DNA of 64,000 nt. Origin: Selaginella moellendorffii (taxonomy: Eukaryota > Plantae > Lycopodiophyta). The notes beneath the pieces are model-generated. The model had not been told where the DNA came from. It did not search any database and was given only the letters and a program-made list of their open reading frames with translations. Shown here one piece after another: positions 1-64,000 of the stretch. Where the stretch lies: positions 151,219 to 215,218 of the forward strand of contig NW_003314417.1 in assembly GCF_000143415.4 (NCBI RefSeq). Direction: 5' to 3'. Position 1 is the first letter of the stretch. Every line of letters begins with the position of its first letter. The position numbers and the translations under genes were made by a program.

Positions 1-731
1 TCTCTCCATTACTCATAAAAAGTTTTACAACTATACTATAAAGTATTTAAAACTACTCATTTTAAAAATTATTGTAATAGCTAAAGGAATCACTAAAAAT
101 TGTGTTTACAATAATTAAATGTTATTTTAGAATTTTTTTCATATTTATTTTAATCTATATTTTCCAGTGGAGCTGGAATCTCAGCTTCATCATACTCATA
201 AATTAACACTACATTATTAAAATTAAACATAATTTTGTTGGTCAAAGATGGTATATTGTAGACACAATAAAAAATACTATAATATTAAAATTAAATAAGT
301 ACTGAATAGAAAAAATTATATATTTCATAACTTAAAATAGAAGAGTTGAATAGCTCCAGCTATTTTAACTTGAAAATTAGTTTTATTTTTTAAAATAATC
401 TTATGATACTTGTTACATATTTATCAATGAATCTAATCTAGCTCAGATATAGTCTAATATTTGGGTGATATAATAAAGTTATAATACTTCTTCAAGGACT
501 AATAATTTATGTATTGATACATGAAAAACATATAAATAAATATAATGATATAAAGGTAAAAATATGATTGAGGCAACATTATACATAATACAAAAGACTA
601 CCATATAAAAAAAGTGACTTAAACTTTTATTATTATTAAACCAATCTATTGTTTAATCTTAAATTTCTGATATGTTATGGTTTTAGAAAAAAAAATATTA
701 TATATCATCAATACCCTAATATCAAAGTAAA

Positions 732-1124
732 TGTTAGGATCCTATCCCTTACGCCCTAAACCAACTAGCCAAAGGGGTGATCATTTATTTGTAGGGCCCT
801 TTCTTTATCCTATTATCCTGACCTAGTGCCTAACAATCCTCCCTTCACAAAGGAATGATTGTCCACGATCATACTTAGGCCACCCTCGGGTCACCATGGT
901 CCTTCTCTTAGGGTCTACCAAACCTTGGTTCTCCTTCTAAATCCACTATATTGAATATTCCTTTAGAATATTTCAGCCCCACTCGTCAACCACAAGAATT
1001 GAACTGGGCTCCAATACCAATGTTAGAATTCTATCCCTTACACCCTAACCCAACTATCTAAAGGGGTGATCACTTGATTGTAGGGCTGTTTCTTTATTCT
1101 ATTATCCTGACCTGGTGCCTAATA
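732..1124 (-). mobile_element. TRIM (miniature non-autonomous LTR retrotransposon), ~104-bp LTRs
   Basis: Direct repeats 732-835 and 1021-1124 (TG...CA/TA ends); 5-bp TSD GTAAA at 727-731 and 1125-1129; reverse-strand PBS (ctccaatacca, ~1009-1019) and PPT (atcctccctt, 836-845); no ORF. Confidence 0.88.
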
Positions 1125-1614
1125 GTAAAACCTTACCATTCATTGAAAATATTAGCCTCATAACTAAGTTATAATGCTGTAAATTTAAATTTAAATAAAT
1201 GAAACATAGAAATAATAATACTAACTCATTCTCTCTATATAAAAACATGTATAGAAAGAATTTTAATTACATATAATATAATATGTTAGCTTTTAATTAG
1301 TACTCTTAAAAAATATAAATATAATTATTATAAAGGAGAGGATTTCAAATACAAATATAAAAAATAATTATAAAATTATAAAATAAAAATACACTATGTA
1401 GTTATAGAAATTTATTTTAAGTAAGTTTTGAAAAATACTAATTATATTTCAAAGAAATATAAAAATATTTTAAAGTAGAAAATGTTTATAAAAGTATTAT
1501 ATATATTCTAACTTAAAATAAAGGACTTAATATTTTGAGCTATTTATTTTTTAAAATGATTTTGTTTTTTTAATAGTAATCTTATAGTACTTATTAATAT
1601 AAAATGTATAGTAG

Positions 1615-2105
1615 ATATAGTGGGTAGGTTGGGCGTGGGTGACCAACCTGAGGCATAGTTTAGCTCTTGTTTGTGTGTCTATCCTTGTTCTACATGCTAG
1701 TTGGTGGAATACTTATATCCTAATGTTATACCATTAATATGCTGAAATAGTGCTAGACTTTATTTGGCTCTATTTTGCATGTTGGTCTTAGCATTGGGAT
1801 ATTAAAAGCTCTAAGAGTATTTCAACATCACTCTGTGCTTTTGTCCCTTCGCTCTTTGGGTTGAATGCTCAAAAGTCACTCCGTGCTTTAATTCCTTTGC
1901 TCCTTGGCTGCAAATTTGGGAGTATGGCTCTATTCCTTCATTTAGTGGCCCAAAGTCCTAAAATTTAGATTTTTCTCAATTGTCCTTGGATATATGGCAT
2001 GTGGCATGTGATAGATGGCATATAGAGGGTTTAGGTTCTATTTCATAGTTATTCTATAATAAATCACCATAGGATAAAGGGTGAAAACCATATGCACTAC
2101 AACAT
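1615..2105. repeat. Degenerate LTR-like fragment
   Basis: Similar by eye to 43670-44185 (cctgaggcatagt...ggtttaggttc...aaatcaccat). Confidence 0.55.
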
Positions 2106-2460
2106 TTTCCTTAGAGAGTTCCTTATTTATGCGTTAAGTCTCTAGACATACAACTCCTTGGAAAGCCATACCTCAAGTGCTCCTCTTGAGCTAGAGAACG
2201 TTGCTCTAGATCTTTGTGAGCTTTGCATTGAGGGGCTAGTAGACAACAGCGTTAGTCATAGTCTGGACTTTGTCTTACATGAAAATGCTCATTTGTTTGT
2301 TGTGGAAAAGCCTCAAAAAATCTGCTAGTATCGGCAACTGTGGCATTGCCTGGAAATGTTGCATTTTATCAACAAACTAGAGAAATGTTGAGATTAAGAT
2401 CTAGTGTGGAAGCTCAGGCTCACAGCATTTGCTCCTACTCAGGACACTCTCGACTATGGT

Positions 2461-2560
2461 NNNNNNNNNNNNNNNNNNNNNNNNNNNNNNNNNNNNNNNN
2501 NNNNNNNNNNNNNNNNNNNNNNNNNNNNNNNNNNNNNNNNNNNNNNNNNNNNNNNNNNNN
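2461..2560. other. Assembly gap (N run)
   Basis: 100 Ns. Confidence 1.
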
Positions 2561-3360
2561 GTTGAGGTTGATAGTTTGGAGATATTCATCTATAATTACT
2601 GTATTTTCTAGAGCTTTGATATTTTGGATGAGGAGTGGTCCTTCCTATCTTGATTTTGTCTTTGCTGATTTTCTCTATGTTTCCTCTAAACCATAGAACT
2701 TGATCTCCAACCTTTTCTTTACTTTTCCTGAGTCATCTTTTTTTGTTATGGTTGGTTTTTTTTCTACCTTGAATGGCTTCAAGAGTCTAATTTGCTTGTA
2801 ATTGTTGTTCATACAGCTTTTTTAGCATTGTTAGTCTTCTCTTGACTGAATTTTCTTGATTGATCTCATAGTGTATTGCCATTTGTAATGAAAGAATGAT
2901 GTACTTAAGTGGTGTCAAGATGTATCAATCTCCAAGATGGCATTTAACATGAGCTTTGGGCATTCAGAGTTTACAGTTATGCCATTTAGTTTGACAAATG
3001 CACTAGCCATATTTACTTAGTTGATGACGGAGATATTTAGGCATTATCTTCACGAGTTTATAGAGAGTTTCTTGGACAATATTTTTGTTTTTAGCAAGAA
3101 TATTGTTAGGCACCAGTTTTGACCATGTGGTCAATGTTGGTCAAAGGGAGGCTCAAGGGTATATTAAGGCATGTTAGGGTAAGGGACTTAAGCTACCCTA
3201 GAGCTCACAGTGGAGCGGCACCGCAATGGAGCTTTTGAGGTAGCTTGGGGGTGGTTGGGTGGTGAGGAACCTCAAGAGGTGGCGTAGCATAGTCTAGGGC
3301 AATTAGATCTCTGTCTTTTTGTACCGGATCATAACATTGGTATCAGAGGAGTTGGTTGCG

Positions 3361-6300
3361 ATGGCTGACCAAGCTGAACGCTGGAATCCTATTGTCGATG
3401 GTGGTGTCAACGATAGTGTTGATAGAGCTGCGGAGATTTGGACCATTCAAGATGTGGTTTATGAGCTGCGAGCCCTTAATCAAAATCAGTAAGAGATGCA
3501 AGACTAGATGCATGGCATGATGGATATCATGCGTGGGCGTGTTGAGGCACTCGAGGCTAGATGTGGTAGCGCTCCAAGTAAGCCTTCTTTGGTAGATCAA
3601 CTCAAGATTCCAACCTTTTCCGGTGATGGTGGTGTGAACAAATGTCTCGCTTGGCTAGCCAATGTGAAGAAGTTCTTGGCTGCTAGAAGAACTCCAGATG
3701 CAAAGGCTTTAGTGGCTATTCCAATAGTTTTGCATGATGCAGGTCTTTGATGGTGGAATTGGCTTGAGGAGTCTCGTGTTGTGGATAAAAAACCACCAAT
3801 GTCTACCATGGATGAGTTTGAGGTTGCTTTCCATTTATGTTTTGCCCCTCATTACGACGTGGAGAATGCTTGTTCAGAACTTCAACATTTCCAGCAAGGA
3901 AAAATGATGCTCAGGGACTATATTGAGAAGCTTACTCGCTTGATTAGTCGTGTTCCAACGAAGGATCCATATCAAAACAAGTCCTACTTCATTGATGGCC
4001 TACATAGTGAGAGCATGCGGCAACACTTGCGTCATTCTCAGCCTACAAAGAGTTTGGAGGAGCTCTTTGATGCGGCTCGTCGACTTGACAATGACAAGCA
4101 CAAGTCTCGCAAGCGTTCGCGGAGTCCTTCTGTCGAGAATCATTGTGATGATTGCCGTGGACACAAGGATGGGAACAACCTTCACAAGTTGAAGTCGGTG
4201 GTGACTACTTCGGATGCAAAGGGGTTCAAGAAGCAAAAGTTCTTTGTAAAGAATTATAGACAAAGTTGTCATCATTGTGGCGAACTTGGACACTACAAGG
4301 CTGATTGTCCACAGTTGAAGAACAAGTAGCAGGACAAGAAGAATGGCTAATCTTCTACTCACGGTAAGTTAGATACTAAAAAGTTGTAAACTTTGCAGTT
4401 TGAGGATGATGAAAAAAACCATTTCGGTCGGAGGAAGAGACTTTCAATCTTTGCTCATCAGCTTAATTGTGTGTGGAACAAGATGGAGCTCGAGGATACT
4501 TGTGAATTAACTTTAATGATAGAGGGCATGTTCCGTGGCAATTTAGTGCAGATTTTACTGGATAGTGGGAGTAATGACAACTTTGTTTCGGTAAAGTTTG
4601 TTGTGGAGCATGGCCTGGTCGCTTGAGGAGTTCTTCTATACATGGTGGAAGGTCCAGCTACCTTTGCTCAGCATTTTGATGCTTGTGTCGAGGAGCTGGA
4701 AGTGTTGGTTGGCAAAACCACACTTGTGGAGACATTTTATCTTGTGGATATTCATTGTGTGGATCTCATTCTTGGGATACCATGGTTGGTGAAGGTGGAT
4801 CCAGAGATAAAGTGGAGTATTAAGCATGTCTTGTTAGAGTATAGTCGCATTAAAGATGTGTGGTTTGGAGAGGGAGTTCAACCACCAGTTGTTATGCTCT
4901 CTGCTACATCTTTGAAGCAGGCTTGTTGTAATGGAAAAGCACTTTTGAGTTACTTGCTGTTTGTTTGTGACTTAGGGGACCAAGGCACATATGGGGGAGA
5001 AGCAGCAGTACGGGATGTACTTGACGAGTTTTCTGATGTTTTTCCATCTGAACTTCCTCATGGGTTGCCTCCATTACAAGGTGTGGAGCATGGGATTACT
5101 TTAGAGCCAGGGATGTGGCCAATTTACCAACATCCATTTAAGTTAAGTTATGCAGAGGAGTAAGAAGTTTAATGACAAGTTAAGGAGTTACTTGAGTTTG
5201 GATTTATTCAGCCAAGTAAGTCTTTGTTTGCTGCTCCAATCTTGCTTGTGAAGAAGAAGGACGGTTTAATGTGAATATGTATTGACTATCATGCCTTGAA
5301 TAAGAAGACAGTGAAGGATAAGATGTCGATGCCACGTGTGGATGATATCCTAGACAAGCTTGGTGAAGCACAAGTGTTTACCAAAATTGATCTGAGGATT
5401 GGATATCATTAGATTGCAATGGATGATGCATTTATTTCCAAGACAACATTCAACGCAAGCTTCAAACATTTGAGTATTTTGAGTTTATAGTTATGCCGTT
5501 TGGTTTGACGAATGCACCAGCCACATTTACTCGGTTGATGATGAAGGTATTTAGGCATTATCTTCATGAGCTTGTGGAGATTTTCTTGGAAGATTTTCTT
5601 GTTTTCAGCAAAAATATGGAGGAGTATAAGGTGCATTTGCACAATGTCCTTTTGTTACTCCGAGACAGCAAACTTTATGCGAAGAAGAGCAATTGTGAGT
5701 TTGCAAAGTCAAAGGTGGAATATCTAGGCTATATTGTGACATCTAAAGGTGCCAAGATGGATCTAAGGAAGGTGGATGTGGTGGAAAATTGGCCTACACT
5801 GAATACAGTGGCTGAGTTGCACAGTTTTCTTGGTATGGCTAGTTACTATCGACGTTTTTAGCATAAGTTCGCAAAGGTGGCTATTCCTTTAACATGGTTG
5901 TTACGCAAGAATGTGCCATTTGAGTGGAAGAAGCCCCAAGAGGAGAGTTTTGTGGCATTGAAATGATTATTGAGCGAGACTCAAGTGCTTCGCATTGTTA
6001 ATCTATCGAAACCTTATGAGGTGATATCCAATGCGAGTGGTTATGCACTGGGAGGAGTTCTCATGCAAAAGGGACAGCCTATTGCATATGAGAGTCAAAC
6101 TTTGAATTCTGTGGAGCAACACTATTCCACATATGAGTAAGAGTTACTCTCTATTGTTCATGTTTTGCGGACATGGCAGCACTATCTTTATAGTGCAGTG
6201 TTTGTGGTGTTGACAAATCACAAACCACTTGTGTATCTTTTCACATAGGAGTTGAACACTAGGCAAGCTCGTTGGATGGTCAAACTTATGGAGTTTGGGG

Positions 6301-7985
6301 AGTTTCCTATTAAGCATCATTTGGGAAAATCAAATGTGGTGGTAGATGCTTTATCTTGTGTTCGTCATGTGACGACATTACAAACATGATTTTGTCATCA
6401 TTTAAGTAAAGTGGTTAGCGAGTTTGGGCAGTTAGTTGAGCGTGCTTAGGCTTAGGATGCTAAAGTGGCCTCTTTGTGAGACCAAATGGAAGCTCCTTTC
6501 TCATTGGTGGATGGGATTATCTACTACAATGGCCATTGTATATTTGCCACGGGTGGATGTATTAATTACTTAAGTTTTATTCCACTATCATGATTGTCTA
6601 GAGGCCAATGTAAGCCAGAAATTTTTCCTTTCTGATTTGCCAGTTTACCTCGTCTATCCGTCCAAACACTGTCTCGGCTTTTGCTAAGTTCCCTCGCTAA
6701 GGTTCCTGCCTATGGTACTAGCTCCTACTTGGTTCTTCTTGGTTTCAGCTACTCACTGCACGAGCAATGGAGTGTTAGCCATCCATCCACAGATTCCCAA
6801 ATCTCTCCCAATCCCCCTCCCCGGGTTAGACTGGACTTAAGGTTCGGCTACACTCCCCACAAGCACAAGCAGCCAAGCACACTAAGCTTCCAGGTTCCTA
6901 ACATCCCTTGGTACCACAAGACTTGATCATGGGACCCTCTAAATCCCAAGTCTTGGGTGCAACACTTGTTTCGGGACGCCAGGGCAAAACACCGTGGCCT
7001 AACGGCCTGGTATGGGTACCTCTACCCCCCCACTTCCATCCCAAAGGGAAGGTCCAAGCCCTTAGGAAGGGCAAGGACCAATGAGCTGCATGGTACTCAA
7101 GTGGGGCACCACTCCACATGAGTCGGGAGCACCGCAATCGGTTTCCCTTTCGGGAGTGGGAACTACTCTTGAGCACTTCCTTGGATGGCCCTTCCGGCAC
7201 CAACCACGTCCATGCTCACTTCCATAAAGCCCCTCAGTCCTAGTCCCAACCTCAAGTCAATTTGGAAGCCCCACGGGAGAGTTCCTTCAAAATTGTTTCC
7301 GGGGCCCCCCTTTCCCTTTTTTAGGTTTGGAAACCCCGGGAGGGCCCCCCCCCCCCCCCCCCCCCCCCGGGAGATGCACGCTTTGGGCTTTCACCCCTTG
7401 ACCCGTATTAGTATTCGGACTCAGTCTCTGGCTCGATCTCGGACTTGATCTTGGATCCAACTTCGGATTCGGTCTCGGACTCGATCTCAGACTCGATCTC
7501 GGACCCAATCTTGGACCCGACCTCGGACTTGGTATCGAACCCAATTTCGGATCTCGGACTCCATCTCAAACTCGGTCTCGAACTCGGTCTCAAACTCGGT
7601 CTCCGAGTCGGCCTCGGACTCGATTTCGGACTCTATCTCGAACTCGGTCTCCAAGTCGGTCTTGGACTCGATCTCAGACTCGGTCCCATCCGATGAACTC
7701 TTTATCATTTTGGTCATGCTTTCGGGGATCCTTTAGCTTACGACACCTCGGGGAGTTGGTTCCTTACAGCCGATCATTTTGGGGGGAAGAAGACGTATGA
7801 GTTGATTAAGCACAATTTTTATTAAAGGAATATGAAGGCTGATATCCTCAAATATTGTAAATCATGTAAGCTTTGTCAGTGGGTTAAAGTGCCACGAGAG
7901 AAGCCAGAGGGACTTTTGCAACCTTTACTTATTCCTTAGAACCGTTGGTGTAGTATCTTTATAGACTTCATCACTTATTTGCCAT
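3361..7985 (+). pseudogene. gag-pol pseudogene of family D
   Basis: CCHC knuckle CHHCGELGHYKADC; protease LLDSGS; RT MPFGLTNAPATF and FLEDFLVFS; RNaseH and integrase remnants; many stops from C>T changes. Confidence 0.88.
6609..7768 (-). mobile_element. Solo LTR of chromovirus family A
   Basis: Reverse complement of 12027-13174; flanked by GCCAA/GCCGA (TSD with 1 mismatch); interrupts the family D integrase. Confidence 0.88.
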
Positions 7986-10363
7986 GAATATAGAGGCAAA
8001 AAGAGCAAGTATGGGTCATAGTGGATCGGTTAACAAAGTATGTGTGGGGTCAACGTTGGTCAAAGGGAGGCTCAAGGGTATATTAAGGCATGTTAGGGTA
8101 AGGGACTTAACCTACCCTAGGGCTCACAGTGGAGCTTTTGAGGTAGCTTGGGGGTGGTTGGGTGGTGAGGAACCTTAAGAGGTGGCGTAGCATAGTCAAG
8201 GGTGGCTAGATCTTTGTCTTTTTGCACTGGATCATAACAAATATGGAGGAGCAAAAGGTGTATTTGCACAAGGTTCTTTTGTTACTACGTGACAATAAAC
8301 TTTATGAAAAGAAGAACAAATATGAGGTTGAAAAGTCAGAGGTGGAGTATCTAGGCTATATTGTGATATTTAAGGGTGTTAAGATGGAGAGTTGAATATT
8401 AAGCGAGCTCATTAGATGATTTTATAGAGTTTGAGGAGTTTTCTATTGAGCATCATCTAGGAAAATCAAATGTGGTGGCAGATGCTTTATCTCGTGTTTG
8501 TCATGTGACGGTGTTATAAACATGGTTTTGTCATTATTTAAGTAAAGTGGTCAGTGAGTTTGGGTAGTTGGTTGAGTGTGCTTAGATTGAGGATGTTGAG
8601 ATGGTCTCTTTACAAGCCCAGATGGAAATACCAGTTTTATTAGTGGATGGGATTTTTTACTACAATGGTTGTGTATATTTTCCATGGATGGATGTGTTAA
8701 TTACTCAAGTTTTATTCCACTATCATGATCGTCCAAAGGCTGGTCATTTTGGAGGGAAGAAGATGTATGAGTTGATTATGTGTAATTTTTATTGTAAAGG
8801 CTAATATCCTCCAGTATTGTAAATCATGAGAGCTCTGTTAGTGAGTAAAGGTGCCATGGGAGAAATTGAAGGGACTTTTGCAACCTTTTCTTATTCCAAA
8901 GAGCTATTGGTGTAATATGTTTATGGACTTCATCACTTATTTACTATGAACATAAAGGCAAAAGGAGAAAGTATAGATCATAATGGATCATTTGACGAAG
9001 TATGTGTAGTTGTTGGCTCTTTGGAAGACTGTCATTACCTTAGACTTGGCTGTAGTGTATTTGGAGAAGGTTTTTCCTAATTTTGGTCTACTGAAGGACA
9101 TCATTAGTGATTGAGATTTAAAATTCACTAATGGATTTTGGAAAAGATTTGCAAAGGCTATACAAGTGACTTTGAAACTCTCAAGTGAAAATCATCCTCA
9201 GAGAGATGGGCAAATTGAGCATCTGAATTAGGTGGTGGAGGATATGTTATGCTGTAACATTGTCAGAGGTAGGGACAATGAGATTTATATCTTCTATTAG
9301 TGCAATTTTTCTACAATAATAGCCAACAAAGTGGAATTATATTATAGCTTTGCATATGAGGAGGTTGTGTACTATTTGAGTCCATCTCGTGGTCTTCATT
9401 TTAGTTTTAACTAAGTGTTGATCATGCATAGTAAGTCTCTTCAAAGTATACTCCTATATCTTGTACCTAGGGCATTATGTTCATGTTGGACAAGTATATA
9501 ACTTGATGTTGTGAGTTTAGTGTTTAAGTTTTACAAAAGGCAAGATAAAAAGTGATTGTTAATTGCTTTGTGACTAGTGATTATTTGTAGACTTCAGCAA
9601 GGACTTTTGACACTTACTTCGCTCGACGGAAATTTATTAGTGATAGATTTGCTTTACTGGATGGTGTTGCAAAGGATCATATAGTTAAACTTACATGGTT
9701 TTTCCATTTTTGCATATTGATTCTATTTCTATTGATATCATTTTGTTGTATTTAGTCCATGGTGTTAGATTTCATTAAGTCTTGGATGTGGCGAATCACT
9801 CCTTGATTATGTGTTATTTGTAGCTCAATATTTTTGAGGGATTAATCTCCAATACTAAGTACGGTATCTTTAACTTTGATTAGCTTGGTTGCTAGAAAGC
9901 TTTAAGTGATAATTCGCTCTTGCTTTCTTCTAGCTTTGTTTTAGTGTTGATGGCATTGAAGTGATGCTTTGTCATTGATATTGTAGATGTTAAGTTTAAA
10001 GTGAAATGAGATATCTTTATGTAGGATTGATATTGAGTTTCATTAGTCTCAATATAAATACTATTGATGATTTGGCTGTAGTTCTGTATTATTGACATTC
10101 ATGCATTTACTAATTAGCAACTATATTGGCATTCAAACGACCTAATTGGCAAGTTTGAGTTAATTGTGTTGTAAACAACATTGTTTAGTAAGGGTTGAGG
10201 TTTGGCTTTTCCTTAAAAAGTGATTTAATTATGGACTATTGTAACTTTATAAGAGAAACAATTAGTAATTGACATAGAAGATTTGGTTCCTTGTTAGAGT
10301 TGAGTTAGGATATACCAATTATTAATGATTTCTCTATTGTTTGTTATGAAGTCAGTTACGTCC

Positions 10364-11215
10364 TGTAAGGAACCAACTCCCTAAGGTGTCATAAGCTAAA
10401 GGATCCCCGAAAGCATGACCAAAATGACAAAGAGTTTATCGGATGGGACCGAGTCTGAGATCAAATCCAAGACCGACTCTGAGACCGAGTTCGAGATAGA
10501 GTCCAAGATCGAGTCCGAGGCCGACTCGGAGACCAAGTTCGAGACCGAGTTTGAGACAGAGTCCGAGATCTGAGATCGGGTCCGAGACCGAGTTCGAGAC
10601 CAAGTTTGAGACAGAGTTCGAGATCCGAGATTGTGTCCGAGATCGAGTCCAAAGTCGGGTCCGAGATCGAGTTTGAGATCGAGTCTGAGACCGAGTCTGA
10701 GCACTAATATGGGGTGAAAGCCCAAAGCGTGCATCTCCCGGGGGGGGGCTGCAGGTGGTTCCAAAAGTATAGTAGGTCCAGGAACCAATCTTGAAGGAAC
10801 TCTCTAGTGATGCTTCCAAACTGACTTGAGGTTGAGACTAGGACCAAGGGGCCTTGGGTGGGAGTGAGCATGGACTCGGATGGTGCCGGAGGGGCCACCC
10901 AAGGAAGTGCTCAAGAGCAGCTCCCACTCCCACAAGGGAAACCGACTGCGGTACTCCCAGCTCATGTGGAGTGGTGCCCCACTTGAGTACCATGTGGCTC
11001 ATTGGTCTTTGCCCTTCCTAGGGGCTTGGGCCTTCCCTTTGGGATGGAAGTGGGGGGGTAGAAGTACCCATACTGGGTCTTTAGGCCACAGTGTTTCGCC
11101 CTGGCATCCCGAAACAAATGTTGCACCCAAGGCTTGGGATTTAGAGGGTCCCATGATCAAATTTTGTTGTAGGAACCTAGAGGCTTGGTGTGCTTGACTG
11201 CTTATACCTGCAGGG
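10364..11215 (+). mobile_element. 3'-truncated LTR of family A
   Basis: Starts tgtaaggaaccaactc like 12027; carries the hexamer array and poly-G module; similarity ends near 11215. Confidence 0.85.
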
Positions 11216-12026
11216 AGTGCTTTTTGCATTACCACATGTTCTTTGTGGATTGCTCTGGATTGGTCTCTTGGGTTTGAGACATCAAAAGCATGTTGTTGGT
11301 TTTTGCTTAAAAAACTTAAGTCCTTTACTATGGTTTACTATGATCTATTTAGATTGGCTAGTGCGATAGTTGGCATGGATATTATGTTTGTTAGTCTTTA
11401 CAACACTTATTCTGTTTTATTAATTATCACTATAGCTGGTTCTAATAGATTGGTATTTTACATAAGTTGTTTAGCATACTATTTGCAATCTGTAATAGTT
11501 AAATTTTCTTGATGATACACTAGCTATTGAATTTTTTTGGATGGTGAATCTTATATTTTTCAATTATGATGATCTTGATGGTTACTTTACTTTAATAGAC
11601 ACAAATACCTAAGCCCCAAAGTGGAGCCGAAAGGGCACCACGTGGTGGTGGCCGAAGTGAAAGCCAAACGAGTGTAACATTTTGGATTAAAAGCTCTGAC
11701 TTGAAAGATTGAGAGCAGAAGTGGAACTCCTAACAAAGTACTCGAGGAACAAGCACAAAACAAGTAATAAGTGAGTCTCTAAAAAAGGGACAGAAAAGGA
11801 CCAATACATAACACATCGAAGAGTCCGAGATGGACCCAAGATGGAGTCTAAGATGGACCCAAGATGGAGTTTGAGATGGAGTTTGAGATGGACCCGAGAT
11901 GGAGTCTGAGATGGCCCTGAGATGGAATCCGAGATGGACCCAAAATGAAGTCCTAGATGGAGTCCGAGATGGACCTGAGATGGAGTTCGAGATGGAGTCT
12001 AAGATGGCGTCCAAGATGGACTCGAG

Positions 12027-13174
12027 TGTAAGGAACCAACTCGCCGAGGTGTCGTAGGCTAAGGGAACCCCGAAAGCATGACCAAAATGACAAAGAGTTC
12101 ATCGGATGGGACCAAGTCAAAGATCGAGTCCAAGACCGACTCTAGGACCGAGTTCGAGATCGAGTCCGGAATCGAGTCCGAGACCGACTCGGGGACCGAG
12201 TTCGAGTCCGAGTTCGAGACCGAGTTCGAGACGGAGTCCGAGATCCGAAATCGGGTCCGAGACCGAGTCCGAAGTCGAGTCCGAGGTCGGGCCCGAGATC
12301 GGGTCCGAGATCGAGTCCGCGATCGAGTCCGAGACCGAATCCGAAGTCGGATCCGAAATCGGATCCGAGATCGAGCCAGAGATTAAGTCCAAATACTAAT
12401 ACGGGTCAAGGGGTGAAAGCCCAAAGCGTGCGTCCCCCAGGGGGGGGGGGCTGCAGGGGGTTCCAAAAGTATAGTAGGGATAGTGAGGTCCAGGAACCAG
12501 TTTTGAAGGGACTCTCCAGTTGGGCTTCCAAACCGACTTGAGGTTGGGACTGGGACTAAGGGGCCTTGGGTGGGAGTGAGCATGGACTTGGCTGGTGCCG
12601 GAGGGGCCATCCAAGGAAGTGCTCAAGAGCAGCTCCCACTCCCGAAAGGGAAACCGATTGCGGTGCTCCCGGCTCATGTGGAGTGGTGCCCCACTTGAGT
12701 ACCATGCGGCTCATTGGTCCTCGCCCTTCCAAGGGGCTTGGGCCTTCCTTCGGGATGGAAGTGGGGGGCGAGAGGTACCCATACCGGGCCGTTAGGCCAC
12801 GGTGTTTCGCCCCGGCGTCCCGAAGCAAGTGTTGCACTCAAGACTTGGGATTTAGAGGGTCCCATGATCAAGTCTTGTGGTACCAAGGGATGTTAGGAAC
12901 CTGGAAGCTTGGTGTGCTTGGCTGCTTGTGCTTGCGGGGAGTGTAGCCGAACCTTAAGTCCAGTCTAACCCGGGGAGGGGGATTGGGAGTGATTTGGGAA
13001 TCCATGGAAGGATGGCTAACACTCCGTTGCTCGTGCAGTGAGTAGCTGAAACCAAGTAGGAGCTGGTACCATAGGCGAGAACCTTGGCAAGGGAACTTAG
13101 CAAAAGCCAAGGCAGTGTTGGACGGATAGACGAGGTAAGCTGGCAAATTGGAAAGGAAAAAATTGTGGCTTACA
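12027..13174 (+). repeat. 5' LTR of element A with GAGTCC/GAGACC/GAGATC hexamer array
   Basis: Direct repeat of 18411-19558; hexamer array ~12110-12390. Confidence 0.95.
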
Positions 13175-13233
13175 ATTTGGTATCGGAGCCTTTTCCTCAG
13201 TTCTAGCGAAGGATAGAGGCGGATTGCTGGGAG

Positions 13234-16200
13234 ATGGCAAGGGCAGGGCGTAAGCGAACCCAGGCGGAGACGGAACCTCCGCCAGAGCTGGAGCCTCCGG
13301 TCGAACAAGAGGCTATGGATGAGGAATCCTTGCATGAGGAGGACTCCAGTGAGGAAACCTCCAAACAGGAGTCCGGTGGCGAGGTTCGGTCGTCCAAGGC
13401 TCGATTGGACGTGCTAGAAGGACAGTTGGCACAGACCAATGCCCTGCTGGAAACTCTCGTACGCAAGCTAAAGCGTGACGAGAGGCGGAAGAAAAAGAAA
13501 AAGACTGCGGATGCTGGCAGCGCAGAAGGTGCGGATCTTTCGGCCGGGACTGAGGCAAAACCAGACAAGGTCGAACAGACCGAAGTGGAATCAGTCCCTC
13601 AGGCAGTTCCCAAGTACAAACCAAAGCCCCCACCGGTCTTCAAGGGAGTGAATGACTATAAGGTGGTGGAGGATTGGTTTTACGATATGGAGGACTACTT
13701 CCGAGCGTTGCGGTTACCAAGCTCGGAGAAGGTCCCATGTGCAAAACCATACTTGGCAGATAATGCCAAGTCTTGGTGGAGAACAACGGAGGCCAACGAA
13801 GGACCGGTGGTCACTTGGGACATGATGAAGGCGAGGATCCGCGCAACATATGTTCCTCCGAATGCCACTCTGCATCTGAGGGATGAACTGAGTAGGCTGA
13901 AACAGACAGGAACCATCCAGGAATATGTGAATGGGTTCATGGCAAAGAGGATACTTGTCACGGACATGGGGGATATGGATGCGTTCCATGCCTTCATATC
14001 AGGTTTGCAAACCTGGGCTCGCGGCGAGGTGATGAGGTGGAACCCGACCAACTACAAGGAAGCGTTGGATGCGGCCATCAAGGTGCATTTCAACGATAAC
14101 CTGCGAAAGGGGAACACGACGGGGTCGGGATCCACATTTAGCAAAGGGGCCAAACCAAGGGGAACGTATAGCAAGGGGAAATTCAAAAGGAGTTTCTCTA
14201 AGAATGAGTCCTCGGGGTTCCGGAAAGGCAAATCCGGTGGCCAGCGAGCGAGTACGTGGGGGAGTCAAGCGAAAAAGGACAAACCCACGGATAAGAAGGT
14301 CAAGTCGTATAGCAGCGTGGGAAACAACGTATGCTACAACTGCGGCGAAGCGGGACACTTCTCGAGGGAATGTCCCTACCCGAAGAAGGCCAGAGCCAAT
14401 ATGGCCATCAAGTCGGGTGAAGTCCAAACTGAGGTATGTGATCCAGTCCCTAAGTCAAAGTTACTCATTACACGAGCAACTTTGGTAGAGAGTCGTTCGC
14501 GACATCTACTAGCCCTCCGAGGGAAGCTCGGAGGTAGCTTTGTTAAGATCCTTATTGACACGGGTGCTTCGGATAATTTTGTGGCTGCAGACATAGTCCG
14601 GCAAGCCGGACTAACGGTGCAGCGGCTAGGCGAACCAAGGACTATAGAGTTTGTTCAGGGTAGCCAAAGCACCGATGAGGTACTTCGACAAGCGAGAGTC
14701 GAAGTGGGGACATGGAAAGTGGACATGGATTTCACCGTCTTGGATATGGCGGGATTTGACGTGATCTTCGGAATGGATTGGTTTAATCGGTTCGTGGTAG
14801 CCCTGCATGGACAAGGTAGGAACCTTGTGGTATTGGCGAATGCCCAAGGAAGAAGATCTAGGGTGGAGGCCCAGGATCTAAAGGTAGGGCAAAGCAAGGC
14901 CAAAGAGTCATGCTTGAACCTGGTGTCCACGAGAGGACAACTCACTAAAGGAACTAAGGCAGCCTTTTTGTGCTTACTCTCGGTGAAGAGTGACAAAAAG
15001 ACAAGAACGGAAGAAGTGCCTTTAGTGATCCAGCGAGTGTTGGACCAATTCCAGGATACCATGCCGGAGGAGCTACCGGCGGGGTTGCCCCCCGCACGAC
15101 CGATAGAACATAAGATTGAGCTTGTCGAGGGCGCTGAGGCGGTGGTTCGTCCCCCCTATCGTTTGAACGAAAAAGAACTCAAGGAGCTCAAGTGCCAACT
15201 AGAGGAGTTGGTGGGCAAAGGGTATGTTAGGTTGAGCAAGTCGCCGTATGGGGCGCCGGTATTATTTGTGAAAAAGAAAGATGGATCTATGCGCATGTGC
15301 ATAGATTACCGGTTGCTCAACAAGTATACCAAGAAGAACAAGTACCCGTTGCCAAGGATTGAGGACCTGTTCGATAGGTTGGGAAAGGCAAAATACTTCT
15401 CGAGGATTGACCTAAGGTCAGGATACTACCAGATCAGGGTAGCCGAGGAAGATGTCGAGAAGACAACCTGTCGAACGAGGTATGGGAGCTTTGAGTTTTT
15501 GGTGATGCCCTTTGGGCTGTGCAATGCGCCGGCAACGTTTTCGGCGTTGATGAACCACGTCTTTGTACCCTATCTGGATCACTTTGTGGTCGTCTATATT
15601 GACGACATCCTGATCTATAGCGAGACGCTAGAGGAGCATGCCGAACACTTGGCGAAGGTGTTTGAGAAACTAAGGGAACATAAACTGTATGCTAAAGAGA
15701 GCAAATGTGACTTTGCTCAGCAAGAGGTAAAGTTTCTCGGGCATGTGGTGGGCCAGGACGGGCTCAAGGTGGACCCGGAGAAGGTCCAAGCGATCCAGGA
15801 ATGGGAGCGACCATCGAATGTACATGAGTTGAGGGCGTTCTTGGGGCTATGCAACTACTATCGAAAGTTTATCAGACACTATTCGAGAGTAGCCCTACCC
15901 TTAACGGATCAAACGGGAAAAGGGAAGATGGTATGGACAGCGGAATGCGAGGCGGCATTCGTCCACCTCAAAGGGAAGTTGAGGAAGGCTCCGGTGTTGG
16001 CATTACCGGACTTTGGTAAGGACTTTGAGGTAGACACGGATGCTTCGGACTTTGCGTTAGGCGCAGTTTTGAAGCAAGACAACCATCCAGTAGCGTTCTT
16101 CTCGAAGAAGCTGGACAAGGCTCAACGGAAGTGGCCTGCCCACGAGAAGGAATTGTTTGCGGTAGTCAAGGCGCTCAAGGAGTGGCGACACTACCTTGGG

Positions 16201-18006
16201 AGACACTTCAAGGTTTACACGGACAATGTGGCAACGAAACACTTCTTGTCACAACCCGACCTGAGAGGGAAACAAGGTCGGTGGGCCAATGCCTTGGCCG
16301 AGTTTGATTGCGAGATCCTGTACAAGCCTGGGAAGAGCAACATCGTGGCAGATGCGCTAAGTCGAAAAGCGAGCTTGAGGTTGGCGATCTCCAGCGCAAC
16401 AGCAACCTTCTGGGACGATGTGCGGACAGCATATGAGAACGATGGTCTAGCACAAGAAGTGTTGTTGAGGAATCTGGAGGCACGGGAAGCTCACCAGAGA
16501 GGTGAGCCGCCAACGGAAGAGAAAACGGGCTATGCGGAACGCAATGGACTCATTTATTACAAGCAAACGAGGGTGTATGTTCCAGAAGGTGGACTAAGGA
16601 AGGTAGCCTTAGAAGAGTGTCATGACGGACCTCTTGCGGGACACGGCGGAGTGCCCAAGACGATGGGCTTACTCAAGAGGAAGTACCATTGGCCAGATAT
16701 GGCTAAGGACGTCCAAGACTATGTAAAGACATGTCCAACATGTCAGCAGGTCAAAGCCGTGACTAAGGCTAGTGGGGGCTTGTTGCAAAGCATCCCCATT
16801 CCAGATCGTCCGTGGAAATGTCTCACGATGGACTTCATCACGGGACTACCCCCAAGCGAGGGGTTCGATGCGATATTCGTGGTGGTGGACCGATTTTCGA
16901 AGATGGCACATTTCATACCCACCACAACGGAGGTGGATGCGGAAGGTGTGGCGAAACTGTTCTTCGAACAAGTGGTTCGAGTGCGGGGAAGGCCAGAGGA
17001 GATTATCTCAGACCGAGATAAGATCTTCACTAGTAGGTTCTGGAGGACCCTCCTGGAACAGTATCGCACCAAGTTGAAATTCAGCACAGCCTATCACCCA
17101 CAGACAGGTATGGGGTATTAAGTCAAGTTTGGTGGTCCTAACACTTCTTGACAGACGGACAAACGGAAAGGGTGAATAGGCAGCTGGAGGATTATTTGCG
17201 ATGCTATGTCTCGGGAGACCAGACCGATTGGGTAAGTCATTTGGGACTTGCGGAAATGTGTTATAACAACTCACCACATTCGAGTATCGGGGTGAGTCCA
17301 TGGGAAGTCATCAATGGGCGAGCTATTGAAGGTCCTGTGGAACTCGGCGTGGCCGAGTATCATGGAGAGTTACCCGCAGTGGAGGCATTCACGGCGGAAA
17401 GACTCAACATTTGGAATCTAGTGAGGGATTCCTTGGAACGGGCTCAACAAAGGCAAACCAAGTACGCGAACCTAAAGCGCCGGGACGTAGAGTTCCAAGC
17501 TGGGGAGAAGGTGTGGCTGAACACCAAGAACCTTAGGCTACCAAGTGGGATCAGCCGAAAGTTGACCCAAAGGTAAAAATGCATGTATTCCTGTAAATGA
17601 ATTGATCTTGAGTTCCTTAAGCAGGTTCGCGGGGCCTTACGAGATTGAGGCACGAATCGGTAAAGTGGCTTACCGACTCCGACTTCCTCGAGAGATGGGG
17701 AAGATGCACCCAGTGTTCCATGTGAACTTACTCAAGCCGTACTTTGAGGATCCGCTTCGCAAAGACCAAGTAAGACCTTTACCTGAGGTTATCCAAGGGG
17801 AAGAGGAATACGAAGTCGAGGCCATCCTCAATGCGCGCAAGAGCAAGCGACAAGGACGCGAGGTGAGAGAGTTCCATGTGAAGTGGAAAGGATTCCCACA
17901 CTGCGAAGCAACATGGGAACCGGAGGAGAACCTAGCGAACGCGCAAGATCTAGTGGAGGAATTTCTGCAAGGCAGAACTCTATGTACTTATGCAAAGTTC
18001 AATTAA
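13234..18006 (+). CDS. Gag-Pol polyprotein (gag, CCHC, protease, RT, RNaseH, integrase, chromodomain); exons 13234-17107, 17155-17572, 17625-18006; ~1557 aa after splicing
   Basis: [14 protein letters not shown]; LIDTGAS; YIDDILIYS; [12 protein letters not shown]; H-H-C-C integrase zinc finger; splicing restores [12 protein letters not shown] and [12 protein letters not shown]; chromodomain EYEVEAIL...[19 protein letters not shown]. Confidence 0.93.
17108..17154 (+). other. GT-AG intron 1 in integrase (47 bp)
   Basis: gtatgg...cctaac...ttgacag; removal restores QTDGQTER in frame; also present in copy C (39145-39191). Confidence 0.88.
17573..17624 (+). other. GT-AG intron 2 in integrase (52 bp)
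   Basis: gtaaaa...ttaagcag; removal restores the RFAGPY (GPY/F) motif; also present in copy C. Confidence 0.88.
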
Positions 18007-18039
18007 AAATATCAATTTGCAAAGTTGAGCAAGTGGCAT

Positions 18040-18410
18040 ATGTTGGGACCCGAAGGCGCGCCAAAGGTGAGCTAATTAGCATGGGTTAGCTAGGTCGACC
18101 AGGCGTAGGGAGCTACGCCCGACTCCCTGCGGGGATGTCGAAACCGTAGACGTATTCTACGGAGGTTGGGTTCGAGTCCCAACCCCCTAGTAAAGCAAGG
18201 CTGGGTTCAAGTCCCGACCCCATACTAGGGCGTGGTGAGGGGTGGAGTATAGGGACACCTATATTCCGTTGTCATGAGCTCTTGGCCGGGGAGGCTAACT
18301 TAGGCACACCGCTAAGTGGGGGGATGCCCCCGGAGACATGGTCAACAAGTCGTAGGATAAAAAAGAGACGTTCGATGTGGGCATCGAACTTCTTCTATGG
18401 GTGGTGGAGT
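18040..18410 (+). other. Structured 3' UTR (hairpin array with two T-arm/B-box-like stems) and PPT
   Basis: Stems ggcgtag-ggag-ctacgcc, ccgtaga-cgtat-tctacgg, ggttggg-ttcgagt-cccaacc, ggagtatagg-gaca-cctatattcc, gttcgatg-tggg-catcgaac. Confidence 0.7.
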
Positions 18411-19558
18411 TGTAAGGAACCAACTCGCCGAGGTGTCGTAGGCTAAGGGAACCCCGAAAGCATGACCAAAATGACAAAGAGTTCATCGGATGGGACCAAG
18501 TCAAAGATCGAGTCCAAGACCGACTCTAGGACCGAGTTCGAGATCGAGTCCGGAATCGAGTCCGAGACCGACTCGGGGACCGAGTTCGAGTCCGAGTTCG
18601 AGACCGAGTTCGAGACGGAGTCCGAGATCCGAAATCGGGTCCGAGACCGAGTCCGAAGTCGAGTCCGAGGTCGGGCCCGAGATCGGGTCCGAGATCGAGT
18701 CCGCGATCGAGTCCGAGACCGAATCCGAAGTCGGATCCGAAATCGGATCCGAGATCGAGCCAGAGACTAAGTCCAAATACTAATACGGGTCAAGGGGTGA
18801 AAGCCCAAAGCGTGCGTCCCCCAGGGGGGGGGGGCTGCAGGGGGTTCCAAAAGTATAGTAGGGATAGTGAGGTCCAGGAACCAGTTTTGAAGGGACTCTC
18901 CAGTTGGGCTTCCAAACCGACTTGAGGTTGGGACTGGGACTAAGGGGCCTTGGGTGGGAGTGAGCATGGACTTGGCTGGTGCCGGAGGGGCCATCCAAGG
19001 AAGTGCTCAAGAGCAGCTCCCACTCCCGAAAGGGAAACCGATTGCGGTGCTCCCGGCTCATGTGGAGTGGTGCCCCACTTGAGTACCATGCGGCTCATTG
19101 GTCCTCGCCCTTCCAAGGGGCTTGGGCCTTCCTTCGGGATGGAAGTGGGGGGCGAGAGGTACCCATACCGGGCCGTTAGGCCACGGTGTTTCGCCCCGGC
19201 GTCCCGAAGCAAGTGTTGCACTCAAGACTTGGGATTTAGAGGGTCCCATGATCAAGTCTTGTGGTACCAAGGGATGTTAGGAACCTGGAAGCTTGGTGTG
19301 CTTGGCTGCTTGTGCTTGCGGGGAGTGTAGCCGAACCTTAAGTCCAGTCTAACCCGGGGAGGGGGATTGGGAGTGATTTGGGAATCCATGGAAGGATGGC
19401 TAACACTCCGTTGCTCGTGCAGTGAGTAGCTGAAACCAAGTAGGAGCTGGTACCATAGGCGAGAACCTTGGCAAGGGAACTTAGCAAAAGCCAAGGCAGT
19501 GTTGGACGGATAGACGAGGTAAGCTGGCAAATTGGAAAGGAAAAATTTGTGGCTTACA
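18411..19558 (+). repeat. 3' LTR of element A
   Basis: Near-identical to 12027-13174; followed by TSD TCGAG. Confidence 0.95.
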
Positions 19559-20598
19559 TCGAGATGGAGTCTAAGATGGACCCGAGATGGAGTCTGAGAT
19601 GGACCCGAGATGGAGTCCGAGATGGAGTCTGAGATGGACTCGAGATGGAGTTTGAGATGGAGTCCAAGATGGAGTCTGAGATGGAGTCTAAGATGGAGTC
19701 TGAGATGGACCCGAGATGGAGACTGAGATGGAGTCCGAGATGGATTTGAGATGGAGTCCGAGATGAACCCAACATGGAGTCTGAGATGGACCCAAGATGG
19801 GGTTTGAGATAGAGTCCGAGAGCTTACCGTGTTTACCAAACACCCTCACTATCATACCCTTTGTGTTAGTCTCATTTCGGTCCCAAGTGCTATTGGTGGA
19901 AAGTGTTTAGATTTGCTTATTTGGCATATCTACGGAATGTAGAGATCAGCCTAAACACAATGGTGTTCACTCCGTGTCCAAATTCGCAAATTAGGGACAT
20001 TCCATATTTAGTAAGTTTTGAACTTGTCCCAAAGACTAACTCCTGTTACTAAGGGAGGCTTGGGGTGAAAGCCCAACGCGTGTGTTCCTCAAGGCAGGGG
20101 GGGGGGGGATAGTGGTTAGAATGCATGTCTGACCACTTGAGACATTAATTTGGCTCCCACTAGGCTGTGTTACTCCTTGTTCTGTGTCCAACTTGGGTCT
20201 AAGCCCAAGCTCCACACTACTCTAGTTGGTCGGGTACCCTCCTCCTCATGTTAGGCCACCGATATGCTATAATTGTACTAGACTCTGTCTGACACCATTT
20301 TGCATGTAGGTGCTGGATACAGGGAGCTTATACTTGTAGAATTGTACCAAACCCTCATTTCATAGTGCAATGGCCTTGGAGTTTGGCTCCAAATTTAGGT
20401 GCACTACATTTGGTATCAGAGGAATTGTCTCAGTGATTCCTATCCAACTTTTGTCAGATTTTCTGATTCAAGTTGTATACGCAGAGACTTTTCCAGTAGA
20501 TTTGAAGCGGCCTGTGTAGGATTACTTGGATTGCACCATTCGGTAAGAACGTTGTATGCATGTTCAGTTACTAATAGAGGTATGCATGCAACTAGCGG

Positions 20599-23500
20599 GA
20601 TGGTGAAACAAAACCGTGCTGATGATGCTGAAACCTCTAGATTGGCGAATTGAGAGGAGGAACTCCTGCTAGAGATGCTGCGGAAGAGGCTGAGGCCGAG
20701 TTAGAAGAGGAAGAGCCAGATGCTGTGGCATTGTAGCATACGGCTCAGAAAGTTGAGATCAAGAATTTGTGAAGGGAGATTTGCAAATTGAATAAGGAGA
20801 ACAAAAAGAGGAAGAAAGAAGCTAAGGCAGCTAAACCAGCAAAACCTAAGCAACCGGACTCCTCTTCAAGTTCTGAGGACAATGAAGTTCTGCAATCGCC
20901 CCCAGTTGCACGAGTTTCAAAGTTCAAGCCTCCAAAACCACCCAATTTCAGAGGCATGCAAGACTATCAGGTTTTTGAAGATTGGGTCTATGATATGGAA
21001 AACTATTTCATAGTGGCAAACGTAGATGATCGTACGAAAGTTGCATGCACGCAATCCTTTCTCACCGATCATGCCAAAACTTGGTGGCGCTAGGTGTGTG
21101 CTAAAACAGGGCAGACTAGAAGTTGGACCAAGATGCGGTTTTGTATCCATAAGGAATCTTTGCCAGATGATCTTGGTCTAAGTCCTCTTGTGGAGCTGCA
21201 ATAGTTAAAGCAGCAAGGGGACCTTATGCATTACATTAATGCATTTGCTCAGAAGCACATTATGATTGCAAATATGGGTGATGAAGATGTTCGGAATTGT
21301 TTTCTGGAGGGTTTAAGTTCACTTTCTCGCAATGAGATTTTGTAGTTTAAGCCGAAGACGTACCTGGAGTGTAAGGAGGCAGCGCAGCAAGTTGCCTTTA
21401 GTCACTCGCTCATGGAACAATAGCAGCAGCCGTATGCTGGTACCTCATATAAGAATAGGAATTCTAGGAATAAACAAGGTGATCGAAAATAGAGGGTGGA
21501 AGGAAGGTTCCACCCTAGAGGCTCACAAGCAACGGTTAACAAAGGTGGTGGTGGTTGGAGATCACCAGCAACTTTTTGTGGTCCTAGGCCCTCTGTTCCT
21601 CCTTCTGGTGGGTACAAGCAGTAGCAACCTGCAAAACCTACTCCTAGTGGAATGGGTAGTGTGGATCATTGCTTCCGTTCTGGAGAGTCGGGACATAGGT
21701 CCTCAGAATGTCCTAACAAGCATAAGACAAGGTCTCATGTTAATGTCATGAGGAAAGATAGTGGTGGTGAAGCTGAAGAGGTTGACGAGTTGGTCAATGC
21801 AGACTATGAGGAAGAGGAGGTGAGTTACTTTCGTTGCTTTCCTCAAGCTTTTCTCGTAGTCAATGCAAACACTGATCCGTTGATGTATCTGGTAGGCTTT
21901 GTCTATGGATACTAAATCTGAGTGATGATTGACACGGGAGCTATGCAACGTGATATCCAAAGACTTAGTTAAGTTGTTAGGATTGAATGCTGAGCAAATG
22001 TCACCTATGCACTTCCGGTTTATGGAAGGTGGGCAAGTAGCCAGAAAATTTGTTAATGATGTTCCAATAAAAATATCCAACTGAAAAGAAAGAGTGGACT
22101 TGGTAGTGTTGAAGATACCAGATTTTCATATGGTGTTTGGTATGGACTTCTTCAACAAATATGTAAAAGGGATTTATGGTGTTGGATAAAGTCGTATCAC
22201 ATTGAAGTCAGAAGGACATCCCGATGTGTCCTTCCAATTGCAAAAGCGCTCCTCAAAGGATTGGGATGCAAAGTTCCTGACTGCGAGAGCCGCTCAAAAA
22301 GCAGCTAAGAAGGGATGTCAAACCTTTTGGGTTCAAGTGATGGAAGTTAAAGGTGTTGGTGACTCAGTTCGAATTGGCAACGGGATTGATCCTATACCAA
22401 AGAAGATATTGGAGTTATTGGCATAGAATTAGGATATCTTCTTGAAGGATTTGTCGCCAGGGCTACCTCCTAGCCATAAGGTTGATTATCGGATTGAGGT
22501 TATTCTGGGTTCTAAACCACCTATGAAAGCTTCGTATCGATTGAACATCAAAGAGATGGCTGAACTCAATAAGCAACTCATGGAGCTTCTTGACAAAGGT
22601 CATTTCCAACCAAGCAAGTCACCTTATGGAGCGTCGATCCTTTTTGTTATGAAAAAGGATGGAACCATAAGGATGTGTATCAACTATCGGGCACTCAATA
22701 AGATCATGGTAAAAAATAGTTATCCTTTGCCTCGCATTAATGACTTGTTTGACCAACTCTTAAAGGCTAAGTATTTTATGCGGCTTGATTTGTGGTTCGG
22801 ATATCATCAGGTGGTGGTGGCAGATCAGGATGTGGAGAAGACAGCCTTTAAGACTCGATATGGATTTTATGAGTTCCTAGTCATGCCATTTGGGTTATGC
22901 AATGCTCCGGCAACATTCAACACTATGATGGATAGAATATTTGGAGATTATTTGGACGTGTTTGTTGTTCTATATATCAACGATGTTCTAGTCTTCAATG
23001 AAACGTTGGAGGATCATTTGAAACACTTAGAGCTGGTGTTTCAGAAGTTGTGTGAACACTAGTTATATGCTAAGGAAAGTAAATACGCTTTTGGACAATT
23101 ACACGTAAACTTTCTCGGACATATAGTTGGTGGTGGCATAATTGAGGTGGATCCAAAGAAGGTGGAAGTGGTGAAGTCCTGGGAAGTCTCAACTAATGTA
23201 TCAAATATTTGTTCCTTTCTTGGTTTGGCAAGATATTATCGTAAGTTTATCTGCAATTTTGCAAGAATTGCTCTTTTGTTGATTGAGTTGATGAAGAGTA
23301 GTATTTCGTTTCATTGGACACCGGGTTGTTAGCATGCTTTTGTATGGTTGAAGGAGATCTTGACTATGGTTCCTGTTCTCAAGATCCTGGATCTTTATAA
23401 ACACTTCGAAGTGGATTGTGATGCATTTGGCTACGCTATAGGTGCCATATTACAGCAAGATTGTGACAAAGTAGTTAGTGTTATGTTAAGGCGATATGGT

Positions 23501-24116
23501 TGTCCCATTGCATTCTATTCCAAGAAATTGGATGAAACTCAACAAAGATGGCCAACGCATGAGAAAGAGATGTTAACTATAGTGTCGGCCCTGGAACACT
23601 GGAGACACTACTTGGGTGGACATACCAAGGTTTATACAAATAATAACACATTGAGCTACTTTGTTATGCAGCCTAAGCTTACGCCAAAGCAGGCTCGTTG
23701 GCAAGAGAAGCTTGTTAGATATGATATTGAAATCATATATCAACCTGGTAAAGATAATATTGTTCCGGATGCATTGAGTCGTCAGACTCAATTCCGGGCA
23801 ATATCAGCAATCATTTTGGACTGGTTGGAGGACGTTCGAGCTTCGTATAGAAGTGATCCATTGGCGAAGGCAATCTTCCGCTGTGGATGTTGCACGTCAA
23901 GAGGAGATTCATCCACCGCCAGAAGTTGTGGATGGTGAACCTGAATATGAAGTTGAAGGCATTCTATCATGTTGCCGGAAACATGGTGGCCGTGCGAAGG
24001 AATATCTAGTTAAGTGGAAAGGTTACCCGACATGTGAATCAACTTGGGAACCTCTTAGTAATCTTATCCATGCTCGTGAGCTTGTCAAAAAGTATGAGAA
24101 TAGTAATAAAGCCTAG
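20599..24116 (+). pseudogene. Degenerate gag-pol of chromovirus family B, integrase core deleted
   Basis: KPPKPPNFRG..DWVYDMENYF gag; CFRSGESGHRSSEC; [10 protein letters not shown]; RNaseH; sequence jumps at ~23875 directly to the chromodomain EYEVEGILS..VKWKGYPTCESTWEP. Confidence 0.88.
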
Positions 24117-26820
24117 CTTTTGTAAACTTTGTAATACATCTTGCAAATCAATAAAGTAATATATTTCTATAAATCAAGTTTCGTTTCTCTCGTTCTTAGT
24201 ACTTGGGTCAATTTTAGCAGGCTGACTTTGGCACATTGGTGTATGGGTCAAATCCATAACCATGGGGGTAACTATTATAGACTGATCACAAGTCCCCACC
24301 TCTCTCTTAATGACTCATTTTTTAAAAGGGGCGTGTTCGTGTCATTTGATACTTGTCGGCCAATCCTTATGGACACTCTTTCCTTACTGCCACAATGGCA
24401 AGAGGTTAGTACTGCTGTGTAAGCCACAAATTTTTCCTTTCCAATTTGCCAGCTTACCTTGTTTACCTGTCTAACACTGCCTTGGCTTTTGCTAAGTTCC
24501 CTCACCAAGGTTCTTGCCTATGGTACCAGCTCCTACTTGGGCCTATTTGGTTTCAGCTACTCATTGCACAAGCAACAAAGCGTTAGCCATCCATCCACGG
24601 ATTCCCAAATCTCTCCCAATCCCCCTCCCCGGGTTAGACTGGACTTAAGGTTCGGCTACACTCCCTGCAGGCACAAGCAGCCAAGCACACCAAGCCTCCA
24701 GGTTCTTAACACCCCTTGGTACCACAAGACTTGATCATGGGACCCTCTAAATCCCAAGTCTTGGGTGCAACACTTGCTTCGGGACGCCGGGGCGAAGCAC
24801 CGTGGCCTAACAACTCGGTAAGGGTACCTCTACCCACCCACTTCCATCCCGAAGGAAAGGCCCAAGACCCTAGGAAGGGTGAGGACCAATGAGCCACATG
24901 GTACTCAAGTGGGGCACCACTCCACATGAGCCAAGAGCACCACAATCAGTTTCCCTTTCGGGAGTGGGAGCTACTCTTGAGCACTTCCTGGGATGGCCCC
25001 TCCGGCACCACCCAAGTCCCTGCTCACTCCCACCCAAGGCCCCTCGGCCCAAGTCTCAACCTCAAGTCAGTTTGGAAGCACCACTGGAGAGTTCCTTCAG
25101 GACTAGTTCCCGAACCTCACTATCCCTACTATACTTTTGGAACTCCCTGCACCCCCCCCCCCCTGGGAGACGCACGCTTTGGGCTTTCACCCCTTGACCC
25201 GTATTAGTACTCGAACTCAGTCTCTGGCTCGATCTCGGACTCGATCTCGGATCTGACTTCGGATTCGGTCTCGGACTCGATCTCGGATCCAACTTCGGAT
25301 TCGGTCTCGGACTTGATCTCGGACTCGATCTCGGACCCGACCTCGGACTCGACCTCGGACTCGGTCTCGGACCCGATTTCGGATCTCGGACTCCGTCTCG
25401 AACTTGGTCTCGAACTCGGTCTCCGAGTCGGCCTCGGACTCGATTCCGGACTCTATCTCAAACTCGGTCTTAGAGTCAGTCTTGGACTCGATCTCAGACT
25501 CGGTCCCATCCGATGAACTCTTTATCATTTTGGTCATGTTTTCGGGGATCCTTTAGCCTACAACACCTCGGGGAGTTAGTTCCTTACAACTCCACCACCC
25601 ATAGAAGAAGTTCAATACCCACATTAAATGTCTCTTTTTTATCCTACGACTTGTTGACCATGGCTCCGGGGGCATCCCCCACTTCGCGGTGTGCATAAGT
25701 TAGCCTCCCCGGCCAAGAGCCCATGACAACGGAATATAGGTGTCCCTATACTCCTCACCTCACCACGCCCTAGTATGGGGTCGGGACTTGAACCTAGTGT
25801 TGCTTTACTAGAGGGTTGGGACTCAAACCTAACCTCCGTAGAATACGTCTATGGATTCGACATCCCCACAGGGAGCCGGGCGTAGTTCCCTATGCCTGGT
25901 CGACCTAGCTAACCCATGCTAATTAGCTTACCTTCGGCGCGCCTTCGGGTCCCAACATATGCCATTGCTCAACTTCACAAATTGATATTTTAATTGAACT
26001 TTGCATAAGTACATAGAGTTCTGCCTTGCAGAAATTCCTCCACTAGATCTTGCACATTTGCTAGGTTCTCCTCCAGTTCCCATGTTGCTTCACAGTGTGG
26101 AAATCCTTTTCACTTCACATGGAACTCTCTCACCTCGCGTCCTTGTCATTTGCTCTTGTGCGCATTGAGGATGGCCTCGACTTCGTATTCCTCTTCCCCT
26201 TGGATAACCTCAGGTAAAGGTCTTACTTGGTCTTTGCGAAGCGGATCCTCAAAGTACGACTTGAGTAAGTTCACATGGAACACTGGGTGCATCTTCCCCA
26301 TCTCTCAAGGATGTCAGAGACGGTAAGCCACTTTACCGATTCGTGCCTCAATCTCGTAAGGCCCCGCGAACCTGCTTAAAGCTTTATTTCGTTAAAGTGG
26401 GAATTGTCATTATCCCATTTGTAAAATAAGGTTTCCAAACCTTTATATAGTATATAAATATAACAAAATTCAACTGCATTGAGGCACATGCCATTTTATT
26501 TTAAACAAGGAAATGTCTACTCAATCACTTCTCCTCCCCCTGCCACTGCTTCACCTCTCTCTTCTCCTTGTCATCGTCATCCAATTTCTTTCCATCCTTT
26601 TAATATTGGCTCAGTTGCTCCGAGTCTAGGTGGAGCCCAAGTCCCCATTCAATCTTTACTTTCCCCTTATTAATAAAACAACTTCGTAGACTTCCAATAA
26701 CATGCTGTAACACTTCTAGTATAATGCAAATCCTCTCAAAGAATTGTCTTTTAATATTAATACAATGGCATGGAACCCCATGCCATAATAAGTTACATTT
26801 TTAAATAAATACATGCCATC

Positions 26821-27675
26821 TCAGACTGTTATTTTTTGCCTCCAACGCCTATACAATAATCTTGGAATTTCATCACTCTCCACACTATCAGGATTTAAAC
26901 CCAATAGTAATGCCATCTCTTCTCTAATACGTCCACGCTCATGTTCAGTGGTCGAAGAACCCATCCGGTTGAGCAGATTATGGAGATGTGGATAGTGCTT
27001 GGCTAGACAATATACATGCCATAAATGATGACTGGTGTCTGTCCGATCAAATGGCTTCTGATATACCGTTCCATCTACCATTTGGTTGATTTCTGCAGCC
27101 ACCTCTTGGACTGGCCGGTTCTCTATCACCATCGCTTCAAGCCGTTTTGCAAGGTCCCCCAGAACATATGGTTTCTTCTCCCTAGTTTCCATACTGCAAG
27201 AGATGGGGTGCACTGCATATGTGTGCGTGTTCGCTGCAGTTTTAATCGGCGAGTCATCGATGATGAGGATTTCACTTGACCTAGCAGTCCGGTTCATCAC
27301 TACAGCCTCTGGCTTGACGAAGATGGGCTTGCTACCCCTCACATGGACCATAGTCAAGCAATCCTCCTGCGTTAGGAGAAAGTCAAATGATAATATTACT
27401 CGCGTCTGATCGTCTGTAGCAACGTTAATGCATTGTGGCGCATCATGGATGTCCAAACTCCCAATTGCAAATTGAACCCGGCCCTCTGTTTTAAGTGTCA
27501 CATGGTCATTATTAGATCACGCAGTTTCTCCCGTGTGATTAATGTGAATCTGTCTCTTTTGACCAACTTGCGACTGTAGGCTTTGGAGGGTGCAGTGACA
27601 TTCGAGGACGAGCCACGCTCATGGGAGAAAAGGACACCGTTCAGATCAAAAACGATACAGTACTTTCGCCGTGAC
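26821..27675 (-). CDS. FCP1/NIF-family HAD phosphatase-like domain of the cargo gene
   Basis: CIVFDLNGVL, LGVWTSMMRHNA (frame after the stop), FLLTQEDC, KPIFVK, ILIIDDSPIK, AVHP. Confidence 0.75.
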
Positions 27676-29689
27676 TCTGAAATGAAATGCGTCAGCATAA
27701 AAAATGGTACAAGTCAATTTTACCATCTACAATATTAGCGAATGGTGCTCCCGATGGTCGTTGAGAGGGTTTTGGTCGAGGAAACGTGAAGGGCGGAAAT
27801 ACTCTCCTCTGCAATGTGGGGTCAATCGCATCCGATGGCGTGTGGGCACATGCCATTTCAGCTGTAGACTCTGGTACAACTGGCTCAACAGTGGCATGGG
27901 GTGGTTCCGATGGCGTGTGATCACACGCCATTTCAGCTGGTGCCTCCGTTGGCAAAGTGGACATGACCGAATAGGCAGCAGGGGCGGTGTAGGGAGGTTC
28001 CAACGGCACGTAGTCAGACGATTGGGCACATGTTGAGTCCGTTGGAAATGAGGATACGACCGGCTCGGCGGCTGGGGCGGCCTCATGCGGGTCCAATGGC
28101 GCCTGGTCACCGTCAGTTGGATACGTGGACAAGATTGACTCAGTGGTATGGGCAGCATCAAGTGGAGCGTGGTCAGCTTGCTTGGCGTTGATATGGATAG
28201 TAGCCTCCACCAGCTCTGATGACTCTTGCAGGCAAGTAGAGTCCACTGGCGGATCCATATGCATGTCCAAATATCTCCCTTCGATTGAGATGGTATCCTC
28301 CCTACTGGCTACTAAAAACAAACTCATTAGCACATTGAATTGACTATACTATATTTACCATCAACTGCTATTGGGCGCACTGCTGATTCTGAAGGATTGA
28401 ACATACGTTTCGACCCTTGCTTGGCACTATCCTTCCTCGACACTAAAGGCTAGAGTTTGTATCTTAATTCAACTGAATAATCTCTACTTACCATTTCTTC
28501 TGCGACCTACATGAACAATGTTAGAAATGGTAAAAGGTTAGGAATGGATGTACTATTATTTACCTGATGGTTTGTCTTGTATGACCTTCCTCCGCTGCTC
28601 TTTGGCCACCTCAGGCTGGCCATCGTCATCATCATCGTCATCGTTGTTATTGTGATCGTCACCATTGTGAGGACCATCCAAGTCCTCTTCGTCCTCCTCT
28701 TCTTCATCCTCCTCTTCTTCGTCCTCCTCTTCTTCGTCCACCTCTTCTTTGTCCTCCTCTTCGTCCTTCTGCTCTTCCTGCTCATTATCTTTCTCTGGCT
28801 CCTCATCCCCCTCTTGCATTTCTTCCATAGGCTGCTCAGGCTGGATGGCTTGTTTTTCCAGGACCATCTTGGGAAAATCATCTGGCCGAGTCTCCATCTC
28901 AAAATACAAGACATCCATAGCCTGTTTCAGTGCTTGACCTAGGACCGTATCCTCACCCGACTGTCTTAACATGGTTTCTGCACGTTCTTGCACCCTTCGA
29001 AGACGACGAGATGAGAAAAACGTGGCCCTGACTTGAAAAGCATCCCTCATCCATTGTACCTCTCCATTGAGATTGGGGAAGGGGAGTCCACCATAGGAAT
29101 CTGAGTCAGGAGGTGGTGACTGGCTCCTTTCACTCAGCCCTTGATCTGCAATGAATGGCATGAGCACACACGCCATAACCGCGAGGCATTACCTATCATC
29201 TTTTCATTGCCCTTCTTCCTTTTCGAATCAAACGCCTCTGATCCTAACGACTGTCCAACGTGCTTTCGCTTTTTATGACCACTGTCAGTTTGAGCTTGAC
29301 TGGTGCTTGCCTGTTTTGCCTTTGAAGAAGTGTCTCCTGCAAGGAATGGCATGAGACCACACGCCATTGCAAATATAATTTGTACTTCCTTTTTTCCTAT
29401 TGCTTGTCTGTTTGTCCTTCTTCGACGCGCCACCAGTGCGCTTTTCAGTCCTCGTATCTGAATATTCACAACGATCTATAATCAAAATGGCGTGAGGCCT
29501 CACGTGACCTTACCTTGTGCAGGTTGTGAGCTCGGCCTAACATCAGTAGCTGTTAACGCCGTTTCAGCATCTGGGGGTGGCCACGCTCCTGCATACAGAG
29601 CTTGTGAGATAACATTTAAACTTAAAGTGCGTACTCACCAGGTTCGCAGAGAAGATACTGTTTTTCTTTGGCAACTGTAATTATATGCT

Positions 29690-30290
29690 CCATTGAAGTC
29701 ACCTCTTCAATGGAGTTTGTCACCGCAACACACGGGACACCCTTGAGTAGTGCGGCTCGAAAGAATAGTCCGCCGCAGTTGTACTCGACAACGCATTTGC
29801 ACTTGGTGTCACCCGCTATTGCGTTGAAGACCCAGCTGAGCATTTCCCATGCTGCACCTGGAGCTTTCTTTGGATTCGAAAGCTCCATAGCCATCTTCAG
29901 TTCCTCAGGCACGGGTAAATTGACCTCCCTCATATCAACTCGATCGGCCTTGTCGAACGAAGCTGGGAAGTCACTCCAGTCCCACTCTGCTGCAGGACCA
30001 ATAACAAGGGCGAGTGTGAAGATGCGGACATTCGTCGGTATCTTCTTCTTAGCCATTATCCCATGGATCTCCCGCATCTCCTTGCCTTTCAACCGAGCCT
30101 TCACCTCGTTCAAGGCCTTCCAGAACTTGTGATAGGATTCGAGTCGTAGATCATATAGTGGACTGAAGATTCCACCTCCGCAAGTCCCACCATTAAGTCA
30201 ATGATGGAGTTGACTTCGTCTGCATGAGTGATCTCTTCGTTTGTGAAGTCCATCACACAAAAGATGTTCTTGACCTGCTCATCTCCGCGG
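29690..30290 (-). CDS. Degenerate beta-class (N6/N4) DNA methyltransferase-like domain of the cargo gene
   Basis: KKAPGAAWEMLSWVFNAIAGD..CVVEYNCGG..RAALLKGVPCVAV resembles the KP..L..LI...GD.VLDPF.G.G...AA...GR pattern; the expected DPPY motif is degenerate (CVMDFT). Confidence 0.45.
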
Positions 30291-31119
30291 GAAACAATGC
30301 TCCTCCACCTTTGATCCTCATCCGAATTCACGTATACCCGGTAAGGTTCTCGATAGGCCTCTGCTGCAGGGTCGAGCTGTTTCTGAAGCCGGCGGTCGAC
30401 ATCCCTCTTAATGAAATTTGGATACTGATCCAACTTCTCAGCTTTACTTTTCGTGGCATCCCGCAGCAGATCGATGAACTTGGGGGCCCCGTTCACGTAC
30501 TCGTCGATGTCTTCATTTGACAAGTCCAGCTCTTCCATCATCTCTTGCGTGGTGTCGATGCTCACCCTCTCCACGACCACTTGCTCGAAGATCCAATCCT
30601 TCAATAGCGCACGAGCTCTCAGAGTCGTGCACAAGTCCTCGTATGTCACAATATGGCCGGGAGTCATTTTGGTCTTGTTGAAGACTACCTCACCACGTAG
30701 AAGAGCATTAGCCACTGTCAGAAGGTTGTCGTCGTCTAGAGACCGCGAGAAACGCAAGGCATTGAGCTTCAAATCATTGGGCTTCCAGCCGTCCTCCACA
30801 CCCATTGAGTTTAGCAACTCCCCGTCATGGTACCTCCTCAGCACATCTACCCATTTGTCAAAAACAACTTTTGTCGCGAGTAGAATGTTATGGATGCTGA
30901 GTGTGTCATTGACCCCCAGTGTTTTCGAGAGAAGACTCGAGAATTCCTGCAATGGAAATGGCGTGAGGCCACATGCTATGCCACATGCAACAAGGCTTAC
31001 CTGCTAGGCGCTAGTTGCTAGTGCACGTCCTTGTCCTGGTTTTTGTGGCTTCTTCAGTTGAACCCAGATCTTCCGTGTTCGTGCCAATGTCTCGTGCAGA
31101 CCCGATTTGTAGCACCTTT

Positions 31120-31515
31120 CTTGCTTGACATTCTGCGCGTGGGAGATGGATATGATAGATCGGAGGGGCGAGTTGCCTTTTATCAAGCGGACAACTCTTG
31201 TCTTGAAGACTTTCTTCACCTCCTCGCCCACCATAATATCCAGAACTATCTCTTGCATCGCCAAGCTAGAATGCTGCCCGGAGACGGCATAGAACCGAAT
31301 GTTCTGATCGTCCAACACCTTCCTATTGATCAAGTTTGGAAACCTCGTCTCGCCCTTAATTGTTTGGTAGTAGGGGATCACGTCTGCGATGTCGGGTGTT
31401 ACTGGACTTGCCAGCATCTTCTGCTTCAGTTTCTCCACCCACTCATCAGATACTAGCCTGTGGTTGTATTTGCTTTGGATGTCAATACGGCTCACGTCGA
31501 TTGTATATACTTTGT
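31120..31515 (-). CDS. ParB/Sulfiredoxin-like domain of the cargo gene
   Basis: VYTIDVSRIDIQ...NHRLVSDEWVEKLKQKML...FYAVSGQHSSLAMQE resembles the ParB N-terminal fold (GxxR box here GQHS). Confidence 0.6.
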
Positions 31516-32629
31516 TGGAATAGTAACAAGTACTATTATCTGCGATGATTTTTGCTGCCTCTTCTTGCTCTTTCTGCTCTTTGCGGCTCTTCTTTTTGGT
31601 GGGTGTAGTGTTCGAACCCGAGGCAATGGCATCACCGAGTAGCTTCTTTTTTGGAGCAGCAGAGTCAGACGTCGGCTTGAGCTTGACCACCCTTTTCTGC
31701 TTCGGGGTAGTTTCCAGATCGACCCCCTTCCCCTTCGCTTCGCGAACTGGAGGCACTCTCAACGGCTCAATGTTGGAATATAGTTTTTGAACATCGCCGT
31801 AGGTAAGGTCCGTGGATTCCATGTGATCTTCATAGACCCGCAGCGTCTTTGAAATTGTGGGCCTCCTGGACAACCTCTCCCTAGCTCCCTCTAGGAATTC
31901 CTCATAGCCGCTGCCCCCCTCCGGGAAGCCGCTAGGATGTGTAAGGTGGATCTTGAGGGCGGACGCTGTCTCTACCACAAGTGCCAGTCCATATTCTTGC
32001 ATGGAACTGCATGGAGTGTCTGTCACTTGGATGAGGATCCCCATGCATTCTTTTCTCCCACCATCTGTGTTGTACAGCATCAGATCCTCGCCTTCCATCC
32101 CGAAAGTCCAACTGGTGAGCTCCTCCCCCTTCTCTGCATCCACATTGACAGTGGCTGGAAGAAGAACGCAATTCCTCGCCTGTTCAGAAATGCACAACAA
32201 TTAGAGCTGACAGATGAAAAGCTAGCAGCTGGAAATAACGTGAGGCCACACGACATTCACCACTGCATTAGATGTCTTGAGGCTGCATCCTAAGATGGCG
32301 TGAGGCTATACGCCATCTGTAACCAGACTGCACTCGAGAGCCCAATCGGTGCATGCCAATGTTGCTACTGAATGGCATGTGGCCTCATGCCATTTTCTAC
32401 TTGGCCTAAAAGACTTACCATTTGAAGCCGAATGGAGGCCGTGACAATCAAGGCCGGACTCGCTGGCGAATGTGCACTGTGTGTGCAGCGGATCATAGCA
32501 GCAAGGCTACTCTGCCACTTACAGTTGGAGAGTGGCGTTGAAATCTCCCGGGACGCCAAGTGGGCTGCGTGTGGGTGGCGGAGTGGGCGGCGGAGTTGGC
32601 GGCGAAGTTACAAACTGGGTGTGTCTTGA

Positions 32630-32820
32630 AGTGGACGCCGATGCACACGAGCGCGATGCGAGCGCGAGTGTGATGCAAGCGCGAGTGGACGCCGATGCAC
32701 ACGAGAAACCTGTAGAGAAGGGAGCGTGATCGCGAGTGGGAGCGCGATGCGAGCAGGAGCGCGAGTGTGATGCGAGCGCGAGCGCTTGTGTGATGCGAGC
32801 GCGAGCGCGAGTACGAAGCA
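32630..32820. repeat. CpG-rich GCGAGC/GTGTGAT low-complexity repeat, putative promoter/5' UTR of the cargo gene
   Basis: gcgagcgcgagtgtgatgcgagcgcgagc repeats directly upstream of the minus-strand exons. Confidence 0.6.
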
Positions 32821-34029
32821 AAATGCAAAACCTAACCTCACATGCGCGAAATGTCACAACGGTTGGTAATCCCGCCACGTCATCATTCCTCGGACTTGGG
32901 CGCCACCATTAATTTCTGGATTGCCGCGCGCATGCAAGCACGCAGAATCCAAAAGAAATCCGCAACGCCATCATTCCTCGGACTGCATGCACGCGAAATC
33001 CAAAAGAAAGATCATGATTGGGATATCATTTAATACCCTCGCTATATTTATACCATGCATGATTGGATATTCCAAAGCATCTTGTATTTCCAAAAATGGC
33101 AGATGTTCAGCTAAATAAAGAAATTCTATCTGTTTCTATTTTTCTCTCAAATCAATATTATAGCGTGTGGGCTCATGCAATTTTGAACCAAAGAAACCCA
33201 AAAAACGTTGGACCCAAAATATTTTGAAAAAACCCAAAAAACCCTAAACATTTTAAACCCAAAAATCCAGGCGTCTTGTGGCGTTATTCCTTGAATGGCG
33301 TGTGGGCGCATGCCATTTTCAGGGCCAAATGCTGAATGGAGAAAAATTCCCTTTCAGTGCAAATGCTGCAAGAGGCAGATGCCGAGCACAAAGGACTGTA
33401 ACTACCTCACATGACACAGATAAACTTTTCTCTATTTGGCAAAGATAAACTTTATAGCGTGTGGGCTCATGCAATTTTGAACCCAAAAAATGCACCAAAA
33501 AATTCTCGGCGTCATCTGGCGTTATCTCTTGAATGGCGTGGGGCTGCATGCCATTTTCAGGGGCACATAGGAGTATATTCTTAGGATATTCTGACATGCG
33601 CGAGATTGTTTTGAGTTTTCTGGAGATCCAACCGTTAGATCGCAACTAGATTTTACAGAATGGTATACAATGTCTTTCTTGATGACCCTGCAAAGAAGCA
33701 TCTCGATCGGACACCACATGAGACCACACGAGCCTTACAATGTTTCAGGGGCATTTGCCATAGATCCGACTGTTATTTTGCTCCAAGATTTTACAGTTTG
33801 GTGTGCATTGACCTTTCCATCGACACTGCAAAGGGACATCACAATCAGATTTGGGATCACAAGAAACTAACTTCACTAACTCTGGTTTCACCAAGATGTA
33901 CGTAAGGAGTTATGAAATGAAAGGACCCTCTCTATTGAAATATGTTTATGGTCCTAGGGGCATTGTGACATATCAAAGGATTTTGCATCAAGTTCTGTAT
34001 TTGCATGTTTATCAAGCTACTGAATTGCT

Positions 34030-34060
34030 AAACCCTAAACCCTAAACCCTAAACCCTAAA
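34030..34060 (+). repeat. Plant telomere-type (AAACCCT)4 telo-box array
   Basis: aaaccctaaaccctaaaccctaaaccctaaa. Confidence 0.85.
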
Positions 34061-35181
34061 CATGTGGCAAATGCTGCGTGAAGAAAGATGCCCCTTCTGG
34101 GCAAATGCTGTAAGACGCAGATGCCGAGCAGATGTATCTCAGGCTAGCGAAGGGGACAAATGAAAGCTAGCTATAAACATGATGGGATGCAAATAGATTA
34201 TTAGGCTGGTCCTACGAAAATCAAAAACCATAATTGAAAACATTGAAAATGCAAAAAGAAAGGTTTATAATATTTTTGAATTTTAAGCAACCAAAGGAAT
34301 GTAAGTAGGGCATGTGTTTGTAAGTTTAAAAATGCCTCAACCACTTAAATTCAGAAGTAAATAAAGCTGTTTCTATTTTTGGTACAGGTAAACTTTATAG
34401 CATGTGGGCTCATGCAATTTTGAACCCAAAAATGCACCAAAAAATGCTCGACTAGCATTATTCTTTGAATGGCGTGTGGCCTTATATTGCCATAAATGGA
34501 CGTACACACAGAGCATAATTATTCCTTTACACGGCGAATAATCTTGGCGCGGATCGCTGACATGGTATGGCAAAGTTCGAATCACTGACATGGCACAGCT
34601 GGATCGAGGCAAGGACATGATGTGACAAAGTTCAACCTCCGACAGCAAAGTCTAGAAGCTACTCAGTTTGAAATTTGTCAAAGGAGTCATAAGATCTGGT
34701 TTGTCAGAGGATTTGATGTGACATTCAAGCGTGTGTTATTTTTGAATTCTCGAACTCATTCCTAGGTCTATCATTTTTGTGCGCCGTGTTCTTGGTTCCG
34801 CTGAGCGCAGTGAGCGCTGCTTGTGTAAGCGGCGTTGTGGGCTGTGGTTTATTCGTCTACGAGCGGTTGCGGCATTGCGAGCGCCATTGCGGGCGGCAGT
34901 TTATGTGAGTGGCAGTTTGTGCGAGCGGCGCTACGAGCAGTTGCGGTGTTGTGAGCGGCGCTACGAGCAGTTGCGGTGTTGCGAGCGGCACTGTCTTTGG
35001 TGTGGCTACCGCTTCCTCTTGATATTCGGCACTTGTGCTTCTTGGTATGTTCACCATGGAATGGCTTAGGACCACATTTAGAAATGGCATGAGGCCACAT
35101 GCCATCTTGGGCCCTTGCAATTTCATGGCTAGCGTATTGTCATGTATGTTTTTACTTGCCTGCAGCTGTGTGTATATCAAG

Positions 35182-35373
35182 ATGGCATGAGGCCTCATTG
35201 CATCTTTGGCCCCTGCTAGCCTATTGCCATATTCCTTTTGCCTTGCTGCAACTGTATATATTTTTGTATGGGTGACTAGTCACACACACAAAAATATATA
35301 CAGTTGCAGCAAGGCAAAAGGAATATAGCAACAGGCTAGCAAGGGCCAAAGATAGCGTGAGGCCTCATGCCAT
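35182..35373. repeat. Long inverted repeat (~95-bp arms) upstream of the transposase start
   Basis: Centred on gtgactagtcac (35272-35283); arms ...gccttgctgcaactgtatatatttttgt and acaaaaatatatacagttgcagcaaggc... Confidence 0.9.
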
Positions 35374-35561
35374 TAGTGGTACCACTAATGGTATGAGGGC
35401 TCATGCCAATTTTGTGAATGCAAAATTTCACGTGGGTGTCAATAGCATGTTTGAATAATGGCATGTGGCCTCATGCTATTGAGGTTGTTTGGTATGTTAT
35501 GATTTAGGCCATTCTCCAATCATTTTTTGTATGGTCTTAACTTCTTTTCTGCACTTTCAGA

Positions 35562-37552
35562 ATGGCCTTCAGGGTTGGGGAAAAGGTTTACATTTTGAAT
35601 GGTGGGAAGAGAGTTGCAAAAGGGACCCTTGTGTCTATGGATCGGAACTTTGTTATACACTGTCAAAGGCTTGGGGAAGGCAATGTTGCTGTATCAGTAG
35701 AGACTGTCTTCGATGGGAATGTGGTCGCTATTGAACGAGGAGAGATGGTCGTCGGGGTAAATGTTGTTGTTGCCTTGAAAAATCTTCAGAAGAAAGCAGA
35801 TGTTGGGGACAGCGCAAGTGCGACGCATGTTCCCTCCGTGGATCTTAAGAACCGTGCTACATGGATTCAGGCGAAGGTGTTTCTAAACAACCCCGAGGGG
35901 GAGGTGGTAGCTGAGGGCTTAGCCACAGTTGTCGATCCAAGAGATGCGGTTGCTAATCAAGAATTGGGCTGGGATGATATTGGAGTTGCGATTTTAGAGG
36001 TTGTTGACACAGAAGAAAACAGTCTGACTATTGGAAGCATTGTGCGGTGGAAATTGAGGCACTTAGTGTTTGAGAATGTGAAGGATTCACAATCAAACAC
36101 CACTACAACTGATGACAGAACATCTCTTCATGGGAAAAGAAAGTACACCTTCCTAAAGTGCAGCCAAAGGGATCTGAGCAACGAACCGAAAAGGCAAAAA
36201 ATGGCGATGGAGGTTCGAATGGTCTCGACAGTTGCTTGTTGCAAGAGGAGGTGCTGTCAACATGCTGATTGGGATGCTATTGAAGAGGAGAGAGCAAGAT
36301 ACAAGACATTGTCCTGGAAGGCAGCTCGCAATTTTGTGTATGAGGCATTACGGTCATCTGTTGATGCTTCAGAACATCAGGTGGGGGGCATGGTCTTCCA
36401 GAGGGGTTTGGTTTGCATGAAGGCATGGAGAATCATTTATGAAGTCCCTCGAACCACATTCTACAGAATCAAAACTGAGTTCGAGGAACAAAGGGTTCAA
36501 CAGGCAGTCCAATGTCCTCACCCTCCCACAACTCTACGATGAATTCCAAAATTGCATCAAAGGCACTGTTGAAGCTGCACTTCTGACAGAGGTTCCAGAC
36601 TTTAAGGGGTTTGTAAGAGGCTATATCAGGGACGGATCCGAAACGCTGATTGGCCACTCCAAGCCTCTTCAGTTTCATTTCAGCATGCGTGACGATGCTC
36701 CAGTGATGAGGTACAAGATGAGAGAATGGGGCACAGTGTGGCTGCCAGTGGACGGCATTGAACTCTTCAAGAGAGATCCCATAACTGGGGAACCTATGAT
36801 TCCTCAGGGTTCCCCACGACTGATGCACCCGGATGGACTCAAAGACCAGGAAACTATAGTGGCCGGGATTAGACAGCATATTGCCTTCTGGAAGAGGGGG
36901 TTGGTGTTTGGTGGAGAATCCTATTTTCAGAGGTGCAAGCCTTTGCTCGAATACTGGGAGAAGATTATATCTGCTATCCAAAATGGGCCGGTTGTATATG
37001 AAGAATTGGAAGAGTCCTTTTGGCCAGAACCCAGAGCACCAGATAGTAGTGGAACAATGTCCTCTGGAAATGCAGTGACAGATAACGATGTTGAGGATCA
37101 CTATTGTGGGCCGAGGAACAAGAAGCCGGATTCAGCATTCAATCCAGTACAGGTCTGCAAAGGAATGGTCGTGCTTGTCAGACCCAGTAATAAAAAACAA
37201 ATGATATGGGTGGGGCGCTGCATCATTGATGCAGAGGAGGACGCGGAAACTAACTCCTTCAATGTAACTGTGGAGTGGTTCAAGCCAAGTTCCGGATATA
37301 CAAAGGATTGCCTAGAAAAGAGATGGGTGCTGAATCCAAGGGATCCCAGCATGAGCATATCGGTGGATAATGTTGTGCATGGTTGGATGCGGAAGCAGAG
37401 TGCCACCATCACCTTGCCAGACCATGCAAGAGATGCAGCAAGAGCATTCATAACCCGGGTTCAAGGTGAGATTCATTAATATTCCTTTACTAAGTTTCTA
37501 ATGTATTTTATTTCAAGGTGAACAATCCGAATCTGAATCAGAGGAGGCGTGA
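35562..37552 (+). pseudogene. Sola/DUF7869-like transposase with the catalytic core deleted (junction ~36500); N-terminal Tnp1/DUF8039-like repeats, C-terminal Tudor/BAH-like region
   Basis: CCKRRCCQH..VCMKAWRIIYEVPRTTFYR is joined out of frame to TLPQL..LLTEVPDFKGF..LIGHSKPLQFHF..PVMRYK..W.P..GI; the expected DDD/GHT region is absent; last intron 37466-37517, stop 37550-37552. Confidence 0.62.
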
Positions 37553-38678
37553 TGGCATGTGGCCTGAGATGATGTGACATATGCATTTACCAATCACACG
37601 TGCATAAATCTAATAATATGGCGTGTGGCCCATATTAATGGCACATAAACCCATATTGTGGGCTTATGTGCTTTATGTACCATCATTCCCTTGCAGCGTG
37701 TGTGTTGATTTCCTTTTATAACACAACGAACTCCATATTTTAGGGTGAAGAGCGTTCTCATGGCAAGCACAAAATCTGTAAGTGAGGCAGAAAAGGAGAC
37801 AGAGAAGGAGATAGGTGAAGATGTAGAATATATAAGTCTTCCAAACTCCCCGTACTATACTCCAGGTGATCATTTTTCTGAACAAACGGCAACATTAACA
37901 ACTATCGAGAACGCCCCAGTAACGTCAGAGACAACAATCCAAAGCAAAACAATTGACCCGGAGAAGGATGATAGTACCGCTGAGAGTACCAAAAAGGAGG
38001 TGTCCACTAGCGCTTAGGCTTATAATGGCGTGTGCCCTCATGCCATTTACTTGATCACCAAATACCTTTTTCCCTTTGCACTAGTATATCTTAATACCGG
38101 TCTGAGAAATAGAATGGCATGTGCCCTCAGGCCTTTTACTAAATCACCTTTGAAAGAAATGCAAGCCTCTATGTCGTAAAAAAAAGGTACTAGAGAAATT
38201 CCTTAATAATATGAATGTTATTTAGTTTCATGAAAATACACTAAGGGTCAAATGAGTTAAATGACTTCTCCAGACTAGCAATACCTCTTGCTACACCTTC
38301 ACAATTAGATTCGTTAGAAAAAGATAACATTGAATAATATCTAAATGTTCTCACCATTAAGTGATATGTCTGGCTAATAGGAATGACGTTCATCTTGGAA
38401 AGCTCACCACACGCTCAATGAACAAACAAATAGTGTGTGCGCGCATGCCATCGCTCTTCTTTAGCTTCAGATTCGGCTTGTTCACCTTGACAATGAGATT
38501 TATTATACAACCAGATAGACTCAGTCTGGACATAAAGTCACCGCACTAGTCACCATGCCCCAGATATGTCTAGCCCCTGGACAAAAAACATATAATTTCA
38601 CGTCATTTTCAAATACTTGAAAATTTGTACCTAGTCCCATTTTACTGAATAAATCCCACTTTAACGAAATAGAGCATC

Positions 38679-41600
38679 TTAAGGAACTCAAGATCAATTC
38701 ATTTACAGGAATACATGCATTTTTACCTTTGGGTCAACTTCCGGCTGATCCCACTTGGTAGCCTGAGGTTCTTGGTGTTCAGCCACACCTTCTCCCCAGC
38801 TTGGAACTCTATTTCCCGACACTTCTGGTTTGTGTACTTGGTTTGCCTTTGTTGAGCCCGTTCCAAGGAATCCCTCACCAGATTCCAAATGTTGAGTCTT
38901 TCCACCGTGAATGCCTCCACTGCGGGTAACTCTCCATGGTACTCGGCCACGCCGAGTTCCATAGGACCTTCAATAGCTCGCCCATTGATGACTTCCCATG
39001 GACTCACACTGATGCTCGAATGTGGTGAGTTGTTATAACACATTTCCGCAAGTCCTAAATGACTTACCCAATCAGTCTGGTCTCCTGAGACATAGCATCG
39101 CAAATAATCCTCCAGCTGCCTATTCACCCTTTCCGTTTGTCTGTCTGTCAAGCAGTGTTAGTGCCATCAAACTTGACTTAATACCTATTACCTGTTTGTG
39201 GGTGGTAGGCTGTGCTGAATTTCAACTTGGTGCGATACTATTCCAGGAGTGTTCTCCAGAACCTACTGGTGAAAATCTTATCTCGATCTGAGATTATCTC
39301 TTTTGGCCTTCTCTGCACTCGAACCACTTGTTCAAAGAATAGCTTCACCACACCTTCTGCATCCACTTCCATTATGGTGGGTATGAAATGTGCCATCTTC
39401 GAAAATCGATCCACCACCACGAATATCGCATCAAATCCCTCGTTTGGGGGGAATCCCGTGATGAAGTCCATCGTAAGACATTTCTACGGACGATCTGGAA
39501 TTGGGATGCTTTGTAACAAGCCCCCATTAGCCTTAGTCACAGCTTTGACCTGCTGACATGTTGGGCATGTCTTTACCTAGTCTTGGACATCCTTAGCCAT
39601 ATCTAGCCAGTGGTACTTCCTCTTGAGTAAGCCCATTGTCTTGGGTACTCCGCCGTGTCCCGCAAGAGGTCCATCGTGACACTCTTCTAAGGCTACCTTC
39701 CGTAGTTCCCCTTCTAGAATAGACACCCTTGTTTGCTTGTAATATATGAGTCCGTTGTGTTCCACATAGCCCGTTTTCTCTTCCATTGGTAGCTCACCTC
39801 TCTGGTGAGCTTCCCGTGCCTCTAGATTCCTCAGCAACACTTCTTGTGCTAAACCATCATTCTCATATGCAGTCCACACATCGTCCCAAAAGGTTGTTGT
39901 TGTGCTGGATATCGCCAACTTCAAGCTCACTTTTCGACTTAGTGCATCTGCCACGATGTTGCTCTTCCCAGGCTTGTACCGAATCTCGCAATCAAACTCG
40001 GCCAAAGCATTGGCCCACTGACCTTGTTTCCCTCTTGGGTCGGGCTGTGACAAGAAGTGTTTCGTTGCCACATTGTCCATGTAAACCTTGAAGTGTCTCC
40101 CAAGGTAGTGTCGCCACTCCTTAAGCGCCCTTACCACCGCAAACAATTCCTTCTCGTGGGCAGGCCACTTCCGTTGAGCCTTGTCCAACTTCTTCGAGAA
40201 GAACGCTACTAGATGGTTGTCTTGCTTCAAAACTGCACCCAACGCAAAGTCTGAAGCATCCGTTTCTACCTCAAAGTCTTTACCAAAGTCTGGTAACGTC
40301 AATACGGGAGCCTTCCTCAACTTCCCCTTGAGGTGGACGAATGCCGCCTCGCATTCCGCTGTCTATACCATCTTCCCTTTTCCTGTTTGGTCCGTTAAGG
40401 GCAGGGCTACTCTCGAATAGTGTCTGATAAGCTTTTGATAGTAGTTGCATAGCCCTAAGAATGCCCTTAACTTGTGTACATTCAATGGTCACTCCCAATC
40501 TTGGATCGCTTGGACCTTCTCAGGGTCCACCTTGAGCCCGTCCTTGCCCACCACATGCTCGAGAAACTTTACCTTTTGTTGAGCAAAGTCACATTTGCTC
40601 TCTTTAGCATACAGCTGGTGTTCCCTTAGTTTCTCAAACACCTTCGTCAAGTGTTTGGCATGCTCCTATAGCGTTTCGCTATAGATCAGGATGTCGTTAA
40701 TATAGACGACCACGAAGTGATCCAGATAGGGTACAAAGATATGGTTCATCAACACCGAAAACATTGCCGGCGCATTGCATAGCCCGAAGGGCATCACCAG
40801 AAACTCAAAGCTCCCATACCTCGTTCGACAGGTTCTCTTCTCAACATCTTCCTCTGCTACCCTGATCTGGTAGTATCCTGACCTTAAGTCAATCGTTGAG
40901 AAGTATTTTGCCTTTCCCAACCTATCGAACAGGTCCTCAATCCTTGGCAAAGGGTACTTGTTCTTCTTTGTATACTTGTTGAGTAACCGGTAGTTTATGC
41001 ACATGCGCATAGATCCATCTTTCTTTTTCACAAGTAGCACCAGTGCCTCATATGGCGACTTGCTCAGCCTAACATACCCTTTGTCCACCAACTCCTCTAG
41101 TTGGCGCTTGAGCTCCTCGAGTTCCTTTTCATTCAAACGATAGGGGGGACGAACCACCACCTCAGCACCCTCGACTAACTCAATCTTATGTTCTATCAGT
41201 TGTGCGGGGGGCAACCCTGCCAGTAGCTCCTCTGGCATAGTATCCTAAAATTGGTCCAACACCCGCTAGATCACCAAAGGTACTTCTTCCGTTCCTGTCT
41301 TTTTATCACTCCTCACCGAGAGTAAGCACAAAAATGCTGCTTTGGTCCCTTTAGTGAGTTGTCCTCTCGTGCACACCAGGTTTAAGCATGAATCTTTGGC
41401 CTTGCATTGCCCCACCTTTAGATCCTAGGCCTCCACGAACCAATTGAACCAATCCATCCCGAAGATCACGTCAAATCCCGCCATGTCCAACACAGTGAAA
41501 TCCATGTCTACTTTCCATGTCCCTACTTCGACTCTCGCTTGTCGAAATACCTCATCGGTGCTTTGGCTACCTTGAACAAACTCTATAGTCCTTGGTTCGC

Positions 41601-42983
41601 CCAGCCGCTGCACCGTTAGTCCGACTTGCCGGACTATGTCTGCAGCCACAAAATTATCCGAAGCACCCGTGTCAATAAGGATCTTAACAAAGCTACCCCC
41701 GAGCTTCCCTCGGAGGGCTAGTAGATGTCGCAAACAACTCTCTACCAAAGTTGCTCGTGTAATGAGTAACATTGAGCTAGGGTCTGGATCACATACTTTA
41801 GTTTGGACTTCACTCGACTTAATGGCCATATTGGCTCTAGCCTTCTTCGGGTAGAAACATTCCTTCGAAAAGTGTCCTGCTTCACCGCAGTTGTAGCATA
41901 TGTTGTTTCCCACGCTGCTAAATAACTTGACCTTCTTATCCGTGGGTTTGTCTCTTTTTGCTTGACTCCCCCATGTACTCGCTCGCTAGCCACTGGATTT
42001 GCCTTTCCGGAACCCCGAGGACTCATTCTTAGAGAAACTCTTCTTGAATTTCCCCTTACTATACATTCCCCTTGGTTTAGCCCCTTTGCTAAATGTGGAC
42101 CCCGACCCCATCGCGTTCCCCTTTCGAAGGTTATTGTTGAAATGCACCTTGATGGCCGCATCCAACACTTCCTTGTAGTTGGTCAAGTTCCAGCGCATCA
42201 TCTCACCGCGAGCCTAGGTTTGCAAACCTGATATGAAGGCATGGAACACATCCATATCCCCCATATCCATGACAAGTATCTTCTTTGTTCACATACTCCT
42301 GAATGGTTCCGATCTGCTTCAGCTACTCAGCTCGTCTCTCAAATGCAGAGTAGCATTCGAAGGAACGTAAGTTGCACGGATCCTCACCTTCATCATGTCC
42401 CAAGTGGCCACCGGTCCTTTGTTCGCCTCCGTCATTCTCCACCAAGACTTGACATTATCTGCCAAGTATGGTTTTGCACATGGGACCTTCTCCGAGCTCG
42501 GTAATCGCAACGCTCGGAAGTAGTCCTCCATATCGTAAAACCAATCCTCCACTACCTTATAGTCATTCACTCCCTTGAAGATCGGTGGGGGCTTTGGTTT
42601 GTACTTGGGCACTGCTTGTGGGACTAATTCCACTTCGGTCTGTTCGACCTTGTTTAGTTTTGCCTCAGTCCCTGCCGAAGGGTCCGCACCTTCTGGGCTG
42701 CTAGCATCCGCAGTCTTTTGCCTTTTCTTCCGCTTCTCATCACGCTTTAGCTTGCGCACGAAAGTCTCCAGAAGGGTATTGGTCTGTGCCAATTGTCCTT
42801 CTAGAACGTCCAATCAAGCCTTGATGACCGAACCTCACCACCGGACTCCTATTTGGAAGTTTTCTCACTGGAGTCTTCCTCATGCAAGGATTCCTCATCC
42901 ATAGCCTCTTGTTCGACTAAAGGCTCCAGCTCTGGAGGAGGTTCCGTCTCTGCCTTGGTTCGTTTTCGCCCTGCATTTGCCAT
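38679..42983 (-). pseudogene. gag-pol of element C (stops, frameshifts, deletions); chromodomain exon continues at 25990-26371
   Basis: ORF fragments 42319-42813, 41425-41913, 40666-41238, 39577-40320, 39238-39471 and 38723-39151 closely match the element A protein. Confidence 0.92.
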
Positions 42984-43340
42984 CTCTTAGCAATCCGCCT
43001 CTATCTTTCGCTAGAATTGAGGAAAAGGCTCCGATACCAAATTGTAAGCCATAAATTTTTCCTTTCTAATTTGCCAACTTACCTTGTCTACCCGTCCAAC
43101 ACTACCTTGGCTTTTGCTAAGTTCCCTCGCCAAGGTTCTTGCCTATGGTACCAGCTTCTACTTGGGCCTACTTGGTTTCAGCTACTCACTGCACGAGTAA
43201 CGGAGCGTTAGCCATCCATCCACGGATACTATTTGTCAAGCATACTTGATCTGGCTAGAGAAACTCATTTGCTGACTTGCACTTGCTAGTGTTGGGAACC
43301 CCCTCGATATTGAGTCTAGTCCCTCAATATTTTTATATGA

Positions 43341-44185
43341 TAGCTTACCATGTCCGCCAAACACCCTTGCTATCATACCCTTTGTGTTAGTCTCATTTCG
43401 GTCCTAAATGCTATTTGTGGAAAGTGTCTAGATTCACTCATTTGGCATATTTACGGAATGTAAAGATCGGCTTGAACACAATTGTGTTCATTCCGTGTCC
43501 AAATTTACAATCTAGGGACATTCTATATTTAGTAAATTTCGAGCTTATCACAGAGACTAACTCCTAGTACTAAGGGTGGCTTGGGGTGAAAGCCCAAAGC
43601 ATGCGTTCCTCAAAGGGGGGGGGGGGGGGGGGGGGCTGTGGGGGGTTCTAAATATATAGTAGGGATAATGAATAGGTCGGGCATGGTCTAGCCTGAGGCA
43701 TAGTCTAGCTCCCACTTGCATGTTTGTCCTTGTTCTACGTTTGGCTTGGGTCTAACCATGCTAGCTGGTGGAGTACCCATGTCCTCGCGTTAAGCCACCG
43801 ATATGCAGAAATAGCGCCAAACTCCATTTGGCTCCATTTTGCGTGCTGGTCCTGGCGTTGGGATGCTGAATATTCTAGGATACTCTAGGACTATTCCAAG
43901 TTGCTCTATGTTCCTGTCCCTTTGCTCCTTGAACTGTATGCTCGAGAGTCGTTCTGTGCTCTAGCACTATCGCTCCTTATCTCCATACTTGGGAGTTTGG
44001 CACCCTTCCTTCATTCTATAGCCCAAGGCCCTAAAACTCAGGTTCCATACTATTATCCTTTGGACATGTGGCATGTGACATATGGTATGTGACATGTGGC
44101 ACATAGAGGGTTTAGGTTCCACTTCGTGGTTATCCTATGGTAAATCACCATAAAATAAAGGGTAAAACCACATATGTTATAATTA
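43341..44185 (+). mobile_element. LTR fragment related to family B and to 1615-2105
   Basis: 43341-43630 matches 19820-20105; includes the gggtgaaagccc/poly-G module. Confidence 0.7.
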
Positions 44186-44224
44186 TCGCATACTGTCACT
44201 ATGAAAGCCATCAATGAAGTAGGA

Positions 44225-45102
44225 TTTATTTGGATCTGGATCCTTTGTTAGAACACAGCTAACCAAGCAAATAAGCTTCTCAATATAGTCCTTGAGCATC
44301 ATTTTCCCTTCCTGGAAATGTCAAATTTTTGTGCAAGCATTCTTCACGTCATAGTGAGGGGCAAAACATAAATGAAAAGTAATTTAAAACTCATCTATAG
44401 TAGACACTGATGGTTTTTTATCCGCAATACAATACTCCTTAAGCCAATTCCACTATTGAAGACTTACATCATGCAAAATCATTACAATAACCACTAAAGC
44501 CTCTACATCTTGAGTTCCTCTAACAACCAAGAACTTCTTCACATTGGCTAGCCAAGTTAAACACTCGTCCACACCACTATCACTGGAAAAGGTTGGAATC
44601 TTGAGTTGATCTATTAAGGAAGGTTTACTTAGAGCACCACCATGTCTAGCCGTGAGTGCCTCAACACACTTATGCATGGTATCCATCATGTCATACATCT
44701 CGTCTTGCATCTTTTGCTGATTTTGATTAAGGGCTCACAACTCATGAATAAAATCTTGAATGGTCCAAATCTCTACAACTCCATTAGCACCATCATCAAC
44801 ACTACTATCGACAATAGGATTTTAGCATTTAGCTTGGTCTGCCATTGCAACCAACTCCTCTGATACCAATGTTATGATCCAGCGCAAAAAGAAAAAGATC
44901 TAGTCTCCCTAAAGTATACTGCATCTCTTCTTGAAGTTCTTCACCACCTAACCACCCCTAAGCTACCTCAAAAGCTCCATTATGCTGCCACTCCACTATG
45001 AGCCCTAGGGTAGGATAAGTTCCTTACCCTAACATGGATTAATATACCCTTGAGCTTCACTTTGACTGACATTGACCACATGGTCAAAGCTGGTGCCTAA
45101 CA
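44225..45102 (-). mobile_element. Truncated family D element: LTR (~44869-45102), PBS and 5' gag
   Basis: Reverse complement of 3104-3990; gag KPSLIDQLKIPTFS; PBS ctctgatacca at ~44858-44868. Confidence 0.85.
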
Positions 45103-47329
45103 GTAGGGCTGATCCACTAAAGCAGTTCCAAATTAGGATAAATGGTAAAATACATAGCTATAACAACCTCTCTATATAAGCAACAAATATCGATAAGGAG
45201 AGAGATGCTCACCTCTCTCTTCTCTTAATCATAAAAGCTGACCTCGAGAGAAGAGAGATATGCTAATCAGATCTGGATATTCTGCTTGTATGGCAGTAGT
45301 TCTCTTTGTCCTCACTCAAAAAATAAGTGAGAGAGTAGCTCAAAAAATGCTAAGTCTTGAACTGGATCCACTATAGAACTGGATCATCCTTTCCTCTCTC
45401 TCTCTCTCAATAAGCTCTTACTAAGATTGGGATACCAAGAATTACAAAGATCTTGTTGAGATCCAGGGTCTAGAAGCTTAGTCTGGAAGCTTGATTTCAA
45501 GGCTGAAGCTCAACAGTTTCATCCTCTGCACTCTCTCTGCTTGTCAATCAACAACACCTCCTTCCCTGATTGCAAATCTCCAAACATGTTTGGCACCCAT
45601 GTATTATCTCCTGTAACAGCTACAATATGCTCTCATCTGCGACACTATAGCGAGCTTGGTTTTACAATTTCCAATGTGATTGCCACATCTCACTCCAGCT
45701 CATCATGCCATGTAAAGTGGCTATTGGCTGCTGTCGGCGATAGGCCACATGGCTACAGTTCTCCCAGAAGACCTGAGCACAAGATTGGATCATCCCATTC
45801 CTCAATGATCTGGGAAAGAGACCAGCTCATCTGAACTACTAATAAGCTCAGTCTTGGAGCTCTTGGACTGACCTGAGACCTTAATCATGAGTCTCTCCCT
45901 GGTCTTAGATATGCCCATAAGTGTTAATGACTAAAGTGACTCCATCGACTGATTGGGTGGCTCACTCACTGGGGCCGGCTCACCACCACCACCATGTCTT
46001 TCAACATGAGCTCTAAGTAGTTATGTACAACTCAACGGAACATGACATATGACTCGATGGCTCACTAAATGTCCAGCCCACTAGAGAATTTAGTTATTCT
46101 ATTGTGAGATCTAGTATTTATCTCACAGCTTCTATGGGCATTCATTTCTCTCTTTACGTTGTCCATGAGGAATTTGGAGCTTTCTTGCCCCTTCTTGGTC
46201 CACATTTTTGTAACTGAGGGATAGATTGGGTCTGGAGCTTTCCAAAGAGTCCTCTCTTGCTCAATTTCATAGCTTGGAGCTAGATTTTTGGTTTACAAAG
46301 TGGGGTAAATTCTCTGTCCTGGCTCTTGTTAATTCAATGGCTGGATAATAAATCCTTGTTCCTCCTGACACATCTACATAGAGTTTCAGCCCTCATCACA
46401 TGTTGAGCACTTAGTGGAGGTGATTGTTGAGTTTTCTCTAAACATAGCTAGTCACTCCATTGTGCCAATGTTGTTGATGATCTTCAGAATGCTGGTAAAA
46501 TATAAATATAAAACAAAAATATAAATACAGTAAAAACTAAGTTCCAATGCCTAGTCCCCTTATAGTTGATGTAGCACTATTTAATTTGATGTAGCCAGTT
46601 TTACAATGTTTATGATGCATCCCTCTTGATCTTTGGTGATTCTTGGGTGGCTACTAGATCAGGTTCATCACCTTCTATAAGCTCATTGGGGTTGAGCAAT
46701 AGACTACTAAACATTTTCCATCTCAAGGCATTTTTAATTTATGCCCATATGAATAAGGAGTAGTTCCTTAGGGTGGGGTTCCATACTCCACCCACCTGGA
46801 AATTTCTCCTCCCCCCCCCCCCTCCAGAAACAACTTTCCCCTCCTTTTTTTTAAAATGGTTACATTACATGTAACCCTCTTTTTTATATGCCACATAAGG
46901 CTACACATTAGCTTCTTTTTTTCCACATCATAATGGATTAGGATGCCATTTTTTTTTACCCTAAATTGAGTGCATAGCATGCCATAGCTTGGCAATTCTT
47001 CCTTGGCAATCATTTCCCATGCTGTAGAGATTGTGATGAGGTACTTAAATTTGGTAGAGTTGTTCTTTCTGGAGGAGGACATGATCTTAGTTCCAGTTTC
47101 AAGAAAGCTTTTATTCATTCGAATGGTGGAGGAAGCGATTGCTATAGTGCTTTCTATGCGATGTCCTACTGCAACTTCATTTATTAAAAGAGTGATCACT
47201 AAAAAGGAGCTCCTAGGGCTATTGATTGGTGTGGATTACATCAAGCCAAGAAGTCTCCACTGGCGGTATCAAATAAAGCTTCAGGTTCTCCATATAAATC
47301 CACAAAGATTCAGAGAAGTTTTTTAGTAT

Positions 47330-48300
47330 CTACATTCACTTTTCTTTGTGATGAGCTTGCTCCAAAATTGGCCAGGAGGCCTCCTCCAGATTTGGCAGAA
47401 ATACCAAAGTAGCACTTACTATTTCAAAGCAAGTAGCTATTGCTTTGAAATGCTTGGTATTCGGGGATACATGGCAAATAATTGGTGATGCATTTAGAGT
47501 GGCTTCATGCACTCAAGCTTGTCTATGCTAATTTAGGTATTCATTGCTTGAGCATGAAGGACTAATGATCCATTGCAAATGAGGAGGGAATAAATGAAGT
47601 TATAGCATGATTTCAGAGATTGCATGGATTCCCAAATTGTTGTGGTGCAATGGATTACACTCATATGGCAATTGAGCTCCTAGGATCAGAGGATGCAATA
47701 GATTGGTATGCTAGGGCAAAAACGTACTACTCAATGGTAGTTCAAGTTGTGGTAGACAATAAAACTTCATTCCTTGATATAACAATAGGGATAGTAGGTA
47801 GTGTTCCAGATAGACAAGTTTGGAATTCTAGTGGTTTGAAGAAGGCATAGATAGAGAAGAAGTGTTTATGTGGTCCAATGTAGCACACAGAGTTTAGGGA
47901 CATTCCATTGTATATCATTGCTGACAGAGGATAAGAGTATGCTTTACTGGTTTTGGTCTTATATCCAAACAAGTTTCATGGCAAAGAGCAATAAAACTTT
48001 CTTCATTCTTCTATGAGGATTGTTGTCAAGCAATCTTTTAGAATTTTAAAGAGGTAATGGAAATTGCTTGGTTAGAAGGGATTTAAAGGACATCTAGGCA
48101 TCCTTGCGAATAACATCATGTCTTGCTGTGTGCTGCATACCTTGATGATCACAAGGAATGACAGGTTCATGGAAAATTTTGACCACAATAGATCTAACTA
48201 CAATGCAGACTACCTTCCACAAAGGTCTCTTTGTTCAGTTAAAGATGGCATAGCATTAAGAGACACTGTGGAAAATTTTGTAGAAAGCTTGGAGTGACAG
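47330..48300 (+). pseudogene. PIF/Harbinger (HARBI1-like DDE_Tnp_4) transposase remnant
   Basis: GFPNCCGAMDYTHMAI...YYSMVVQVVVD...GSVPDRQVWNSS; YIIADRG; CCVLH. Confidence 0.85.
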
Positions 48301-49949
48301 TACTATTGTACTTTATTCAATACAATGTTTTTGAATGAACTTCCATGTTTTTGCATGAATTGGCCTGGATCAAGCTCAAAAAGAAGAAAAGTAGTATCAC
48401 AAGCATAACATTTTTCTTCCTTCCCAAGTCGTGATGGATGGTGGATCAATCAATGTGTTACTTCTGGGTTGTAGCCTCAGAGGCTCGCTTTGCTGCTGCT
48501 CTGATCATAGCCTGGAAACTTTACAGAAAAACATGTGCTAAAAACCTGTACCAAAAGAGAGAAAGAATAAGAGTGAAAGAGAAAGGAAGAGTGGAGTGGA
48601 TGCTCACTGCTATGCTTGCTTGACTTGATTTTGCACTCTACTGTAGCTAAACACAAACAAACACATAGAGAATAAGAAAGAAGAATGACTCAAGTCCCTC
48701 AATCCCCAAGAAGGCTCTCAAAAAAGGTCATGAACAAGGATAGGCCTGGCATTGCTTGAGTGCTTTGGATCTTAAGCATGTGAAGGTGCATTGATGATGG
48801 AAGGCCGGAGTATAAAAAAGATAGGGATAAGGTTTTAGTGCTACCTTTAACTAGTCTTATGTGGTGGCAATTGCCACTTCTTCCTGTTCCTGAGTCTTAA
48901 GATTTGAGTCTAGAGACTCAGGATGATGCTTCTAAATGCACGGTTGACCATGTGCACTATAGGAGAATTTTCCTTGCTTAAATCTGTAACATCAGTATTT
49001 TTCTCCACATCCACATCCCTCGCTATCTCAACTGGAGGAGATATTGGAGGTGGTGGATTAATGGCAAGGTGAGGGGCAGGATTTTCTTGAGCAATGTAAT
49101 ACTCATAGATGCGCTGCAAAAAGATGAGGACTCCTGTCTTCACTTGCCTTCCCTTGAGCTACTCCACTATGAATTAGAAGAACGCTTGCCAAGTACAGGA
49201 TGTCAAACAACACTTCTTGCCAGCACAGTGAGCATAGTCAGTGGTGTGGCATTGATAGTGACTTTCAATGTACTGTCTCAACATGTAGTGTCTAAGATGT
49301 TTGATATGCTTTTGGCTGCATTTAAACTTTCCATAACTGGACTTCTACATGCACTTTTCTAGGTAATCCATCAAAGGCCACACTAATAGGCAGACTCCTA
49401 CAGACAGAGCAAATACAGCTTTATCTCATCCAACCTAGCTTTTATAGGACCCTATCTCCAAAAGATCTTTGCATGGCTCTTTGAGTCAGTCCCATGCTTA
49501 AACATGCACATTTATCTATCCATCATTTTCTTTTCTTGTTCTGGTGGAAAGCTTAGTTTTTTCTGTGTGGTTTCTTTCTTGCCAGGTTTAGAAGGATAAA
49601 ACATTGGAGACAGCTGGTTTTAATGCCATTGCATTAACAAGAACCGCTTTAAAGAACTAAAATTAACATTTTTTTGTTTTTATATAATGTGTATTATGTC
49701 AAAATTTACTTGCTTATCTCCTTATATTATGACCAGTCTGGATTTATATTTTCAGAAATATAATGGGAAAAAGAGAATTTATATCAGTTTTCTTTTGTGA
49801 AACATGCACATCGGACCTAGGAGAAAATTCTATATCTGCTGAACATATTTGAAGAGCTAAATTACTCATATGGGACAAGATAAACATGGTAACTACTCAT
49901 GCTTTGTGTGACATCAAGAATTGTGACACAAATTTTAGTGGTATCACAT

Positions 49950-50854
49950 TTGGTGACAGGGGGAGACTTTAGGCAAACCTTACCTGTTCTTAAAAGAGCT
50001 TGCCACACACAAATTATTCAAAATAGTGTTAAATCCTCACCAATATGGTCTAAACTCCTAAAGTTCTCATTTTATATAACCTCCCAAGACATTCAGAGTA
50101 CCACTAACATCCACTACTAGAGAACAATTGATAGATAATGTGTTGGAAAAACACATAGAGACAAGCAAAAAAAGCCTATTTTGAAAGGCTATTCTCACAA
50201 TTTTAAATGACCTCTCTCTACAAGTAAATGACTAAGTCCTTTCAAGAATGAGCAAAAATAACATACAAGAGAATTGATGTTGTAGAAATAGAATCAAATG
50301 AGAAGATCATTGACTATCCTATGGAGTTCTTAAACTTGGTGACACTGTTGGAATGCCTCCACATAAGCTAAACATAAAAATCAGCTGTATCATAATGCTC
50401 TTACATAATATTAACACAAATAAACTACCATAACGAAGGCTTTACCAAACGTCATTGAAGTTAAAATTTTACACAATGATATGCAGGTAAAAAAAAAAAG
50501 GAATCTCTTTGAAACCAAAAAAAATGGAGATATGCCATTCATTGTAAAATGGTAGTAGTTCTCTGTAAGGCTTGCATTCTCTGTTACAATTTGCAAATCA
50601 TAAAGACAAACACTGTAAAATATAAAGATATTCTTGCCAAGACAAGATTTTTTACCATGGTCAACTTTATGTTGCACTCTCAAGGGGAACATCAAAGACA
50701 CAAATGTCTGTAGAACAATGTGAGAGATAAGGTTTTCTACAAAATAAAATTGTGTACACAATAAAACATAGTCTATAAAGAAATTCTTTAAAATGATAAT
50801 ATTAAATAAAACATAACTACTATCTCTGCCAGCAGAGCTGGATTCCTTGCTAGT
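49950..50854 (+). mobile_element. Helitron remnant: PIF1-helicase fragments and 3' terminus
   Basis: GGDFRQTLPV, YPMEFLN, GMPPHKL, RLAFSVTI.KS.RQTL motifs; ends ccagcagagctgg hairpin + attccttgCTAG. Confidence 0.8.
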
Positions 50855-53800
50855 ATATATATCAAGATCACCTCCATGAACAATAGCAATAAGCACTTTT
50901 ACTTGGTTTGCAATGCCAATGGTGGTGGTTTTTTTTATTTTTTTTATCAATGTTTACTAAAGTCTTGCGTATTGGATAAAATAAGTGGCTGGTCTTTAGG
51001 CTAGCCAGAACGTGAAAAACACAAATTTGCCCTCCCATTGGTCCATGTGTTTCCGACGTCACCATCTTCCTCGTGATGAATTACAAAGTGTTAAAATTCC
51101 AGCTGCAACTGATTCCCAGCTCGAAATCAGTGACACTGATTTTAAGGAAGGACGTTAGGTCTCATTTAAAAGACCACCTAAAACATTCTAACACAACCTC
51201 TGGCAAGATTAACACCAAGGAAGGGCACTATCCCTTGAATACTCTCCCATGAAGAGGTCCTCCCCAAACTCATTAAGTTGGAATGAACCAGAAAAAGCAT
51301 GGAGAAACAAATTTTCTAAGATGAGTCATTTAGAATGAAAACCCTTAGAACTTTAAACATCTTATACACAGGTATTCAATGACGTTAGTTCCAGTGCCTG
51401 GGTAACACAAAAGAGAACTGTAAGTAAATGAAATTTTCTATACTTACATTACATGTAAACTAAAAAAGAACTTCTGAAAATCATGCCTCACAGATCAGTG
51501 GTGTCCGGTAAGACTTTCATTGGCTACAGCCATAGAGCTCAAGAGCACTAGAGCTTTCCTGCTAGTGCTCAAAGACCAACAAGGTCTCTCTGACTTTTCT
51601 TGCCGCTCTAAATGCCATGTGCTTGCTGCTGTGAAGGAAGGCATGCAAGCTCAATAAGAAACAATGTAGAGTTTGTGGATGGACTTGATTGATATGTACA
51701 AGTGTGGGAGTTTGCTTTTCAGGTTTTAGATTCCAAACAATCAGTAAAGATCTTCAACAATGATAGAAAACCTCTGTGCTTCTTTTGCTTACCAGAAATT
51801 TGCCAAAGTATCCCCTGCCAGCCATGGCCTTTCCAACAATTTGCGACAATCCAAGAAACATTCGACCCAAGAAAGCAAAGAACTCTGGCACTGCTACGCT
51901 TATAGCTTGATTCAAAGCTCTGTCGAAAGTGTTTTGCATCTCGTTATTTCCAGAAGTTCCTAACCATGAGCCTCATAGAGAGCTCGCATTTGAGGCCCAA
52001 ATAAAATGCACTACCAATTCGTTTTTCTTTCACTTCGAGACAATACACTTTGCTGTAATTGGAGGGATTTCTTTCGCCAGCCATCCGTTAAGGCAGACAA
52101 GTTTACTAAACCTTGTCACTGCTAGACGTAATCAACAAAGGAGCCAGAGCCACCTCTACTACTCAACCTTTAGACTTTCTTTAAAACTAATCCTACACAG
52201 CCATTCAGATGGATCTTCTAGCAGATCATCAAAGTCTAGAAGCACTGAAAGTATACACAAAGAGAAAACATACAGCTAGCCTCTTCCCACACTATTTGCT
52301 TCGATGGAATTAATAATCTTATTTCCATAAATTTATAAAGATCTTTAGGTAAATTCTACTTTGGTAGTTCGCTGTTTCATTCTGGCCGTTTCCCCTCCAA
52401 CAGCAAGCTTTGAAGTCCATTAGGGGCCTGGTTACAAGAGTAACATAAAATACTCCATTCGAGATATGATTGGGCACTCTTTATATTATGGATTATCTCA
52501 TGCTACTCCGTTGCTCATGAAAAGACTCTTGAGGAAGGGTGGTATTTAGAGAAATTGTTTCGTCACTTGTCTTTAAATCAGCAGAGTAACTAAATATCTA
52601 TTCTAGGAATCAAAGAATACAACAATTCAACGCTTGAATGCAGAGAATAGCGGCTATGCTTCAAGCGTGGCACAACAATAGTCTCTTTGGATGAAAGTTT
52701 TCTTAAGTGACAATGGCGTTGATCTTAATTTGTTTATGATCAGAAATGGACTTGCTAGGAATCCGCCCGGCAGCACTTCCCACCATCTAGGCCAATCCAG
52801 TCTGGCACACAAGTGGCTTTAGAAATTCACATGTTTTGTGAGGCATGTCCTCAACAAAATATTCTCTGCAAGGGAGAACTTGCTCTCATTTCCTCTGGCA
52901 CACCAATAATCATAAGCAAAGGACACTATATTTCCATTGCAACCTTTAGTCCTACTACGAGGAATCCGTGTGGGGTGATATATGATCTATCTCTTGACAA
53001 TCTAGCTCACAACCAGCTCTTATTCAGCTCTATTGACTGCATGGGACAATGCTTTCAGTGTGCCTACATCTTTCCCTCGCATATATTAATATCAGAATGA
53101 CTGTGGAACATGAATGAATAGCTGGGAGAAGCTTTTTAGTTTAGTAAGCTCCTCAATAGAATATGAGAGGGCAAGTGAACTTTCTTGCTTTTTCTACTAG
53201 ATTAAGGTGGAAGGAGAATTTGGCAAGCCCGATTCTTGGCTAGCCTCTTGACGAGAGGGGCTTTGATGATCTCCTCTTTTTATAACACTAGTTTAGATTA
53301 TGTGGACAAGGAAGCTGGGATGGTTCTCAAGTGGCACATGGCAGAGTGGGGCAGTGAACCTTGTATTCAGCTTGGAAGAGAGCATGAGAGATTTGCAGTA
53401 GCCGCACTTGACAAACTCTCTTGTAGAAATCCAAGTTTTATTGCCATGCATATGACATTCAATTCATCTCTACGTGACTAAATCTTACTCCATAGTTTTA
53501 CATCTAAATAGACTCTATTTCGTTTCTATATTACTGTAAGTGGTTAACGTAACGGTGGCTGTTGAAGATGGCTACGTGGCAAACTGGGAAGCAAAGAATT
53601 GCGTCGCTTGAGCTATGTAGTGACTGAGCTTCAATTCGAGGGTTGCTCGATGGGTTGGGCTAGTTCGGTGGATTCTGATGCTTCAGGTCCATGGCCTCCT
53701 TCAGCTGCTTCAGGTTTGTACTTGAAGGAAGTTGCACCTTCACCCTCGTACGGGTAAATTTTGTATTCAAGTCCTTTTGTGAATATCGCAGAGCTTTGGC

Positions 53801-54635
53801 TCCTCTTGCAGGATAAAAAACGGAAGCTATAAAACTTCAAACAATGAGTATGGAAGATTCTACGATCGTCATGAAACCCCGCCTGTAAGTTTTGGTCTGT
53901 TTTCTTCTTTCGCTAATCTCGCATTTCAGACAAAGAAGGGGTCAGATAATTATTGGTCCAGAAACTGTGATCTTCTGCACAAGTGCAATATGAACTGCTT
54001 TCAACAGTTGAGAAAGTTTCATCTTGGCCATTGGCCTGGTTTTACAGATGGTAAGCATCTTAAAAGAAAATAGCGAGATGACATGCAACTAATTTTGCAG
54101 ATTTTCCCATAACATCAAACCGCTTAAGTGCAAAGAACAGAGGGTGGCTAGAACATAAGATTCCATGGCGGACAAACACGGAGAGTGGGCAAAAGTCTTC
54201 GTCAAAACGTTCCAGGAACAGATCCCCACAGGACAGGTTGTCATCCAGAAAGTACTCTTTCTTTTAAACTTAAAGGGACAGCTCGGAAGAACCCAAGGGG
54301 GGGAGGGGACGGCTTAGAAAAGCAAGAAAAGCTTACAAAAATTACTTCATAATAACGTCAACTGGAAAATCATCGCTCGAGACCTTCTGGAGAATTTTTG
54401 CAGGAAAGAAACAGGATTCCAAATCTAGAATTTTGAGGGACACGACAGAAAAACAACAGAGGGAGCTTTTATTTCCATTTTTCTGCTTTAAAAATTTCTT
54501 ATGACTTTTTTCTTCTGTTTCTATTTCAGCTGGAAGCCTCCTGAAATCCAGGTATGTAAATAATTGCAGAAAGCAGCTCGAGTGCTTCCTTTGTAACACA
54601 ACTACTTCATAGGGTCATATATATAAATATATATA

Positions 54636-54662
54636 CTAGCAAGGAATCCAGCTACGCTGGCT
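54636..54662 (-). mobile_element. Helitron 3' end (hairpin + CTAG)
   Basis: Reverse complement ccagcgtagctggattccttgctag; a related end lies at ~54812-54838. Confidence 0.7.
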
Positions 54663-55404
54663 CAGATAGAAAATAGTTTTCAAAATGTTTTAGTGTGATA
54701 CAAAAATCTTACTCCCTTTACTAAATCTGCTATTTGCATCTAGCATTAGGCATCACATATTCCCTTTTTAGAATATTTATGAATATGCTTTTAATTGGAC
54801 GGTTACTACTTGACTAGCAGGGTCCCAGCTCCGCTAGGAGAAGTAGAGAATATGTATTTTTAGCGGCCTTTTTGGCTGTGCTTTCTCCTTCCTCCCTGCT
54901 TATGTTGAAGATCTTAAAATGATCATCATCCGCCTTCTTTCATCCTGCACTGGCACAATACAGACCATGACAGAGTATGAGACACACTTGTTCTTAGCCA
55001 TGCTATGAGTTTAAAACATTCTCTACTTCTCTCAGCAGACTGGATATTTGATTGATATAGTTGTTAGATAGGTTGGGACTCAGATGTCCTTTGCTATTAA
55101 AGGGTGAAAAACTCTGTGTTTACAGAACTCGAGCTTTGAGAAATGAAAAAAAATAAAAAATTCCTAGCATAACAAAAACCCAACGATGAGGCATAAGTCC
55201 TTCTCAGCTTCACATTGAATCTCGTCTAGGAGGTTTTTCTTGTCTTCTGGGTCTAATCATCCTTCTATATCTAAAAGAGCAAGGGTGACATATTCAATCG
55301 AGATTCTTTTCAAGCTTACTGGTGGAGATGAAAACACATGGCAAAAAAACAGTTGAGGGTGAAACGTTTTTTTTTTAAGGGTAAACCAGTTTTTTTCAAT
55401 GCAT

Positions 55405-56200
55405 TTTTCCAGGAGAGCTTATCACCGCGGTACACACCATGAGGTTTGCTGCATGATTGCATTGGTCCTTACGTTATATACCTTGTGCTCATGAATCTTT
55501 CCTTTACTGTCCAGTTTGTACTCAAAGATGCCGTCAAAGAGACTTCCCACAGCACTTGTGGAATCGTGAACAGACCATCTGATCACAATAGTGTGCTGTC
55601 CAAAGGCTGCCAGGCGCTCAAGGTTTCCATCCAGATCGACTTGAAAAGCATTCTACCATTCAGCCGGAGCACCTGTATAATACACTTGTAAGTCTGTGAA
55701 AGCAGTTTATTTTCCAGGAGAGCTTATCACTGCGGTGCACACCATGAGGTTCGCTGCATGATTGCATTGGTCCTTACGTTATATACCTTGTGCTCATGAA
55801 TCTTTCCTTTACTGTCCAGTTTGTACTCAAAGATGCTGTCAAAGAGACCTCTGACTTCCCACGGCACTTGTGGAATCGTGAACAGACCATCTGATCACAA
55901 TAGTGTGCTGTCCAAAGGCTGCCAGGCGCTCAAGATTTCCATCCAGATCGACTTGAAAAGCATTCAACCATTCAGCCGGAGCACCTGTATAATACACTTG
56001 TAAGTCTGTGAAAGCAGTTTACTGGATCTCTGAAAGAGATGTCCTCTCTGCACCAAACAAGATAAGCCACTCTATGTTTACTTCATTCTCCTGTATATCT
56101 GATAGCTCAGATCTCCATGGAACAGAACAGGCAGCTCCTCCCTGAAAGTCTTGATGGCATAGCCTACATTGACATAGTAATCCAGAGTTCCTTCCTTGCT
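55405..56200 (-). pseudogene. DUF2358 (SnoaL-like) gene fragment with a tandemly duplicated ~305-bp 3' exon
   Basis: DYYVNVGYAIKTFREELPVLF..LSYQIYR; VLRLNGRMLFKSIWMETLSAWQP..IVIRWSVH..VPWEVRGLFD...EYKLDSKGKIHEHKV; repeat units ~55405-55709 and ~55710-56020. Confidence 0.75.
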
Positions 56201-58408
56201 CTTTGCTACTAATGGATCCTCTACTTTGCTATTCAGCTTGGTCGAGAGATTGCAATAATGCACTTGAAGAGGTTGCTTGAATCTATCTCTGCTGCTATAT
56301 GCCAAGCTCAGCACTACCTCTAATGGAAGCAGCTCACTACACACCATCTTGTCAAGTTCGCTACAAACTGAATATTGTCTTCCTCAGTCAAGCTGATTTC
56401 TTCCAGTTCTTCATGCCAACAATGGTATGGCACTCTTAAGTTTGAGGTAAAAAGCTTTCACATATTGTTTGTAGCCAAACTGAATGCATTTTCATGTGCA
56501 ATGGCTCAGTGACAACAAGCTGGATCCCATTCTAGAGTCACTGGCCAAGCTACCTTGGTTGACTTGCACAGGCTTAACCTCAGCGAGTCCATCTATCCAC
56601 TGGCAAGTTCTCAGTGTTGAGAATAGTGAGCCAAGTGGCAGTGACTGAAGAGGTGAGTTTTCTATTTTTGATGCTTTTAGCTCCCTGGCAAACATCTGTA
56701 TTCTCTTTTCTTCTTCTCTAGATTACTGACAACCTTGCTTGGAATGTATTACAGTCATACACATTGGAGATTAAGTTTCTTGAAGCTCTCTGATGCTTCA
56801 AACAAAAGGCAAGCACTGCCACCGTCAAGAATACATGACAATTGGCTTCAAGAAGATGATGGCTAGGTTTATGAGTTTTGCAGTTGTCAATTTTGCAACT
56901 GTTCTTGGCTCTTCTGTATCTGCCAAGTGAGTATTTCCGAGCTATGACTCAATTTCTGATGTTGAAGCATGTGAAGCTTTTATGAAGTTTTGGCCAGAGT
57001 CTAGAACAATGCACGGGATCTTTGCACGGAAACATGGGGAACATTCGAAATAACCCAGCACTTGAGATGATATGCTCATTAATGCTTTTGATTTGTTAAT
57101 CTCGAGGCATCTTTTTTTAGGCACTTCGAGCATTGACTTACACGGGAACTTTCATTGGTGGGGCAACGATTCTAGCAAAGAAGGCTCTGGAAGAAGCTTA
57201 TATTACGAAGCAGATGATCTGTTTTCAGACCTCTTGAAAGATGAAAATGAAGGCTCAGCATTAACAAGAAGTGACTATATCACTTTTAAGGTTACAAAGG
57301 TCCATCTTGCAGGAACATCATTGGTTGTATCCTGGAATGAAGGCTACGTTGGAAGCAGCAATGGGGTACATGCTCTAAAATTTATCCCGCAGCTTTTGCA
57401 AGTCTATTTTGACATTGTATTGCAAGATATGAGTGATTGTAAGTTCCAAACCTTTGCATTTAATCCGCTGCTCTTTGTATGTTTAGCACTACTCTGCAAT
57501 CTTTTACCTATGGTCTTCTTCAGAATCAATGCCATGCTTCCGGATGAGGCATTTTCAATCGAGGTAAGCAAGATTAATTTACTCATAAGCTGACTCATGT
57601 CTTAAATCATGTCCAACAAACGTGTTGTCAGTTTGTGCACACTTTCTTCAAGAAATCTCCTCAATTCATTGCTCTTTTGAAGGTAAGCCTTTCTTATCTA
57701 TTTGAAGTTGTTATCCCAAAAGAAGTAAAAACATTGCAGAAGGTCATCACCAGTCAACCTCAAACAAGTGACAGTAAAGTAAGATGGATTTCACAATGTT
57801 TGAGTGTTAAACTTCTATTACATTTACTAGACTGAGCTTCCTTTGCAACTATGCTGAGTGGTTGGAGACCATGGTACTTGTTTCAAGGATGGTGTAAGAG
57901 AGCTCTTTGAAACTCTGGAGTTGGTTCTCTACAAAAACCTCTTCTTATGGTAATTGAAGTTTCTCACTGTTTATGTTGTGTCTAATCTTCACAAACATCC
58001 AGGCATAAAACTTCTGCCATCCCAGCCCAGTCCCAGCTGCTATTTTTTGTCATAACCATAGCAAAGCTTGCAACGTGTCATCAAGAGCTCTTGCCTAGAG
58101 CTCGAGTGCTAAGGTTTGTTTTTTTTTTTTTGTCTTCTCTAAGGAACTTTCTTGAGTTTAAGTTGCTGTTCTTGATGAAGGTGGCACAATCACATCAACC
58201 ACTCAAAAAGACTGTCTGGAGAAGAATTGAAGATCACCATTGCTGCCTACGACTGAGTCCCTGGAGTGGAGAAGCTGGTGATGAATGCAAAGATGGACCT
58301 TGCCTTGCAGCTTATACAGCATGAGAAGCCCGAGAGCTTGCTACATTACTACAAGGCCATGGAGCTGTAGCATGAAACAAAGTTCAATTTGTTTCTCACA
58401 TGTCCAAG

Positions 58409-60503
58409 AAGATTTGGCCCCCCGTCGATCACAACATGGTCAGATGCTACCAGCATTTTGGACAAATATTCACAGGTTATACTTCCCACCAAAGGATCAA
58501 CTACAAGGACATAAGTTCAAGAAAAACAAAGAGAAAACTCACAAGGATCTGGCTCACCCAGTAATGCACAAATTGAAACAAAACTATGGAAATTGTAAGA
58601 GCTGGACTTTAATTCTCCTTGAGAGTTTTCAAGAAGATCTGTCCACTAGGATGAATGTTGCAGTGATAGATTCACATTTTAAACACCACCTACATTTTCC
58701 AACGAGAGATAAGATCTTTGAATTCTTCCTCCTTTCCACATTATCTTGAGAGGCTTTAACGGATAAGCACTGGGGAGGCTAATGTTGACCTTATAAAGGG
58801 ATCCTATGAGATCAAGAAGAATTTCTTCAAAAGTTGAGAATTGAGCTAGGAAGTCTAGCCGATGGACTGAATTGTGGAGACCCACTCATAGAAATTATTG
58901 GCCTTTGGACTGGCAAAGCAAATCTCTAGTGGATCTCTGTGGGCTTCTTCTGGATCTGCTTCGCCCCACTGTGCCAAACCACTTATAACCTTTTGGAGTA
59001 GATTGTAAATCAGCTGTTTACAAACATTTTTAATTCATTAATTATTTTATTAATATTATTATTGAATTAAAAATGAATGAATTAAATAATTATAATTAAA
59101 TATTAAATTAGCTGATTCTGCTAATTTACAATATTTTATTTCTATCCACTCAAAACCTTCATGATACACATGCTGCAATGTGAACAATACTCAGCCAAGG
59201 ACATTCAACCATTCCCCACTTGGAGCATGTCGGGATCTGAAAGAAAGAAGCTTGAGAAATTTATGCAAAGCCAACCATTGATCTCACTGTTCCAGCCTCC
59301 AGGATGCCCACAAATTGTTGGCATCCGCCACTCTATATTGCAAGCAAAATTGGTCATAGAAGAGAAAAAGAAGAAGAGCTAGGAGAACTTTACCATGGCT
59401 ATCTGTCTTTAGTAATGTCTGTCAGCTATTCACATACTTCCCAGCCCACATGGTTGGATGATCTGCTCCCCTATGCACAGAAAAATGAGCTCTTATATCG
59501 CAAGAGATAGCAAGAAAAAAAATTTTAATTATCTTTCACACATTGCATAGAAGATAGGATGTTTGCTTTTGTTGAGAGCCTCACTCACTGGGTTTTGTGG
59601 TGGTGTTGCTCCATTTCTGAGATGCAAACATTGTTTGCATACTGAGCATAAGAAGGCTGATTTTAATTGTGAAAGCAATTGTCATACTTGAGATAGTCAA
59701 TTCCCTATACGAGAAGAAATAACTCAATTGACATGTTGAAATGGAACAAAAACAGCATGTTTACTGTGCCCTTTGAAGCCACTCAATGGCATTTACAAGT
59801 CATTCTCCTAGAAAACGTCTACAGATATTGGAAAAAAGAACTCTCTACCTTCCAGTAAATTTGACCACATCATTGCCTGTACTTTTGAGATGCACATTGA
59901 GACCTTTTGACTTTCCTATCACTACCACATGATCTCTGTATGGACAAAAAAATGTTTTCTATTCTACATCTTCTTCCACAATTGTACAACTAACCCCTTC
60001 CAGAATAAGATGTGAAGCTGGCTATATATATATAGATTTAATATTATAATTTGGCCCCCTGGGAGATTTGGCCCCCCGTCGATCACAACATGGTCAGATG
60101 CTACCAGCATTTTGGACAAATATTCACAGGTTATACTTCCCACTAAAGGATCAACTACAAGGAAATAAGTTCAAGAAAAACAAAGAGAAAACTCACAAGG
60201 ATCTGGCTCACCCAAGAATGCACAAATTGAAACAAAACTTTGGAAATTGTAAGAGCTGGACTTTAATTCTCCTTGAGAGTTTTCAAGAAGATCTGTCCAC
60301 TAGGATGAATGTTGCAATGATAGATTCACGTTTTAAACACCACCTACATTTTCCAACAAGAGATAAGATCTTTGAATTCTTCCTCCTTTCCACATTATCT
60401 TGAGAGGCTTTAACGGATAATCACTGGGGAGGCTAATGTTGACCTTATAAAGGGATCCTATGAGATCAACAAGAATTTTTTCAAAAGTTGAGAATTAAGC
60501 TAA
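58409..60503 (+). repeat. ~440-bp dispersed direct duplication (58409-58850 and 60064-60503)
   Basis: Near-identical sequence from agatttggccccccgtcgatc to gttgagaatt.agctag. Confidence 0.9.
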
Positions 60504-60604
60504 GAAATTCCATACATGCAAGTAAACCCAGAAGAAAAAGAATGGTGAAGATGGCTTGTGAGCCAAGGAAATGGCAATCTCCCTAACCAGGGTTTAACCA
60601 AGTT

Positions 60605-60912
60605 TACATTGCCGAGTTCACACCCCATTGATCAAAGAAGTATATGTATGAATTTATATATGATAAATGTATCTGTAGTTGATTCCCCAGATAAATCCCT
60701 GCACCACGACCCAGTGATCATACAAAGATAGAAGCTGGCCAACTGTATATGGCTTTAGAGTTGGTAGCAGCATGCTCAAGGCTGGATGGTTCCTGGTGAA
60801 TTCTTGCAGACTTTCACCTAGCATGCAGCAAGGAAAGAACATTCAGGAACTTACTTTGTGAGGAGTCAAATAATCCGGAACACCTTCCACTCGAAGTTCC
60901 TCGAGGATCTGA
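60605..60912 (-). pseudogene. PGIC: Fragment of cytosolic glucose-6-phosphate isomerase (3' exons)
   Basis: EELRVEGVPDYLTPHK, intron, [41 protein letters not shown]...FDQWGV.ELG matches the conserved GPI C-terminus. Confidence 0.8.
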
Positions 60913-61329
60913 AGAAAGAAACATTTAGACCATGAAAGAATACAAGAGATTCCTTACTGACCCTGCCATTTTGCAAGTTATACATAAAAGATTTTGATTA
61001 GAATCCTTTCTATAATTTTAAATTTCTGTAATAACTTCCTATACAGTGATAATAATTGCAACAATATGGGATATGAGAGACCATATGCTTAAATTACTTT
61101 TGTTACCAATAAAAGAAAGGGTATATACAAAGACAATGTTCCATTGTCATAAAAAGTATTTGTGGATATTGATGATCTCCAAGGTATAACTATCAATCTC
61201 TACACTAAAATGACATTATGAATTTCAGACAAATAATTTAAAAAATATACATCATCGCTACTGATTGATGAAAACAAACAACTAATTCTTTAGGATTCAT
61301 GTCACCTATATGACAGATGTCCTATCTAT

Positions 61330-61355
61330 TCCAGCGGAGCTGGATTCCTTGCTAG
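61330..61355 (+). mobile_element. Helitron 3' end (hairpin + CTAG)
   Basis: tccagcggagctggattccttgctag, same family as 50830-50854. Confidence 0.72.
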
Positions 61356-61365
61356 TTGAAAGTTA

Positions 61366-64000
61366 TGTGAGACACAAATCCCTAAGCCCCAAAGTGGAGC
61401 CGAAAGGTGCCACGTGGTAGTGGTCGAAGCAAAAGCCAAACGAGCGTAACACGTTTGGACTAAAAGGCTCCGACTTGAAAGGTTGAGAGCAGGAGTGGAA
61501 CTCCCAACGGAGTGCTCAAGGAACGAGCATGGAGTCTGAGATGGACCCGAGTTGGAGTCCGAGGTGGAGTCCGAGATGGAGTCTGAGATGGACCCGAGTT
61601 GGAGTTCGAGGTGGAGTACGAGATGGAGTCCGAGATAGACCCGAGTTGGAGTCCGAGGTGGAGTCCGAGATGGAGTCCAAGATGGACCCGAGGTGGAGTC
61701 CTAGGTGGAGTCCGAGATGGACCCGAGTTGGAGTCCGAGGTGGAGTCCGAGATGGACCCGAGTTGGAGTCCGAGGTGGAGTCCGAGATGGACCCGAGTTG
61801 GAGTCTGAGGTGGAGTCCGAGATGGAGTCCGAGATAGAGTCCGAGATGGACCCGAGATGGAGTCTGAGGTTGAGACCGAGACCAAGACTGAGACCGGGAC
61901 CGAAACCGAGACCAAAACCGAGACCGAGACCGGGACCGAGACCGAGACCGAGGCCGAGGCCGAGTTCGAGTCCGAGTCCGAGTCCAAGTCCGAGTCCGAG
62001 TCTAAACCGAGTCCGAGTCCGAGTTTGAGTTTGAGAGGGTGAAAGCCCAAAGCGTTCGTCTCCCAGACCCTAGGGGGTTTGGTGAGCTCCAAAAGTATAG
62101 TAAGGGGGAGGACTGCAGTGGAGCCAGTTTGGCCCAGAAAGGCCAGATCTAGTGTTGGGTGATGAACTGACCACTAGGAAGTCCAAGACTAGAGTGAATA
62201 CGGACCGACAAGCGGGGTAGCNNNNNNNNNNNNNNNNNNNNNNNNNNNNNNNNNNNNNNNNNNNNNNNNNNNNNNNNNNNNNNNNNNNNNNNNNNNNNNN
62301 NNNNNNNNNNNNNNNNNNNNNNNNNNNNNNNNNNNNNNNNNNNNNNNNNNNNNNNNNNNNNNNNNNNNNNNNNNNNNNNNGGGAGAGTACCCAGGTGGCT
62401 TGTGTAAGGCCACAGTGTTCCGAAATGTTGTCCCAAAGTCCCAGACGGTGAAAAGGAAGAGGAGCAATCCTCTAGTGCAGTGACCAAGGATACGGTCACA
62501 TGGTGAGGAAGTCCCAAAGGACAGTGGGATTTAGAGGTCGGGCTTGCGAGCTTCAACCCAGTAGTAGTGTTGGTGAACACGGCCATGGACAGAAAGGGAC
62601 TTGGTGAGAATAAGAAAAGAGATATTGGGGAAGGCTATTCCCCATGTCTGCGGGCATTCTAAGGATGCTAAAGAGTGGATCTGGGATGACCACTCATGGA
62701 CGGATGGCCCAATCTTGGAGAGACGGGATTGCAATGCAAATGGTGTTGGACCACCGATGTGACCAAGGTGATTGGGCATGGCCTAGTGTAACAGGCTGGT
62801 ACGTTGGTGGTGCCTTGGGGTGTCGGTCATGGGACCAGACACGTGGAGCACTGGGACCAAGTGCAAAGGTTGAGTGGCATGGATGCTATTCTCGGGGCTA
62901 GCAAGCCCCAAGTCCTGAGTGGGGCTTATGGAGGTTGTGAATAAGACTCCTCCAAGTGGTCAGAGGTGTGGTTAAGTGACTAAAGTAGAATGGAAAAATT
63001 TAGTCGTTTACAATTTGGTATCGGAGTTGTTCCTTATTCCGACTTTTATTGGTGCCGAAGTATATCACCACTAGTGTTGGCATCGGAAGGTCCTAGAAGT
63101 GGGTTTGTCCTTGAGGAGTAACAAGTCGGGAAGACATAGCTCTCCACTACAATTCACGTGTGAACTTGTAGGCAAGGTGGTGGATAGAAAAAAGCCAATG
63201 ATGGAACAACTTTGGGATCTTGGGAACAGTGTAAGGTTTTCCTCATTGAGTTGAGGATGTGATCCAAATGAGCGTTTGACTCAGCAAACTAGCTAATGTA
63301 GTTGTAGTAAACAACTACAGTTGGGATCACAGGGAAGATAGAGACTCTAAAACGATAAAGAAGTCACAAGATTACCCTCAAGAAGTTGAGGCTGATGCTT
63401 ATGAATTTGAGACCAGAAGTAATGACCGCGGGAGGTCAAATACAGAAAAGGACACAAGTCCTTGAAATGGTAGCCGGAGCTACCTCTAATAAATGCTGGA
63501 ACAACCCAAGGAGTTGGGGGTGTATTTAGAGGATGAGTTGGTATTCTCATCACATGGACAAGTGGTCCTAAGAGGCAAAAGGTTGTCCCTAGAGAACAAA
63601 TCAAGTGTCGGAGTAACACTTGCAAAAGATGGTCCTTGTGAGTAGGACATAAATACAAGGAGTTGTATTCCAGTGAGTTAGCACCTCAAAAGTAAGACCT
63701 CATAGATCGTTGGATTAACAAAGTCCAAAAGGTTGAATGACTCCAATAGAGTCAAGGAATAATCCTAAGGGCTTGAGGAAAGCATTTGGACTGAGGTGTG
63801 TGGTGCCCCACGAAGGATGGGGAGGATCTTGAGATCCAAGCATGAGAGCAGTATGTATCTCATTGATGGCAGAAGGTGTCATGCTAAAGTCGTGAGAAAG
63901 AGTTTCCCGGAAGAAAACAACTTTGACACAAAGTTGTGCATGAACTCTATAGTGTAGTGCTAATGGATAATTGGCCTAAGAAACAACCATATTGGTCTTG
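61366..64000 (+). mobile_element. Gypsy element related to family B: 5' LTR 61366-63012 with satellite arrays, PBS, degenerate internal sequence
   Basis: TG start; GAGATGGAGTCC/GAGACC arrays 61530-62030; gggtgaaagccc module; ...ttaca then tttggtatcggag at 63014-63026; assembly gap 62222-62380. Confidence 0.78.

Follow-up and report, generated by a model that had tools for sequence, protein, structure and literature searches.

A 24-bp palindrome dispersed through introns and intergenic DNA of a cargo-bearing DNA transposon in Selaginella moellendorffii

A 12,299-bp DNA transposon of Selaginella moellendorffii carries 24 full copies of a 24-bp palindrome, which raises the question of what reads them. 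The transposon lies in the window analyzed here, a stretch of 64,000 nucleotides (contig NW_003314417.1, positions 151,219 to 215,218). The answer that we tentatively favor is that the palindrome may be a family-specific tag for a dimer encoded by the element, likely the product of its cargo gene, predicted to have a ParB fold and serving as a VANC-like anti-silencer.

The transposon and its transposase remnant

The bounds of the transposon (Table 1) were set by comparison with an empty site near 17617-17621 in the same window, within a paralogous copy of the Ty3/gypsy-type LTR retrotransposon that harbors the element. The ORF of this copy encodes gag, protease, RT, RNase H and integrase domains. 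We rejected a TTAA target, which would have pointed to a Sola3 or piggyBac-like element, because CTTA brings the terminal repeats into register.

The transposase remnant matched DUF7869 with an E value of 4e-5, below the cut-off, whereas intact homologues reached 6e-44; the residues deleted from it held the conserved Asp motifs of the catalytic region. This copy of the transposon is dead. DUF7869 is presumably the Sola transposase. A 4-bp target duplication, the criterion of the Sola superfamily in the available part of PMC10741241, was present as CTTA here and as AAAT in the related locus L007, and the 24-bp terminal repeats fall within the Sola range of 11-1124 bp. The AWWT target given for the Sola1 subgroup (PMC3845634, in part) was not matched by CTTA of the window copy (n=1). 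Element size also agrees with Sola, which is recorded from a moss, and the transposase is presumably of the same DDD type; the accessible passages on Sola mention neither a second gene nor internal palindromes (PMC10741241, PMC9033089, PMC3845634), and those of PMC7466625 do not mention Sola. On the element, Rfam returned sub-threshold miRNA-type matches to a long inverted repeat and one snoRNA match only, and no H3-tail look-alike was found.

Table 1. Coordinates of the transposon, its genes and the palindromes within the window
Feature	Position	Strand	Basis or remark
Left target-site duplication CTTA	26375..26378	+	Empty paralogous site
Whole DNA transposon	26379..38677		Empty site in paralogous retrotransposon
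Left terminal inverted repeat, 24 bp	26379..26402	+	22 of 24 bases match right end; lacks the palindrome motif
Left-end palindromes 26472 (degenerate, 93 nt from end), 26764	26472..26787		Matrix scan
Cargo gene, 11 exons (model; start uncertain)	26821..32421	-	Interrupted by two stop codons and two frameshifts
FCP1/NIF-like (HAD) phosphatase domain, broken	26821..27676	-	Pfam NIF sole match, E 0.062
Span with five motif-free short introns (47-57 nt)	27677..29638	-	Each needed for open frame
Motif-free short introns	29589-29638, 28507-28563, 28443-28491, 28312-28358, 27677-27723	-	
Coding palindromes 27834, 27909	27834..27932		Pro/Ala/Ser-rich linker; 75 bp apart
Intron 6, 47 nt, palindrome 29154-29177, CTCAT at -16	29146..29192	-	Open frame
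Intron 5, 49 nt, palindrome 29345-29368, CTCAT at -16	29337..29385	-	Open frame
Intron 4, 56 nt (or 38 nt ending 29476), palindrome 29486-29509	29458..29513	-	Needed for open frame
Segment following the 30191..30946 segment	29639..30190	-	Amino-methyltransferase-fold end by eye only
Segment after ParB fold, place of ParB helix-turn-helix	30191..30946	-	Aligns with P0012 and L045 at 21-22%
Intron 2, 54 nt, palindrome 30957-30980, CTCAC at -18	30947..31000	-	Exact 18-residue gap versus annotated homologue P0012
Predicted ParB/Sulfiredoxin-fold domain, conserved GQH motif	31007..31600	-	12 homologues and model
Intron 1, 239 nt, palindromes 32234, 32294, 32371	32180..32418	-	GT-AG ends only; predicted
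Intergenic palindromes 33159, 33294, 33453, 33532	33159..33555		Duplicated two-site unit
Intergenic palindrome 34396 and half-site 34468	34396..34491		Third copy of the two-site unit of 33159..33555
Palindromes upstream of transposase: 35083, 35181, 35351, 35387, 35457	35083..35480		Matrix scan
Transposase remnant, DUF7869 family	35562..37479	+	Central ~380 residues deleted near 36500
Right-end half-sites 37551, 37617; full sites 38024, 38113, 38429	37551..38452		Matrix scan (full sites)
Right terminal inverted repeat, 24 bp	38654..38677	-	Pairs with left end
Right target-site duplication CTTA	38678..38681	+	Empty paralogous site

Number, placement and sequence of the palindromes

With up to 3 mismatches to the consensus of the first-pass annotation, we obtained 15 matches against 0.00 expected (100 shuffles). 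An iterated weight matrix gave 24 sites of 18.8-38.9 bits, all inside the transposon; in 20 Markov shuffles, scores of >=12 bits occurred 0.05 times per 64 kb. Since these same 24 sites served to train the matrix, the free test is the scan of the remaining 51.7 kb of the window, which contained no full site. Three strong lone half-sites are present in addition. The range 26764..38136 proposed at first covers most sites; those at 26472 and 38429 lie beyond it.

Every coordinate named in that annotation was confirmed, and the annotated preference for introns and intergenic DNA was borne out. Outside coding sequence lie 22 of the 24 palindromes (p 2e-6), and in the cargo gene 7/9 are intronic (p 9e-7); the same preference recurs in relatives with a different palindrome. 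Between the two genes, where about eleven copies had been reported, there are 10 full sites and one half-site, and the three copies assigned to a 5' intronic region all fall in intron 1. The two coding copies do occupy a low-complexity linker. More than 2.7 kb separates 17/24 palindromes from either end of the element, and only five are found within 700 bp of an end.

The palindrome had been described as having conserved arms and a variable centre, as expected of a site for a dimeric protein. That description needs correction: G occupied columns 11/14 in 44 of the 48 half-sites, the variable columns were 1, 4, 7, 10 and 12, and the centre is no free spacer. The two arms varied independently at all 12 column pairs, which would fit a protein reading two half-sites.

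The cargo gene and related elements

The cargo is an intron-bearing eukaryotic gene of about 1,600 codons. Its predicted ParB/Srx-type domain is common to 12 homologues and was modeled with a pLDDT of 76.5. The top structural matches of the model were Noc, ParB, PadC, Srx and KorB, with a Foldseek E value of 8.5e-4 for Noc and, by VIA, a Z score of 7.7 for KorB (rmsd 2.7 over 94 residues); the enzymes SerK (Z 8.3) and sulfiredoxin (Z 8.2) scored as high as KorB. Some enzymes with the ParB/Srx fold do not bind DNA. Pfam gave no ParB match, and the conserved motif GQH[STL]xxA in the alignment is without the arginine of the ParB patch. The segment in the place of the ParB helix-turn-helix gave no HTH match and no informative structure or profile match. 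The next segment (29639..30190) may resemble the end of an amino-methyltransferase fold, with no match in PDB, Pfam or NCBIfam and a pLDDT of 35.8 for the single-sequence model. For the phosphatase-like domain, homologous cargo pieces in two related loci (L050 and L068) matched Pfam NIF with E values of 2e-6 to 6e-5. No ParA-type family was found among the 10 ORFs of the element that were scanned, and no full-length cargo homologue among longer proteins. P0008, whose match was a spurious one to a repeat, was excluded when the cargo was aligned.

Related elements on metagenome contigs carry two other, lineage-specific palindromes, located at element ends, between genes and in introns of homologous cargo. 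Three transposase lineages correspond to three different palindromes, and the motif tracks the transposase tree, a quick, midpoint-rooted version with the window sequence on a long branch. Elements with 36 diverged transposases have retained the second motif. It has the central GTGGCCAC in common with the first (centre four columns, p 0.0065), whereas their arms differ (nine columns, p 0.16); the third motif is unrelated.

Cargo homologous to that of the window, ParB-like and/or FCP1-like, was detected in 4/41 non-redundant second-group loci; extra tblastx matches to L045 2268-3178 were taken as another repeat and not as cargo. In L034 and L068 the cargo and the transposase are divergent, as they are in the window element, and in cargo-bearing loci the second-group palindrome clusters in the cargo introns. 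Cargo was not detected in the other 37 loci, among them L007, where 20 sites and both ends are present. In locus scans based on the cargo, 0/135 metagenome and 0/43 viral candidates were confirmed. In the relatives, ladders of sites flank the transposase on either side and halt at the element end, including tandem ladders of 46-49 bp. Of the 24 loci with a recognized end, 16 have their last site 88-91 nt from the right end.

Candidate readers of the palindrome

Several known systems offer comparisons. According to the sources as available (PMC5735166, PMC10398659), VANDAL21 with its VANC21 protein is likewise a DNA transposon with an accessory gene; its many family-specific motif copies, different from family to family, lie in introns (including those of the accessory gene), intergenic and terminal regions (PMC5735166) and were spread by local duplication. 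VANDAL differs in its Mutator-like transposase, as opposed to the DUF7869-type, presumably Sola-type enzyme here, and in its motif, described as 9 bp long, in one orientation and in tandem arrays, as opposed to a mostly dispersed 24-bp palindrome. The elements studied here have palindromes of 18-24 bp and a cargo with a predicted ParB fold and an FCP1-like domain. Binding and demethylation were demonstrated for VANC, whereas the window cargo is known from its sequence and predicted fold.

ParB-type proteins recognize palindromic sites in dimeric form, and VirB counteracts silencing (PMC10770331, in part). The ParB/parS, Noc, KorB/OB and VirB/virS systems, as far as the excerpts of PMC10770331 and PMC11790492 go, share with the window element a ParB/Srx domain followed by a helical segment (both predicted here), and a location on DNA bearing multiple long palindromes. 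Unlike ParB/parS, the window cargo is eukaryotic and intron-bearing, with no ParA, the partner ATPase, and no evident arginine patch. ParB also binds and hydrolyzes CTP, contacts its site through a central helix-turn-helix and slides after binding as a dimer, properties that the cargo may or may not share. In Spm/CACTA, TnpA is an element-encoded reader of clustered family-specific motifs, as the cargo here may be (bioRxiv 10.64898/2026.08.24.746577, in part); TnpA is transposase-derived and its sites are 10 bp and terminal, whereas most window sites are internal and a ParB fold is predicted for the candidate reader.

On the reading that we favor, a dimer of the cargo protein would bind each palindrome as two half-sites, load at many sites and perhaps move out from them over the element in the manner of ParB-type clamps. 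It would shield cognate copies from host silencing so that they remain open and transcribed, much as VANC acts for VANDAL and the ParB relative VirB against H-NS, with the FCP1-like domain as effector. Local duplication would add sites, which would be retained in places where they carry no cost: intergenic DNA, the end regions, introns and the low-complexity linker. In introns of ~50 nt they would be accommodated by providing CTCAY for the branch point.

The main rival, which we judge less probable yet of real weight, is that the transposase binds the palindromes for end synapsis, perhaps also activating itself, and that the cargo is a passenger. The ladders flanking the transposase and the right-end spacing in relatives favor it, as do the agreement of motif and transposase tree and the sites of L007; in addition, transposases can themselves activate cognate copies, according to part of a preprint (bioRxiv 10.64898/2026.08.24.746577). 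However, with a reader that acts in trans both models predict retained sites in cargo-less copies, and the fixed spacing may reflect shared descent. In the window element, the internal placement of the palindromes, seven of them in cargo introns, and the motif-free terminal repeat are unlike end-binding sites.

Binding by a host transcription or chromatin factor, whose sites the element gathered, appears improbable. It would agree with the retention of the second motif in transposases that may share one host and with the shared centre of two motifs, parts of which may resemble TCP, RY and YY1 sites. Against it stand the lack of any full site outside the element in the window, the different arms among lineages, the unrelated third motif and the two-fold sites of 18-24 bp, longer than the TCP, RY and YY1 motifs.

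A role of the motif as an RNA hairpin or branch-point element controlling cargo splicing is more doubtful still. Cargo introns were called from the reading frame and homology rather than from RNA; three runs of one study (~12% of each run) gave no reads over cargo exons in the region 26370-33990. X1 contigs continue through the predicted introns and resemble DNA of other copies. The four short introns said to hold one palindrome each do so, and the other 5/9 have none. Placement just before the 3' splice site, claimed for most of them, was confirmed for introns 2, 5 and 6; in intron 4 the palindrome lies 4 nt from the 5' splice site if the intron is 56 nt long and is near the 3' end only if the 38-nt alternative is used. 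In introns 2, 5 and 6, each of ~50 nt, CTCAY of the motif sits at the branch-point position, where four motif-free introns carry YTNAY (-15 to -17). Such overlap explains the 3' placement better than a splicing role; by doubling as the branch point, a 24-bp site can be packed into a 47-nt intron. Introns 5 and 6 do fold into hairpins (-14 to -16 kcal/mol), but 17/24 copies are not intronic, and in relatives the sites lie mid-intron within long introns.

The arms do not covary, the flanks are unconserved (0.12 bits, versus 1.29 in the motif) and target duplications, sought at every copy, are absent, so the palindrome is not a MITE, and not an RNA hairpin under selection either. Neither outcome named in the first-pass annotation as refuting its reading was seen, and that reading is partly supported. 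An origin of the copies as remnants of a tiny mobile element (a MITE or intron-generating element) or as neutral local duplications is largely refuted: tandem or inverted duplication nearby did generate some (27834 and 27909 as a 75-bp duplication, 35181 and 35351 on the arms of a 192-bp inverted one), but flanks are similar in only 7/276 site pairs, all local duplications, direct repeats of 3-8 bp are not in excess save at 5 bp (3/24 against a 4% background), intron 2 is older than its motif (P0012 has a splice at the corresponding position, where several homologous gene calls stop), and in the matching intron, which follows the GQH motif, sites are present in L034 and absent from L045 and L050.

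A few flowering-plant families provide the known cases of sequence-specific anti-silencing by transposons. We found no description in the literature of a ParB-fold transposon cargo with dispersed palindromes; in the parts available, PMC4738411 mentions ParB-HTH only as fused to algal and chytrid methylases, and a Starship preprint names DUF3723 as conserved cargo and does not mention ParB. If the transposase is the reader, the palindromes are the first candidate binding sites for a Sola-type lineage and come with a two-gene anatomy. If the cargo protein is the reader, a ParB fold combined with long family-specific palindromes would provide a load-and-slide route from scattered sites to the whole element, and the three lineages would supply three natural protein-site pairs for specificity swaps. 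A broader proposal by analogy, which we consider rather unlikely at present, is that eukaryotic DNA transposons took up a bacterial-type ParB clamp for self-recognition, a cargo dimer that loads at parS-like palindromes in introns and gaps, slides over the entire element and guards it against silencing, protein and palindrome co-diverging family by family. Such a module may pass between unrelated transposase superfamilies.

The palindrome and the transposon that carries it

The palindrome described in the first-pass annotation is real: its consensus gave 15 matches at three or fewer mismatches and none in 100 shuffles, and an iterated matrix run over the whole window recovered 24 full sites (each at least 18.8 bits, all within 26472-38452), besides three strong lone half-sites. 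With the same matrix, no match above 7.4 bits was found in the rest of the window. The half-site is AATGGCRTGWGG. Its conservation is 92-100% at columns 2, 3, 5, 6, 8, 9 and 11, with variation at columns 1, 4, 7, 10 and 12.

The 12,299-bp insertion holding the sites lies in a Ty3/gypsy-type retrotransposon. Because a paralogous retrotransposon copy in the window supplies the empty site, the CTTA duplication and the 24-bp terminal repeats (22 of 24 positions match) are fixed. The transposase remnant matches three DUF7869 proteins at 33-34% and is without the central region bearing their conserved Asp motifs; DUF7869 is presumably the Sola transposase. The 4-bp length of the duplication and the shortness of the terminal repeats, like a predicted DDD-type enzyme, are consistent with Sola (PMC10741241). 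Because the only cargo homologue with a named source comes from Riccia, the host is probably a land plant outside the seed plants.

Zero RNA reads fell on the cargo exons in three runs of one study (about 12% of each run read). Contigs of run X1 were unspliced and differed from the window copy by 1-2.5%, which shows that the element has other copies. Changes of the A>G or T>C kind account for 28 of the 52 differences; two differences lie within sites and bring back the consensus base. By its appearance, the window copy is a degenerate and likely methylated representative of a family in which better sites exist.

Coordinates of features in the window and, where named, in related loci
Feature	Position	Strand	Observation
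Cargo gene	26821-32421	-	
Predicted ParB/Srx-fold domain	31007-31600	-	
Segment just upstream of modelled cargo start	32486-32525		40 bases; in each run, 102-234 RNA reads match it in part
Repeat array upstream of cargo	32640-32810		GCGAGC/GCGCGA units
Telomere-type repeat run			Short, plant type, between the two genes
Inverted duplication	35176-35378		192 bp, 91%; long hairpin directly upstream of transposase; one palindrome per arm; possible small-RNA source
Transposase remnant	35562-37479	+	
Transposase start	35562-36050	+	Apparent two copies of a small domain (also at N-termini of homologues P0001 and P0003); first weakly like Transposase_23, E 0.02-0.03
Inverted similarity	37499-37559 and 38444-38505		62 bp, 79%; in non-coding DNA at the right end, next to sites 37551 and 38429
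Acidic ORF	37709-38017		102 codons, no family match
Nested Ty3/gypsy-type copies	7300-25500 and 61400-62100		Terminal regions with 12-bp tandem repeats
Identical segments	12027-12326 and 18411-18710		Suggest recent insertion
FCP1/NIF-like domains of related cargo	L050 7300-9800; L068 400-2200		At least two in tandem at the cargo's end; one in the window

The cargo gene and the placement of sites

Ten GT-AG introns could be placed in the cargo gene, nine of them 47-57 nt long; intron 1 and the start codon were placed with less certainty. Removal of introns 3-10 left 765 codons without a stop, and retention of any single one of them ended the frame early, at 191-716 codons. Intron 2 is an exact 18-residue gap relative to P0012, the annotated Riccia homologue, and several homologous gene calls stop at its position, which indicates that it is older than the window's palindrome. 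The gene is broken by two stops and two frameshifts.

The predicted ParB/Srx-fold domain has 12 homologues (13 hits minus one spurious). PDB structures matched by its model (9-sequence alignment, pLDDT 76.5) are those of Noc, ParB, PadC, sulfiredoxin and KorB, and the model also matches phage ParB-like proteins. Since SerK and sulfiredoxin match too, fold alone does not establish DNA binding; no ParB-type arginine patch is evident in the domain, and no match to an HTH was found. At its end the cargo has an FCP1/NIF-like domain (E 0.062 in the window, 2e-6 to 6e-5 in relatives), and the middle segment resembles a methyltransferase by eye only. Residues 1-24 of P0012 look like the histone H3 N-terminal tail (best E 0.033 to H3 peptides), which may be either a histone mimic joined to the ParB-fold cargo or the product of chimeric gene modelling; no such look-alike was found in the window's element, nor a clear case among 15 related loci. 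The loose ends of reads at the 40-base segment resemble what we take to be large-subunit rRNA; Rfam lists no rRNA match there, and the segment is possibly a captured rRNA fragment. In the upstream array, X1 contigs depart from the window by a 17-base insertion and a 52-base skip, so the array varies between copies.

The concentration in non-coding DNA noted earlier holds: 22 of the 24 sites lie outside coding DNA and two within it, although coding DNA makes up 55% of the element (p 1.7e-6), and seven of nine cargo sites are wholly intronic where 8% of positions would permit this (p 8.7e-7), p-values that overstate independence because some sites are local duplicates. The proposed position in short introns before the 3' splice site stands in part. 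The CTCAY of the motif lies at -18, -16 and -16 from the 3' ends of introns 2, 5 and 6; five short introns hold no site. The branch-point consensus, YTNAY, occurs at -17, -15, -16 and -16 in motif-free introns 3, 7, 9 and 10, but no match to it is present in intron 8. With CTCAY at branch-point distance, the 3' placement is likely packing: in a 50-nt intron, a site probably finds room because it also acts as the branch point.

Palindromes of related elements

A transposase scan of metagenome contigs confirmed 116 loci, the best 80 of which collapsed to 46. In these 80, the window matrix gave five weak hits only. A different palindrome, ACYTRGTGGCCACYARGT, occurs in 38 of their 41 second-group loci (297 sites versus 9 in matched shuffles, the matrix being trained on those same loci) and is absent from the five closest loci. 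A third is present in L001 (two copies), L002 (four) and L005 (one), and was not found in L003 or L004, both with little flank. In a quick tree the three motifs track three transposase lineages; the first two have only the central eight bases in common.

Decayed homologous cargo pieces were found in four of the 41 second-group loci, ParB-like in L034, L045 and L050 and NIF-like in L045, L050 and L068. In L034 and L068, as in the window element, cargo is divergent from transposase; that of L045 and L050 may come from a neighbouring copy. With sites masked before comparison, 5 of 30 sites in these cargo spans touch blocks conserved between families, versus about 21 expected, and the remainder cluster in apparent introns (two or three independent ones). 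In L034 the intron after the GQH motif holds two sites, whereas the L045 and L050 counterparts hold none, so sites were gained or lost in standing introns.

Candidate readers of the palindrome

The cargo, with its predicted ParB fold, is a candidate reader of the element's own long palindromes. As with parS, OB and virS, a protein of this predicted fold is encoded on DNA studded with its own long palindromes; the predicted fold is alike, but the element is not a ParABS system. In distribution the sites resemble VANC21 targets in VANDAL21, as described in PMC5735166; the layout is alike, but the element is not a VANC/VANDAL member. No paper describing a ParB-fold transposon cargo with dispersed palindromes was found in a search that covered mainly open-access literature.

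Reading by the transposase, whose apparent small N-terminal domains would be the candidate DNA-binding part, is the main rival and is less probable. Three observations count against a cargo-only reading: cargo was not seen in 37 of the 41 second-group loci (from the best 80 of 116); in the related locus L007 both ends and 20 sites are present but no cargo was detected; and of the 24 loci whose end could be recognised, 16 have their last site 88-91 nt short of the right end. A host factor as reader is improbable. A splicing role for the motif is more doubtful still: the arms pair as expected under independent variation in 12 of 12 column pairs (column 7, 12 paired versus 11.9 expected; column 10, 7 versus 9.0), which speaks against selection for a hairpin and suits a pair of half-sites that are read separately. 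The dimeric-protein site proposed in the first-pass annotation agrees with this, its binding protein being a candidate only. Least probable are mobile-element relics, since the MITE-like flanks and target duplications that the annotation had proposed looking for did not appear: flanks hold 0.12 bits versus 1.29 for the motif and are common to 7 of 276 site pairs, each a local duplication, and target duplications are not enriched at the 24 sites.

The favoured but tentative reading, which our analysis places a little short of even, is that the cargo reads the palindrome and has an anti-silencing role. VirB, according to PMC10770331, loads as a dimer on its palindrome and slides, thereby countering silencing. 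As in the parS, OB and virS systems, a cargo dimer would load on the palindrome and slide, and the cargo would counter silencing of the element.
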